A stretch of 64,000 nt of DNA, from NCBI RefSeq assembly GCF_037042905.1, contig NC_087245.1, positions 33,792,001 through 33,856,000 on the forward strand, in the 5' to 3' direction. Shown piece after piece: positions 1 through 64,000 of this stretch. The DNA is from Lytechinus pictus. Taxonomy: Eukaryota. The notes beneath the pieces are model-generated. The model searched no databases and was not told where the DNA came from. It worked only from the letters and a program-made list of their open reading frames with translations. How positions within the stretch are numbered: position 1 is the first letter of the stretch; each line of letters starts with the position of its first letter. The position numbers were made by a program, and so were the translations under genes.

Positions 1-219
1 CACATGTATATATGGTTTTCTTTCGGCACTATTGCTTTTATAGGGGAAATAAATTAGTTCAAATTAGGCTTAGGCTCATAGTTGATTCATTTGAATAAAC
101 TTACGGTGGACATCACCTTTAATTATAACTACCTCACAGCTCCCACATGATCTGATGGACTCGGCGACTATTTAGTGGTAATAGAATATTATGAAATAAG
201 GACCATTATATTTGCTTAC

Positions 220-330
220 CTCTGAGAAGTGACTCCTTATTTTGAAGGTAGTGGTTTGGGCGCAAGATTGATAATTCGTTAATGATGAAAACCAGTCCTT
301 AGCTCCAGATGAGCGACGTTGCTTTGATTT
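220..330 (-). CDS. Exon B of the VPS9-domain gene, left copy (KSKQRRSSGAKDWFSSLTNYQSCAQTTTFKIRSHFSE)
   Basis: CTAG acceptor and GTAAGC donor; 111 nt, phase 0-0, open; paralogous to 46675-46785. Confidence 0.75.
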
Positions 331-571
331 CTAGTATAAGCATATATAATTAGGAAACATCACTCTTATTCAATAATATACACATTTTCATTTACTGTAA
401 GAATTTAAAAAATGTAGTCATAGTCTGAAAAAAGTCTTAAAGTTGGAAAATGTTTTCATTAAAAGATTAGTAAGTTGCGCTTTCAAGTGAAAGTTTTGAT
501 TGTTGCAGGTGCTACATGTTATTTAAAAATGGCCCTTTCATCTAGTTATTTTTACCTACATTGTTTTGAAC

Positions 572-927
572 AATAATAGTAATAATAATAATCCGCGTTT
601 ATATAGCGCTTAACACATCGGAACGACGTCACTAATCGCTTTGCAGAAATATTATTATCACCCCGGTCATCGGATCCTTGCATGCCCGCATACAATGTAT
701 GTACCTTCTCCACTCCCTGGGGAGCATTCCAACAAGAGTTCCAAGACCAATTGCTAAGCGTACTACATAGGCTTTCACATTATACCAGGTACCCATTTAA
801 CACCTGGGTGGAGAGTGGCAAATTGTAGATTGACGCCATGCCAAAGGACGCTAGGCCAAGGTGGGATTCGAACTCACGACCCTCTGATTACAAGGCAAGA
901 GTCAGAACCGCTACACCACGGCGCTTC
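572..927 (-). mobile_element. tRNA-derived SINE
   Basis: Head with A box TGGTGTAGCGG and B box GAGTTCGAATC; central CTCTCCACCCAGGTGTTAAATGGGTACC block; LINE-type 3' end AAGCGCTATATAAACGCGG followed by (ATT)n; paralog at 47026-47383. Confidence 0.85.
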
Positions 928-1005
928 CAAAGAGTGCATTTTCATGAAAGCTGTTGTAAATTTTAGAATTAAAATGCATTGTATTTCTTCCATTTTTCCT
1001 TCTCA

Positions 1006-1490
1006 AAGGAAAAGGAACGAAGGGGGAGAAAGGGAAGGGAAAAGGGAAAGGGAGAGAAAAGGATAAGGGAAGAAAGGAGCGGAACAAGAAGAAAAGGTAG
1101 GAGAGGAAAAGGGAAAAGAAAAGGAACGAAAGGGAAGGGAGAAAAAAGAGAAAAATATAAAAGGAAAGGAAGGGAAATGCGAGAGAAAAACAGAAGAAAA
1201 ACAAGGGGAAAAGAGAGAAAGAAAAAAAGGGGAGAGAAAAAGAGAAGGATATAGCGAAAAAGTGAAGAGAGAGAAGAACATTTTAAGGCGAGAGAAGGTA
1301 GAGGAGAGAGAAAAGGAAGGGAAAAGAAGAGAAGGAAATGAAAGAAAAGGGAAAGGGGAAGGAATGGATACGATTAGAAAAAGGGAGAAGAAAGGGGACG
1401 AAAAAATAGAAAGTGAAGGAAAAAATAGGAATGGGATAGGAAAAAAGGGGAAAGCGACAAATAAAGATGGGAAGAAAGAGGCCCAAGGAG
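1006..1490. repeat. Polypurine (GA-rich) low-complexity tract
   Basis: Almost pure A/G; gives spurious K/R/E/G and F/S/L ORFs; paralog 47447-47955. Confidence 0.9.
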
Positions 1491-1559
1491 AAGTGGACCC
1501 CCCCAAAAAAAAAAGTTTTTCTTTTAGTGATGAGCTCTTGCTTCTGCTTTTTTCCAATC

Positions 1560-1715
1560 TGTTGAATGGAAACTCGAAATGTAGACTTGAAACTCAAACT
1601 GTTGACTTGAAACTCCAAAGTTAGACTTGAAACTCGAACTGTTGACTTGAATCTCGAAATTTAGACTTGAAACTCGAACTTTTGACTTGAAACTCAAAAT
1701 GCAGACTCGAAACGC
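1560..1715. repeat. Minisatellite with ~20-bp unit GACTTGAAACTCGAA(CTGTT/ATTTA)
   Basis: About 7-8 degenerate tandem copies; paralog 47989-48140. Confidence 0.85.
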
Positions 1716-1756
1716 GAAGAAATATAACACTTTCAGAACTGAATCACCCAACTTAC

Positions 1757-1932
1757 CAGCCTTGGTCTCGGTGCAGTATGTTCGGATAAAAAGTTTATTG
1801 AGGTTTGATTGCATGTATCCAGCACTTCAAGAATCAGAGAATGATGTGCCATCTTCATGGTGATATCGCTCTGCAATTTCTTCAACAAAGTGAAAAAATA
1901 AGAGATAGGTTTGGCTTTTGAGCTTACAGTTT
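1757..1932 (-). CDS. Exon A of the VPS9-domain gene, left copy (TVSSKAKPISYFFTLLKKLQSDITMKMAHHSLILEVLDTCNQTSINFLSEHTAPRPRL)
   Basis: TTCAG acceptor and GTAAGT donor; 176 nt, phase 1-0; differences from the paralog are synonymous (TTA/CTC, ACC/ACG) or conservative (I/V, F/Y, L/V) in this frame. Confidence 0.75.
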
Positions 1933-2457
1933 CTGAAGATTCAAATTCACGTGTTTGGAAAATGAAAACAAATTAATTTCAGCGATTATCTGAGTCTTAA
2001 TTGTTATTCAGAGGTCCGATTTAAACCAGGTTTTTGCGATGCCTGTCTATCTGAGTCAAAATTGATAAAATGATTTGTATTAGGTTGCTTTATCCTAATG
2101 AAACTATCGATTCAGCTTTTGTAACAACATATTACACCTATAATTCATAGCAACCACATAATTTATGTAGTAATTATAAAAATAATTTGAGAGCTGGTAC
2201 GATATGATGGAACTTCGCCTTTTTGTATGAGAGATTTTATAGGCCTTAAGTGTAAGTGTATTATGTAGGCATGGGGGGATGGGAGGGAGAGGACTTGTCT
2301 CGGTATGAAGTACTATACTGTCGAAATCTGTGGGGGAGGCCCTATATCCCTACGAATTAGTCAACTGCTGTGCATACCCGAGTATAAAAACATGAGTTTG
2401 GATTTCAAAAAGAACAATGATATTGATAATCCATGCGGCCCCACCAATAAATATACA

Positions 2458-2544
<87 letters not shown>

Positions 2545-2554
2545 GAGTATTTTG

Positions 2555-2588
<34 letters not shown>

Positions 2589-5146
2589 TCTCACACACAC
2601 ACACACCCTCACACACAAACAAACAAATATAATACAAATATACAAATATACAGTTTCAAAGCGCTAAGAAAGAAGGGGGAAAATACAAGATATCTCAGAA
2701 AAACAACAGCAAAGGAACCGAAAGTGAAAACACCATTACGAACAATTAATTATACGTACAAATAAAGAGATAATCGGTGAATACACAACTTAAATATAAC
2801 GGGTCGATAATCATGTATGTAGATTTAAATAATCCTAATAACTAAGCTTACAATCCGACTTAAAAAATCTAAACACAATATGATAATGCAAATTAACTAA
2901 GGGGGATAATTTCATACATAACACAAAAGAAGCGAAAAATAGGCAAGTGAAACTTATTAAAAGAGGTGGGTTTTAAGGAGGGACTTAAACAGTTCTAACG
3001 ATGATGCCTCACGTACATTAATGGGAAGATTGTTCCAGAGCTTCGGGGCAATAACTGAGAAGGATCTGTCACCGTAGTTGGTTTTAGTTCTTGGTCCGGT
3101 CAGCAGTTGAAGATGTGCAGTGGTGCGGGAGCGGAGACGTCTGGATGCGGATGAAACTGATGAGGATCGGAGGGAGACGAGGTTCTGTAGATAAGAGGGA
3201 GCTTGATTATGGATACACTTGTAGACTAGAAGGAGAATTTTGTAGACAATGCGTTGCTGAACTGTTAACCGATGTAGAGAATTCATGATTGGGGTGATGT
3301 GTTCTGGATCCATTAAAGGGGAGCAATATGGGATTGGGGAAGACCGGCTAGGAGGCTATTACAGTAATCCAGATGGGGAGAAACAAATGCATGGATGAGC
3401 TTTTCAGTAGATGTAGAGTTGAGGTACTTGCGGATTCGGCCAATCCTAGCTATACCCCTAGAAGCAGTCCTGCACTTGTTGCAGATGTGTTGTGCAAGAG
3501 AAAGGTGATTGTCTAAGATCACACCGAGATCACAGACAAAATCCGAATTCTGAACGCACGTTCCAGACAGATCAAGGGGAGAGAGATCACCACGCTGCTG
3601 CCTGAACCGGGATGATATATGCAGCATTTCAGTCTTTGCTTCGTTGAGCTTCAAGTTGGTGATTACGGACCAAGACTTGATATCACGTAAACACTCTGTG
3701 AGTCTATATATGGCACCATTTCTGTCGTCGTCATCTGCTCTCATAACAAGATACTCATCAGCATACATAACGTGATGTATGCCATGATGGAAAGCAATCA
3801 CATCGCAAAGAGGTCCAGTGTAGAGGGTGAAAAGCAAAGGGCCCACAACCGACCCTTGTGGCACACCCCATCGGAGAGGGAATGTCTGTTACAAAGAACC
3901 CCTTACTGTTACTTTCTGGAGACGATCACACAAATAAGACTTAGTCCACCCAAGCGCATAATCCCTTTATGCCATAAGTGGTTTCAAGTCGCTTGAGTGT
4001 TTTGTGATCCAGGCAGTCGAATGCAGACGAGAAGTCTAATAGTACCAGACATGCTTCAAGTCCATTGTCAGCTGCTAACAAGAGATCCTTTGCAACCTTT
4101 AACAAGGCTGTTTCAGTCGAATGATGGTGCCGGTAGGCCGACTGGTTTGCTGGAAACAAGTCATTGGACTCCAGGTGAGACCTAAGCTGCATGGACACAA
4201 TCCTCTCTAGAACCTTGCCAAGGAATGGGAGGTTGGCGATTGGTCTGTAATTCTTGAAGTCGTTCCTGTCGAGTGATGACTTCTTCAGGAGAGGTGATTG
4301 AGGTTTTCAGTGCTTCAGGAACTTCGCCAGACATGAGGGGAAAATTAATTGTTGACGTAATGATAGGCAGGAGGTCGTCTAGACAGATTTTTACAAGCCA
4401 CGTTGGCAACGGATCCAGGCTGCATGACTTAGGCTTGAGTGACTCAACGAGTTTCTTCACTTGATTCAAGGAAACTGGTTTAAATGCTGAGAAACATTTG
4501 CCTGGTTCCAGGTCACGAGCTCGACTGGCAGCTGGCGGAAACCGAGAGCATGCTGCTGAAGACTGAACTCCAGACACAATGCTAGCAATTTTGTCCATTG
4601 AAGTAGTTGCCAAATTCATTGGCCAGTGCCACATCATTCCGATGCTCAGGTAGGAAAGTTTCCTGGCTAGAAGGAGACGTAAGTCTTTTAAAAATACGGA
4701 AAAGCTATTTGGTGTCTGCCTCTGTAATCTCAGCATTGAAGTATAGATTTGGCTTCCTGTAACGTCGTGTTATAAGCCAAACAACTTTGCTGATACAGCT
4801 GTCTGTCGATGGAAAGACCAGAACTCTTCATTCGCCGTTCTGCCTGGCGTCGGATTGTCTTAGCCTCTCTCAACTCATCTGTGTACCATGGAGCAGAAGG
4901 CCTAATTGTGATAGTCTTGCTCTTCATCGGCGCATGTTTGTCGATGAGTTGACTCAGGGTTCGTTGTAGATACCAACCGCTTCAGAAGAGTGTCCCGGTG
5001 TAGACGTTGCTAAAGAAGAATTACGAATATCTTCTGTAAAGGCAGCAATATCAATGTTCCGAAGTTGTCTATACTGCACAAGTTTCTTTGGGTTCTTGGT
5101 CGCTGCAAGATTCACGTCAGCAACGATGGCTGAATGATCGAAAGGA

Positions 5147-5390
5147 TTGATTGATTGATTGATTTTATTCGTCAAAAATATCACAGGAGATTACAATGAA
5201 ATTGAGGAAATACCTTGACAGGATAGCCCATGAAAGCCGAAAGGCTTATTTCCAATGGGGTCCTATAGTAAGTATAAAACATTAACATATTGTAACAAAA
5301 AATATAAAATACGACAAGTACTGGAATATTGGGGGGGGAAAATAAAATACATACAAACATATCCATCAGTCATATAATTTGCAAACATCT
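5147..5390 (-). mobile_element. 3' UTR fragment of another LINE inserted in the L2
   Basis: (ATCA)n tail and AATAAA; absent from the duplicate EN copy, where GAAGGATACCCAG at 6538-6550 is uninterrupted. Confidence 0.7.
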
Positions 5391-6016
5391 GAAGATACCC
5401 AGACATTATACATGTTATACGAACAGATGAAATGATATCGTCTATTCTTTTTGTCAGGATCAAGTCCAACGTGTGACCACCCCGATGGGTCGGCCCATTC
5501 ACGTGTTGAAAGAAGCCCAACGAATCGATGGAGTATATGAAGGACTTGGCCTGGGAGTCGTTCACATCGTCAATGTGGATGTTGAAATCAAGAATTATGG
5601 GCATATTTTCTGAAATTCCTGCAGTCTCAAGAAGGGTAAGAAACTCCTTCAGGAATATACTAAAGGTGAACTTGTTGCGTGCTGAAGGTGGAGGCCTGTA
5701 TACTGCATAGCATCTCAAAACTGATCCTACGAAGAATCGGATAGTAACATCCATGAGTTCAAAAAATTTAAATCAGTCCTATTATTCAAGGTCACTGTCA
5801 CCGAAGAGCGATACAAAATGCAGATCCCACCTCCTTTGGTTTCAAGGCGAGGGCAATGCAGAAAATTATAATTCGGAAGTGTGGACTTGATATCACCGAT
5901 AACCAGATCATCTCTTTGGTTTCCTGATAACCAAGATTCTGTCAGGAATAGGACATCCAATTCATTGTCCATCATCATATCACATATACTTGTAGTCTTA
6001 TTTGACATGGAACGAG

Positions 6017-6330
6017 CATTTTGTTTTGCAAGGGTTTCGCCGCCGTTACCCAGATGTTCGGTGTCCCAGCAGAAAGACTGTTCTCCGGAATGTTCAGAAA
6101 TATCACCGAACAGGAACGAGTACCAACCTCAACGCAGTAATTGTGTGCTTGTGTGTCTGTGTGCGTGTGTGTGCGTGTGCTTGTGTGTGCATGTTTGAGT
6201 GGGTCTGCCAGTGCGTGTGTGTTTGTGTGTGCGTACGTGTGTGTGTGTGTGTTTCAGTCTGTCGGACTGTCTTTGTTCAAAAGAGTGTTTTATTCCCCAC
6301 CCTGTAACTTGGCGCAAGTGAGATCTGACA
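6017..6330 (+). mobile_element. Fragment of an IS630/Tc1-type transposon (N-terminal HTH, DUF4817-like) with its terminal repeat
   Basis: Translation [33 protein letters not shown], then (TG)n and AACTTGGCGCAAGTGAGATCTGAC, which resembles the TIR of 45826-46291. Confidence 0.6.
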
Positions 6331-7640
6331 GTCTTCTAAAGATTGTCCGCTGTTCAGTCATGCGTGCAGGGGATCAAATGAAAAAGGTACCTGAATGTAC
6401 TGGGAGGATACCTCTATCAAGACATATCATGAAACTAATGATTAAATATTCATATTTTAAACAATTCAACTTTACAAAAGTGGGACATTTTCTTGGTCGC
6501 GGCAAGATTCACGTCAGCAACGATGACTGAACGATCGGAAGGATACCCAGACATTATACATGTTATACGAACAGATGAAATGATATCGTCTATTCTTCTT
6601 GTCAGGATCAAGTCCAACGTGTGACCACCCCGATGGGTCGGCCCATTCACGTGTTGAAAGAAGCTCAACGAATCGATGGAGTATATGAAGGACTTGGCCT
6701 GGGAGTCGTTCACATCGTCAATGTGGATGTTGAAATCAAGAATTATGGGTATATTTTCTGAAATTCCTGCAGTCTCAAGAAGGGTAAGAAACTCCTTCAG
6801 GAACATACTAAAGGTGAACTTGTTGCGTGCTGAAGATGGAGGCCTGTATTCTGCATAGCATCTCAAAACTGATCCTACGGAGAATCGGATAGTAACATCC
6901 ATGAGTTCAAAACTTTTAAAATCAGTCCTATTATTCAAGGTCACTGTCACCGAAGAGCGATACAAAATGCAGATCCCACCTCCTTTGGTTTCAAGGCGAG
7001 GGCAATGCAGAAAATTATAATTCGGAAGTGTGGACTTGATATCACCGATAACCAGATCATCTCTTTGGTTTCCTGATAACCAATATTCTGTCAGGACAAG
7101 GACATCCAATTCATTGTCCATAATCATATCACATATACTTGTAGTCTTATTTGACATGGAATGAGCATTCAAAACGCCAATATGTGAATAGCTTTGCTTA
7201 TAAGGACGAGGGAATCCAACAGGAGATCGCCGACGGACATAATGATCACTTGGATGAGTAGGAGTTTCAATCCAAAACGTTTCAACACGGGGAATTGCAA
7301 ACTTTCTAGCGGTGCGTCCACCTCGTGTACCCCTTTTAGTTTACGGGCGATGTCCCAAGTTTCCAATAGATCCCATTCATCGCGAGAGAATGGCATTAGA
7401 CGACCATGACATTGGGAAGAAACGCTCTGTCCAATACTCAATAGCTCTTCGCGAGAGTAGTTAATCCTTGTCATGGTGTATGAACACAGCATAAATCACG
7501 GCAAGGGTGTATAAGACATAACAATCAAATTTGATGAAAATGGACCCTAACCCCTTTTGCAAGTGAGATCTTCATATATACATATATATATATGTACATA
7601 TATACATATATATATATGCATATATATATATATGTATATA

Positions 7641-9455
7641 CAGTGCGTCCCAAAAAAAACTATACACTTTTGAAATGGCTGCCAAATAAAAGATTTAGCA
7701 CTTTGGGGTAAAAGACTTATAGATATGGAAAGCCAATATAGTCAACTTTCAAATGACACCAAAAAGTTGAAAAACTATTCATGCTTGAGCGAGTACTGCC
7801 CACTGAAACAAAGGGTATGAAAATTAGGGTGGGCCGGAATTAGCCTTCCAATTTCTCTCAGGTTTTTTTGTTTGATACTTGCAAAGTTGAGGGTTATTTG
7901 GTGAATAAGAGATCAGATGTGATCAGATTGTTGTTTGTGAAAATGTAGTGCATTATTAAATTGAAATGTAATGCATGAGTGATCATGAATTGCAATTTTT
8001 AGTGCGGCATTTTGTCTTTATCATGTGGATCTCAACAATGTATTCATGACAGTCAGAAGAGGGGGGTAATATGACTTACATGTAGGTAGGTGAAGTACGT
8101 TGATGGTATAACGGTCAACAGAACATTTAGCAACCCCTCCCTCCATCTCTACCCCCTCCCCCCACTTCTTGAGAGACTAAGCTTGACTAGGCTGGGCAGG
8201 AATTAGCCTTACAATTTTTTTGAGAGGTTAGTCCTTTGGAACTTACAAAGCTAAGGGTGTTCTGCTATTTATGAGTGAGATAAGGTTTGGTTTCTTAGGC
8301 AAATTTCATTAGTTACTAAATTGAAATGTTATGCATGAGTGAACAGGAATTGTAATTTTAGTGTAGCATATTCATCTTGTGGACCTCAGAAGTGTATTCG
8401 TGAGAGTCAGATTAATGTGATGGTACATGTTACAAGCAACAGGCCGAGATATGCTAACTTGCTAAGACTTGGTTAAAAGGGCATTCCTCTTCATTTTGTC
8501 CTTTTACAAATTAAAAGTCATATGTACCCTCCCCTCTCCACCTCCATTTCCCAGCCCCCCCCTCTCTCTCTCTCTTTCTCTGTCTCATTTCATGGATTGT
8601 AGCCTATTCAAAACTTAACTGCCAAGTGACCGGTGGCTGATGGTCAGTTTTTTTTATTTAATGATTACCAAGAAATTTAATGATTATGGTGATTAATGAA
8701 GTAATTTATTGAAAAAACGAATGTTTGATTGGTCACATTGCACATTGAATGAGTTGATTTACTGATGAATTGTTGATTGAATGATTGATAGGAAAAAGTT
8801 GATGCCCCAATTCAGAATTAATCATTAAATCAACATTCTGCTCTGGACTTCACTTGTACATGACAATAGCCATCAGTCTCTCAACAGGAGGTGAGGGCGG
8901 GAAAGAGGGAGGGGGCGGGGGCTGAATGTTCTGTTGACCCTTGTTCCATCAACCTACTTCTCCCACTTAAGTCCTATCCCCCCCTATTCTTCCGACACCC
9001 ATGAACACATTGCTGATATCCACATAATAAAGTTGAAATGCTGCCCCAAAAGAGATCCAAATGATAAAGTTGAAATGCTGCCCAGAAAGTGTAATTTATG
9101 TTCACTCATGCATTAAAGTTCAATTTAATAATTTAAAAAAATTGCTTAAGCAACCAAAACTGGTCACGGTTGATCATTAATTTATCACAACGCCCTTAAC
9201 TTTGCAAGTTCGAAAGGATTTGCCTCTCAAAAACTGACATAAGTTGGAAGGCTAATTCCAGCCCACCCTAATTTTCATACCCTTTGTTTCAGTGGGCAGT
9301 GCTCGCTCAAGCATGAATAGTTTTCCAACTTTTTGGTGTTATTTAAAAGTTGACTTTATTGGCTTTCTATATATGTAAGTCTTTTTCCCCCAAAGTGCTA
9401 CATTTTTTATTTGGCAGCCATTTCAAAAGTGTATAGTTTTTTTTGGGACGCACTG
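7641..9455. mobile_element. Non-autonomous Tc1/mariner-type element
   Basis: TIRs of about 200 bp starting CAGTGCGTCCCAAAAAAAACTATACACTTTTGAAATGG; flanked by TA inside (TA)n. Confidence 0.9.
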
Positions 9456-9479
9456 TATATATATATATATATGTATGTG

Positions 9480-12400
9480 TTCTCACTTGCAAAAGGGGTT
9501 AGGTCCATTTTCATTTAATTTGATTTTTATGTCTTAATGTATAGAGTTTTACTAGCTCTATAAGATTTTTTTCTTTTATCCTCTTAATCGAGGTATTTAT
9601 TGACAATAACATGTACATATATATACAAACATAAAAAAAAAATTAATTCACTTCAATAATGCAATAATTTTTTGAATATCACATTTTTTCAAAATTCCGA
9701 ACTTGCTTTTTTGTTTACATAAACTTTCTAAATAAATAATCATAGTAAGCTTGAATTCAATCCATAAAGAATTCGCATCATATCTTTTTCCTTTAAATAT
9801 GCTTTTTATGTAATTTCGATAAATAACAAATTGAGCAATAACACAAAATAAATTACACATAACATTGCTGGAACTTTGCAGATCATAACCTATGATTAAT
9901 GTTTTTTCATCTATAGAAATAGTAATCTTAAAAATATAAAATACCAACCTTTCTATAATCTTCCAAAAAAATCGAACATATTTACAATACAGTATGAAAT
10001 GAAAAGTGGTATCAACTTCTCCACAAATGTTACATGAGTTGTTTTCTACTACATGCCACTTAAATAAATTGTCTCTTGAGGGTAAAATCTTGTTCAAAAA
10101 TTTAAAACTAAATTGTCTAATTCTATTATCCACAATTAAATGCAACTTAAAATGAAATACATGGTTCCAACTAAAGGAAAATGGTAATGAAAAAAGATTA
10201 GACCAAAAAGAAACAATGCCTGGTTTTTCCGATACCTCCGAACATAATAAAGAATATATCTTTCTTGTTGGTAAATAATCTAGAGTTATTTGTTCTCCAC
10301 TTTTTAATGAAATTACGATTCGTTCACTTTTTTTTAATTCGAGTGGATAATTTTCCTTTAACAACTTATTCAACCAATAAACAGGAAAAGACTTTATTAA
10401 TTTAGCATATTCTTAATCAAATAAAAGCTGAGAAGAATAGACAGATTTATTTAAAATATTTGGTGCTAACCACTGACGATTTCTTATAACATCTTTTACC
10501 CTAATTATACCTGCATGCTTCCATTTCTCAAATACCAACATACGTTTATTAAAAGTAATATTGCTGTTATTCCAAATGATTTCATTTTCAATGTTTTTTA
10601 CTCCGAATATACCAATATATCTTAACTTAGACCAGCTACAAAAAAAATCATGGTAAAAACTAGGTATATTTGCTTTTGTACAAAGAAAATTCATATCTTT
10701 TGTTGATATATTGTATTCAAAACATAAAGGAATTTCACCAATCTTTGATAACCAATAATTAAAAAGAAATTTCCAACTACGTTCGCCTTGCTCTAACAAC
10801 TTGCTTATCCACGAAATCTTAAGCGATTCAATTTTCGATTCCAAGTGGACCATACCAAGACCACCTTCGTTTGTTTTATTTATACAAACATTTCTTTTAA
10901 CCTTTTCTTTTGAAGAATTCCAAATAAAAGTATATAACATTTTATTTAGAGATTTGATTACTTTCTGGGGAACTCTAATCACTTTTGCAGGATACACAAT
11001 TTGAGACAACAACAAAGTTTTGATGATAATAATTTTTCCGAAAAATGTTAGATTTCTTAGTTTCCATACTCTAATAATATTTTGTATCTTATCTAGTTTA
11101 TTTTGCCAATTATAATCTTCAACATCTTTCTCATTTTTCCCAACATATATACCTAAATATTTTATCGGTTCTTCAGTACATTCTATTTGTCCGGGGACAA
11201 TATCAATATTAAGCTTCAGCAGCTTGGTTTTTTGCAAATTAATCCTTGGCCCAGCATTTGAACCAAATAGTATTAATTCTTCCATCAAAATAGAAAGAGA
11301 ATTTTTATTTTTCATAAATATAGTTGTGTCATCTGCAAATTGGGATATTTTTACTTCTACTTGATCATCACTCATCTGCGAAATCGGTAAACTGAGACCT
11401 TCAATTTTATGATTCTGTTTAATTTTCGTCGCCAAAACTTCTGCAACAATAATAAAAAGTAGTGATGAGAGGGGGCACCCCTGCCTTACACCTCTTTTAA
11501 TTTGAAAAGTTTCAGAGATCCAGCCATGATTTAACACACGGCCTTTTGCGTTTTTATACATCGATTGAATCCACCGAATGAATGAATTTCCAAAATTTAA
11601 TCTTTTTAAAAGGTAAAATTGAAAATTATAAATTATGTTGTCATAGGCTTTTTCAAAATCCAGAAACATAATTATGCCCGGGGCTTTTATGCCCTGATAA
11701 TAATAAATTATATCTTGCACCAGACTTATATTTTCGGCTGAAGACCTTTCTCTAATAAAACCACTTTGATCGGGAGATACAATGCTCGTTATTACATTTT
11801 GTAGTCGTTTGGCAAGAACTTGTGCAAGAATTTTGTAATCAACATTTAGGATTGATATTGGTCTCCAGTTATGAATGATATTTTTATTTCCTTTTTTAAA
11901 CAATAACGCCAACATGGCCATGTTTTGACTTGGAGATAATTGCTGCTTTCTATGTCCTTCATTTAAACTGTTCATTAACATTTCTTTTAGCTTGCTCCAA
12001 AAGCATTTATAAAACTCGGCTGTGAGGCCGTCGCTACCTGCTGATGTATTATTCTGCATTCTTGACAGAGCCTCAGCACATTCCTTTTCGGTTATATCAC
12101 CTTCACAACTCGATGCTTCATTATCATTTAGGATTTGTATATTTGTATGAAATAAATATATTTCGTACTCCAAATCACTAATAGAATTAAGGTCTTTATA
12201 TAAATCATCATAATATTTACGTAATCTCTGTAATATTTTCACCTTATCGGTGATGGTTTTACCGTTGTGTTCTAGGCAATCAACTTCTTTCTTTTTTCCG
12301 TTTCTTTTTTCAAGGCCAAGAAAGTACTTTGTTCATTTTTCATCTTCCTCCATCCACTTCTCTCTCGATCTTATGTAAGCTCCTTTACATTTATAATTAT

Positions 12401-13178
12401 ACAAATCATCGATATCTTTCCTTATTTTATTGATTTCTTCGATATTTCTATCATTAGGTCTATAAGATGATACCAAAGAAAATTTAAAAGTGAACTTAAA
12501 TGGCAAAGAAAAATCTCTTTTTTTCAAAAGGGGTTAGGTCCATTTCAGTTTAGTTGCAAAAGGGGTTAGGTCCACACAGAAGTTTTTTGAAAAAGAATAT
12601 CTTAAAAAAATATGAAGACATGTAGATTTCTCTTATACCCAATTTTATGTTCTCATGGTAGGGTATCGTGAAAATTCAGTTTCGCATAAGAATATTGCAA
12701 TATGGGAGAATAAAAAAAAAGATTTTCTTGGAGTGGACCTAACCCCTTTTGCAACTAAACTCTTCTGAAAAACTCATTTGTCAAAAGGGGTTAGGTACAT
12801 TTTTCATGAATTTTATTGTTTTCTGTCTCTAAACCTCTAAATTTTTTGTCACTCTGATGAAACCAAAGACAATTTGAAATTCAAATGAAAACGTGAATGA
12901 AAGTGGCAAAGAAAATTCACCTTTTTTATCAAAAGAGATTGGATTCATTTCAGTTTACTTGCAAATGGGTTAGGTCCACAATGATAATTTTTTTGAAAAT
13001 ATATAGAAAAAATTAAAGACAGATAGATTTCTTTTATACCCAATTTTATGTTCACATGATAGGGTAGTACATCATGACAATTTAGCTTTTCATAAGAATA
13101 TTGCAATAAGTGAGAATAAAAAACATGGTTTTTCTCGGAATGGTCCGACGTGGACCTAACCCTTTTGCAACTAAACTC

Positions 13179-13182
<4 letters not shown>
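9480..13182. mobile_element. Non-autonomous DNA element with TTGCAAAAGGGGTTAGGTCC termini and internal repeats, interrupted by an L1/Tx1
   Basis: Inverted ends at 9481-9510 and 13150-13182; motif repeated at 12527-12975; another end at 7513-7573; flanked by (TA)n. Confidence 0.7.
9567..12458 (-). mobile_element. L1/Tx1-clade LINE, 5'-truncated ORF2 (RT plus C-terminal zinc finger)
   Basis: NWRPISILNVDYKIL, LDFEKAYD, GVRQGCPLSSLLF, QFADDTT, CNICGEVDTTFHFILYC; AATAAA plus A-rich tail; 10-bp TSD TCTATAAGAT (9557-9566 and 12459-12468); two in-frame stops. Confidence 0.95.
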
Positions 13183-13243
<61 letters not shown>

Positions 13244-13889
13244 GGCTCTTTGAAAGCATTTGCTGTTCTTTCTTCTCGATCTGCAGCAAAAAAAGAAATT
13301 GATTACCTCGTCAATCTTCTGAAGAAGTGGCCGAGAAGCATCCGACTTTGTATCTACAGAGAATAATACAGGGAACCACAATTGTTACAGGGATTGTAAC
13401 AATTGGAGGGAGAAATGGGCATTGTTGAAAATATATAATTAAGCTATTCCTCATAATCTGGGTCAACAGCAAGGTTTGGCATATTAAACCTGCTAATCGG
13501 TACAGGAGGTACCCCACCCCCAATGACAGACAATAGTAGGCCATGAACTTTATGGCGTATTAAGCCACTCACATATGGAAGGCCAAGACGCTCATTAACG
13601 CCAACTACCTTTATACGTATGCTCTAGCAACCGAACGTAAGCTTTTTCTTAACCTTGTGTGGACCAATCGGCGAGCTTGATTTTTGGTGTCAATCACGCG
13701 TATACTATTACCATAGGTCAGCTTGTATAGCATACATATGGATTGAGCATGCGTATGCTAATATCACACGTCACACTGAGTTCACTCAGTACATTCTGAA
13801 ATTCGTTCTTATAACTTGCTCGCTCGAGCATGAATAGTTTCCAAGTTTATGTTGTCATTTAAAAGTTGACTTTATTAGCCTTCCATATA

Positions 13890-14711
13890 CAGTGCGTCCC
13901 AGAAAAAACGAAACCGAGATTTAGCGATGATTTATCATAACTTAGTCATAAATAAAATAGACAAATGACCTACCAATCTAAAGCTTAGAATCTCCTCTTT
14001 CATCTGATATTACTTAGATTAATCCTCATTCACGCATGAGTGAGCAAAAACAATTCGAAGAAAGGATGCCAAAAACTCATTTGGCGGGGGGTATCTGAAT
14101 TTCAAAAAGAAAATCACATGACTAAAAAGTTCAATATCTGCTCTTTTGTTTGATACCTTAATCACAAAAAACGATCAAGAAGTAAAACAGTTATGTTCCC
14201 TCGAAACAATGCGCTTGTATTTCCATAATTTCATTAAATAATCGTGTTTTCACCGGTTTCCCACAAAAGCTATCACATGGTTAACAAAAGACTTAATGCA
14301 TGGCTGATCGTTAACAAAACGGAGTGTCGAGTGAGTTTGAACGCTAGCCTGTAAAACCTCTTCATTTTATGAAATTATTGAAATTCAAGCCTTATTTCAA
14401 ATAACCAGAACTTTGTTATTTCTTGACCATTTTCTGTAATTGAGGTACCAAATTAAAGAGCAGATATTGAACTTTTGAAAAATGTGGTTTTCTTTTTAAA
14501 ACCCAGATACGGCCCGCCAAGTGACTTTTTGGTATCCCCTTTTCAAATTGTTTTTGCTCACTCATGCGTGAATAAGAAATAGTCTTAGTACTGTCAGATG
14601 AAAGAGGAGATTCTAAGCTTTAAAATGGGAGGTCATTTGTCTATTGTATTTGTGATTAAGCTATGAAAAATCATTGATAAATCTCGGTTTCGTTTTTTGT
14701 GGGACGCACTG
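13890..14711. mobile_element. Palindromic Tc1/mariner-type MITE nested in the right end of another Tc1-type element (13818-14795)
   Basis: TIR CAGTGCGTCCCA(G/C)AAAAAACGAAACCGAGATTTA with about 300 bp of arm symmetry; TA TSD; flanks match the right TIR of the 7641-9455 family. Confidence 0.9.
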
Positions 14712-15268
14712 TATATATACGTCTTTTCCCCCAAAGAGATATATTTTTTATTTGGCAGCCATTTCAAAAGTGTATAGTTTTTTGGGGACGCACTGTATAG
14801 CATACGTAAGTAAGTTGGCGTTAATGAGCATCTTGGTCTTCCATACTCCCACCCTTCTGCAATAAGACGACAGAGAAGTGATCCAGTCAAATTTAATGTC
14901 ATCATTCATTTCCCGTATGAATTGATATTTCCCAATATTCAAATTTACACCTGTAAGCAGTGCATCCAAGATGAAATAACAATACTCCGGAAAGTAGTGA
15001 TATTTGATCATCTCATTTCATCATAGCTGTAAGTTTTAAATATGTCAAAATTATGAAAAACTATTTTAAAAAAAATTGAACGCTCTAATGAAAATCTAAA
15101 CACACCCGCCAGTCACATTTTACCACGTTCTCTCTTGCAACAACACATATTAAGAAGCGTCACTCGGATAATACACAACTGAACATGAGCATAAGTATAT
15201 ACAATTTTAGACGGCGATCTTTACTAGGATGCCTTAAACAGCAATTATTATGAGAAGAAACCTCTTAC

Positions 15269-15283
15269 CATCTGACGGGAGAT
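15269..15283 (-). CDS. Candidate 15-nt microexon (DLPSD) of the VPS9-domain gene, left copy
   Basis: CCCAG/ATCTCCCGTCAGATG/GTAAGA; identical in the paralog 56231-56245; phase 1-1, joins exon A in frame. Confidence 0.5.
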
Positions 15284-15367
15284 CTGGGAATGTTGAGTTT
15301 CTTTGGGGGCTATTGTCCATGTTTCCACATCCGATATGTACGATTTCGCAATGTGAGTGAAAAAATT

Positions 15368-17020
15368 TTAGTCTCTGATCGACTCCGTTATTGTGTAGTG
15401 CGCGGGTTGCGGTACACTATTCAATTTTATTATCATTTAATCATGTGAAAACAAAACAAAGTTCACTTATCGTAATAGAATGCGAAGAGTTGAGCATATT
15501 GTCTGCAGACATTGACCCTGACCCGATTAAATATATTGACCAACAAGATACGTCTTGAGCCCGATGGACTTATTAGAGTTCATTGACGAAAGTTGGTGTC
15601 CCAGGTCGTCTTCAGATTCGGACCGGATATAAAAATGAAAATATGTCGTTTGTTCAGAGTCCAGGACGATTCTCGACAAAGGCTGCTTTTGACAAAAGAT
15701 TCTATGCGTTATACTTTTGAAATGGCTGCCAAATAAAAAAATATATATCACTTTTGGGGAAAACACATATATGGAAGCCAATAAAGTCAACATTCAAATG
15801 ACACCAAAAAGTTGGAAAACTATTCATGCTTGAGCGATCACTGCCCACTGAAACAAATGGTATGAAAATTAGGCTGGGCCTAATTGAGATGGAGATGGAG
15901 GGAGGGGCTGCTAAATGTTCGGTTGACCTTTATCCCATCAACATACTTCAACTATTTTAGTCTTATCTTACCCCCTATTCTCCTGACTCTCATGAACATT
16001 TTAGTCTACCGATCGACTCATTATGTTTTGCTCAGGTTGCGGTACACTATTCAATTTTATTATCATTTAATCATGTGAAAACAAAACAAAGTTCACTTAT
16101 CGTAATAGAATGCGAAGAGTTGAGCATATTGTCTGCAGACATTGACCCTGACCCGATTAAATATATTGACCAACAAGATACGTCTTGAGCCCGATGGACT
16201 TATTAGAGTTCATTGACGAAAGTTGGTGTCCCAGGTCGTCTTCAGATTCGGACCGGATATAAAAATGAAAATATGTCGTTTGTTCAGAGTCCAGGACGAT
16301 TCTCGACAAAGGCTGCTTTTGACAAAAGATTCTATGCGTTATACTTTTGAAATGGCTGCCAAATAAAAAAATATATATCACTTTTGGGGAAAACACATAT
16401 ATGGAAGCCAATAAAGTCAACATTCAAATGACACCAAAAAGTTGGAAAACTATTCATGCTTGAGCGATCACTGCCCACTGAAACAAAGGGTATGAAAATT
16501 AGGCTGGGCCTAATTGAGATGGAGATGGAGGGAGGGGCTGCTAAATGTTCGGTTGACCTTTATCCCATCAACATACTTCAACTATTTTAGTCTTATCTTA
16601 CCCCCTATTCTCCTGACTCTCATGAACATTTTAGTCTACCGATCGACTCATTATGTTTTGCTCAGGTTGCGGTACACTATTCAATTTTGTGTCATGTAAT
16701 CATGTGAAAACAAAACAAAACAAAGTTCAATTATCGTAATAGATTGCGAAGAGTTGAGCATGTTGTCCCCAGACATTGACCCTGACCCGATTAATTATAT
16801 TGAACAACAGATACGTCTTTAGCATCCACTTCGCAGACGCTTCAACGTTTAGAAATTATTGAAAATGTCCGTCAAATCCCAATGGACAGATAAGAGTTCA
16901 TTGACGAAAGTTGGTGTACCAGGTCGTCTTCTGATTCAGACCGGACATAAAAATGAAAATATGTCGTTTGTTCAGAGTCCAGGACGATTCTCGACAAAGG
17001 CTGCTTTTGACAAAAGATTT
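15368..17020. repeat. 630-bp tandem duplication (two near-identical units plus a diverged partial third)
   Basis: Identical ORF translations at 15527/16157 and near-identical at 15884/16514; each unit is a decayed exon piece plus a deleted Tc1-MITE piece. Confidence 0.9.
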
Positions 17021-17130
17021 CACGCGTTTTAGATAGCGTATATGCGAAGTGATTACTGAAATGCCTTAATATCCTATCCCCATGCAGCACCCCGACTACT
17101 CAACGACCACAGTGACAACAGTGACAACCT
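16735..17130 (-). pseudogene. Decayed upstream exon, probably of the VPS9-domain gene
   Basis: Protein-like frames IFCQKQPLSRIVLDSEQTTYFHFYVRSESEDDL and KWMLKTYLLFNIINRVRVNVWGQHAQLFAIYY, broken by a frameshift and stop; ends in phase 1 before ATAAGT/ATAATT (donor-like but lacking GT). Confidence 0.4.
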
Positions 17131-17685
17131 GACAAATTTCTTTTTAAATATACACTCATTTACCGGTGCATTATTCTCACATTCATATTTTTATTTGTTA
17201 TTAATTCCAAATCTTATTAGGTTTCCTTTTTTTTTTTTACTGCTTATACATCTTTTCCCAATACAATGTACTTCATTTTAAAGTTTATATTTACCTGGCC
17301 AATTTAAATGTATATCTAAATACCAATTAACTACACCTTCTTTAAGTTGTCCTGTAATTACGTTTCCAATCACACTATATTTGATTGTTCTTGTACATAT
17401 CAATTTCAATATGCTTTTTCTGTATGAATTATTGTTTGTATTAATATAATAATCTATGTATGTGTTTTTATTCTTTGGGTGTTAACATACAAGTCCAGGT
17501 CGGGGAGGAAAGCCTGCGGGCTACAGTAATTTATTTAACTTTTTCCTTTTCCAGGCAACCTGGACTTGTTCTGTAAACATCCCTTTTCATTTATAATTGT
17601 ATATTCTCTTGTAAATTGATTGTAAACTGTTTTTGTTGAAATGCCGAATAAAATAATAATAATAATAACCTTGTCTTATCATTAA

Positions 17686-18270
17686 AGGAGAATGAAACCC
17701 TTGAAACCAGCTGAATCCATATCAAAGAGAAAAATTAAAGAAACATATTGTTGAAAGTTTGAGGAAGATTGAATTAATAATAAGAAAGTTATGAGCATTT
17801 GAATATTGAGATCACTAATGCCATGTAGATCCTCCCATTGGCAATGCGACCAAGATCTGTGATGTCACACACGTACAACTCCCTCATTACTTTAGTACTT
17901 ATTTTACTTATATTCTCACTTTTATAGAGTCTATCACAAGGTGAGGTGTTCTCTTTCTGAGAGGACAAGTACAGAGGTTTCACAACATTATATCATTGCT
18001 GAATCGTTTGTCATAATGATTAGAATGAGCAAAAAGAGATGTTTTGGGGTATATTTTCAGTGTCCAAAAGGGGAGAGTTGTTCATCTGTTACATCATAGA
18101 TCTTGGTCGCATTGCCAATGGGAGGATCTCCATAGCATTAGTGATCTCGACATTCAAATGCTCATAACTCTTCTATTGCTAGTCCTATTTTACTCAAACT
18201 TTTGTTGATCTTATTCTTTGACTTTTCTGCTTTCACAAAAGCTAACTTGCTCCAAGAGTTTCATTCTCCT
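17686..18270. mobile_element. Kolobok/T2-type MITE
   Basis: TTAA TSD on both sides; TIR AGGAGAATGAAACCCTTG...CAAGAGTTTCATTCTCCT; internal inverted block 17790-17870 vs 18085-18170. Confidence 0.85.
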
Positions 18271-18289
18271 TTAAAGTATGTCAGTGTGA

Positions 18290-18920
18290 TATTTCCAATA
18301 TAGGAAGAGTCCATCATTTCCATTCTACCCTGTCTTGAGCTTTCGCTTTAGTTTCCTGGTAAGTGGTTCAATTACAACATCTTTGTTCTTTGGCCTCCAC
18401 GCATTCTTTTCCCATCCATCCTCTTACCTCGATCATGTCACGCATCCTGTTGCCATGTCTCAGTAGGCCTATGTGACCGATCCATCTACTTTGTCTTTAA
18501 TTGTAGGGCCCTGTCCACGAAGGATTATGCTATTCTTACTGGAGGGTGCTGAGCATTGTCACAGCACCCCCGTCATAATAGATAACCCCCCGTGGCCAGG
18601 TCCATGTTTAATTGTGTTCCCCTGCAACTAGCATCTCTTCATTTGACAGTCTCTCTGACCACTTGATTTTCAGCATGCGTCGCCATATCCACACCTCGAT
18701 TGCTTCAAATCTCTTACAATCCTCCTTTCTCAGAGTTGCCATGTTTCGCAGTCGTACAAAGTCAGACTCTACACTCGGCTTTTCACTAAACGTTCTCTTT
18801 GGGAGATATATAGGCCTGCTGATGCTCGTGCTGAGTAGCTTTCGATGTCTGAGGAATGCATGCTCCCCCCATGGCTATTCTAGCTGTTACATCTTTCGTG
18901 CAGTGTCCAATGGTCTTTCA
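18290..18920 (-). mobile_element. RTE-clade LINE 3' remnant
   Basis: Minus-strand translation RFEAIEVWIWRRMLKIKWSERLSNEE and DVTARIAM; frameshifted. Confidence 0.7.
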
Positions 18921-20312
18921 TAGTCTTATAATGGTTCCATGGCATTTGCTACACTGCAAATTCCACACATTAATGGAATGACCAAGTTCAACCATGGATT
19001 TAACACTATACCTTATCCTAAACCTAACCCTTTTTCTTAGACGAAATGGACCCGGAGCACATGTCGTGTCACCCTTATAATAAGGGTCTAACTTAGGTCG
19101 CATTCACTTGACTTACTTTACCCCCATCAGTGGGATAACGCTCATTATCATCACTCTATATACGATGAAAGGTGAATGAAATTACAAGTAATCAAATGTT
19201 TTATCTTCATTGACGAACGTGATTTGATTCCTCGGTGTGAGACATTTTCTGCGTTTTTGAATCCGTCCCGGTTGCAGTTGTGAAAATTCCCTAATTACTG
19301 CGATGCAACTCTCATGGCAGTAAGTAACCTTAATGCGTATAGGTGTTTAGCATTTTTATTGCCAACTGATAACCGTATCAGATAAGTTGCTTCGCATATC
19401 TAATATTATATTTATTTATATTCCTTCTATGAATATTCTTGCGTATACTTTACTTAATAAATTATTGTTAAATTGGTCACGGTGCTCGGGGTATAAACTA
19501 TAATTCAACACTATTCTGCATGAATCTGCAGTGCCTTTTGCTATTCATTGATGAAATGTGAACGAAGTATCGCAAAAATATCGTTTAACATGAAAATGTT
19601 ACCGGTTTTTTTTGGCCACATCTGTCAGCCTTTAAAAAAAGGGGCGGATCCAAGTTTTTCCAAGGGGGGGGGGCACATTTTCCATAGGAAAAATCTGTCA
19701 ATATAAAAAGATTTTTAGGGTTTCAACCACAATAAAAAAAAGTACATTTCAACGAACAATTTTGACATTTTGTATTTACTGCAGTAGTTCTTCACGGGGC
19801 CAATATTGCCATTAATTATCGAAAATTATGAAAGTAATCATAAACATTGTCTTGAATGAATGTTCCTATGAAAATGGAAATTTTTAGAAAGTTGAAATCT
19901 TATAACTCTACCTAGCAATTTTCTTATCAACTATTCAGTTTTGCTTTTGACTTTGGTTAAAGGTCGAATAATTGCACAAGACAAGTTAATATTCAAAAAT
20001 TTCAGCTCGCGCTTCGCGCACGCATTGTTTGTTTAGTAAGACAAGTACGTATCATTATTACAAAAGTTTGCTTATAATTTCCCTTTTTTGGTTTGAATAT
20101 AAGAATGTTCAGCTCGTGCTTCGCGCTCGCATGATCTGATTTGGGAGATACATATCTGTTTAATTGCACAGTCCTTAAAATGTCTCTATTATGTCGGTAT
20201 ACCTGGCAAGTGAGCGCGCTTAGAGCGCCCTCTAAGTGTGACTCAAAATATTTACTGGTGCCCCCCCCCCCCCATGCCGTGATCCCAGCTTGTGTTGCAC
20301 CTTTTTATCAAC

Positions 20313-23300
20313 CACGTATGTTCACGGCCTCAACTCAGTCGAGCGCGCCATTGAAAGGCCTTTTCGCCTAGCAATATTGTTAGCGACGTTTGTTAGCATC
20401 ACTTTGCTCACTCTCCAAAATGTCTGCGACATTAAAATTCTAAAAACAATGGATTTGTTCAATTTTTAGTGAGGCTATGAATGTTTATCATTTACATTGA
20501 CTATCAGTGTACCAACATATACCGAATTTACAAGCAAGTGTGGGTAAGACTTTGAATTATCAGTCATTTCGATGCAATCCCAAAATTGATGAAAATATAA
20601 CAGAAATTTGATATAGCATTGCAAAATCCTTATTTTCATATCCCCTTAATTTTTAATCATTTGCAAAAGCATCTTAGTACGTTTCCTAGAATTTTTCACA
20701 GCTGATAACGGTGGTGGCTTATTGATTCTAGTTTTTTTAAAGAAATGGCAGGCATTTGAAATCAGGTAAATTGTTGTTATATTTTTAAAAGAAAATCGTT
20801 AGATTCGAACAACTTACTAATAGTTCTCCAAAAGAAGGGTTATATTCAATTATCTGTGTGTAAATGATACATGACGACAAATTTTACGAGTATATCATTG
20901 CATGTTGGATAACCTTTTCCACGATGAGTTTCGTAATTGAGAGAAAAATCAAGTTCATTCCTAGCACGCGAGCCGCAGAATGATAAATTTTAGCGTGCGC
21001 ACACGGGCTGATCGCCGTGTCTGCGGGGACGGATATCTAGTCCCATACTGGTGTAAGGTGGTATTTTCCACGTACCTTTTCCCCTTGTAATGACCACTTC
21101 GCACTTTAATACTTAATTTTGACACTTAATCTGTAAAATTAATGGTTTAACGATTTTGGAAAATGTTCGGAATATACCTAACACATAAATGATTTCATTT
21201 TCTAGAATTATTATTTCTTTCCTGAATTACCAAAAGGCAAATTTAGGTCAAGATTGCATATACTCACATTGACTGTTTAGCATAGCGCATATCTATTACA
21301 ATTTCTATTATGTGTGTCTATATTAGATAAATTGTCCTGATGTAAATATATGTTATAGAATCATATTGGATACAAAAATCATGACGGGTGTCATGGTCTG
21401 AGTTTTCTTTGTGTATAACAAACAAAATACTGCATGATTCCAATTTTATTTGAACATATCATCGTATGCAACGGCAATTTCAATCAGTTTATAATTTTCT
21501 TTTGCTTAGTCAGCGTTTATTTTTCAATGAGCAGAATTGGTTCGCAAGCGGTTTTTACACCAAAGAGCTTGCCAAAGAGCTCATTCCTGGCACTTCGACT
21601 AAAGATGGATATGATTATTTTGTTTCTCATGGTTATCCATTTTTAAAAACAATATTTATTTACTGCAGCCAACGAGTTCCTGACACAATATAATTTTTGA
21701 CTTAAAACCACATTATGAATGTCCCCCGAGCGGTCTTAAAATAAAAAAGAAATACCCTTTTTCGCAAATGAATCATAGTTGTAGCTGTAAAATTACTTTG
21801 TCTTAATTCCTTTCCTCTTAATTTAATATTTTAGTATTTCATTTACATAACCTAAATGAAGGAGGATTCGGAACGATTATTGTTTGATGATTATGGGTGT
21901 GAAAGGACCCCTCCCCAAAAATAATAATGAGTAAGAATAAATAAATAAATGAATAAATAAATTAAATTAAATTAAATTAAATTAAATTAAAATAAAAGTC
22001 AGTAATCTTTAACAGGATAGTTCGAAAGCTTATTTTCAGTGGGGTCCTCAACACGTATAGAATTGTAATTATAAAAGGTAAAATCTGTTTACACTATAAA
22101 TATGAATATGAACTACTATTAAAAATAAATAAGATCTTGAGATGGTATGTACAAGAAATATTTAAAAAAGAGAACGAAGAAGAAAGTTGAAGGTATAATG
22201 TTGTCTCAAGCGGATCGGGAGAAGGGGGTGCTCATTTCCCTCTCTTTTCCAATACACCGGGTGAGTTATGTATATCTCAATATTGATTTTATAACAAACT
22301 ACTTAAAATCCCCATTTCATGACAGATTATAAAAAAATTCGGCTTACGATTTGTGCTCGCATTGATTGTTGAAAATATATTAAATCGTGCATCATAATTA
22401 CAAAAGTGCTTTAAATGTCCATTTTTCAAGCCATAATATTAACAGATTACGCGCTCTCATTAGGCTTATTAGACTAATAAATAAGATATTAATTTAGTCA
22501 TCACTATGTCCTTGTTTTCAGAATGGAATATCGACAAGTTCTATTTCGTGCTTAGGAAGAGAAATAGGAAGACAGTCATCATTTTCATTTGATGACATAA
22601 TGTTCTTAGGATGTCCCGGTCCTAGGTCAAAACTCAAAGGAATAATATTGAAACATATCGGCTTTTTTAAAACTGTGATCCAAATCCACCTCACAATTGT
22701 CCTACAAAGTGCTTGAAATACAGAGATTAAATTGTCCCTTTTTCAGATCGGAATATCAAATACTTTAAGCTCGCGCTTTTTGCGCTCGCTTTATTGATTT
22801 TCATGATGTAAAAGGTATTTAGAATGCCCAGATTCTAGGTCGCGCATGTTTATTCAGATACGCAGCTTGTTCACTATTTAAATCATCCAAATATCAAACA
22901 TTTTGTGCTCGCATTATAAGATTTCCAATTATCATTTTCATGATTTACACAAAATGATCAGAGTGTCCCATTTTTGGGTGTAAATCTCGATTTTTTTCCG
23001 CACGCGCTTCGCGCTCGCATCAATTGTTTAGTCATTTACTTATTATTATCACGATTACAAAAAGTGCTTAGAATTTCCGTACTTCGTCTACAAATGTCAA
23101 AATTTTCAGCCCACGCTTTTCGCTCGCATTATTTGATTGTTGAAAAATGTAAGGTAGTTGCGGTGGATACACATCTGTCTTAGGATCACAAACATTGCCC
23201 AGAATATTTAGATTTTAGGACAAAATACTTTGCACTCGCACTAATCAAATAAGGCTTATGAGATTATTATATATTTATGTTGATTTATAAGAATAAAGCT

Positions 23301-24173
23301 TAGACTATTATAATAAAAGACTACCCCTTCAAAGATACAAACAAAAATCAACTTCGAGTGGCCGATCGGGAAAATGTGGCTAAAAAAATTCGGCTCCCCC
23401 CCCCCCCATATTGGCAAAGGCTGGATCCGCCCCTGTCTACTGATAGCTCTTGAAGGGGGGGGGGATGAGTTACCCTTGAATATTATTGTTGAATATTCAG
23501 CTCAATATATTGCTTTGACCCCCATCCCTTCACACACGTTTTGTATATCCCCGTCTACTAACAGCTCTGGGGGGGGGGGACCATTTTTTTTTTAACTCAA
23601 CATAATTATTGCTCTCACCCCCCCCCCCCCGATCAGATGAATTACGCCACTTGACGTGCGTGATTTCAATTGCAATATAGCCCCAAGATCCACTGACTAT
23701 TTATTTAGCTTACACATTAAAAAAAACTGGAGAGTTGTCAAACTCAACACAAATATACAATAAAATAACAACAAAATAACATACTATAGAAAGAAAGTAT
23801 TAAAAAAATTGAGAACTTAGTACAATAAAGATAATAAAATGTTGAAATTTTCTACCCCCGTCTCCCACACTCGATCTATTACGTATTAGACAATGATATG
23901 AAATTATGCTGATCTGCCTTTATTTGCGCACGATATTCTTAACTAAAGTCATGATATGACCATTGATATAATGGATTATAAATTTTCATAGTTTGATCAC
24001 ACCATATCCACTTTAAATCCCTGGAAATTCCAGCAACAATACATGTTGTCATGGTACGACACACATTTTCTTTATTGAAAAGTATCACGACACCAACGTT
24101 GAAACTGTGCAAAGGCCTTTAATGGCGAACTCCACTGGGTTGATACATAGCCTATGGGTGATGAACATACGTG
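20313..24173. mobile_element. Non-autonomous CAC-terminated DNA transposon with 4-bp TSD (Chapaev-like or RAG/Transib-related)
   Basis: TIR CACGTATGTTCA at both ends; TSD CAAC (20309-20312 and 24174-24177); empty site TTTTTAT-CGAC-GTGAACG in the paralog at 58183-58200. Confidence 0.85.
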
Positions 24174-25164
24174 CAACGTGAACGTCTTTGGATATAAGCT
24201 AATTGCACCCCCCCCCCCTTGGTGACTCCACTTTTAACATTGCTGATTATAAAGATTGTGTATTTTTCCCCGATAATGCCTTAACATATGATTCTAGAGT
24301 TACTATTACTATATTACTATTACTATCCATATCATTTTTATTTTTGTACATTTGGACACCAAAACCATCTACAAACCGTGTTTTCTTGCTGAAATACAAT
24401 TGTTAGTGGCACAGGAATGACCTTGACAATGATCTTTGTCCTAATTTTCGGAGGTCAGAATTTGGTCCTAATGTTCAGTAGTCATTGCTTATCAACCAAT
24501 TATGTAATTCTATGCATTTTGACACACAAATCATCTATATATCATATTTTATTGTCGATATACAAATTTTAATGGTTAGAAAAAGATCATTGGACTTTAT
24601 TTATTATTATGTGTTTAATGTAGTTGTAAAATCAAATCTTTATATTACACATTATTTATGCACTCTTGTATACATCTATATAATCTGCATAAACTGTACA
24701 CTTGTGCATTGTTTATAATTGCACCTTAACTGTAAATGTCATTGTGACATAGGGAGAAGGGGGAGCATTATGGAAGCGGAGCATCGATGGGTACGGAAGG
24801 AGCTTTCAAGTTCTACTCATGTACAGGTGCGTTCCATTTGCTGATTGTATAAAGGGCAGTTCCGTAAAGTAATCGAACTTTGTTCTATTCACTTCACTTC
24901 ATTTGAATATAAACTACTCCAACCGTGATCATTTAAAAGCAATACCACCATTCATGTGAACTAAAAAGTAAGAACTCATTCAAGGAAGATCCCACAAATG
25001 GTAGACAGACATGTGAATCTTATAGAATTGCCCAGAAGCTATTACATTTGAGCAGTCATAGCAATCAACATGATGATTGTGGTTCTAAATTCCATGAAAT
25101 GAATCAGCATGTTTGTGCATCCGACCACCATTTTTATTCACTCTTACACCACTGTCATGAAATG

Positions 25165-28100
25165 CATCAACAGATAAAGTGGCAAGAGTGTTAAGTTTAT
25201 CTCTTACAAATCCAAACTCGCTCGGCGTAAATTAAAAGGATCTAAAGTAGTAGTATTAGAGGACTTGACGAAAAGGAACGCCAATTCGCTATCACAAATG
25301 AAAAAGTACGTTCGGCCTGGACAATGGATGGAAGAATATTTGCCTTAATCAAAACAACAAATGGCAAAGAAATACGTAAACTCATTACATCTCACACCGC
25401 TCTGTCAAACTTGTAGTCACAGGACTTTGAAATTTTGTAGTCCCAATTTGCTGACACTAATAATCATCTACATGTATAATCTATGTAATCTACATCAATA
25501 TTCTGCATCTGAAGGTTATTTTTACCTTGAATCACTGCATCCATGTATTGTTTGTACATGTATGTTATGAGCTTTGATATTTATTGATAATTTTGTATAC
25601 ATACATGTATACATGTATACATGTATATATTTACATGTATATCAATATCAATATGTATATATCAATCCACATCTATCAATATCAATATTTTTGCACAGGT
25701 TGTGTGACCTTGATCCAGTACATTCATGTACCGTTAATTGTTTGTTTGTTCTTTAACATGTATAGTATAGTATAGTATTTATTTTTCCGATCCAGAATAC
25801 ATAAAAAACAAGACAAATAATACCTATATAAGAGTGAGAGAAACAACAAAATGGAATCGGCTGGATAACCCATATTGAGCTGTGCCAGGCACGACACTGC
25901 TGGTCTTCCATGGGGTCCAGAAAAGAAGCTAATTAAAACTGTTATATTTACAAGCAAATAAAAAATAAATAAATAAAAGGATATGAGTGTACACGAGTAA
26001 TCTATATAATCTAAACGATAAAAGACATGATCATAACTATGCTAGCAATATAATAAAAAGGTGATTGTTAATAACATAATGATTACACATAATACAAATA
26101 AACAATAATCAGATGACCAAAAAAAAAAAAAAAAAGGGACAACCCCGACACCCGCCCCCCCCCCCCCGGGACAGAATGGGCCTATAGTTTTAGAAATCCC
26201 AAAGTTGAAAATTATGTAAGGTGAGACGTTGCGTCTAATGTCATAAGGCAATTTTTGAAAGCATGTAAATTTGTTGCAGATCGGGCACAAGCAGGAAGAT
26301 TATTATATAAGCTGGCGCCTCTATATTCAAAAGTTCTTTTCAAGAATTCAGTATTAGGTTTAAGAGTACATAACTTGTCTCCAAAGCGTAAGTTATACCC
26401 GTGAGTAGATGTTTTAAAACAGTCTGAAATGTAAATCGGGGTCATTTTATTTAGTGATTTAAACATATAAATTAGCAAGTGTTTGTTTCTTCTGGTATAA
26501 AGGGTGTTCCAATCAAGGGCATTGTGGATTTCAGAATTGGATGTGCGAGATGAACGATTTATATATAAAATTAAACGACCAGCGCGGTTTTGGAGTTTTT
26601 GAAGTCTTTCCGTTAGGTATTTACTGGCCGATCCATAAATAATATCTCCATAATCAAAGTGGGGAAGAATAATAGTTTTATAAATGAGTTTGAGAATAGT
26701 TTCGTTTAGAAAGCTTCTTAACTTACCAAGAAATCCAACCATTTGACCTATCTTTTTGATCATTTTATCAATATGAGTATTCCATTTGATTTGGTCGTCA
26801 CAAATTACACCTAAGTATTTAACATCATTAACCTGTTTGATTTTGTTCGTGCCTGGATTTACATTCAGGCATTTGTCTTTTGACAACATATGACGACTGC
26901 CAATTAACATGCAGACTGTTTTTTCGTAGTTAACACTTAATCTATTTTCAGTCATCCATTGATTTAAAATAAGTAGATCGCTGTTTGAAGTAGATTCAAT
27001 TTCATGGACTGAGGCATTGCAATAATATAGTACTGTATCGTCAGCGTACAATTTTAGTTTACTTGACTTTATTTTGATGCTAAGGTCGTTAACATATATG
27101 ATAAATAAAAGCGGCCCTAATAATGATCCTTGTGGGACCCCACATGAGATGACTTTGGTAGATGAAAGAGAGTGATTAACGAGTGTTTGACATGTTCTAC
27201 CGGTTAAATATATGCCTGTGAGGCGCATGATAATATTGTATTTACATCTGTACATCAATATCTACTTGCATATCAACACCGATAAAATCCATGTACATCA
27301 ATAACTACATCGACATGTATATCAATATTTTAAGCCTGAGGTTATATTTATTGATTGTACTGTATTTACATTTATCTATCTATATCAACATTTTTGCATC
27401 CAGTACATCTTTCTATTGGTTGTTTATGCTTTACGCCCTTGAGGTATGAATTTTATTGATAGCACTGTATTTACATCTGTACATCAATATATACATGTAT
27501 ATCAACACCAACATCAACATGTACATCAATATCTACATCTATCAAATATCAATATTTATTGCATATGTTTGACCTTGATCCAATACACCTTTGCATTGTT
27601 TGCTTGTACTCATATGCCTTTGAGGTATGTTATTCATTGACTGTATTGTATTTACATTAATCTACATCAACAGCTACATGTATATCAAAACCAATACCCA
27701 TGTACCTCAACATTTACATCTATCAATATCAATCAAGTGCATCCTCGTATTGTTTGTTTGTTCTTGATTGCATTGTACCTACATTTATCTACATCAATAT
27801 ATCAACACCAATTTTTACATACATCAATATCTATATCTTTATCAATATTTTCTTCATATGTTAAAACGCTGTTTTACAGTGTACCTTGAACCAGTATATA
27901 CTTGTAATGTTTGTTTGTACTTACATGTCTTTGAGGTATTATATTTATTGATATGTACATTTATCTACATTAACAAAATGTATATCAATACCATCTGTAC
28001 ATCAATATCCACATCTATCTACATCAATATTTTTGCATCCAGCACATTCTATTGGTTATTTGTGCTTTATGCCTTTGAGATATGATATTTATTGATAGTA

Positions 28101-31100
28101 GTGTGTTTAAACTTATCTACATCAATATTTACATGTATTTCAGCACTAATATCCATGCACATCAATATCCACATATAAATATCAATATTTTTTGCATTTA
28201 ATGCGTGTTTGATCTTGATGAGGTACATTGTATTATTTGTTTGTACTTACATGTATACATGCCTTTTGAGGTATGATATTTATTTATAGTATTGCATTTA
28301 CATTCATCTACATTAATATCTCTGCATACTTTATCAACACCAATATCCATGTACATCAATATCTACATGTATATCGATATTCTTGCACAATATATTAAAA
28401 GGCTGTTTGACCTTGATCCAGTACATCCTTGTATTTGATTGTACAATATATGCCTTATATATCAGTGTATTTCAAAACTGTATACATGCAATAATAGTAT
28501 TGCGTTATTGCAAGCTGTGTATGTTATTTCCAGAAGATTGGACAGTCTTATTGATAGTTCCTTTTAAAAAAAAAATATTTTGCAGATTCTAGTCTTATTT
28601 TTGAAAAGACACGTTGTTATAATTCCTATTTTCCATGTTATGTTCCTTATAATTCTGCATTTTTTTTCTTTAAACAAGATTGTTATCTTCAACTGTTGTT
28701 GCCCCCCTCGTAGTTAGGTGTTATTTGATATCTTCTTTTTTTCTTCTTCCTTTCTTTGACTTCTGTTTACGTACCTACATTTACATGTCTAGCCGTACAC
28801 CATGTTGTACTTGTGAAGTTATATGTGACCGAAACCATAGTCAAGCTGATTTATCTGATTTTATATGTTCCATTTGCAATGGAAAATCTTTCCTTTTAAC
28901 CATATTATTGAAGATGATGAGTTTTTATGGGCACTTCAACAGGCATATGCTAATTTTCAAAATCTTAAAATTAATCCTTTTGTAATGCATAATAACCTTG
29001 AAGACGTTCATTATTCCCTCAATCTACATGCACAATCTTCTGTAGAAGATATTTCAGAGGATGAGACATTTCAATTTCCAAAAAATCCATGTTCATATTA
29101 TCTTCCTGATGATTTTTGTACTAAATATAGTAACTCTGATGATAGACTATCTCTATTACACTTAAATGCTAGGAGTCTCTGCTCACATTTTAGTAAACTT
29201 GAGGAGTTACTGACTTCCCTTGATTTTAGCTTTTCTGTTATAGGAATATCAGAAACTTGGCTGAATTATTTCATGTTAACGTCTATCTATAATATATCTA
29301 ATTACTCATTTGTGCACACATGTCGTGATTCCAGGCCTGGTGGGGGTGTTGCCTTGTATATTTCCGAAAACGTTGAATTCCTTGAAAGACCAGACCTGAC
29401 TGTAAATAATTCATTCCTTCAAACTATTTTTATTGAAATTGTCAATGTCAACTCTAAGAATATAAATGTTGGAAATGTCTATAGACCTCCCAATACTGAA
29501 ATTGACTCGTTTTTACATGATATGGATTCTCTGCTTTCTCATATACACAATGAAAAAAAAATACTATACTTAATGGGAGATTACAATATCAATTTGTTAA
29601 ATACTGATAGTCACACAAAAAGCATAGAGTTTGCTGATACTATGTTCTCATACAATTTATTCCCAGTAATCACCAAGCCTACACGCATATCATATAAATC
29701 TGCTACCATAATATATTTTTACAAATGCAATCCAATTTGAATATGAAAGTGGGCTACTATATTCTGACATTTCAGATAATTTCCCAATATTTTATGTTGC
29801 AAAAAAATTTAATAATCAATTTCAAGGGAACCCCGTCTGAGGAGAATGATAAATGATGCTGGGATCGATTGCTTAAAAAAGAAATTGATCTGTCTAGACT
29901 GGAAACCAATCTATGCATCCAACGATGTCAACCATGCATAATATGATCTGTTTTACTTAATTTTTTTATGATGCCTATAATGAATGTCTTCCTACTGTTA
30001 ACAGTAAAAAAACAAAACACGATTCCACAAACCATGGATTTCTTCTGGCATCATGAAATCTATAAACAAAAAAATATCCTATATAAAAATTTTCATAGAT
30101 ACTCTGGACCAGAAAAGATTAAAAAAAGGAAAGAAGAAAAATACAAAAGCTATAAAAATTGTTTGGTAAAACTAATTCGGTTTGCTAAAAGAGAATATTA
30201 TAATAAAAAATTTAACACCTTAAGAGGTAACATGAATAAAACATGGAAAGAAATCAATAAAATATTGGGGAAAAAAGCTCAAATTTCTCTACCGACCAAA
30301 ATGTTTTATAATAATGAATCTTTTGATACCAATCAAATGAAATCTAATTATTTCAACAGATATTTCGCAAATTTGGGCAAAAATCTTGCTCAAGTCATCC
30401 CTGACTGCGACACAGACTTCATGTCTTTTTTAGGAAACAACAATATTCATTCAATGTTTTTTTAAACCAACCAATATAAATGAAATACTAAAGATCGGCT
30501 CCTTCTTGAAATTAACGTTTTCCTGTGGCTCTGATGATATTATCCCATCTATTGTGAAAAAATGTATTTATCAATGTGTCCATTAGGAAACAACAATATT
30601 CATTCAATGTTTTTTTAAACCAACCAATATAAATGAAATACTAAAGATCTGCTCCTTCTTGAAATTAACGTTTTCCTGTGGCTCTGATGATAATAATATC
30701 CCATCTATTGTGAAAAAATGTATTTATCAATGTGTCCATCCACTGTCATGACTGTGTCATATATAATATGTCTCTTGAATATGGTGAAGTTCCTAATGCA
30801 TTTAAAATAGCTAAAATTATTCCAATTTTCAAAAAGGGTGACCGTAAAGACATTGTTAATTATAGACCAATTTCTGTTTTACCCATCTTCTCAAAGATAC
30901 TAGAAAAAATAGTTTTTGAACGTTTGTACAGCTTTTTGAATCATAACAATATATTAATCTCACAACAATTTGGTTTTCGTAAAAATTACTCAACGTATAT
31001 GCCAATATTTCACATGTATGATCGTATAATGCAAGAAATAGATAAGGGTAATCTCACTATTGGTATATTTTTGGATCTCTCGAAAGCATTTGACACCGTT

Positions 31101-32531
31101 GACCATGACATACTTCTTTAAAAAAAAAGAAACATTATGGAATAAGAGGTCTCGCTCTTGATTGGTTTGATAATTATTGATCGAATCGCATGCAGTATGT
31201 TGTGGTCAACGGTGTCAAGTCAACTTTCAGTCATGTATCACACGGCGTTCCGCAAGGGTCCGTCCTCGGCCCCTTGCTTTTCCTTTTGTATATCAATGAC
31301 CTTGTGAATTGTTCCTCAATTCTTAATTTCATACTCTTTGCTGATGATACCAGTATCACTCTTTCTCAAAAAATATTATTCCTCTCATTAACACCATAAA
31401 TATTGAACTTCATAAAGTCGTCGTCTGGCTTCAATGCAATAAACTGTCACTGAACCTTGAAAAAACTAAATTTTTACTATTTAAAACACAAACTAAAAAA
31501 ATTGGTACTGACATTCCTCCAGTTATTATGGATGGCAAGATTATTTCCCAGGTATCAAATATCAATTTTTTAGGTATCAAGATAAATGAATTTCTATCCT
31601 GGAAACCTCATATTGATGATTTATGCACTCGTTTATCAAAAAGTACTGGTGTCCTCCGCAAACTAAAGTTTATTTTACCCAGACATGTATTAATTTCACT
31701 ATATAATACTTTGGTTTTATCCCATCTCACTTATTGCTGTATGTTATGGGGGAATGGATTCAAAACACATTTACATAGATTATTTCTTATTAAAAAAAGG
31801 TTAATAAGAACAGTTTGTAATGCACACTTCAATAGTCACACAAACAAGTTATTTCTCGATTGTAAAATATTGAAAATTTGTGACTTGGCTCTTATGTATA
31901 CTTATATATTATGTACAATTACCATTCAAATCTCTTGCCAAATATTTTTAATAATCTCTTCAACACAAATGCCTCTTACCATTCATACTTTACGCGTCAT
32001 TCAGCAGATCTTCACTAATATCTTCCAAAAACTTAAATTACCCCAAATTCTCTACGTTGTAGAGGAATCAAGTTCTGGAATGATTTAAATAATGATATTA
32101 AACAAAGTAAAACCCTAAATAAGTTTAAAAAACTTTTGAAAGTTCAATTTTTCTCTCAGTATAAAAACTCCTGCCAATAGCACGCTGTAGGTCACTATCA
32201 TTTATAATTATTACTTCTAGTTTGCTTGTTTGTTTATTTCCCCTATATTAGCCCATTGTTTCTTTTTTCTCTCTTTTTTTTTTATTGTATTTCAATTTTA
32301 TTTTTTGTTCACTCTTTATGTATGTCTTATATTTATTTGTATTTAAATGTATCATGGTGGTGCCCCACCCACAAGTTTTTTTTTATATGAAAACTTCCAG
32401 GGGCTCCCAATCCCATGTTTTTATCTAATTTGTATATACCTGTATTTTTATGATTGATTGATTGAAAAAAAAATTGAATTGAATTGAAAATTGAAAAAAA
32501 TTGCATTAAATTGAATTGAATTAAATTGAAT
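25165..32531 (+). mobile_element. CR1-group LINE: ORF1 C-terminus, long repeat spacer, frameshifted ORF2 (APE + RT), 3' UTR
   Basis: ORF1 remnant RRKLKGSKVVVLEDLT...WTMDGRIF; ORF2 motifs [68 protein letters not shown]; (TTGAA)n tail; absent from the paralog at 63531-63547. Confidence 0.9.
25761..27210 (-). mobile_element. 5'-truncated CR1-group LINE nested in the spacer of the larger LINE
   Basis: Open RT C-terminal half (CGVPQGSLLGPLLFIIYVNDL, LYADDT, YRGASLYNNLP); AATAAA and (ATACT)n tail. Confidence 0.9.
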
Positions 32532-33558
32532 TATGAGAGCATTTCAACTTTTCATATAAACTGGAACCAGAGACAAATCATTTCGGGAAGATTACACATA
32601 ATGAGGTCACATAACCATATACTTTATGAAATTGCCCAAATATCAAATAAAGCTATTGTTTTATTATTTGGAATATGAAGTGAATCTGCTGCTCCTCTTA
32701 TATGGTATATACCATTATTAATAGTTTATTTTCTTGTTTTTGATTAAATAACTTGTTTTTTATGAGAGTAAATTTTGCTTATATGATCATTTCATACGAA
32801 AAAACGTCACTTGAGATGTAACTTGGCATTAATTCATTATATTTGTTGTGTTTAGAAGTCATAATTAAATTAAATATTTTATTAATTGAAATTTGAAAAT
32901 CACTACAGATTGATATAACTATTCAAATCAAAATAATAAAAAAATCAAAGAAAATTTTGAGTATTAAATACCATTCTCCCTCTTGCGCAGGGTTACTGAC
33001 TCTCGTGCCATAATGACACTCCCTCCTTTCACTTCATTGTCTTGAGCATCCTTCTCATTCAGACCAACCTTACAGCTTTTCATTCTTCAACATATCTTTC
33101 CATGCAACCTTCAGCATTTCTTTTCCACTTGTGCCAACTCCCAGATCCCATGATCACTTCACAGGTTCATTATCTTCCCTCCTCAACACATGGGCCATTC
33201 ATCTCAAACTACTTCCTCAACAGTTTCTTCTTAGCCTAACCTTTCCATGAGCTTACCTGTGTCCTTTCTACCAGATATTTGAATGCTACTCATCTTCTTT
33301 CGACCACAGCTCTTTCTGTTCTAAAGATTCCTTTATTCTATTGTCTTAAAATTCAATTAAAAAAAAAATTGATCAAGCAATTCATGTTTCGGCCGTAGAT
33401 TTATTTATTTTTGCTGCTACCCTTTCAGTATAATACTTAATTATTGTTCCTGTTTGATTATGTCATGTTTGTTCTATGAATGTTTTTGTTCTTATGCTGA
33501 TAAAAGTAAAATGAGTCGAATTAAATGTAGACTTGGTTTCTTGTATGTGAACTTCCAG

Positions 33559-33673
33559 GGACCCCAACACAGTGGATACAATGTCAGCCTTTGAATCAGC
33601 CGTCCAATGGGCCATAGATGGCAAGTTCACCCAACAAGATATTGATGAAGCTAAGCTTTCAGTCTTCTCAGTA
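33559..33673 (+). pseudogene. PITRM1: Isolated exon of mitochondrial presequence protease (pitrilysin metallopeptidase 1)
   Basis: TTCCAG acceptor and GTAAGT donor; translation (R)DPNTVDTMSAFESAVQWAIDGKFTQQDIDEAKLSVFSV matches the PreP C-terminal RDPN...KFTQQDIDEAKLSVFS motif; remnant PSDKGQQYF near 35924. Confidence 0.8.
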
Positions 33674-34039
33674 GTAAGTCTATGGGGTTGCAGACCTCTT
33701 AATTATTCTGAATCTTGCAGCTATGGTTACTATTGTAAATACCATGGAAACCTTAATTGTGATTGACTGTTGGGTCATGTTACCATGATATAGTGTAGTC
33801 GCTATAATGGCATAGTTACCAAGTAGCTCTCAATGAAGCAGTTCCCCTAAACTGTAACCTTTCCAAGCTATTGGTTAGTGGTTACATGACTTTGCCCCTC
33901 TCTGTACTGAGTACACACAGATAAGATATGAAATGCAACCATTTTATGTAATCATTTTTTTGCTGAAATGTGGTATCTTCCTAAACTATGAAATATCAAA
34001 TTATTGTATGAATTCAAAAAATTTTAGTACACAAATATA

Positions 34040-35789
34040 AACCCCTCAAAAAAAGTTTGGAAATCTGAGTTTGGCCATTAATTTCTCCCAACTCCCGATT
34101 TTACACAATGCATATTTGATATCATTCAAAAGATCATTTAATTCTCTTTAAAATGACATAATGCTGGTTATGATCATGTCATCTTGAAAAGAGCATGATT
34201 ACAAAGTGTGCTATGAGGTCTGAATTAAAAAGCTGCAAAACGAGCAGAAATAGTCATGAATTATATGAAAATACATTTATATATAGTGGCCCAAAATTTG
34301 GGAATTCTCTTCACCCTGATATCCAGCTTTCCCCTTCTCTTAATTCTTTTAAAAGAAAATTAAAATTAATTTTGTTGCAGTCTTACAAAACCCCACATTG
34401 ATTCCTTTACCTCTATGATATATTTATTTATTTATTGTTTACCTGTTTACAGGTTACCCTCGGTGATTGTGTTAGATTGACTACACTTCTCTCATTCTCT
34501 CTCTCTCCTCTCTCTTTGCCTTTCTCTTCATTTCTCCCTTCTTCGGATTTTCGCAGTTTGTGCAGCAATGTTTGTTTATTTTTACTCTGATTGTGTGTCT
34601 TATCTTTTGTTGTTGTTGTTTTGCTTTGTTGTGTCTTCATGTCTTTGTTGTCTCTGCTTCACCTTTAATATTTATTTCATTTATTATAATTATTTGTTTT
34701 CATATCTTCATAATTATTTTTTTATATCTTTATTTCATTATCTTTTTTGTATTGCTGCTTTTTTGGCCCATATAGATTTAAGTGTTATACGTTATACTTT
34801 TTTTTTCTTTTTGAGTGGTCCACCCTTTACAAGCTTTGCTTTTTAGTGGGCCACTCCATTTTTCCAACATACATGTATCTTGCATATTATTATCAAATTG
34901 GAAATATTATCTTCTGTATCAAGTGTATATTTTTTATATTTGGTTTATTTGAATATTTATGTCATTTATATTGTCTGATGTTATGTTTTATATATCGTTA
35001 TTATTGCATTGTAAAATTTGTTGGAAAAATGAATAAATAAATGAATGAATGAATGAATGAAGGGTCAATACAGAACATGATTCTTTTTGTCTGTGTCAAT
35101 AGAGATGGAAATCCATTAAAATCAAGCCCCTGCTTCTTCATTTTTTATGTTTTGTTGTGGTTTATGTAGTGATGGTTCTGTGAGATAAAATGGTTTGAGT
35201 CGTGGTTTGAAATACCCATACATGTTTGTTTGTTACGTGTTTATTTGTGCAGAGGTGTGTTTGATTCCATGTTAATGTTGATGTTAAGGTGCATGAAAAC
35301 AATTAAAAGAAACCGCTGAGAAACTCACTCATCACTACGGAAAATATTGTGTCATTTTGCAGCTTTTGAATTTTGACCTTGCCCCACATTTCAAGGCACT
35401 GCACCTCCATGTGAACCATAATCATATCATGTAGGGCATCATTTTAAAGAAAATTAAATTATTTATTTATTGATATTAATAACACATTAATAAAACCGAG
35501 GAGGAATTATCGATCAAAGTCAAAAGAGGGCGCTGAGAAACTCACTCATCACCACGGAAAAAGAACAGTGACTTTCAATATTGTGTCATTTTGCAACTTT
35601 TGAATTTTGACCTTGCCCCACATCTCAAGGCACTGCACCTCCATGTGAACCATAAACATATCATGTAGGGTATCATTTTAAAAATAATTAAATGATCTAT
35701 TTATTGATATTAATTAAACATTGATATTTACTAAAAGCGAGGAGAGATTGTCGATCAAAATCAGATTTCCAAAGTCTTTTTGAGGAGTT
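34040..35789. mobile_element. Tc1-type MITE with a nested LINE 3' fragment (about 34250-35060, +)
   Basis: TIR AACCCCTCAAAAAAAGTTTGGAAATCTGA vs TCAGATTTCCAAAGTCTTTTTGAGGAGTT; TA flanks; nested YSGPKFGNSLHPDIQLSPSLNSFKRKLK with (ATGA)n tail; internal ~220-bp direct repeat. Confidence 0.75.
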
Positions 35790-36981
35790 TATATTATCAT
35801 ATTAATTCAATGTACATTCATAAATCATTCGTAAATTTGTGTGGAATTTTATTTTTTTTAATTGTTAAAATCATATGGAGCGTAAAGGTGTATGTTTTTT
35901 TTTTGACACATGGCATGAACATGCCCAGTGACAAAGGTCAGCAATATTTTTGTGTGATATAAAATGGAATTCAATGAATTTTGAACAGGCAAGAGACGTT
36001 CTTTTTTTTTCACTGCAAAACTATGGAAAATGTTATTTGTTAAAACCTTGTGTATTTTTCTTTGTCCAAACTCGTAAAAAAATTCATGGCATCACAAAAA
36101 ACATGATGTCATGAGTTTTTTCCCTGCATGAAGCAAACAAATAAAGGTATAGTTGTCAATCACTTATATATCTTATTACATGTACTCAGTATGTAAAATG
36201 TAAGTGCAATAGATAATCTCTGACTGCAGACTGTTTTGAAAGTTATACCCAGATTTTATACTCAATGTACAGGGGTGTGAAAGTTCATTTTTTAACTGAT
36301 TTCAGCTAATTTTGATTTTGATTTTCAGCTCATTATAAATTTCATCTGTACAAAAGAATGGGAGATCTTTCAATTTCAGCTTCGTTAAACACTCTTTTGA
36401 GCTCTTGTCACTCTCAGTCCTGTGTATAATATAAAAATAATGTAAAATAGCATATGTATTTGATTGCCTCCATAAATAAAATTGCTGAGAGTTTGTCCAT
36501 TTGATAAAATAATGCAGGCCATAAACCAAGGTGATGTTTCATAAAACTGCAAGTAAAGACTGAACTATGACACACCAAGTGGTTTTCTCACTTTCAAATG
36601 CATTATTCACTGGTGCTCAAATTGCATTGGTTTAGTAAATCCTAGATTTACCTGTCCTGGTTAAGTTCAGGTTAAGTTAACTCAAGGTTAAATTGCATTG
36701 CTTAAGTTACCCCTAGGTAAACTTTCATTGATAAGTTTACTTTGGCCAAACGTTTATCGAGATAAAAAATGACCTGTTAGTAAGGACCACTTATGCGCAG
36801 AGATGATATTTACTATTCTTGAATATGTGATAAATGTATATTTTGAGCAAGTTTGCAAGAACCTGTCTCTAATTACCACCTGCCGTAACGTAAAGGCAAA
36901 TTTAAATCTTTGGCGTTCTTTTTAGACAGTTTCAACGGCACCTACATAGTTAGAAATCCAAATGATTTTCTATGTAATATA

Positions 36982-37226
36982 TTAAAAAGACCTATTGCCT
37001 ATATCGGCGTCATCTTTCTGAATAATATTAGAAAATGCACCGAGGAATTGAGTCAGGGTGAAACCGATGATGCCACCTGCGACAGCATCCGGAATATAGT
37101 CTTCAAGGAACTTGAGCTGTGGGTATAAGGCTGTAACCTGTCCTGGATCTCCCTTAATGAGAAAGAATATGAGGCATGGTACCAGGTCATCTCCGCCTAC
37201 TTGGTAATCATCGACACCCATTTTAC
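36982..37226 (-). CDS. Last exon of the VPS9-domain gene (VPS9 C-terminal half)
   Basis: CAACAG acceptor, phase 1; RKMGVDDYQVGGDDLVPCLIFFLIKGDP...LKFLEDYIP...GIIGFTLTQFLGAF matches the VPS9 GADDLLP...GY-LT signature; TAA stop. Confidence 0.88.
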
Positions 37227-37524
37227 CTGTTGATCATAAAGAAAGTATCAGGAATAATGATTACCAAAACCAGACACCAAACCGTCTTGACTGATATAGG
37301 AATTAGAGTGTGCATGGTAACTATATAGAAGGCAGGGTCTTGATTTAGAAAGAGAAGTGAGCAATGAAAAGAGGACTTATTTAATAATCAGAGAACAGAT
37401 AGATTGCTTAAAGAAATTTGGTTGCCGTTTTAATTACCGACCGTACATCAAGTTGGTGAAAGTGGAAAAGATATATCATAATACAATATAGTTATAATAT
37501 CAGTGAATAACTTGTAACACTTAC

Positions 37525-38434
37525 GTGAGACCTGTTCTTTGACCGACTCAGTCAGAGCTTGAAGACACATGACCAACAAGCGAAGCTTTGCCAAAGGAAA
37601 CCTTTCTTGTAATACCATCCTCAGACAACGGTATGGCTGGCTGAACATCTCTTCAAAACTCAAGGGTCCTTCCAGCAAACTGTTTGTGCTATACCTCTCT
37701 TGTCCAGGATTAGGAAGGGTGCCCTGTCCTTCAGAACGACCGTTTCGAGATTCTGTCATGATGGCAGAGAGATTGTCGAGATGTGGCGATAAATGTATCA
37801 CATCACGCAAGAATGGGTACAAGTTTTCCATCTCCTCAACCAGATTTGATGTCACATATATATGTGATACACTATCTACACATTCAAGTTGATGTTCCGC
37901 TACACTATCGGCACCTATACCCCACTTTGCCACCTGGTTACCTTGTTCATCTTGATCGTATTTCGACCAGTCTGTATACAGATCTTTCCCTGACTTTATC
38001 TCTCTGTAGAAAGCCTGCCTATTGAATCCATGCCTTGATATTGAGGTCAAGTCTTTGCCTGACACACAAGAATCGTCTTCTTCAGAAGATGTTGGATCGG
38101 TTTGCGTACGCTTTTCTATCACAGACACATGTGAGATACTGTCTGCATTTTTTTCGCACTCCCCTAAATCTTCACAGCTGGCATCCTCTTTTACCTTCTG
38201 GCTACTGACCCGACGAAGATCTTCCACTGTCGTTGATTCTCTGTTAAACTTGTGTATAGATGATGGGACAGACAGTGGCCTGATGGAATCTTCATCAGCA
38301 GCCTTCTCTGTGATTTGTGGTGTAGAGATTATAAGAGAAGACTGGCCTGTCTCAATGACTTGTAGACTTCTTCGCTTCCTTTTCCTGGGATCATCTTGTG
38401 AGTGGCGCAGCTTTACCTCGCTGTCATATTCGAG
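37525..38434 (-). CDS. Large exon D of the VPS9-domain gene (S/E/D-rich insert plus VPS9 N-terminal helices)
   Basis: CATACAG acceptor and GTAAGT donor; 910 nt open, phase 0-1; ends FSQPYRCLRMVLQERFPLAKLRLLVMCLQAL, which is VPS9D1-like. Confidence 0.85.
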
Positions 38435-38686
38435 CTGTATGAATGTGGTATTGGACATTCATGATTAAATAATGCATTTTATATTTCTTTATCTTTATCC
38501 GTCACAGCATGCATATAAATATGACCCTAAGTTAAATCTTTGCTTTACTTTTCTCTGTCCGTTTTCCCCTATTTCTCATGCTTTTACTTTCGTTTCCCCA
38601 AAACTCCCCTAATTTTGTGATTAAACATCACAATAGAGTGGTAAAATATGGATTTCAGTGGCGGCACCTAGAGGAAGGGGGGGGGG

Positions 38687-41600
38687 TGTTACACCCACAA
38701 ATGTAATAATCGCCCACAAATGTAATAACGCCCACAAATGTAATAACACTTTACCCACAAATGTTATAACGCCCACAAATGTAATAACACTTTACCCACA
38801 AATGTAATAATTTCACCCACAAATGTAATAATGCACTTTACCCACAAATGTAATAATTTTTGATCGCCCACAAATGTAATAATGACTTTACCCACATATG
38901 TAATGAATTTGAAGGGATTTTTGCCGAATCCGTTCTAAACTAAAATCCTATAGTAATGCGTTCATATTGCAAAAAAGTGCAAAGTCTTTTTTTCCAGACC
39001 CGGTTAATCAAAAATTATAATATAAGTCCAAAGTCTTTTATTTCAGACCCGGTTGTTTAAAAAATCATAATATAAGTCCAAAGTATTTTTTTCCAGACCC
39101 GGTTATTTCAAAAATTATAATGTAAGTCCAAACTAAGATACGATAATGATATTCCAGTGGAAAAAAATGATAATCGAGCTTATTCTTTTCTCCAGACCCA
39201 GTTAATCAAAACTGGTGGAATTAATGTCTTTGTTGTTGTTTTACCTTATACGGTGCGTAATGTGAATATATGCGCTAAGAGTAAATTGAGAATCAAGTCT
39301 TTTCTCCAGACCCGGTTACTTAAAACTAAAGACTAAAACCCTTTACCCACAAATTAAATAATTTCACCCACAAATGTAATAATGCACTTTACCCACAAAT
39401 GTAATAATTTTTGATAGCCCACAAATGTAATAATGACTTTACCTACAAATGTTATAAATTTGAAGGGATTTTTGGCGAATATGTTCTAAACTAAAACCCT
39501 ATAGTAATGCGTTCATATAGCGCAAAGTCACAGTCTTTTTTCTCCAGACCCGGTTATATAAAACATTTAAACAATCTTCCAAATAAAGATCCCAAAATTA
39601 ATTCTTCTTAATGTTGAATAACATAGAAGTTTAGGGTAGTCTTTCCTACAGACCAAAATATTTCAAATAGAAAAAAAAAATGATAAATAATAATAAACAA
39701 AAACAAAGACCCCACGATCTTATTAATGTTGAACAAAATGCAAATATAGCGTAGTCTTTCCTCCAGACCCAGTTAAAAAAATAATTAAAAACACAACAAC
39801 ATCTACAAAACAAAGACCCTGCAATCTTATCAACATTGAATAGCATGGAAACATGGTGTAGTCTTTGCTCCAGACCCAGTTATTTCAAAATAGGAAGTTA
39901 TAAGAAACAATAAAAACAAACAAACAATATTAACAAAGAAAACAATATCATTGATGTAGAATAACGTTGTTGTTGTTATCTTGGGTTTTAAGGCGTGTAT
40001 CATTCAGATATGAATATTAACGCCAATGATTAATTTGCCGTTTTTGTTGTATGCGTTATCACAGGGTTTTTATAGTTTGGAAGATGCTGGAGTCTAAGTT
40101 TTAAGATTAATGTTTCTCTTAATTTGTATGTTTAAGAGAACTGGGTGTGGGGTAAAGACAACACTCTAAACCCAAGCATTTTAACTGGGTTTAATTTTGA
40201 AGATTGGTCTTAGCTTTGTTTTTTTTCTTCAATATTTGTTTATCTTTTAAGTAACCGGGTCTAGACGAAAGACTAAGCATAATACTCGTATTATTCCACA
40301 AAAATAAGAATATGACAAAGTCTTATGTTTTTAAGATTGTTTAAATTATTTCTTAAATGACTCGGTCTGGAATAAAGACAACGCTCTAAACATGTGCTTT
40401 TTACATGGTCTTAATTTGGAGGATTGTTGGTTCTTAGATTCGTTGCTGGGGCTGGGTTTTATTGCTTTTTTATTCTTGAAATAACTGTGTCTGGAGGAAG
40501 TCTACAATCGATCTTCATGTTATTCCACAGTAATTAAATTATTGGGTATTCGTTTTAGAATATTTGTAAAAACTATTTTATTTTTTTTCTTCAAATAATA
40601 ACCAAGTCTGGAGAAAGAATGTTAGCTTTACTCATGCATTATTACAATGTTTTGTAGGGGTCTTAGTATTATTTATAAAAAAAACTGGGTGTGGGGTAGA
40701 GACATATTTTTTTACTGGGTGTAACTTTTGGAGATTGGTCTTAGATTTGAGGTTTTTTAATTCATTTTTTAAATAACCGGGTCTGGAGGAAGGAGTACGT
40801 TTTAAAACTCGTGTTATTCCACAAGAATAAGAATATGATAGGGTCTTACGCTAGAAGATTTTTTTTTGTAGTTTATTTAATGATTAGGTCTGGAATAAAG
40901 ACAACGCTCTAAACCTCTTTTTAAAACAGGTTCTTAGGTTGAAGGATTGTTTGGTCTTAGATTTGGAGTTTTTTTATTATAACTATTAGCGTTATTTTGA
41001 AGAAAAAAAATGGGTCTGGCTGAAAGACTAGGCTATATGTCCATGTTATGCAGCATTAATAAGATTATGGGGTCTTTATACTGTTTTTGTTGTTGTTGTT
41101 GTTGTATTGTTATTTATAATTTTGGAATAACAGGGTTTTGAGAAAAGACTAAGCTCGATTTTCATTTTTATTCCACTGGAATATTATTATTGTATATTAG
41201 TTTGGACCTATATTATAGTTTTTTAAATAACCGGGTCTGGAAAAAAGACTTTGGACTTATATTATGATTTTTGAATTAACTGGGTCTGGAAAAAAGACTT
41301 TGGATTCATATTATAATTTTTGAATTAACGGGGTCTGGAAAAAAGACTTTGCACTTTTGTGCTATATGAACGCAGTACTATAGGGTTTTAGGTTTAATAA
41401 CCAGGACTGGAGAAAAGACTACGCTTGATTCTCAATTTACTCTTAGCGCATATATTCACAATACGCGCCATATAAGTTAAAACAACGACAAAGACATTAA
41501 TTCTACCAGTTTTGATTAACTGGGTCTTGAGAAAAGACTAAGCTCAATTCTCATTTTTATTCCACTTGAATATCATTATCGTATCTTAGTTTGGACTTAC

Positions 41601-42051
41601 ATTATATTTTTTTAATAACCGGGTCTGGAAAAAAAGACTTTGGACTTATATTATGATTTTCGAAACAACCGGGTCTGGAAAAAAGACTTTGGACTTATAT
41701 TATAGTTTTTGAAACAACCGGGTCTGAAATAAAAGACTTTGGACCTATATTATAATTTTTGATTAACCGGGTCTGGAAAAAAAGAACGCATTACTATAGG
41801 ATTTTAGTTTAGAACGGATTCGGCAAAAATCCCTTCAAATTCATTACATTTGTGGGTAAAGTCATTTTTACATTTGTGGGCGATCAAAAATTATTACATT
41901 TGTGGGTAAAGTGCATTATTACATTTGTGGGTGAAATTATTACAAATTATTACATTTGTGGGTTAAGTGTTATTACATTTGTGGGTAAAGTGTTATTACA
42001 TTTGTGGGCGTTATTACATTTGTGGGCGTCATTACATTTGTGGGTGCAACA
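38687..42051. mobile_element. Foldback-type non-autonomous DNA element with TGT...ACA termini (Ginger-like, tentative)
   Basis: TIR TGTT(A/G)CACCCACAAATGTAAT; subterminal arrays of CCCACAAATGTAATAA; internal TTCCAGACCCGGTT arrays in mirror orientation; inserted in poly-G; empty site at 43151-43175. Confidence 0.9.
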
Positions 42052-42661
42052 GGGGGGTCGGTCAGAACCTTTGCTGCCTAGAAAAAGATAGTGGGCAGAA
42101 TCCATCCCCCCCCCCCCTCTATATTTTTCACGATTAATCCAACGAGTGAAAATTTTTCAACCGCGCCGCTTACTGACTTTTTACTTTCAAATCTCGTTCA
42201 ATTTTTTAGACCAAATTTGCGATGCCCGAGTACGCGGTTACGAAATTATTCAACATTTTGTAAGTGCACTGCATGTCAGACTCAAAACTGCTCAAAAACG
42301 TGAGTTCATGTACAATTAAATTCAATGCAAATTGCGTATTTAGCCAAAATTCGTAAATGTATCATTATTTCTACTTTTACTGATTAAACTAAATTACTTT
42401 TGTCTTGTTTATCATCAGGGTCTTATTTACCAAGTATGATAATAACTGATGTAGAAATAAAGCAAACTGAACAAAAGACTAACAATTTGTAACAGACTAA
42501 TACCGCTTTCAGTAACTCACGATTCTTCGTTCCGCATCAAGCCCAAACTTACATAGTCGGCACCACGTACATGATGTAATAAAAATCGCGTTCAGTAACT
42601 ATAGCAGAGCCGCTCTACCTTTATGATCACCCATTCTAAAACTTGGGCACATAAGGGGTAG

Positions 42662-42918
42662 CTTTCATCCTCTTTTACCTTCTGGTTACTGACCTGACGG
42701 AGACCTTCCAATGTCGTTGATTCTCTGTTAAACTTGTGTATAGATGATGGGACAGACAGTGGCCTGATGGAATCTTCATCAGCAGCCTTCTCTGTGATTT
42801 GTGGTGTAGAGATTATAAGAGAAGACTGGCCTGTCTCAATGACTTGTAGACTTCTTCGCTTCCTTTTCCTGGGATCATCTTGTGAGTGGCGCAGCTTTAC
42901 CTCGCTGTCATATTCGAC
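42662..42918 (-). pseudogene. Truncated recent duplicate of the 5' part of exon D
   Basis: Near-identical to 38180-38434, with upstream intron sequence also duplicated to about 43197; frame runs into a stop at 42592. Confidence 0.85.
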
Positions 42919-43687
42919 CTGTATGAATGCAGAATTTGACATTCATAATTAAATAATGCATTTAATATTTTAAAAATTTATCAATCACAGCATGCATAGA
43001 AATATGACCCTAAGTTGAACATGCCTTACTTCTCTCTGTCCTTTTACCCCATTTCTCATTCTTTTACTTTCGTTTCCAAAACACTCCCCTAATTTTGTGA
43101 TTAGTCATCACAATAGAGTGGTAAAATATGAATTTCAGTGGCGGCACCTAGAGGAAGGGGGGGGGGGGTCGGTCAAAACCTTTGCTGCCTAGAAAAAATG
43201 TATAGTAACAAGCATATAGTCTTTAAGCTGTCACAAGCAGCTGTCAAGTAATTTAAAAATTCTCTACTGTTTAAATCTACACATTTTCTCATTTGATTGC
43301 GAAACTCTTTTGGAAAAATAAAAAAAAAGGGTTTCAATCATAGGGGAATTAGGAGAGCTCCCCAGTTTGAATCTATGTCCTCTATTTGTCCACCCTACTT
43401 TATAAATCGTGGTACCTCCACTGATGAAGTTGTGCTGGGATACCCGACCCCCGACTACGGATAAGGAATTTAATGGTTTTAAGTGAGTAGCCAAAAAACT
43501 GACAACTATGAGGCCTCTCAAATGGACTTGGTGGGATTGGTGAATGCCTTGCTGTCAATGTCGATGCTGCCACATCATCCTTTGTTTGGAACCTGTGCTG
43601 CCGACACACAAAAGCTTTCATTACTCATTTCCCCCCTACATATAATTACGATGTTTATATTTTTGATAATTTTAAATGGCTTAACAC

Positions 43688-44122
43688 CTGCAGCTGGACA
43701 CTTGGAGGGATGCACTTTACGGGTTGGTCATCAGGGACATCGCTCTGATCCGTTGCTTCAAGATCCACATCATTGAGGAATGGGTAGAGGTTTTCCATCT
43801 CCCTAACCAGATTTGAAGACACAGATTGATAGGATGCACTATTCTGCTCTAAATCTTCACCGCTGATAGCCTCATTTTGGTCATGATGTTTATGCGTATC
43901 AGCTGCAGCTCCTTCTGCTTGGTTGATGGAGCCTTGCGTTGATATTGAGCTGGTACCTCCGGTAGATATACCATTATATTCTTCTATAAATGATATTGGA
44001 TCAACTTCTGGAATTCCAGACTGAAGGATATCAATGACCCTTTCACCACTCAAATTCATGTTTCTTGGATCAGCTGAAGGGAGGAGCATCTGAAGTTGCT
44101 TTGCATCAGCATCATATGCGAG
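43688..44122 (-). CDS. Divergent paralog of exon D (D')
   Basis: TTCTCTGCAG acceptor, phase 0; LAYDADAK vs LEYDSEVK and SNLVREMENLYPFL vs SNLVEEMENLYPFL; the donor (CAG/GTGTTA) is weak and uncertain. Confidence 0.6.
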
Positions 44123-44219
44123 CTGCAGAGAATTATAATGTTTTGACATCATGATCTGAGTTATTGTATAACGTCTTGTGATGTTCATATAATAACATCA
44201 ACAAATGTTATTTTTAAAA

Positions 44220-45310
44220 TGTGGTTCATGAACCACATTCTCGCCTGATTTCGCAATCAAAATATGCGATATGATCTTTTTACGCATAGATGACCTCTGA
44301 CTTAATTACCCAATAACTATCTGTACCAACTGTGATCAAAATTGATCTAGAGATAAAGAAATGAAAGCAAGTTTCTACAACCTTTTGACCCCTAGATGAG
44401 CTTTGACCCCATCACACTCATGAACAAGCCTGTGTTATTACCCGAGGATCATATGTACCAAGTGTGAACATAATTTATGCACAAATAAAGAAATGAAAAC
44501 AAGTTTAACAAAACATTGACCCTATCGTCGTCAATAATACACATGTGGTATTACCCAAGGACCATTCAAACCAAGTGTGATCAAAAGTGATGCAGAAATG
44601 AGTAAATGAGAGCAAGTTGATCAAAAACTTAAAGGATGGATATGACCTTATATCATTTGACCTTTTGACCCCTAGATGATCTTTGACCTGATCATTCTCA
44701 TGGGCTCACTGTCACATGTATTATTACCTAAGGGTCATATTTACCAAGTATGATCATAACTGATGTAGAAATAAAGAAATGAGAGCAAATTGAACAAAAA
44801 ACTAACAATTTTGTAACAGACTAATACCACTTTCAGTAACTTACGATTCTTCGGTCGGCTCTGCTACTGTGTCTCACTTTTCAACCAAACTTGGGTTGTA
44901 TAGATGTACTACGGGACCGACATACGTTATGGTGCAGTTGGATGTCACATAAGGTCAAGGGTCATTTCAGGTCAAATGTTAAAGTTTACGTGCGAGACTC
45001 TCTTATGATACATAACTCTGCAACCATGTCTCACTTTTCAACCAAACTTGGGTTGTAGATGCACTAGTACGTGACCTACATGTATGGTACAGCCAGAGGT
45101 CACATGGTAAGGTCAAAGGTCGTTTCAGGTCAAACTTTAAAGTTTACCTGCAAGGCTCTCGTATGACAAATAACTTTACAACCGTTACTCACTTTTCAAC
45201 TGAGCTAGGGTTGTATGCACTGAATGGATCTGTATACATGGTGCCGTCGGAGTTCATGTAACAAGGTCAAAGGTCAATTGAGTTCATATGTTAAAGTTGT
45301 TTTGAAATGT
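44220..45310. repeat. Interspersed repeats rich in TGACC/AGGTCA motifs
   Basis: Recurrent TTTGACCCCTAGATGA, ACCAAGTGTGATCAAAA and AAGGTCAAAGGTCA units; 44730-44855 is also copied at 42417-42535. Confidence 0.55.
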
Positions 45311-45452
45311 TGAGTTTTCCTTTTCTCTAAATTACACTTAGTAGGTATAAATATCCAACTACTCCCCTTTTATGGTATTTATCTATCCACGTTTAAAAGA
45401 TAACGACACAATCATGACATTTCCTAAGGAATTTTATGGAACGGTGACTCAC

Positions 45453-45575
45453 CACATAAACCTTTAAAATATCTGATAGCGTTGAGGAGAAGAATAAGGC
45501 TTCATACGATGCCCAAATTTCTGTTTCAATTTGGTTATTCCATAGGCCCAGAAGTTCAGTCATCTTTTCAACAAC
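45453..45575 (-). CDS. Exon C of the VPS9-domain gene (VVEKMTELLGLWNNQIETEIWASYEALFFSSTLSDILKVYV)
   Basis: TATCAG acceptor and GTGAGT donor; 123 nt, phase 0-0; resembles the helical segment that precedes VPS9 domains. Confidence 0.8.
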
Positions 45576-45825
45576 CTGATATCCAATTAAGAAAATCATG
45601 AAATCATGGCATTTCTATTCAACTGGGTCATATACAATCGGCAATTGGGTAATATATGAGTCAGGAAAATGTCCCATAACTTGAAGTTATGAAGTATGAT
45701 ATGAACATTTAATCATTGATTTATTGATATGTCGTGGTATAGACTTATCCTCTCTGCATATGTTGGTACCATTTTCATAAGGATCTTTGCAGGCATGACT
45801 GACTACGAGACAATGTCCTAAAGGT

Positions 45826-46291
45826 CGTAAAATTTCAGTTGCGCCAAGTTGCTGGTGAAGATGAAAAACAAGTTATTGCATGCAGAAAGACACCCATCAT
45901 TCTAACCCTTGGACACATGACACATTACCTCTATCGCCCACACACATTCACCCATCCATTCATACTCCTTCTCCTACCCACAACGCGTTCTAAATACTTC
46001 ATGAACTCTTCATATAGCAGTGTTTAAATTTCGTCATTTTCTCTAATCTCATTGGTTATTGGTCTTTTGTTGATCAGAAACGGCCGTTGCCCCATTGTTT
46101 AGCTTCAAAATGGCATGTCTGGTATGGAGGCACTTACCTAAGTTGAGCCCTTCACAAGTGTGGGTGGGTGTGTGGGAGATGTCGTGTGTGAGCCTGGTGA
46201 TGTGTTGTTTAAGGGTGTGTAACGGTAGGTGTCTTTCTGTCTGCTTTGTTTCATTCTTTACCCAACAACTTGGCGCAACTGAGATTTTACG
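45826..46291. mobile_element. MITE with TIR CGTAAAATTTCAGTTGCGCCAAGTTG
   Basis: Inverted copy CAACTTGGCGCAACTGAGATTTTACG at 46266-46291. Confidence 0.7.
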
Positions 46292-46674
46292 TACTTCTCT
46301 TTTTATACATATAAATATTTTATACATATAAATATATATATATACACACACAAACACCCTCACACGCATACCCGCTCACACACACGCACACATGTATATA
46401 TGGTTTTCTTTCGGCACTATTGCTTTTATAGGGGAAATAAATTAGTTCAAATTATTCACCATATTTGCTAGTACAATGTAACACTGGGGTAGGTGTATTT
46501 ATAGATGATAATGTCATTGATATGCTTAGGCCCATAGTTGATTCATTTGAATAAACTTACGGTGGACATCACCTTTAATTATAACTACCTACAGCTCCCA
46601 CGTGATCTGATGGACTCGGCGACTCTTTAGTGGTAATAAAATATTATGAAATAAGTAGCATTATATTTGCTTAC

Positions 46675-46785
46675 CTCTGAGAAGTGACTCCTTATTTTGA
46701 AGGTAGTGGTTTGGGCGCAAGATTGATAATTCGTTAATGTTGAAAACCCGTCCTTAGCTCCAGATGAGCGACGTTGCTTTGATTT
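46675..46785 (-). CDS. Exon B of the VPS9-domain gene, right copy
   Basis: CTAG acceptor and GTAAGC donor; 111 nt open; phase 0 joins exon C. Confidence 0.75.
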
Positions 46786-47025
46786 CTAGTATAAGCATAT
46801 ATAATTAGGAAACGTCACTCTTATTCAATGATATACAAATTCTCATTTACTGTAAGAATGAAAAAAAATGTAGTCATAGTCTTAAAAAAGTCTTAAAGTT
46901 GGAAAATGGTATCATTAAAATATTAGTAAGTTGCGCTTTCAAGTGAAAGTTTTGATTGTTGCAGGTGCTACATGTTATTTAAAAATGGCCCTTTCATCTA
47001 GTTACTTTTACTTACATTGTTTTGA

Positions 47026-47383
47026 ATAATAATAGTAATAATAATAATCCGCATTTATATAGCGCTAAACACATCGGAACGACGTCTCTAATCGCTTTGC
47101 AGAAATAATATTATCACCCCGGTCATCGGATCCTTGCATGCCCGCATATAATGTATGTACCTTCTCCACTCCCTGGGGAGCATTCCAACAAGAGTTCCAA
47201 GACCAATTGCTAAACGTACTACATAGGCTTTCGCATCATACCGGGTACCCATTTAACACCTGGGTGGAGAGTGGCAAATTGTAGATTGACGCCTTGCCAA
47301 AGGACGCTAGGCCATGGTGGGATTCGATCTCACGACCCTCTGATTACAAGGCAAGAGTCAGAACCGCTACACCACGGCGCTTC
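47026..47383 (-). mobile_element. tRNA-derived SINE (paralog of 572-927)
   Basis: Same sequence with the B box mutated to GAGATCGAATC; insertion predates the duplication. Confidence 0.85.
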
Positions 47384-48181
47384 CAAAGAAAATAATGTAA
47401 ATTTTAGAATTAAAATGCATTGTATTTCTTCCATTTTCCCTTCTCAAAGGAAAAGGAACGAAGGGGGAGAAAGGGAAGGGAAAAGGGAAAGGGAGAGATA
47501 AGGATAAGGGAAGAAAGGAGGGGGAAAAGAAGAAAAGGGAAGGGAGAAAAAAGTGAAAAATATAAAAGGAAAGGAAGGGGAATGCGAGAGAAAAACAGAA
47601 GAAAAAGAAGGGAGATGGGAAAGAAAAGGAAGGGGAAAAGAGAGAAAGAAAAAAGGGGAGAGAAAAAGAAAAGGATATAGCGAAAAAGAAAAGAGGGAGA
47701 AGAAAATTTTCAGGCGAGAGAAAAGAGAAGGAAAAGGTAGAGAGAGAAAAGGAAGGGAAAAGAAGAGAAGGAAAAAAAAGAAAAGGGAAAGGGGAAGGAA
47801 TGGATACGAGTAGAAAAAAGGGAGAAGAAAGGGGACGAAAAAATAGAAAGTGAAGGAAAAGATAGGAATGGGATAAGAAAAAGTGGAAGAGAAAGGGAAA
47901 TGAAAAGAGGAAAGGGACAAATAAAGATGGGAAGAAAGATGCCCAAGGAGGAGAAGACCCCCCCCCAAAAAAAAATATATATATATATAGACTTGAAACT
48001 CAAACTGTTGACTTGAATCTCGAAATTTAGACTTGAAACTCGAACTGTTGGCTTGAAACTCCTAAGTTAGACTTGAACTTGAAATTTAGACATGAAACTC
48101 GAACTTTTGACTTGAAACTCAAAATGCAGACTCGAAACGCGAAGAAATAAAACACTTTCAGAACTGAATCACCCAACTTAC

Positions 48182-48358
48182 CAGCCTTGGTCTCGGTGTA
48201 GTATGTTCGGAGAGAAAGTTTATTGAGGTTTGATTGCATGTATCCAGCACTTCAAGAATCAGAGAATGATGTGCCATCTTCATCGTGATATCGCTCCGCA
48301 ATTTCTTCACCAAAGTGTAAAAATAAGAAACAGGTTTTTGCTTTTGAGCTTACAGTTT
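48182..48358 (-). pseudogene. Exon A, right copy, with a +1 frameshift
   Basis: TTTAG acceptor and GTAAGT donor; 177 nt vs 176 nt in the paralog; extra base in the T5 run at 48335-48339. Confidence 0.7.
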
Positions 48359-48849
48359 CTAAAGATATAAAATGTACGTGTTTGGAAAATGAAGAAAAAA
48401 AAATCAGTGATTATCTGAGTCTTAATTGTTATTTAGAGGTCCGATTTTAACCAGGTTTTTGCGATGCCTGTCTATCCGAGTCAAAATTGATGAATGTAAA
48501 TTGTATTGGGTTGCTTCATCCTAATGATACTATCGATTCAGCTTTTGTAACAACATTTTACACCTATAATTCATAGTAACCACATAATTTATGTAGTAAT
48601 TTTCAAAATAATTTGAGAGCTGGTACGATATTAAATGAACTTGTCCTATTTGCATGACAGATTTCATGGGTCTATATTGTATTATGTAGGCATTGAGGGG
48701 ATGGAAGGGAGAGTATACTAGATTGTCGAAATCTGTGGGGGAGATGCCTTATCCCTCATCAAAATAGTCAACCGCTGTGTATACCCGTATATAAAAACAC
48801 GAGTTTTGGATTAAAAAAAGAACAATGAAATTGATATCCATGCGGCCCC

Positions 48850-48889
<40 letters not shown>

Positions 48890-48894
<5 letters not shown>

Positions 48895-49292
48895 AAAGTT
48901 ATACATGTACAACAGCTTTGGCAACTCTTTTATTTAAATATTGTAAAGAAATGGATGAAGAGAACAATGGTAGGCGTAGCTTAAATCAAGGTTCCCCAGA
49001 GCTATCTACCCTTTGGAAAAATTGGTGATGCCGAAAAAATGTCCCTGCCGGGACAATAGGATCTGACAATAGGATCTATCTGACGGTCAATAGGATCGGG
49101 GTCGCCCTAGCCACTAACCCGTCTCTGTGGTCTAGTGGTTAAGGCACCGGCGTTCAAAGCTGGGGGCCCGGGTTCGATTCCCGGCAGGGACATTTTTTCG
49201 GCATCACCAATTTTTCCAAAGGGTAGATAGCTCTGGGGAACCTTGATTTAAGCTACGCCTACCATTGTTCTCTTCATCCATTTCTTTACAAT
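48890..49292. mobile_element. tRNA-carrying non-autonomous element, copy A (inverted arms around a tRNA gene)
   Basis: 48939-49051 is the reverse complement of 49180-49292; flanked by (TA)n; absent from the unit 1 paralog. Confidence 0.85.
49121..49192 (+). tRNA. tRNA-like gene with TCA anticodon (opal-suppressor type), short variable loop
   Basis: Cloverleaf GTCTCTG/CAGGGAC, GTCT/AGGC, CCGGC-GTTCAAA-GCTGG, CCGGG-TTCGATT-CCCGG; A and B boxes; T6 immediately downstream. Confidence 0.75.
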
Positions 49293-49354
49293 ATATATAT
49301 ATATATATATATAGATAGATATATATATATATATATATATAGAAATTTTCCTCA

Positions 49355-49413
49355 CCTCTGGTCTACCAATGGTTTCGCGCCTCGATCACAGGCGGCTCAT
49401 CAGGACACTGAAG
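49355..49413 (-). ncRNA. Type I hammerhead ribozyme (3' pLTR)
   Basis: GTC-CTGATGA-GCCGCCT...AGGCGC-GAAAC-CATTG-GTA-GAC on the minus strand. Confidence 0.85.
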
Positions 49414-49636
49414 CTAGTTGGATTTGGTGGGGGCCCACGGTTGGGGCAATGGATGCATTTCACGGTCCGGCGGTTCTTTGTTCCTTCTTTTGTGACGGCA
49501 TGTACTGATTAGTTCGGACCTTCGGTTGAGTGAGTTTTTCTTGTGAGTTGCGATAATGAGTTTTTCGTCTAAGCATAGGTTGCAGATTCCACTTCCCCGC
49601 ATTGCCAAGTTGGATTTTTTCATTATTGCCCATTTT

Positions 49637-50196
49637 CCCGGGGGGGCCACTTCCATTCACGAGTGGATACCATGCGCGACCATGGGGTCTCAAAAAGCAC
49701 CCTAAACACGTAATTTCCATATTCTGAGAATGCACCCCTTAACAAGTATTGGCGTCTAAAACCCTACCCTTAACAAGTATTGGAAATAAAACGATACTCT
49801 TGGCAAATATTTCCTGAAATGAACCCCTAAACAAGTACAGGAATGTTTTATTGTTACGGGTCCTTCGGTCTTCGTCTTTAATTTATTTGGTTTAGTACGA
49901 CCCCACCTTCTAACACCTCGCGCAAATCGGACTCTAAAGTCTAAACACGAAGTGTTGGGGCAAAAAGGACATCCTTTATAAAACATTTTAATTTTGTTTT
50001 ATCATCCCCGCAAATTCGACCCTAAACACGTAATTTTCCTAGCGAAATAGATACCCTTTTTTCATTATTTTTGTGATTTTGACACCCTTATCACGTTACG
50101 TACGTAACGTGCCCTATCGTGAAAAAGACATCCTTTTTACGTGTTTTTTTTGGTCGCGCATGGTATCCACTCGTCAATGTAAGTGGCCCCCCCGGG
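49637..50196. mobile_element. MITE with CCCGGGGGGGCCACTT TIR inserted in the PLE endonuclease
   Basis: Imperfect TIRs of about 45 bp; 8-bp TSD CCCATTTT (49629-49636 and 50197-50204); removal restores YNLKWAIMKK. Confidence 0.92.
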
Positions 50197-50910
50197 CCCA
50201 TTTTAAATTGTATCGTTCCCCTTTCTTTTGTAGATCCCATATGTATTTAGATAGTTCTGTTTCGTTTTGGTATTTCTCGTTTCGGAAAGATTTTGTGTGG
50301 TTTCTGAATCTTTCTTTAAAAGTTCCCCCTGCTAGGCCAAAATACACTTTGGTGATTGCATCTCTTTGGCCGTGCGTGACAGATGCTTTGTATATTATCG
50401 ACTTGGCCAGGCAGTTTCCCCGTAGAGGGCAGTCTTCCTTTACTCGGCAGTTGCATGTTTTTTCCGGAGGGTTCTCTTCTTCTTTTGATTTTCTGATGAC
50501 TTTTTCGTTGTGTGATTTGATGATCGCATTTACGTTTTTCATGCAGCTGTAGCTAATTTTTACAGTATTTTTGTTAAAAATCTTGTGCAGTTTGTGTCCC
50601 TTGGGGAAATGCTTTTCGACTAGGTTGATGAATTTTCCCCCGATGTTGGTTTTGACATTACTGCTGTAGGGTGGGTTGAACCACGTGACGTTTCTTTGGC
50701 GTTTTTTCCTGGTTTTGTTGGGCTTTTGGTTTTTGGCGAATTCGATGTCACCATGGTAACCGCTGTTGCTCAGGGCTTCCTTGTATACCGGTGCTGCGGT
50801 CTTGAATTTTTCTTCATTTGAAGATAGGGATGAGATTCTTGTTTGTACTGATGTGGGAATTTGCTTCGTGATATATATATAAATACATATATAGATATAT
50901 ATCCAACTAG

Positions 50911-50969
50911 CTTCAGTGTCCTGATGAGCCGCCTGTGATCGAGGCGCGAAACCATTGGTAGACCAGAGG
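50911..50969 (+). ncRNA. Type I hammerhead ribozyme (inverted 5' pLTR)
   Basis: CTGATGA at 50921-50927, stem II, GAAA at 50948-50951, GTA cleavage triplet at 50958-50960, stem I GTC/GAC. Confidence 0.85.
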
Positions 50970-51048
50970 TGAGGAAAATTTCTACAACGCTCTGCTTCAG
51001 TTGAAACATCGAGCACTTTCCCTGAACTTGATACATCCCACTTTAATT

Positions 51049-51084
<36 letters not shown>

Positions 51085-51332
51085 AAAGAAATGGATGAAG
51101 AGAACAATGGTAGGCGTAGCTTAAATCAAGGTTCCCCAGAGCTATCTACCCTTCGGAAAAATTGGTAATGCCGAAAAAATGTCCCTGCCGGGAATCGAAC
51201 CATCGAACCCATGGCGGCTTGTCATTGTTCGAAACCCACCTTCACCCGACAAAGGAAATTATAATTGGTATAGTGTCGAAAATTTGTCTATCTGACGGTC
51301 AATCGGATCGGGGTCGCCCTAGCCACTGACCC

Positions 51333-51404
51333 GTCTCTGTGGTCTAGTGGTTAAGGCACCGGCGTTCAAAGCTGGGGGCCCGGGTTCGATTCCCGGCAGG
51401 GACA
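51333..51404 (+). tRNA. tRNA-like gene, TCA anticodon (copy 2)
   Basis: Identical to 49121-49192; followed by T6. Confidence 0.75.
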
Positions 51405-51738
51405 TTTTTTCGGCATTACCAATTTTTCCGAAGGGTAGATAGCTCTGGGGAACCTTGATTTAAGCTACGCCTACCATTGTTCTCTTCATCCATTTCTTTA
51501 CAATATTTAAATAAAAAAGAGTTGCCAAAGCTGTTGTACATGTATAACTTTACACATTTGTATACGTTCCCCCTACGTGTACTGTATCAAAGCAATAGCT
51601 TTGATCCAGCTGAAGCATGGCGGCTTGTCATTGTTCGAAACCCACCTTCACCCGACAAAGGAAATTATAATTGGTATAGTGTCGAAAATTTGTCTATCTG
51701 ACGGTCAATCGGATCGGGGTCGCCCTAGCCACTGACCC

Positions 51739-51810
51739 GTCTCTGTGGTCTAGTGGTTAAGGCACCGGCGTTCAAAGCTGGGGGCCCGGGTTCGATTCCC
51801 GGCAGGGACA
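51739..51810 (+). tRNA. tRNA-like gene, TCA anticodon (copy 3)
   Basis: Identical to 49121-49192; followed by T6. Confidence 0.75.
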
Positions 51811-51995
51811 TTTTTTCGGCATTACCAATTTTTCCGAAGGGTAGATAGCTCTGGGGAACCTTGATTTAAGCTACGCCTACCATTGTTCTCTTCATCCATT
51901 TCTTTACAATATTTAAATAAAAAAGAGTTGCCAAAGCTGTTGTACATGTATAACTTTACACATTTATATATATATATATATATATACATGTATAT

Positions 51996-53914
51996 AGTAA
52001 GCCCCCCCCCTAAATCAAATTGCTGTAACTTTCGAACGGAATATTTTTTAAATATGATATTCCTTAGGTGGTTTTCTACAGTCATTAAGCAACTCCTGGT
52101 GAAAAATGAAATTGATAGATTGAGTCATGCATGAATAATCAAAGATTGAATTATAATTTATAAATGACCATTTTGGAAAGTCACAAGGATCGTTTTTCAG
52201 ATTGTGTAAATACAGAGTTGGGCAAAGGTTGTTTTTAGGTGAATTTTATGGTGTTAATGGTGTTTTACAACCATCATTTAACCACTCCACACACAATTTT
52301 GATAACGTATGTTTATGGTTGAGTGAGCACAATTTTTTGTGACCTATCAACATAGGGGTTTATGGTAGTATCCTCTACAACTTGTTAAAACGTGTTAACA
52401 TTCGAAAATGTTGGTGGCTCCACCAATTACTCGGCTTCTCCCCATTTTAAAATTCTGGATCCACCACTGATTTGTCCATAAATTCAACTGATCCTGAGAT
52501 ATTGTTAGGAAAAGAATACATTTTTGCAGTGTAAAGAGTATTCTTTCCCAAGTTTTCGAATATGTTTGCTCAACCATGAAAATGTAAAAAGTTCGGAAAG
52601 TGTGTGGTGATAAAAATGATGGATGATAAAAACAACAGCAATTAGGTCACATTTGAAACCGAATTTGCCCCCATTATTTACTTTATTACCCCCTCAAAAT
52701 GAGTCTGTGAGATTGAAAATGCCCCTTTTCATACTTCGATGCGTGCTCACTCATCCATAAATAAACAAATCGATTTCATTTTTGCACAAGATTCTGCCCA
52801 TAGGTTGATAAACATTACTACCAAATGACATTGCTAAAGACAGCCTTGAAAAAAAAGTTCCACCATATTGAATAAGGGGTTACTTATTCGTAAACATATA
52901 CACCCATAGTGTATACAATGTCTTTGAGAGAGGAAGTCAAAATTTTAACAAAAGTGAAATGAGGGTTTGTTTCATGGACAGTTTTTGTTACTTCTGACAA
53001 CAGTTTCTTTTTCATGGAACTTCGCACATGGCTTCAGAATAACACTATCCAAAAGGTGCGTACACCAAAATAATCATTCGATACGGCACAGAGTGGGTCC
53101 AAGGCCTTGAACTTTCTCCTCATTTGCATAATTTTCGAATATTGTGTGCTCACTGAAGCATTAGACATCTGGATTTTCATGAAAATAAAATCAAATGAAC
53201 TAGCAAGGAGGTTTGTGACAGATATCCATAGTTAGCAATTGCATTTTTTCCAATAACGTAAAAAAAGAGCTAATCACATTCCACATGTTCATTCAAGCGT
53301 GAATGTTTAATTAACCGCCTTTGAATCATTGAAGCGTGATAATTGGTCATAAACATAACGAAAAGAGTTGAGAAAAGATGTCAGTTCCCAAAATGAAACA
53401 ATACTTGCCTGTGATATTTGAAAATCGTATTTTTGTTTTCATTAAATGTACATTGAACCGTGAAACGATAAGTATTGTTGAAGATACTCTTCCCAAAAAA
53501 AACTGTCATCATATTTGATCATTTTATCGATAGAAATGTGGAAAAAAAACAAATTATAGCAAATTTTGATTTGTGTTTATTCAACCGTAAAATTTATCCA
53601 AAAAAAGTTGTATCGTCCTTTAGAAAGTACTTTTTACAAGCCTTCTGACTATTTTTCATGATGAGAAAGTGGAATTAGTTCCAATAAAATGGAATCAAAG
53701 GCATGATATTTGGCTTGTGCATGACTGTTGAAAAGTGACATTTTTGTCTTCTTGTGGTGCTCACTGGAGCATGACAAAAAAATACGTCCATTACATTTAC
53801 TCAGAGGGTAGCCTATAAGATTACCTACACGCTCATATAAAAAAATATATTAAAAACTCCCGTTGGTTCGGAAATTATGGATGTTTGTTTAAGGGGACTT
53901 ACTTTTTTGTTGTG
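51996..53914. mobile_element. Non-autonomous DNA element, EnSpm/CACTA-like (CAC terminus, TA context)
   Basis: Right end reads CACAACAAAAAAGTAAGTCCCCTTAAACAAA on the minus strand; left AGTAAGCCCCCCCCCTAAATCAAA is a truncated match. Confidence 0.55.
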
Positions 53915-53921
53915 TATATAT

Positions 53922-54160
53922 AAACAAATAATGCTGATGATAATGCGTTGATTGCCAATAAAAAAATGTATTGTTCACTCGAATTTTCGACGGTCCTCCG
54001 TCTTCTTCAGGAGTTTACGATGTGTGGTATCAGATCAATCAGAGTCACACATTGTACACATTGCAAACTCCTGAAGAAGACGGAGGACCGTCGAAAATTC
54101 GAGTGACAATAAAAACTTTATTGGCAATCAAAGTATTATCATCAGCATTATTGTGTTACC
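53922..54160. ncRNA. Inverted pair of minimal hammerhead ribozymes (solo PLE pseudo-LTR remnant)
   Basis: ACTC-CTGAAGA-AGACGGAGGACCGTC-GAAA-ATTC-GAGT at 54067-54104 (+) and its exact reverse complement at 53977-54014; arms extend about 95 bp; TA flanks. Confidence 0.8.
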
Positions 54161-54189
54161 TTACTGAAGCCAATACGTGAAACTTTAAG

Positions 54190-54220
<31 letters not shown>

Positions 54221-56230
54221 ATATGTTTATGGCTCTTTGAGAGCATTTGCTATTCTTTCTTCTCGATCTGCAGCAAAAAAAATGAATTTGATTACCTCGT
54301 CAACCTTCTGAAGAAGTGGCCGAGATGCATCCGACGTTGTATCTATGTACAGAGATTATACAGGAAACCTAATGAGAACGGATTGTAACAGTTCGAGGGG
54401 GCAATGGGCATCCTCATAATCTGGGTCAACAGCGAGGTTTGGCATATTAAACCTGATAATCGGTACAGGAGGTACCCCACCCCCAATGACAGACAATAGT
54501 AGGCCATGAACGTTACCTTTTGGCGTATTAAGCCACTCCCATATGGAAGGCAAAGACGCTCATTAAAGCCAACTACCTTACGTATGCTCTAGCAACCGCA
54601 CGTAAGCTTTTTCTTAACCTTGCGTGAGCTAATGGACACATCGGCGAGCTTGATTTTGGGTGTTAAACATGAAAAGCATTCAACTTGTTTCGATAAAAGG
54701 GACTCTCTATGTTTAATGGAGGGGGGGGGGGGGCTACCCTACACGTTGATAAGATTTCACACTTCATATCTTACATCCATGAAACCCCTTCCTCTTATTT
54801 GCTGGAAGTATTTTGAATTACTTTGAAATTATCGAGAAAATGAGGAATATTCGTATCTTCGGTTTCAAAAATCTAAGTTGAAGTTAAACCGTCACGTTAA
54901 ATTGGTATGATATTGTATGAGCCTTGATAAGACTCTTGTGAATCCAACTAAATAGGCATTCAAATAGGCCTATATACATTTGATGCTAACAATGCAAGAA
55001 GAAGTTATTGAATCGTGGATACAAGTGCTAAGAATGTATACCCAATACACAAAAAGTTACATTTCATTTTAACTAGTTTCTGAGGGTTCTCTTCAATTTA
55101 ACTAATTTTCATTCCCACCCAAGCAGGTGTCAAAGTTTAGTGCTTATTTAGAGTGAATATAGTGCATAAATGGATATTTTACAGGTGCATTGATTCAAAT
55201 TGAATCATATTTTTTTCAAATCATTTTATAACTAAATATTTATTATTTCCTAAACTTCAAGACTTTTTAAAATTAATATTTGGCCCTGGTTTTTTTTACC
55301 AAAAAGTCACTTCATTCAATATTCCCAAAAAGTGCTCACTAAAAATTTGGCCGAAAGTATTTAACATAATAGCTGATAATGGAGCATCATTGTCTTGTAC
55401 CACCTTCAACAGTCCAATTTTCTAATATTCTTGAACCCAATTATCCCAGAGCTTGATGAACAAGCAACCATATTGCAATATCATCTAGTTGACAAATTAG
55501 TGGCCATATGAAACTGAGTCCGTGCCTCTTTCCATCACAAAGAATGATTCATTTTATTTTAATCAGATATTTTTTATTCAAATATGATTTTATTGATTTA
55601 TTTTATATAATCTTACCATACAGTACTGGACCAACAATAAGATTTACTCCAAATATTGTTCTTAAAGAGTATATTATTAATCACAAAACCTTATTTAAAA
55701 TATATAATAATAATAATAATTGAGGAGGAAATCAGAGACTGTTTTGAGACGAAACGTTAAGCCTTACTCGGGGAGGGGGGGGGGCAAAATTGTGCACAAA
55801 CTTAGTTTGCAATAAGACGATATGGAAGGGATCCAGTCAAATTTAATATCATCATTCATTTCCCGTGTAAATTGATATTTCCCAATATTCAAATTTACAC
55901 ATGTAAGCAGTGCATCCAAGACGAAATAACAATACTGTTGAAAGTAGTGATGTTTGATGATCTCATCTCATCATAGCTGTAATTGTGAATATATATGAAA
56001 ATTAAGAAAAACTATAAAGATTGAAACGCTCTTATGAAAATCTACACACCCGCCCGTCACATTTTACAGCGTTCTTTCTTGCAACAGCACATATTAAGAA
56101 GTGTCACTGAACATGACCATAAGTATATATAAATGCACAACTGAACATGAGTATAAGTATCTATAATTTTAGACGGCGATCTTTACTAGGATGCCTTATA
56201 CAGCAAGGATTAGGAGAATAAACCTCTTAC

Positions 56231-56245
56231 CATCTGACGGGAGAT
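56231..56245 (-). CDS. Candidate 15-nt microexon, right copy
   Basis: CTCAG/ATCTCCCGTCAGATG/GTAAGA. Confidence 0.5.
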
Positions 56246-59036
56246 CTGAGAATGTTGAGTTACTTTGGGGGCTATTGTCCATGTTTCCACATCCGATATT
56301 TACGATTTCGCAATGTGAGTGAGAACATTTTAGTCTACCGATCGACTACGTTATTATGTAGTGCGCGGGTTGCGGTACACTATTCAATTTTATTATCATG
56401 TAATCATGTGAAAACAAAACAAAACAAAGTTCACTTATCGTAATAGAATGCGAAGAGTTGAGCATATTGTCTGCAGACATTGACCCTGACCCGATCAATA
56501 GACGGGTCAATATACGACCAAAATACCCTTACCCGGAACAAATTGCAACAAATGATTTTTTAACGGCTTTTTGTTCCGATCCCCAGTTTTCGATAAAGAC
56601 ATTCCAGCTATTCTTTGTTATGTGACGGGCATTTTCAATATATTTTCTGCGTTTTTTAATCCGTCCCAGTTGCAGTTGTGAAAATTCCCTAATTACTGCG
56701 GTGCAACTCTCAAGGCAGTAAGTAACCTTTATGCGTAGGTGTTTAATAATAATAATAATAATTAACATTTATATTGCCAACTGATAACCGTAACACAGAA
56801 GTTGCGTCGCATATCTAATATTATTATTATTTATATTCCTTCTATGAATATTCTTGAGTATACTTTACATAATAAATTATTGTTAAATTGGTCACGGTGC
56901 TCGGGGAATAAAATGTAATTCAACACTATTCTGCATGAATCTGCAGTGCATTTTGCTATTCATTGATGAAATGTGAACGAAGTATCGCATAAATATCGGT
57001 ACATGAAAATGTCACTGTTTTTTTTCTGGCCACATCTGTCAGCCTATAAAAAAGGGGCGGATCCAGGTTTTTCCAAAGGGGGGGGGGGGCACATTTTCCA
57101 TTGTAAAAATCTGACAATGAAAACTAAAAATGTTAAGGATTTCAACGAAAAAAAATTATTAAAAAAGTACATTTCAACGAAAAATTTTGACATTTTGTTT
57201 TTACTGCAGTAGTTCTTCACCGGACCAATATTACCATTAATTATCGAAAATTTCGAAAGTAATCATAAACATGAATGTTCCTGTGAAAATGGAAATTTTT
57301 AGAAAGTTGAAATCTTGTAACTCTATCTAGCAATTTGCCTATCAACTATTCGGTTTTGCTTTTGACTTTGGTTAAAGGTCGAATAATTGCACAAGACAAG
57401 TCAATATTCAGTAGGTCATGCGTTTCTTCCATTATTCTGCATTGGTACAATCTCCATTGGTATAGGTATAGTATCAAAATATAATTGAGTGATATCCTTC
57501 AAAAAATGGAACTTTAAGAACAGGTCTTTTGAATGATTGAAATAGCGATTTTATTTGAACATGGGTTGAAATTTTAAAGATACCCTTGTTTGAGAATTAG
57601 TGATGTACGTTATAAAAAATCTGCTATTATGATTGTTGGCATGTAGACAAATTTTACCGATGATAATACAAATTAACTAAATTGTCATGTTTACAGTGGC
57701 TTAACTACGGGGGGGGGGGCACGGGGCCACGTTTCCCCCCCCCCCCCCCCCCCCATCGGCTGGCCCAAAAAAAAAGAAGAAGAAATTATATTATATAATT
57801 GACTATGGTGACATATCATCTTTATGAATTCCTGAAAAAATAGTCCTTAAAATGTCCCTGTTTGGGGTCAATATATACAAAAATTTCAGCTCGCGCTTCG
57901 CGCACGCATTGTTTGTTTAGTAAGAGAAGTACATATCATCATTACAAAAGTTTGCTTATAATTTCCCCTTTTTGGTTTGAATATAAAAATTTTCAGCTAG
58001 CGCTTCGCGCTTGCATGATCTAATTTGTGAGATACATACATCTGTTTAATTGCACAGTCCTTAAAATGTCTCTATTAGGTCAGTATACCTGGCAAGTGAG
58101 GGCGCTTAGCGCGCCCTCTAAGTGTGACTCAAAATATGTACTGGTGCCCCCCCATGCCGTGACCCCAGCTTGTGTTGCACCCTTTTTATCGACGTGAACG
58201 TCTTTGGATATAAGCTAATTGCACCTCCGCCCCTTAGTGACTCCACTTTTAACATTGCTGATTATAATGATTGTGTATTTTTCCCCGATAGTGCCTTACA
58301 ATATGATTTTAGAGTTACTATTACTATATTACTATTACTATTACTATCCATATCCTTTTTATTTCTGTACATTTGGACACCAAGACCATCTACAAACCGT
58401 GTTTTCTTGCTGAAATACAATTGTGAGTGGCACAGGAATTGCTTATCAACCAATTATGTAATTCTATGCATTTTGACACCCAAATCATCTACATATCATA
58501 TTTTATTGTCGATATACAAATTTTATTGGTTTAGAAAAAGAAATCTTTAGATTACACAATATTTATACACACTTGTACACATCTATAAAATCTGCATAAA
58601 CTGTACACTTGTGCATTGTTTATAATTGCACCTTAACTGTAAATTTCATTGTGACATAGGGAGAAGGGGGAGCATTATGGAGGCGGAGCATCGATGGATA
58701 CGGAAGGAGCTTTCAAGTTCTACTCATGTACAGGTGTGTTCCATTTGCTGATTGTATAAAGGGCAGTTCCGTAAAGTAATCGAACTTTGTTCTATTTGTA
58801 GACAAATTTTACCGATGATAATAAAAATTAACTCAATTGTCATGTTTACAGTGGCTTAACTACGGGGGGGGGGGGGGCACGGGGCCACATGAATATAAAC
58901 TACTCCAACGTGATCATTTAAAAGCAATACCACCAATTATATGAACTAAAAAGTAAGTGAACTCATTCAAGGAAGATCACACAAATGGTAGACAGACATG
59001 TGAATCTTATGGAATTGCCCAGAAGCTATTACATTT

Positions 59037-62000
59037 CATAGTTCATAGTTCATAATTCATTTATTACTTCCTTTCACAAAAACATTCATACATGGTAGTT
59101 AAAATAAATGATAATGGAATATATAGTAAGATAAACAAAATGATTGTCAGCGCTAAACATACATTTAGGTTGTTACATAAATCATATCATTTACATTATA
59201 GAGTAGGATTCTGGAGACAAAGGTTACACAAAATTTCACATTTTGAAAGAAAGAGGAGACCTTAAAAAAGCAAGGCTTGTCAAGACAAGGTCCCCAATAA
59301 GGATACGATAAGTGTATAGATATTTTACATACTTTGAATAAGACTACACATCTAAATCTACCTATGGAAAGAAAAGGAAAGAAGGAAAAACAGAGAGAAA
59401 TTATCAAAAATAGGAAAGAGTGAATATATATATATGACTTTATATACAAAATGAAGAGGACATAAGGACAGATAAGAGAGGGGTTATCAAATGAGGAGAA
59501 AGGGTTTATACAGTGCGTATCAAAAAATAGTTTACACTTAGAAAAAATCCTGTAAAATTATGCATTTGTAATATCCTGAAAATTTTTCCACATTTTAACA
59601 TTAGTACAGATCCATTTAAGCAAATGACGATATAACTGTCGAAAAATATTTCTGCTTGAGTGAGCACCACTTACTTTTGAAGAGTTAGTGAAAAATGATT
59701 TGCGCAGAATTTTGAAATAGTTATGCGAATTAAAGTAGACCTTAATCCTGAAGTACGCATGGAATTTAGCTAGTAAAATTGATTTGAAGATATATTTTAC
59801 CTTTTTAAACTTGTTTCCTTGCCCAAAATACTTCGAAGAGTGCATTGCGCCCCACCCCTCTCCCCCACACACCAAGGCCATCGTGACGATATTTGCTTTA
59901 CACTGATCTGTGATTTACATGGAATGCCTTAGGCTTGATTTTCATTTTGTTAATCATTGTAAAGCTTGGGAAAAGTGTGGAGAAACAAGTATTAAATGAA
60001 ATATGAAATGTAAACCCACTTTATATGATAAAAACTTAGTGAAAAAATGCTGGAGATGTTTGATATAAACTTTTGTTCAGATTCAGTTATGTCCTCAGAT
60101 CCAGCTGGCACACAAAAGGTAAGGGTTGTGCTTACTAAGCATTAAAATCTCAATTTGGGCGGCAAAGTTGTTACAAAATGCTTGAATGTATCTGTTTTAT
60201 TAATTGACTAAAAGTCCAAGGGAAATGTATGAAAAATGTTTCGCAGGGTACGTTTGATTTCGCCCTTTCCCCTTGACACAGCGTGAAAACGAGCATTTCT
60301 GCGCAATCAGATTTCTGCGAGCTTTGGACAGTGCTCATTCAAGTGTAACATTCTGTCAAAACTTTTACTTTCATTGGATAGATGAGACCCAAACCCAAGA
60401 TTATATGTGAAAAAACTACCTACATGTTGTATATTTTTTAATTCCCAGGGCTTTTTCAAAGTGTAAACTTTTTTTGATACGCACTGTATACAGGGAGAAA
60501 AGTCGTTGAGACGGCGAAGAGAGAGAGAGAGGGAGAGTTATATTGGGGAGGTGTATAAAGTTTATAAGATAAACGCCAAAAGAGGAGAGGGAAAAAGAGG
60601 TGTACAACCCAAAAAACAAAGGATTATAATAAGTAATCTATTTTATACTAAATATTTTGATGGGTTTCAGTATAAACTTTCAGCAAATGTAATTTTTAGC
60701 TTACGTTTAAAGACCGACACACTGACAGCATGAGTTACTTCAATTATGTCAATGGGAAGTGTGTTCCAAAACTTGGGACCAGTTACGGATAATGTATTCA
60801 GAGCAAAGGTAGTTCTTACCCGTGGTATATGAAGAGCAGCTGCTTGCCTTGTGTTATGATTATGAATTTGACAGTTTTTAATGAATAGTTGAGCCAATGC
60901 ATTTGGGGAAGTACCATTTTCAAAATCATACATGATTGAACCTAACTGCAAAAGATAGATATCCTCTATCTTCAATAATTTATTACTGTGAAACAAAACA
61001 TTAGTATGAGCACGATAACTAGCATGAAAATCAAGTCGAATTGTCCTTTTCTGTGCGATAAGTATCTTTTCTAATTGTGTTCTTTGTGACTTGCCCCATG
61101 CCAACACTCCGTAATTAAGATAAGGTAAAACTAGAGTAGAATATAGAATACGCAAAGTTTCTTTTGGTACAAAAGAACGTAATTTATAGATTACACCAGT
61201 ATTTTTTACATGACTTTACATACACTGTTGCAATGAGACACCTACATCTAGGTCAACTTCTCATCAATTTGTAATCCAAGAAACTTGGTGGATCTTACCC
61301 TCATAATGTCAACATTGTCAAATAATAAACCTTGTGGTAAAACTGACAGAGAATTACCAAAGAGCACATAGTTAGTTTTCTGAAGATTCAAGGACAACTT
61401 GTTTGCATCGATCCACTGAACTACATATTCCAATTTAGTGTTAACCGTTGCTGACAAGGCATTGGGATCTTTATGAGAAAAAAATAAACTCGAATCCTCA
61501 GCAAAAAATGAATGACAAAACATCAAATGACAGACTAAAATCATTTATATACAGTATGAAGAGAAGGGGGCCAAGAAGAGATCCCTGAGGGACTCCACAC
61601 GACATGGTTTAATAACTTGAGTCGGTTCCATATTACGATACATATTGTTTTCTGTCAGTTAAGTAACTCCAGAACCAACTAAGAGCTATGCCTCTAACTC
61701 CATAATTCTCTAGCTTATTAGAATTTCATGATCAACCGTATCAAAAGCTTTTGAGAAATACAAGAAAATGCCTATCGTGTGGTGATGGTTATCTAAAGAT
61801 CGAGCCACTTTATCAACGAAATTCAGTATAGCATGGGTAGTGGTATGTTTTTCACGAAACCCAAACTGGTATTTTGAAAGTATTTCAGTCTTTTTGAAAA
61901 AGGTTTCTGTTCTATTTTATACAAGTTTTTCCAAAATGTTTGAGAAAGATATCAATAATGAAATTAGTCTATAATTACTGACTTTGAGGATCACCCTTTT

Positions 62001-63412
62001 TAAAAATTGGCACCACTTTAACAAATTTCATTCGTTTTGGCACAATGCCAGATGTGAAAGATAGATTGAAAATGTGTACAAGGGGACTCACAATACCATG
62101 CCCAATATCTTTAATCAGCTCATTTCTAATACCATAAAACCTAAGACTCTTATTGCTTTTCAGCGAGGTCACAAGTTCCAACAGTTTAACTTCATGTGTT
62201 GGCAGTAAAAACAGACTTTCTGTATTTGTCTCTTGCATGGAATTACGAAAGTTCTTCATCTGACATCTAGGGATAGACTCCTGAAGTTTCAGCCCAACAT
62301 TGAAAAAGAAATCATTAAACTTTTCAATTTGCCTATCTTTCACCGAACAACCATTTACATTAATACATTCAATATTGATAGTTTTTATGGGCGATTTAAA
62401 AATACTTCTGATTACTTTCCAAGTAATTTTAATATTTTTGAATGTCATCTGAAAACGAGCAGAATAATATTGTTTCTTAATAGTACGTAATAAAGAGGCA
62501 AGGATGTGTTTATAATTAGCATATTTTCTTCTATTTGAATCAGAACTCCTCTTTTTATATTGATAGTGTAATTTGGTTTTCTATTTGATAGACGTTAATA
62601 TAGGCATACGTGGAACTTTATTTTAGTTATTCTTCTTATATTCAACTAGTGGAACATTCTCATCATAGAGCTACATAAATTTACTGAAGAAATTTTCAAA
62701 GGCGTTTTCAATCATTCCAATTTGTTGTTAGTAGAGCTTCTCTCAAATAAGCAACATTTTCTGGAGTACTTCTGCGCACAGCTTTCCTGTCTTTGGGTTT
62801 ACAATGTGGTCTTCCTAAAGGCAAATTACAATATACAGGAAAGTGGTCTGATATGTCAGATACTATTATCCCATAGATATGGTTGCACATTACAAAAATA
62901 TTGTCAATCAAAGTACTTGAAACCTCTGTGATTCTGGTTTGTCTAGTGATAAGGGGCAGTAGGGAGAAGGACATTAGTATATTCAGGAAAAGATCAACTT
63001 GAGGTTCACTATTACAAAGTAAGAGGTTCAGATTATAATCTCCCATAAGATACACTGATTTTCCAACTAAAAGTGGATTGTTCAGTACGGACTGGAGTTC
63101 ATTTATGATATCATTAAAGTTTGAATTTGGAGGCCTGTATACCACAACTATAATCTGATTCTTTTTGCCAGAGTTATCGATCTCAACAAAAACAGTTTCT
63201 AGCTGATCAGACATAATATTAAGGTCCTGATGAACCTGGTGCTCTATTTGGGAAGGGATATACAGAGCAACGCCTCCCCCTCATTTGCTCGTCCGATTAT
63301 TATTTACAAGATTATAACCAGAAATTGTAAAAAGATTCCTTTCAACTTAACTGAAAAACCATGTTTCAGTGATACCAAGTGTTACCAATCCTGTACCACT
63401 ATTCTCAACAAA
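59037..63412 (-). mobile_element. CR1-group LINE, 5'-truncated in the endonuclease, degenerate
   Basis: VYRPPN, MGDYNLNLL, TLIDNIF, SDHFPV, KVVPIFKKGD, GVPQGSLLGPLLF, TGPKFWNTLP; (AACTATG)n tail; empty site ATTACATTTGAGCAGTC at 25041-25057. Confidence 0.9.
59511..60486. mobile_element. Tc1/mariner-type MITE nested in the LINE 3' UTR
   Basis: TIR CAGTGCGTATCAAAAAA(T/A)AGTTTACACTT; TA TSD. Confidence 0.9.
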
Positions 63413-64000
63413 TTTGAGCAGTCATAGCAATCAACATGATGATTGTGGTTCTAAATTCCATGAAATGAATCAACATGTTTGTGCATCCGACCACCATTTT
63501 TTATTCACTCTTACACCACTGTCATGAAATGGCAAAGCGATGGTTGTATGAGAGCATTTCAACTTTTCATATAAACTGGAACCAGAGACAAATCATTTCA
63601 GGAAGATTTCACATTATGGGGTCACATTACCATATACTTTATGAAATTGCCCAAATATCAAATAAAAAAAAAATTCTAATGTGGAATATGAAGTTGATTT
63701 ATTGCTCTTCTTATATGGAATACACCATGATGATTATTAATAGTTTCTTTTCTTGTTTTTTATTTAATTACTTGTTATTTTATAGGAGTAAATTTTGCTT
63801 ATATGATCATGAAAAGTATTTCATACAGAAAACGTCACTTGAGATGTAGTTTGGCATTAATTCATTATATTTGTTGTGTTTAGAAATCATTATTAAATCA
63901 AAGGTTTTTTCAGAATTGATAACATCAACTGAAGTTTGTGGATTCTGATGAGAAAAAATAAGGTCGAATCATCTGCAAACAAGATAAGGGACAAGATTTT

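What the first reader, a model, noticed from the sequence alone, without database searches (positions are those of the whole stretch)
20313..24173. CAC-terminated transposon with bipartite, asymmetrically spaced TIRs reminiscent of RSS/ProtoRAG ends
Seen: left end CACGTATGTTCA-(5 nt)-TCAACTCAGTCGAGCGCGCCATTGAAAGGCCTTT; right end (reverse complement) CACGTATGTTCA-(18 nt)-TCAACCCAGTGGAGTTCGCCATTAAAGGCCTTT. The distance from the first 7 nt to GCCATT is 27 bp on the left and 40 bp on the right. The empty paralogous site fixes the TSD at 4 bp. Known (from memory, to verify): amphioxus ProtoRAG TIRs start CAC and have a second GCCAT-containing block after 27/31-bp spacers with 5-bp TSDs; Chapaev elements start CAC and make 4-bp TSDs. 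Inference: a non-autonomous Chapaev- or RAG-related family with end asymmetry. No transposase is recognisable inside.
Basis: partly seen in the sequence, partly recalled or inferred. Interest (0 to 1): 0.75.

Follow-up and report, generated by a model that had tools for sequence, protein, structure and literature searches.

The report
Chapaev transposon with unequal, conserved ends
This is one copy of a young, gene-less jumping-gene family of the Chapaev kind, whose short and long ends keep the same spacing in several otherwise dissimilar families, hinting that this distant relative of the antibody-gene recombinase RAG pairs two unlike ends.

Summary
The 3,861-bp element has a 4-bp TSD, fixed by an empty paralogous site. 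It belongs to a non-coding family of at least 65 copies. The asymmetry is fixed: 64 of 66 short ends have the 27-bp spacer, 59 of 63 long ends the 40-bp spacer, and 52 of 56 paired elements have 4-bp TSDs. It is Chapaev-like, not RAGL or Transib. No direct autonomous partner was found. A separate element carrying a Chapaev transposase (RAG1-like fold) has the same 27/40 geometry, a third family has 27/39, and a related fourth keeps the 13-bp offset; spacers differ and the first three have unalignable interiors. Each end has a terminal 12-mer, a CAACTYARTG-like box and usually a YY1-like GCCAT box. One family's short end matches ProtoRAG's 5' end in spacer length (27) and 9-mer. Against deep homology: that 9-mer is the YY1 consensus, the fourth family's short end lacks it, and so do other RAGL ends. 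A pairing rule is inferred, not shown. The scan noted unequal Chapaev ends before, on other DNA of this genome (e1-7880981).

The parts
20313..24173 (.). Whole non-autonomous element (family W), 3,861 bp
   Evidence: Boundaries fixed by the empty paralogue and by many genomic copies
20309..20312 (+). Left 4-bp target-site duplication CAAC
24174..24177 (+). Right 4-bp target-site duplication CAAC
20313..20324 (+). Short end: terminal 12-mer CACGTATGTTCA
   Evidence: identical 12-mer ends a degenerate Chapaev-transposase element with a 4-bp TSD at G000:C3:30892673
20331..20340 (+). Short end: box B (CAACTCAGTG in the family; last base private C here), 6 bp after the 12-mer; candidate transposase site (inferred)
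   Evidence: Same offset in families X and F2
20346..20351 (+). Short end: CGCCAT box, G 27 bp after the first 7 nt; YY1-like core (inferred)
   Evidence: YY1 motif CGCCATNTT from PMC7481187
20330..21253 (+). Left arm, 78% identical to both arms of related family X
22255..23487 (.). Internal patch of high-copy host repeats, probably captured filler
   Evidence: Contig depth mostly several-fold to a hundredfold above the rest in three runs; 70% match to flanking repeats
24122..24127 (-). Long end: CGCCAT box, G 40 bp after the first 7 nt
24133..24142 (-). Long end: box B CAACCCAGTG, 19 bp after the 12-mer
24162..24173 (-). Long end: terminal 12-mer CACGTATGTTCA
58190..58193 (+). Empty paralogous target site (CGAC, single copy)

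Best explanation
A recently active, non-autonomous Chapaev cut-and-paste transposon, moved in trans by a Chapaev transposase with a RAG1/Transib-like fold. Shown: family structure, 4-bp TSDs, fixed 27/40 ends, and the same geometry around a Chapaev transposase gene, where the long end is upstream of the gene. Inferred: the transposase grips the terminal 12 bp with its catalytic core and a second site, the CAACTYARTG-like box, set 6 bp in at one end and 18-19 bp in at the other. The 12-13 bp difference is under selection because the transpososome is asymmetric and prefers one short plus one long end. The adjacent GCCAT box is probably a site for a host factor such as YY1, acting as an accessory or regulator as in ProtoRAG, and is not needed on both ends. 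My odds: non-autonomous Chapaev 0.9; spacing under selection 0.7; a real short-long pairing preference 0.4; YY1 binding 0.5.
For: Spacers: 64 of 66 short and 59 of 63 long ends; 4-bp TSD in 52 of 56 elements; a 5-bp match only once, in poly-G. The 7,285-bp element at G000:C18:12617648-12624932 was found by a protein-family search, not by its ends, and has 27/40 ends. It encodes a Chapa zinc finger, DUF1280, C(2)C, H(4)H and candidate DDE residues. Its model matches RAG1 (E 4e-14, TM 0.62, 12% identity), BbRAG1L and HzTransib. Family F2 has 27/39 ends and 4-bp TSDs in 9 of 9 pairs. W, F2 and the C18 element share no alignable interior, yet the best ungapped short-versus-long offset is 12 or 13 in 14 of 15 comparisons (two are ties). 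Family X has 1.1-kb inverted arms but still unequal termini: 32 of 39 short ends pair with a long end, none short-short or long-long. The only head-to-head junction of such ends found in the genome is a precise short-long fusion without a TSD.
Against: No transposase gene flanked by family-W ends was found, so the assignment rests on TSD, termini and shared geometry. All 39 listed X short ends lack GCCAT at that position. The 5' ends of two other Chapaev elements lack GCCAT at 27 or 40, and their 3' ends have only TCCATTTT at 25 and 28. X's short end did not give 12-13 as best offset against any long end. Two W copies with an altered long-end spacer (35 and 62) and two with the box displaced by insertions still have TSDs, though these changes may postdate insertion. 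The head-to-head joint is a single case. W's own boxes (CGCCATTGA, CGCCATTAA) fit the YY1 motif CGCCATNTT only in the core. The C18 element itself has two extra bases beside its TSD. No binding or activity data.
Confidence: 0.65

Rival explanations
1. Ordinary Chapaev family whose asymmetry is inherited and only passively kept: the ends descend from one asymmetric ancestor, the transposase reads only the terminal 12 bp, and the inner boxes are promoter or host-factor sites.
For: Every copy inherits one end of each type, so the lack of like-like pairs is weak evidence. GCCAT is missing from X's short end and from other Chapaev 5' ends. Unequal ends are known in piggyBac and Hermes (search listing only). 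Invertebrate RAGL is proposed to rely on the terminal 15-17 bp (PMC7204232, passages).
Against: Spacer letters have diverged and interiors are unalignable, yet lengths differ by at most 1 bp among W, F2 and C18. Neutral DNA of that age should have gathered indels (inference).
Confidence: 0.25
2. Deep homology: the 'CAC end, 27 bp, GCCATCTTG' design was already present in the common ancestor of Chapaev and RAG-like transposons, and ProtoRAG kept it.
For: F2's short end has the same 27-bp spacer and the identical 9-mer as ProtoRAG's 5' TIR (PMC8289069). The transposase has the RAG1 fold and an N-terminal Chapa domain shared with RAG1 (PMC4411706).
Against: The 9-mer is the YY1 consensus (PMC7481187), so it can arise repeatedly. 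A rough chance of the positional match is 7-15%. Hemichordate and sea-star RAGL ends have no equivalent block (bioRxiv 10.1101/100735, passages). The long ends differ (39-40 versus 31). Protein identity to RAG1 is only 12-14%.
Confidence: 0.15
3. A non-autonomous RAGL or Transib derivative, mobilised by one of the RAG1-like genes of this genome.
For: CAC termini and bipartite asymmetric ends. RAG1-like open frames of over 600 aa exist in the assembly. TSD length can vary within Transib (bioRxiv 10.64898/2026.08.26.747230, passages).
Against: 4-bp TSD in 52 of 56 elements, against 5 bp in RAGL. No RAG1-like match lies near a listed W end. The same termini and geometry flank Chapaev transposase genes.
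Confidence: 0.04

Closest known systems
Chapaev DNA transposons (CMC/CMCT clade; PMC4079192, PMC4411706, PMC12730594, passages read; the 2007 Repbase Reports description was not seen)
   Same: CAC...GTG termini, 4-bp TSD, non-autonomous derivatives; relatives with the same end geometry encode Chapa domain, C(2)C, H(4)H and a DDE core.
   Different: The passages read describe only the CAC termini and short TIRs (11-19 bp for lizard Chapaev3, PMC3014272). No tripartite, fixed-length asymmetric ends or YY1-like box was found in print. Not Chapaev3, which makes TWA 3-bp TSDs.
Amphioxus ProtoRAG TIRs (TR1, 27/31-bp TRsp, TR5; PMC8289069 and PMC7481187, passages read)
   Same: CAC start, unequal spacers, a GCCAT block 27 bp behind the first 7 nt at the short end. 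ProtoRAG moderately prefers unlike ends, and its TR5 binds YY1.
   Different: 5-bp TSD, CACTATG heptamer, 4-bp rather than 12-13-bp asymmetry, and RAG1L plus RAG2L. Here the TSD is 4 bp, there is an extra CAACTYARTG-like box, and relatives carry one transposase gene.
12/23 RSS, asymmetric Transib ends and PflRAGL-A ends (PMC1131882, PMC8355894, bioRxiv 2023.08.20.553239, passages read)
   Same: One short and one long end, with conserved length and variable spacer letters; transposase of the same fold.
   Different: Heptamer plus A-rich nonamer, 10-11 bp difference (one turn) and 5-bp TSD. Here there is no A-rich nonamer and the difference is 12-13 bp.

Membership tests
Chapaev | 5'-CAC...GTG-3' termini | tested here: met
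Chapaev | 3-4 bp TSD (4 bp outside Chapaev3) | tested here: met
   52 of 56 elements, no clear sequence bias; empty site
Chapaev | Own or directly linked Chapaev transposase (Chapa domain, C(2)C, H(4)H, DDE) | tested here: inconclusive
   None in W or between W ends. Present in elements sharing the 27/40 geometry (C18) or the identical terminal 12-mer (C3)
Chapaev | Phylogenetic placement with Repbase Chapaev references | not testable with these tools
   No Repbase or Dfam sequences on hand; homologues are unnamed DUF1280 proteins. The label rests on motifs described in the papers read
Chapaev3 | TWA 3-bp TSD | tested here: not met
   against PMC4079192
RAGL / ProtoRAG | 5-bp TSD | tested here: not met
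   1 of 56, in a poly-G run
RAGL / ProtoRAG | RSS-like heptamer (CACTATG / CACAGTG) with A-rich TR2 | tested here: not met
   Terminus is CACGTAT followed by GTTCA (papers)
RAGL / ProtoRAG | RAG1L and RAG2L genes between the ends | tested here: not met
   No RAG1-like match near listed W ends; no long frames in W. RAG2 was not searched genome-wide
RAGL / ProtoRAG | GCCAT block 27 bp behind the first 7 nt at one end | tested here: met
   W, F2 and C18 short ends; absent in X
Transib | 5-bp GC-rich TSD, CACAATG heptamer and A-rich nonamer | tested here: not met
   against PMC1131882
12/23-like pairing rule | Cleavage or transposition requires one short and one long end | not testable with these tools
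   Indirect only: no like-like pairs and one short-long head-to-head joint
YY1-regulated transposon ends | YY1 binds the GCCAT box | not testable with these tools
   Motif resemblance only: full in F2's short end and C18's long end, core only in W (PMC7481187)

The most novel reading that the evidence does not exclude
Chapaev transposases, RAG1-fold enzymes working without RAG2, enforce their own short/long end-pairing rule (27 versus 39-40), can fuse a short and a long end into signal-joint-like products, and recruit host YY1 at the same distance from the cut site as ProtoRAG. Asymmetric end pairing and YY1 control would then predate RAG2 capture and the split of Chapaev from Transib/RAG, and the apparently intact C18 transposase would make this testable.
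Probability: 0.15. Interest if true: 0.8.

Novelty: new variant of a known kind. Interest (0 to 1): 0.47.

Why it matters
The element alone is an ordinary non-autonomous transposon. What matters is that four families keep one short and one long end at nearly fixed spacing around a RAG1-fold transposase that has no sign of a RAG2 partner. Where the 12/23 asymmetry came from, and whether it needs RAG2, is debated (PMC8355894 and bioRxiv 2023.08.20.553239, passages). Chapaev is an outgroup described as largely uncharacterised (PMC4079192). This genome supplies an apparently intact transposase and natural end variants for a direct test. If YY1 binds, host-factor control of transposon ends extends beyond ProtoRAG.

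Tried and rejected
(1) Private-indel explanation: rejected.
(2) Search for an autonomous W copy. 60 stretches around longer, divergent or unpaired copies were fetched; extra length was nested insertions or flank, with no Chapaev match inside W ends. 118 of the 218 inner-block matches were not listed, so a divergent partner may have been missed.
(3) DUF1280, two protein searches and RAG1: no locus near W ends. The ends of the Chapaev loci at C18:6.89 Mb, C10:23.24 Mb and C19:2.22 Mb were not obtained.
(4) A 'hit' of the W 12-mer near C3:30.89 Mb, first taken as internal, proved to be a true Chapaev end.
(5) Metagenome pattern scan for the geometry in other species: 61 matches, spacers spread from 18 to 45, no TSD-bounded pairs, no Chapaev match; background.
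(6) Sequencing runs: no RNA holder listed. Four runs laid showed the family in three organism labels, but no loose end leading to a transposase.
(7) Rfam: nothing. A box-B pattern in the window gave 0 because of this copy's private base.
(8) Single-sequence PDB search: nothing. The profile search gave only a weak BbRAG1L hit (E 0.004) among coiled-coil noise.
(9) 'One helical turn' reading: rejected, since 12-13 bp is 1.1-1.2 turns.
(10) Earlier-finding look-ups by sequence and by YY1/TR5 words: nothing.

Full report
Observation. Window 20313-24173 begins and ends with CACGTATGTTCA and is flanked by CAAC on both sides. A paralogous block at 56642-58796 lacks the element and has one 4-bp site at 58190-58193. 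The first 7 nt lie 27 bp from GCCATT at the left end and 40 bp at the right. The window is G000:C1:33792001-33856000 in an 812-Mb genome. A database labels a protein identical to one encoded in this genome as Lytechinus pictus, a sea urchin.

The family (W). Pattern searches found 65 left and 65 right ends, with 0 in the controls. In the loci fetched, 64 of 66 short ends have the 27-bp spacer; the two exceptions are one mutated end and its local duplicate. 59 of 63 long ends have 40; the four exceptions are private indels or insertions. Pairing gave 57 rows, of which I dropped one as the duplicated end: 52 of 56 elements have a 4-bp TSD, and one also matches at 5 bp, in poly-G. Two pairs among these are segmental duplicates. 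The four without a TSD are a poly-G site, a one-mismatch site, a 61-kb probable mispairing and the junction described below. Copies are mostly 3.7-4.9 kb, in a young group (95-99% identical to the window copy) and an older one (84-93%). None showed a transposase. The middle is high-copy host repeat.

Which superfamily. CAC termini with a 3-4-bp TSD are the stated Chapaev hallmarks (PMC4079192, passages); RAGL and canonical Transib make 5-bp TSDs. I searched the genome with DUF1280 (my recalled guess at a Chapaev-matching family) and got 13 matches. One lies in a 7,285-bp element on C18. Its ends read CACGTACGTGCA with GCCAT at 27 (downstream of the gene) and at 40 (upstream). It encodes a Chapa zinc finger without a RING, then a core with D112, D182, C201/C204, H498/H503 and E524; calling D112, D182 and E524 the catalytic triad is my inference from conservation. 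The aligned exons are open. A deletion copy has a 4-bp TSD. The model (pLDDT 90) matches RAG1 best (E 4e-14, TM 0.62, 12% identity), then BbRAG1L and HzTransib. A degenerate Chapaev on C3 ends in W's exact 12-mer and has a 4-bp TSD. No Chapaev or RAG1-like match lies near a listed W end, so W's own partner is not identified.

The geometry recurs. Searching the C18 12-mer (294 matches, 30 loci read) revealed family F2, about 2.9 kb, with no Chapaev match in the parts read. It has GCCAT at 27 in 9 of 9 short ends, at 39 in 9 of 10 long ends (one at 40), and 4-bp TSDs in 9 of 9 pairs. A pattern fixing the 27 spacing gave 210 matches against 24 in the control; of the 100 listed, by my count 56 were F2, 33 W, 3 C18-type and 8 singletons. 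A fourth family, X, is related to W through its arms (78%). It has 39 short and 42 long ends listed, and 32 short ends pair with a long one. W, F2 and C18 share no alignable interior. Aligned, each end has a terminal 12-mer, a CAACTYARTG-like box (looser in C18) and, 5 bp on, CGCCAT. The long end is the short end plus 12-13 bp after the 12-mer. The best ungapped offset was 12 or 13 in 14 of 15 comparisons among W, F2 and C18 short ends and five long ends, two of them ties; it was not so in the 10 comparisons using the X and C3 ends. F2 and C18 were found without using the spacing.

The ProtoRAG likeness. ProtoRAG ends are CACTATG, 27 or 31 bp, GCCATCTTG, and unlike pairs are moderately preferred (PMC8289069, passages). 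F2's short end has the same spacer length and the same 9-mer. But that 9-mer is a YY1 site, shown by EMSA; YY1 aids precise end recognition and suppresses transposition (PMC7481187, abstract and passages). Against deep homology: all 39 X short ends lack the box while X was recently active. The 5' ends of the C7 and C3 Chapaevs lack it. Other deuterostome RAGL ends have no equivalent block (10.1101/100735, passages). A rough chance of the positional match is 7-15%. W's own boxes fit the YY1 motif only in the core.

A possible footprint of mechanism. At G000:C4:22082220/22082221 a W short end abuts an X long end with no base between, and neither element nor the pair has a TSD. It is the only such junction found at one mismatch. 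It looks like a signal joint made by pairing ends of two neighbours and losing the DNA between them. One case cannot establish a rule.

Mechanism, as inferred. A RAG1-fold Chapaev transposase supplied in trans binds the 12-mer and the inner box, pairs one short with one long end, excises (hairpin chemistry assumed from RAG/Transib, untested) and inserts with a 4-bp stagger. YY1 may assist or restrain it. The main rival is passive inheritance of an old asymmetry.

Novelty. Searches for Chapaev with TIR, asymmetry, RAG1, YY1, sea urchin or Lytechinus listed no paper on this end architecture; 'Chapaev' with 'YY1' gave 0. Repbase, Dfam, the Repbase Reports descriptions and all supplements were not seen and may already hold these ends. 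Further passages read: PMC4411706, PMC7204232, PMC12730594, 10.64898/2026.08.26.747230 (76), PMC1131882, PMC3014272, PMC8355894, bioRxiv 2023.08.20.553239 (16). Verdict: a real feature and a new variant of a known kind; interest 0.47.

Noticed in passing
L085:9871/9872 and L247 (G000:C4:22082220-22085631): Precise head-to-head fusion of a W short end with an X long end, no TSD; X is a 3.4-kb foldback-like family with 1.1-kb arms 79% alike.
   Followed up: partly
L157-L181 (for example G000:C1:21602466-21605326): Family F2, about 2.9 kb, probably 100 or more copies, 4-bp TSD; its short end carries a perfect ProtoRAG-TR5/YY1 9-mer at 27 bp.
   Followed up: partly
L138-L139 (G000:C18:12617648-12624932): Apparently intact RING-less Chapaev transposase element lying next to a Toll-like-receptor-like gene.
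   Followed up: yes
L140-L141 (G000:C7:22900540 to about 22909665) and L135-L136 (G000:C3:30892673-30898232): A young RING-bearing Chapaev family (four copies 98-99% alike) and a degenerate relative; the C7 and C3 copies both sit inside members of the same tandem-unit repeat family, a possible target preference.
   Followed up: partly
L110:4172-6748 (-): Open 859-aa frame resembling an EnSpm/CACTA transposase (my reading of motifs; no Pfam hit), with a CIDE-N-bearing frame beside it, next to a truncated W copy.
   Followed up: no
G000:C182:16498-18156, C233:18651-20309, C4:15674907-15676589: RAG1-like open frames of over 600 aa; their ends and any RAG2L partner were not examined.
   Followed up: no
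window 19244-24889 versus 56642-58796; 65-2507 versus 46521-48909; 14858-15530 versus 55808-56498: Diverged local duplications (85-92%), which supply the empty site.
   Followed up: partly
window 37448-38458 (-) and 43655-44197 (-): Two related unexplained open frames (336 and 180 aa) around an inverted-repeat element at about 38687-42051.
   Followed up: no
window 2957-7340, 9648-12332, 26212-32088, 50174-51145, 60667-63280: LINE-type retroelement fragments, and a Penelope-like fragment within inverted repeats at about 48856-51996 (read from translations, not tested).
   Followed up: no
runs X7 and X10: The family is present under a second organism label at high identity and, diverged, with pieces at both ends, under a third.
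   Followed up: no

Follow-up and report, generated by a model that had tools for sequence, protein, structure and literature searches.

The window analyzed here is a stretch of 64,000 nucleotides of the Lytechinus pictus genome (contig NC_087245.1, positions 33,792,001 to 33,856,000, forward strand). It carries two insertions, A and B, of a repeated unit of 405–406 bp that has no gene besides the tRNA described below, and a Penelope-like element (PLE) of the Hydra clade lies between them. The layout of the insertions was read from self-BLAST and by direct inspection of the sequence; positions inside the unit are numbered from window position 51210. The features are as follows.

48853–48889: (TA)n target left of insertion A (TRF)
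48890–49053, reverse strand: insertion A, inverted 5′-truncated arm (unit ~182–347), which carries the 3′ tail
49054–49074, forward strand: insertion A, junction filler in which short pieces of unit sequence from nearby are reiterated with a 13-bp period
49075–49290, forward strand: insertion A, forward arm (unit 78–294), without the tail
49121–49192, forward strand: tRNA in insertion A, 72 nt, anticodon UCA, G32, A73, then T6
49291–49341: (TA)n between insertion A and the Hydra-clade PLE (TRF)
49342–50870, reverse strand: 5′-truncated Hydra-clade PLE with C-terminal GIY-YIG, CxCx5C linker and no CCHH
From 49403: type I hammerhead core in the 3′ UTR of the Hydra PLE
49637–50196: MITE in the Hydra ORF, 560 bp, 46-bp terminal inverted repeats (TIRs), 8-bp target site duplication (TSD; 49629–49636 and 50197–50204)
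50895–51050, forward strand: inverted pseudo-LTR of the Hydra PLE, hammerhead core at 50921, with a ~65-bp tail missing from the other end
51051–51080: (TA)n left of insertion B (TRF)
51081–51201, reverse strand: insertion B, inverted arm (unit 174–294), without the tail
51202–51209, forward strand: insertion B, end of the inverted arm duplicated over 8 bp
51210–51615, forward strand: insertion B, complete 406-bp unit 1 (TRF)
51333–51404, forward strand: tRNA(UCA) in unit 1 of insertion B, then T6
51616–51964, forward strand: insertion B, unit 2 up to the distal 3′ end (to ~position 349), with the tail
51739–51810, forward strand: tRNA(UCA) in unit 2 of insertion B, then T6
51965–51996: (TA)n right of insertion B (TRF)

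The original prediction, made from the letters of the window, had described two separate insertions in (TA)n with an inverted arm and a forward arm each, and both self-BLAST and direct reading agree with it. The (TA)n to the left of insertion A recurs in a paralogous repeat end at window ~2440–2585, where the element is missing. The 406-bp tandem period claimed for insertion B is found by TRF (99% match, 51210–51965), extending over 1.9 units and not the two that had been counted. The tRNA is internal to the unit as proposed, with its distance from the start, given before as ~170 bp, corrected to 123 bp; its start is ~175 bp past the distal 3′-end site of the preceding unit in insertion B. A run of T6 directly 3′ of the tRNA, also claimed before, follows all three tRNAs of the window. 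The variants called diagnostic for each insertion are real and common to its arms, and at these sites insertion A has the alleles of the family consensus and insertion B non-consensus ones. The intervening PLE, likewise recognized earlier, is real and 5′-truncated. It was assigned to the Hydra clade by features taken from PMC8557442, and C-terminal GIY-YIG without CCHH, CxCx5C, a canonical hammerhead and a (TA)n target are all found. A Pfam search on this element gave no match; the RWK and DKT motifs are present in a relative (locus L051) that is 52% identical to it. Like the insertions on its two sides, the Hydra copy has its tail (65 bp) at one end only.

The three tRNAs of the window were found by ARAGORN, and Rfam RF00005 matches with 58.9 bits (E 2.8e-11). 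The 72-nt molecule folds as a short-arm cloverleaf with a 4-nt variable loop and canonical 7+5 acceptor/T stems, and has intact A and B boxes, G1-C72, A73 and a T6 terminator. The anticodon, UCA, matches the stop codon UGA, a feature absent from the original prediction. Of the traits of a functional opal suppressor, the cloverleaf, the A/B boxes, the terminator and UCA are present, and the pyrimidine at position 32 is missing. A T5–T7 run directly follows A73 in nearly all copies of this family and of the sister family described below. tRNA-Sec has a long variable arm and a 13-bp acceptor/T axis (9/4 fold); the tRNA-Sec label given by ARAGORN, which derives from UCA only, is ruled out by the 4-nt variable loop and the 7+5 stems. 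Five host Glu/Gly tRNAs share its D or T arm, the best three at 74–77% local identity, and none of the five is close enough to be its parent (Trp, Arg and Cys tRNAs lay outside the comparison). Position 32 is G in both families and a pyrimidine in 5 of the 5 host tRNAs compared. The anticodon UCC occurs in only 12 copies versus 1,833 arm matches, and 97 of the 100 first matches listed read TCA. A Gly(UCC) subfamily as ancestor was rejected: the 12 UCC copies are scattered, and the nearest neighbours of one of them include UCA copies. From these comparisons, the rarity and non-grouping of UCC copies indicate that UCA predates the split of the two families and is not a recent point mutation of the young one. 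That three anticodon bases stayed unchanged between the two families is no proof of selection on the anticodon itself; in the best explanation given below, UCA with G32 is a conserved loop feature and probably a poor decoder.

The unit is present in ~2,000 copies. In the 812 Mb genome a 45-base stretch across the anticodon has 1,560 exact matches and two relaxed tRNA patterns have 1,833 and 1,981, with 0 matches for the reversed-pattern controls. Copy structure was studied in 20 regions fetched around the best matches and in the window, scoring the best 39 of 1,109 candidates; these loci are top matches, that is young full-length copies, and no random sample. Read with the tRNA strand as sense, the copies have 39 internal 3′ ends, of which 34 map to unit ~294 or ~347 and are followed by TA/CA repeats; the remaining five comprise a stub, two fragments that another insertion has separated, and two odd cases. 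The 5′ ends are dispersed along the unit. Only nine copies genome-wide have breaks within ~8 bases of the tRNA start, against 1,560–1,981 tRNA copies. Copies thus do not begin at the tRNA, and the T run directly follows it, which bears out the earlier statement that this is not an ordinary SINE. No discernible TSD and no fixed TIRs, such as a MITE has, were seen at the copies in the fetched regions and the window; the inverted arms differ in length and are often missing. For a Helenus-type element (LTR, PBS, PPT, 4–5-bp TSD), there is no internal region separating units, and the longest purine run is 9. Membership in SINEs, MITEs and Helenus-type elements was rejected on these features.

Ten insertions have two arms and two 3′ ends, and eight of them carry a ~53-nt tail on one end only. 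Private variants are common to the arms or units of one insertion in A and B and in L032, L033, L038, L039, L046 and L047, so that the copying of the inverted arm from the same template, first proposed for the window, extends to six further loci. The arm junctions bear short reiterated fillers. A tail at one end only is a trait of PLEs (PMC8557442), as are 5′-truncated partial tandems with fixed 3′ ends and a same-template inverted arm; the anatomy of the element is PLE-type. Tandem arrays reach 17, 21 and 44 units. Higher-order periods of 3 and 7 units in the 21-unit array mean that long arrays are no proof of rolling-circle copying, and part of array growth is probably recombinational, occurring in DNA after insertion.

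While host tRNAs were being sought by pattern, a related locus surfaced that is 72% identical to the 3′ half of the unit. This locus is a member of an older sister family (222 candidates, 48 matches at 76–97% identity, several with inverted arms), for which 20 regions were fetched. The consensuses of the two families align over the whole unit and are identical at 62/72 positions in the tRNA, 102/183 in the 5′ flank and 93/150 in the 3′ flank (tRNA 62/72 versus flanks 195/333, the latter 56–62%; Fisher p 6e-6). Among the ten tRNA differences eight are in stems, at five pairs, and pairing is kept at all five. Double compensation is seen at pairs 2 and 6 of the acceptor stem and at pair 28–42 of the anticodon stem. 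In simulations, random placement of the eight changes keeps all pairs with p 3e-5 to 1.4e-3, and with p 0.024 when all changes are transitions; this covariation evidence comes from two families only. Pair counts over 16 copies, made with a cloverleaf that we supplied, agree with the kept pairing; RNAalifold recovered the acceptor and T stems, preferred an alternative D/anticodon pairing and gave no full cloverleaf. Both families have retained UCA, U33, purine 37, G32, the A/B boxes and the T run. The sister family and the compensatory changes are new beyond what had been noted from the window. A possible compensated hairpin in the 3′ part hinges on gap placement.

Variation within family 1 has the same bias. 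Of the variants found in at least two units of one insertion, 3 lie in the tRNA, each of them pair-preserving, and 38 outside it; of the single-unit variants, 13 lie in the tRNA and 37 outside (Fisher p 0.026 for the contrast). Among the 37 variants listed for RNA reads, a list that lacks 11 rows, 1 falls in the tRNA, a U-A/U-G wobble, where ~6.6 were expected (p 0.007). Statistically, copies are shown to decay freely once inserted, while the cloverleaf is intact in the transposing template. That compensation occurs outside the promoter boxes indicates that RNA structure is selected, and the fact that each transposing template is under selection indicates action in cis; selection in cis on the folded tRNA is thereby shown statistically. 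The role that the tRNA has for the element is one that we infer.

Non-coding tandem units of 150–450 bp, as in non-LTR retrozymes, are present, and the type I hammerhead that retrozymes have in each unit is not: Rfam found no hammerhead in the unit, and none was found in the sister family. Insertion B has hammerhead-like words over the unit junction (unit 401–25). A hammerhead relic was rejected as their explanation, since they are private alleles of that copy; at these sites the alleles most frequent in RNA reads and in three further runs are different. Readings of the 3′ hairpin or anticodon loop as SECIS, second B box or T-loop were made by eye, proved inconsistent across both families and were dropped.

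One RNA-seq run with the same species label contains 2,089 element reads in 12.9 million, a share several-fold under the ~0.1% that we estimate for the unit in the genome. The reads are equal on both strands, their depth tracks the genomic copy profile and 302 span a junction; this run shows neither discrete read starts or ends nor strand bias. The signal looks like passive read-through, in an ordinary library type that misses mature tRNA and small circles. Runs labelled as organisms B, C and D hold near-identical copies; their source may be this species, one very close to it or host carry-over, and so they provide no conservation test. Scans of metagenomes and viruses for relatives gave 0 matches.

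A helper was searched for among PLEs. The Hydra PLE of the window has no sequence in common with the unit, none of five PLE 3′ ends examined resembles it, and a high-copy Neptune element shows no similarity to it in the 4 kb fetched, which possibly end before the Neptune 3′ end. In the 21 regions inspected, no PLE ORF is joined to a copy of the unit. The presence of PLEs beside arrays is best explained by shared (TA)n targets. Among the matches listed (150 Hydra, 139 Neptune RT, 150 Neptune EN) no in-frame TGA is family-wide, and a UGA-recoded helper was rejected among them. A Naiad-type protein with N-terminal EN was absent from 12 representative matches of 150. Two of five PLE ORF ends stop with TGA, including that of the high-copy Neptune.

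The earlier proposal of a non-autonomous, PLE-mobilised tRNA cassette fits all tests run. We consider it probable (about 0.7) that the unit is a ~405-nt non-autonomous retroelement copied in trans by a (TA)n-targeting PLE RT-endonuclease, with the cloverleaf replacing the hammerhead of retrozymes. The best reading is a ribozyme-less, retrozyme-like PLE satellite whose template would be made by the host tRNA machinery (processing and/or Pol III). The ends and arms of the insertions, as sequenced, show target-primed copying of PLE type from two 3′ sites in (TA)n, an upstream run and template switching. Copying begins at unit ~294 or ~347 within a (TA)n tract, proceeds upstream over one or more units and halts at a random point, and often there is a switch that gives an inverted second arm from the same template. 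There may be a single-unit bottleneck per insertion with seamless junctions, as in retrozymes, the host tRNA machinery turning element transcripts into a unit-length template that can be seamlessly re-copied. The tRNA fold is the only structured module under selection, hence it is taken as the processing signal. RNA of animal retrozymes is cut by the hammerhead and circularised most likely by RtcB (PMC7229834). The route that we tentatively favour for the unit would be one cloverleaf-directed cut per unit, for instance in the anticodon loop, and RtcB-type ligation to a circle. In a second and less likely one, Pol III would start at one tRNA, continue past the first T6 and stop at the next; the RNA would be terminally redundant and the RT would jump from tRNA to tRNA. 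T6 directly after the tRNA should stop Pol III and counts against the best explanation, as do the lack of element-specific RNA in the one RNA-seq run and of a helper PLE with a matching 3′ end.

The tRNA might instead act in translation: it would be matured and charged and would read UGA, either for the expression of a helper PLE that has UGA codons in frame or to let element RNA dock on a ribosome that has paused at the UGA stop of the helper ORF and seize the newly made RT-endonuclease. Alu, by analogy, uses the SRP. This is unlikely, although UCA, U33 and purine 37 are kept in both families, stems, A/B boxes, T6 and G1-C72 with A73 are canonical, UCC is rare among the copies, TGA ends two of the five PLE ORFs (the high-copy Neptune included) and PLEs with recoded UGA exist, the Naiads (PMC8557442). 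A family-wide in-frame TGA is missing from the Hydra and Neptune matches listed, G32 differs from the pyrimidine of all five host tRNAs compared, unit junctions have no CCA, and the three unchanged bases are not significant alone. A shared trans-acting suppressor would moreover leave selection on each transposing copy unexplained. An equally unlikely variant would have the element use its own UGA-reading tRNA in cis to reach ribosomes that stop at the UGA of the helper PLE mRNA, or read through it, and so capture the helper enzyme. The tRNA could also serve only as an internal promoter for Pol III, as happens in SINEs and Helenus, and have a left-over fold. The A and B boxes are intact, and Helenus keeps just the promoter boxes (PMC10886601); compensatory changes in stems that the boxes do not cover (acceptor and anticodon) and 5′ ends that do not pile up at the tRNA start make this improbable. 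A tRNA taken up a single time by a PLE satellite as a neutral passenger, with UCA an inherited point mutation, would suit the neutral decay of inserted copies, the single-unit variants falling freely in the tRNA and the passive look of the RNA, yet is very improbable given pair-preserving divergence between families, depletion of template-level variants in the tRNA and no near-parent among the host tRNAs compared. Mobility at the DNA level (Helitron/Replitron-type rolling circle or MITE) with satellite-like expansion, suggested by arrays of up to 44 units and the higher-order periods of one of them, is hardly credible against PLE-like fixed 3′ and random 5′ ends, back-to-back inverted arms, one-ended tails and reiterated fillers, selection on an RNA fold, and the absence of TIR and TSD.

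We found no description of such an element in the open literature (Repbase, Dfam, subscription journals and supplements were outside its scope). The closest systems are the non-LTR retrozymes of animals, with non-coding 150–450-bp units in monomers to long arrays, a proposed dependence on PLEs and a circular intermediate (PMC7229834; bioRxiv 10.64898/2026.07.22.740005). What defines retrozymes is that each unit has a type I hammerhead; here there is none, and a complete, structurally selected tRNA instead. The element works like a non-LTR retrozyme or a non-autonomous PLE and fails membership in retrozymes for want of a hammerhead. Chlamys MRC1/Naiad-type insertions share the pLTR-like partial tandems, inverted 5′-truncated arm, one-ended tail, (TA)n targets and lack of a canonical hammerhead (PMC8557442). 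For non-autonomous PLE derivatives that paper describes no tRNA, its sole mention being of tRNA-Sec; unlike such derivatives, the unit has no 3′ similarity to an autonomous family among the five PLE ends examined. Helenus, Cassandra and TRIMp3 also carry a small-RNA gene in the terminal repeat of a non-autonomous retroelement, but are of LTR type, with two LTRs, PBS, PPT, a 4–5-bp TSD and only the promoter boxes conserved (PMC10886601), whereas the ends of the unit are of PLE type and its fold is conserved. The unit is thus a parallel to Helenus/Cassandra from another class of retrotransposons. tRNA-derived SINEs resemble it in a tRNA-related Pol III promoter, retroposition and a microsatellite 3′ flank, and differ in that its tRNA is internal and followed by T6, its copies start elsewhere and it has tandem and inverted arms. 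The UCA anticodon is shared with tRNA-Sec and opal suppressor tRNAs, but the unit tRNA has no long variable arm or 9/4 fold, has G32 and exists in ~2,000 mobile copies. Phage theta ribozyme/suppressor-tRNA pairs, reportedly a recoding system with an HDV-like ribozyme, also place a stop-codon tRNA in a mobile genome; unlike there, neither a recoded partner nor a ribozyme was found here.

The origin of tandem and inverted PLE insertions, and the independence of some of them from the hammerhead, are called open in PMC8557442. A natural 405-nt substrate with mobility that depends on a tRNA fold makes the question of PLE insertion testable. Besides ribozymes and SINE promoters, small RNA parasites would with it have a third means of exploiting host RNA machinery. 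A tRNA gene amplified thousands-fold by a PLE will inflate the counts of 'SeC/suppressor' tRNAs in genome annotation, and raises the question of how the host tolerates ~2,000 tRNA genes with an opal anticodon. If these tRNAs did read UGA, so many genes would also raise UGA read-through in the host.

Repeats adjoin insertions of the tRNA element, the tRNA(UCA)-carrying unit that is probably mobilised by Penelope-like elements (PLEs). A 2.4-kb repeat with a (TA)n end is present in the window in two copies, 87% identical (65-2507 and 46521-48909), and the repeat end at 2440-2585 serves as an empty-site analogue for insertion A. Another, TA-flanked repeat borders insertions at three unrelated loci (window 51997-53000 and the fetched genomic regions L031:725-1910 and L044:1136-2316), its orientation differing between loci. 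In regions L032, L036, L048, L049, L066 and L077, independent insertions share a (TA)n tract or lie in neighbouring ones, and such clusters include the element (family 1) beside its older sister, family 2. This repeated insertion suggests hot spots or local re-insertion.

Directly upstream of tandem arrays of the element, and in the same orientation, lies the 3′ end of a hammerhead-core-bearing family at three loci (L035:1779-2126, L041:1993-2340 and the right end of L087); it is possibly the helper PLE or a common target. A second hammerhead-core 3′ end is common to two array flanks (L043:3170-3280 and the left end of L085). A Neptune-like family in L052 (G000:C1:2.944-2.947 Mb) is high-copy and apparently intact, with an ORF of ~890 aa terminated by TGA; dozens of its near-identical copies are among the Neptune RT and EN matches listed. 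A pattern search for host tRNAs identified clusters of tRNA-Gly(UCC) and tRNA-Gly(GCC) genes (G000:C13:22.08-22.15 Mb and G000:C3:30.19-30.34 Mb).

The window also carries the following features:

13202-25164 and 54190-63531: collinear blocks (83-98% identity), a local duplication broken by different insertions
25565-28456, plus strand: a large, degenerate ACATC-rich tandem region
37799-45298: nested tandem and inverted repeats, with units of 18-56 bp and one of 158 bp, which probably represent several elements of the MITE or Helitron type
49637-50196: a 560-bp MITE (46-bp TIRs, 8-bp TSD) interrupting the Hydra endonuclease gene

Some arrays display higher-order periodicity, of 3 and 7 units in L085 (G000:C4:26.000-26.009 Mb) and of 2 units in L045. 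There, the tRNA element is turning into satellite DNA.

Follow-up and report, generated by a model that had tools for sequence, protein, structure and literature searches.

The window, a stretch of 64,000 nucleotides of Lytechinus pictus DNA, contains three UCA cloverleaves on the forward strand. ARAGORN, Rfam and sequence comparison place them at 49121–49192, 51333–51404 and 51739–51810 (hereafter copies 1, 2 and 3). They are identical and each is 72 nt long. Read from the sequence, the stems have a 7/4/5/5 layout in which 21 of 21 pairs form, three of them G-U. The anticodon loop carries G32, U33 and A37 (TCA lies at 49154–49156 in copy 1), and the variable loop has 4 nt. A and B boxes are present, and a T6 tract directly follows A73 (49193–49198, 51405–51410 and 51811–51816, respectively). 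A preliminary description of the locus had given the same pairing, loop bases, promoter boxes, terminator and identity between copies, and each of these observations stands.

ARAGORN typed all three cloverleaves as tRNA-SeC(tca). In tRNA-Sec, a long variable arm accompanies a 9/4 acceptor/T stack. The module shares UCA at positions 34–36 with tRNA-Sec and opal suppressor tRNAs. Unlike them, it lacks a long variable arm, has a 7/5 stack, carries G32 and varies in anticodon between lineages. Each copy scores as an ordinary tRNA (RF00005, 58.9 bits; cut-off 29). Hence, given this score, the 4-nt variable loop and the 7/5 stack, we reject a tRNA-Sec identity, as the preliminary description did. 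That description also likened the D and T arms to tRNA-Glu. The D-loop and T-arm do match host Glu(CTC) but they match Gly(TCC) equally, and Gly(TCC) is closer overall (in-register identity of 49–53 of 72 positions, versus 44–45 of 72 for Glu(CTC); four host tRNAs were compared, a set that did not extend to Glu(TTC), Trp or Gly(GCC)). A register shift from Glu is a possible origin, but Gly(TCC) is the better in-register fit. The module probably derives from Gly(TCC), judging by these identities. Given that Gly(TCC) is the closest of the four, UCA would be a single change away from UCC.

All three cloverleaves lie in units of one 406-nt repeat, copies 2 and 3 in consecutive tandem units. We numbered unit positions (q) from window position 51565, which places the tRNA at q175–246. 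The flanks had been described as different. This proved wrong. Over 227 nt, copy 1 is 97.4% identical to copies 2 and 3, and the latter two are 99.7% identical to one another over 355 nt. Copy 1 belongs to a 5'-truncated element (49075–49301, forward strand; unit positions 129–355) that stops at the first of two 3' ends, in (TA)n. Beside it is an inverted, more truncated copy with a tail of ~52 nt, which reaches the second 3' end and faces outward into (TA)n (48882–49053, reverse strand). By sequence comparison, the second insertion comprises an inverted 5'-truncated copy (51071–51201, reverse strand), a partial upstream unit of the tandem (51210–51564, forward strand; positions 52–406) and a full 406-nt unit (51565–51970, forward strand). 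The full unit ends in (TA)n and is predicted to fold as a near-unbranched rod. No ORF was found in the 406-nt unit, the longest stop-to-stop frame being 83 aa.

Across the genome (811.7 Mb in 368 contigs searched), the tRNA core has 2,216 matches, the upstream motif 1,942 and the 3' motif 3,087, counts that take in tandem arrays. Reversed controls gave 0 matches in each case. The array on contig C2 has ~44 units, with 0–1 differences among the five full units compared. The unplaced contig C28 has many element matches at spacings in multiples of 406. From this spacing, C28 probably holds a very long array, larger than that of C2, that would account for the strand excess in the counts. Outside the host, relatives numbered 0 in the metagenome contigs and 0 in the viral contigs searched. 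Element contigs from two sequencing runs resemble the same family. Elsewhere in the window, there are two copies of a ~2.3-kb repeat containing internal tandem units of 20 nt (136–2507 and 46591–48909). They are separated by 46.4 kb, and the second stops at the (TA)n adjoining the element. Open frames at 6453–12332, 26215–32085 and 61978–62580 resemble, by eye, pieces of LINE endonuclease and reverse transcriptase (RT).

The 5' ends of 60 copies chosen by the 3' motif are scattered. At the other side there are two fixed ends, ~52 nt apart. Among 58 copies, 24 stop at the first and 22 at the second; nine continue into the next unit and three end elsewhere. The sequence beyond the end is (TA)n or (CA)n in 46 of the 58 copies, the next unit in nine and something else in three. 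We counted 46 tandem pairs and 35 inverted pairs. The 5' truncation, tandems, inverted copies and (TA)n targets are read as Penelope-type insertion. The same anatomy, with partial tandems, an inverted truncated copy, a tail at one end and (TA)n targets, is described for Penelope-like elements and MRC1 (Craig et al. 2021, PMC8557442). Unlike those, the element carries a tRNA, its tail is ~52 nt and its 3' end does not clearly resemble that of an autonomous family. We conclude that it is, very probably, a non-autonomous Penelope-type retroelement in which the tRNA is a working part, kept for its shape rather than for decoding. The earlier suggestion that the module is borne by a transposable element is thereby upheld, since it lies inside an abundant 406-nt element with Penelope-type anatomy. 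Two other classes were rejected. In a MITE or foldback DNA element there would be fixed terminal inverted repeats; here there are none, the inverted arms being variable in length and often absent. For a tRNA-derived SINE, 0 of 60 copies start at tRNA +1 and 28 of 60 reach upstream of the tRNA.

The insertion pattern of the element recurs in five hammerhead-bearing Penelope-like families of this genome, one of which sits between the two insertions in the window. This neighbour, which lies outside the unit, is a 5'-truncated C-terminal-endonuclease Penelope-like element (49340–50866, reverse strand) with a minimal hammerhead-type motif at 49340–49423 (reverse strand). Comparison identified an inverted hammerhead-plus-tail copy of it at 50901–51050 (forward strand). 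Its ORF is split at 49637–50196 by a MITE-like 560-bp insert with 46-bp terminal inverted repeats. We rejected this family as the autonomous partner on finding no 3' alignment to the element, and its proteins gave no Pfam matches. More widely, the 3' ends from 50 Penelope-like loci gave no significant alignment to the element. A motif at 51847–51874 (forward strand), kept in both families of the element ~35 nt before the first 3' end, has a short resemblance by eye to the 3'-end motif of local Penelope-like families. Readings of this motif as a SECIS, box C'/D' or hammerhead were rejected by eye, and the sense strand has no complete hammerhead core. A short hairpin motif (GCTC...GAGCAC) is common to the five hammerhead-bearing families, ~26–39 nt before the second 3' end; it is a possible RT recognition signal. 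The genome has at least five C-terminal-endonuclease Penelope-like families, some with open frames of 700–810 aa. Contig C15 carries a large tandem array of Penelope-like RT copies at 1.88–2.03 Mb, with periods of ~2.8 and ~3.2 kb. A Naiad selenoprotein partner found no support in a search with one RT motif, which gave 0 exact matches and one two-mismatch match that does not lie in an RT frame. In the part of the Naiad supplement searched (PMC8557442), 0 of 5 matches to element motifs were relevant.

The preliminary description proposed an opal suppressor that might help UGA read-through in element ORFs. Canonical geometry, promoter and terminator would suit a functional suppressor, as would the presence of UCA in 51 of 51 copies chosen by the upstream motif and in the second family described below. 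Among the matches listed for the tRNA core, UCA occurs in 98 of 100 copies of the young family. Such near-fixation is expected from recent copying. In one search, 21 of 49 matches were UCC copies. The 16 examined form a coherent older subfamily, 84–96% identical to the window unit, with diagnostic bases in common; three UCC copies have short insertions on the 5' side of the anticodon stem. When copies were compared, the stems covaried between families, and the anticodon was not constant.

Decoding tRNAs keep U33, and a pyrimidine at 32 is usual in the loop. G32 is present in all lineages of the element. We surveyed the loop in 1,798 copies with exact flanks, some search patterns having fixed neighbouring bases, and found departures from G32 in 17, U33 in 22, U34 in 4, A36 in 15 and A37 in 4. 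A33 occurs in 16 copies at 10 sites. At four sites it is present in every copy of the insertion, indicating that A33 was already in the transposing template. Of the 22 non-U33 copies, 12 are in multi-copy insertions sharing the change, compared with 0 of 17 non-G32 copies (p 0.0002; nt 32 assigned from coordinates only). Template-borne loop changes were found at nt 33 (A, C) and nt 35 (U, wobble-compatible), and none at nt 32. A purine at nt 35 occurs in 10 copies; in none of the five examined is it shared inside an insertion, and these appear sporadic. A33 occurs with several different haplotypes and could mark a mutational hot spot. No in-frame TGA is common to the long open frames of the neighbouring Penelope-like families. 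Since an older subfamily has UCC, and copies without U33 have transposed, decoding of UGA by the module is unlikely. Helenus Sup-CTA is described as a known artefact of this type, a suppressor look-alike borne by a transposable element (PMC10886601). Given G32, UCC, template-borne A33 and partner frames without UGA, we regard a functional opal suppressor carried by the element as very improbable. The proposed help with read-through likewise found no support; the unit has no ORF, the neighbouring frames share no TGA and no Naiad motif matched.

A second, older family has 29 matches to its 3' motif and a unit of 402–403 nt with the layout of the first. Its tRNA is 86% identical to that of family 1, compared with 59% and 65% (~62%) outside the tRNA. 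Across 18 copies, 94.1% of cloverleaf cells are paired. Double-sided changes at family level occur at pairs 2-71, 6-67 and 28-42; these are three events, and related rows can beat the shuffles of the tool used. On this alignment evidence, the cloverleaf is maintained by compensatory changes despite divergence elsewhere. Among 55 family-1 copies, variants shared by at least four copies occur at 0 of 72 tRNA positions versus 14 of 265 others. Individual copies decay similarly inside the tRNA (0.0085) and outside (0.009–0.018). We conclude that selection acts on source lineages rather than on inserted copies. The similar decay is what a neutral tRNA relic, copied within a satellite, MITE or SINE, would produce. 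That explanation is already largely refuted, and very unlikely, given the compensatory stems, the 86% versus 59–65% identity and the co-evolved arms described next. A very decayed tRNA-like copy at C11:14015293 has the D-arm and variable loop of the element and may be a third, older family.

The predicted fold of the monomer is a near-unbranched rod (z −6.6 linear, −7.7 circular). Units of 406 and 403 nt (families 1 and 2) have a GC content of 0.43–0.44 and fold z-scores of −7.3 and −5.7. In the fold, a 5' arm (51614–51738, forward strand) runs antisense to both the tRNA and the 3' arm. The anticodon arm alone is skipped and is predicted to stay exposed. Family 2 forms the same predicted rod from different helix sequences. 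Predicted energies are −136.8 and −127.4 kcal/mol for native monomers and −108.9 and −107.7 for arm chimeras, so that an arm swap costs 18–29 kcal/mol. This loss argues that the arms co-evolved. Two families with one predicted rod and, on this modelling, co-evolved arms are new here. The sense strand folds better than the antisense strand. The excess of G-U over A-C in the rod (10:8 and 14:8) is not significant, and DNA-level homogenisation of a palindrome is compatible with that test. RNAalifold on the 18 copies recovered the central rod alone, the 8 family-2 rows being partial or out of register. On the same alignment the family-1 rod is 86.9% paired, and 29 of 500 shuffles match its count of double-changed pairs.

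In both families, tRNA +1 is predicted to lie in the tip loop of the rod, with an internal loop after A73. Again by prediction, the far end of the rod holds both 3' ends, in AT-rich loops. The cloverleaf is predicted only with a short leader and is absent with a leader of at least 10 nt (family 1) or 20 nt (family 2). These positions bear on whether RNase P and/or RNase Z, or an anticodon nuclease, cuts the cloverleaf and a ligase closes the monomers. The constraint on the cloverleaf and the loops at +1 and after A73 fit such cutting. The leader limit does not, and P plus Z together would strip the tRNA from the template, yet copies carry the tRNA. Moreover, 0 of 60 ends are at +1; five of 60 fall within q243–250, near the RNase Z site, among scattered ends. 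We therefore judge this route improbable. The preliminary description had raised the idea of a Pol III promoter and processing module that cuts multimers. The idea comes close to the model developed below, whereas its RNase P/Z version is unsupported (0 of 60 ends at +1).

We folded a transcript that starts at tRNA n and stops at the T6 of n+1. Without constraints, an outer acceptor stem forms; n contributes its D arm (weak in family 2) and n+1 its T arm, and the rod lies between the two. Hence, the composite RNA is predicted to be one tRNA with an exact monomer as an insert at 37/38. The outer acceptor formed in 30 of 30 real tandems but also in 20 of 20 shuffled spacers, and its probability was rejected as evidence on that control. 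The energy difference between the composite and two local cloverleaves is more discriminating, at −23.7 and −24.3 kcal/mol for native RNAs versus −4.5 to +5.9 in 16 shuffled spacers. The composite fold is lost with a 20-nt leader or a long trailer. It would thus require that Pol III initiate the transcript and terminate it at the second T6. A T6 follows the tRNA in 119 of 137 copies.

If the anticodon arms of the two copies swap strands, nt 32–35 of each face the other, with 3-nt bulges at 36–38. This geometry is read from the sequence. G32 is complementary to C35 of the other copy in all lineages, with a predicted pair probability of 0.00. Swapping strands costs 2.8 and 5.9 kcal/mol relative to the minimum-energy fold, and the pairs of the bulge-helix-bulge (BHB) have P 0.00 (0.02–0.07 even with A33, which renders nt 32–35 self-complementary). 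G32 is one substitution, seen in two families and a subfamily; no family with a different 32/35 pair was found. Nucleotides 36 and 37, the bulge positions in the model, differ between lineages; this agrees with the splicing geometry, as do template-borne changes at nt 33 and 35 with none at nt 32. The copies with a purine at nt 35 and the occurrence of A33 on several backgrounds speak against it. A BHB with N32-N35 flanked by 3-nt bulges is described in PMC10275265. Human TSEN is reported to need the pair between nt 32 and the intron and to accept an inverted G32:C (PMC8479045). RtcB circularises excised introns whose ends are held together, and strengthening the helix lowers splicing, as described for tricRNAs (PMC6614914). 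The host has members of the TSEN and RtcB families. The putative intron-like monomer or circle begins at nt 38 of copy 2 and ends at nt 37 of copy 3 (51370–51775, forward strand; 406 nt). In its predicted fold, the ends are paired through the anticodon stem (P 1.0 and 0.77).

The repeat, its families, the constraint on it and its computed folds stand as results, whereas each enzymatic step of the following mechanism is our inference. Briefly, Pol III would start at tRNA n of a tandem, sometimes pass its T6 and stop at the T6 of n+1. The antisense arm, as computed, would sequester the inner halves, leaving n to supply the 5' half and n+1 the 3' half of the composite tRNA. Swapped anticodon arms, with G32-C35 pairs between copies, would give a symmetric bulge-helix-bulge. 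Host TSEN would then cut after nt 37 of both copies. With the ends held by the anticodon stem, as folding predicts, RtcB would close the circle. A Penelope-like RT/GIY-YIG protein could prime on (TA)n at the AT-rich loops and copy round the circle. Rolling copying would leave the truncated, tandem and inverted copies that are observed. This sequence of leaky Pol III termination, TSEN excision, RtcB circularisation and Penelope-like reverse transcription, in effect a ribozyme-free retrozyme, is the reading we prefer, tentatively, at slightly short of an even chance. Within it, and with the same reserve, UCA would be a tolerated change at a bulge position.

The main difficulty of the TSEN model is terminator read-through. 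A transcript reaching n+1 must pass one T6 plus one T5 (T4 in family 2), and four or more T residues are described as the usual termination signal of human Pol III. For Cassandra, PMC10886601 describes transcription that extends from one 5S copy into the following one even though the terminators are conserved. That precedent also serves a linear route like that of TRIMp3 elements. Here, the tRNA would be a Pol III promoter/terminator cassette and the tRNA-to-tRNA RNA itself the template. The RT would jump across the 72-nt terminal redundancy to make tandems, and the composite fold would merely bring the two ends close. Splicing is not required, and A/B boxes and T6 are intact in both families. 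Within tandems, neighbouring units disagree at 20 of 527 diagnostic sites, compared with 28.3% for random pairs, and the linear route accounts for such shared haplotypes. It leaves unexplained G32, the exact gap at the anticodon arm in the antisense arm and the ~44-unit near-identical array, and 0 of 60 5' ends are at +1. On balance it is unlikely, though a serious competitor. The 5' ends of 60 copies show no pile-up at +1 or nt 38. This, with the shared haplotypes, is what a closed circle predicts; homogeneous arrays or template jumps could produce it too.

Two RNA-seq runs, both of long RNA, contained 2,050 and 1,438 element reads (about a quarter of each run was covered). Mates were equal in both directions, and 41% and 59% of element reads enter unlike flanks. 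No piled read ends were found in the two runs, where reads across a circle junction and a tandem junction are indistinguishable. The reads look like passive read-through and are equally compatible with the presence or absence of a small circular RNA. A further reading needs no specific cut. Pol II read-through of arrays would be the template, rod and cloverleaf would serve stability or RT binding, and the tRNA would mainly open chromatin. Reads entering host flanks in both directions, the long homogeneous arrays and templates crossing +1 all suit this. However, the cloverleaf never forms in such RNA, leaving the acceptor-stem covariation unexplained, and the many haplotypes would each require their own array. 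We consider this reading quite improbable.

Among the closest known systems are the metazoan non-LTR retrozymes, for which RtcB circles and Penelope-like mobilisation are proposed (Cervera and de la Pena 2020, PMC7229834). Like them, as described there, the element is small, non-coding, tandem and below 45% GC, with a self-paired monomer and dimers to multimers. Its 406/403-nt units (GC 0.43–0.44) fall within the 150–450-nt class. As reported for plant retrozymes in the same paper, the complementary strand masks the processing module. Unlike metazoan retrozymes, the element has no hammerhead. A tRNA module takes its place, so that cutting would need a host enzyme. No complete type I hammerhead core was found on the sense strand of the unit. 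An Rfam scan to E 10 found no ribozyme in the unit; the same scan missed the hammerhead-type motif of the neighbour. The element resembles the TRIMp3 elements Cassandra, Helenus and Ajax (Kojima 2024, PMC10886601) in its internal Pol III small-RNA gene, its proposed copy-to-copy transcript and its false suppressor calls. It differs in lacking an LTR, a PBS and a short target duplication, and in having a rod fold and a full cloverleaf under pairing constraint. Searches of the element found no LTR pair and no site complementary to its own tRNA end, the one candidate primer examined.

Intron-containing pre-tRNAs and tricRNA precursors (PMC6614914, PMC8479045 and PMC10275265) are described with an insert at 37/38, nt 32 pairing with the third-last base of the intron, a weak helix middle and circularisation by RtcB. 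In our model, the element would share each of these features. Unlike those RNAs, its proposed intron is 406 nt, arises only from a tandem and holds both exons permuted. The element may mimic an intron-containing pre-tRNA. It would be a self-perpetuating mobile tricRNA with a viroid-like rod, in which tRNA splicing replaces the retrozyme hammerhead. We put this forward with a little more caution than the mechanism itself. The literature searched, with most subscription journals and Repbase outside it, held no precedent for excision of a mobile element by tRNA splicing or for a mobile tricRNA. If true, this would be a categorically new route to mobile circular RNA, one that parasitises tRNA splicing. 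It would also make a protein-free system of 406 nt in which to ask whether circular templates give rise to Penelope-type tandems and pseudo-LTRs, and it would offer a natural design for building long tricRNAs.

Even if the model fails, the element is one short RNA under double structural constraint, rod plus cloverleaf, and it explains ~2,200 false tRNA-Sec or suppressor calls in this genome. Among host tRNA genes, a cluster at C12:26.78–26.82 Mb contains tRNA-Pro(TGG), tRNA-Ile(AAT) and Pro-bodied tRNAs with a TCG (Arg) anticodon, a possible anticodon shift. At C13:22.08–22.16 Mb, near-identical host tRNA-Gly(TCC) genes are interspersed with variable tRNA-Asn copies.
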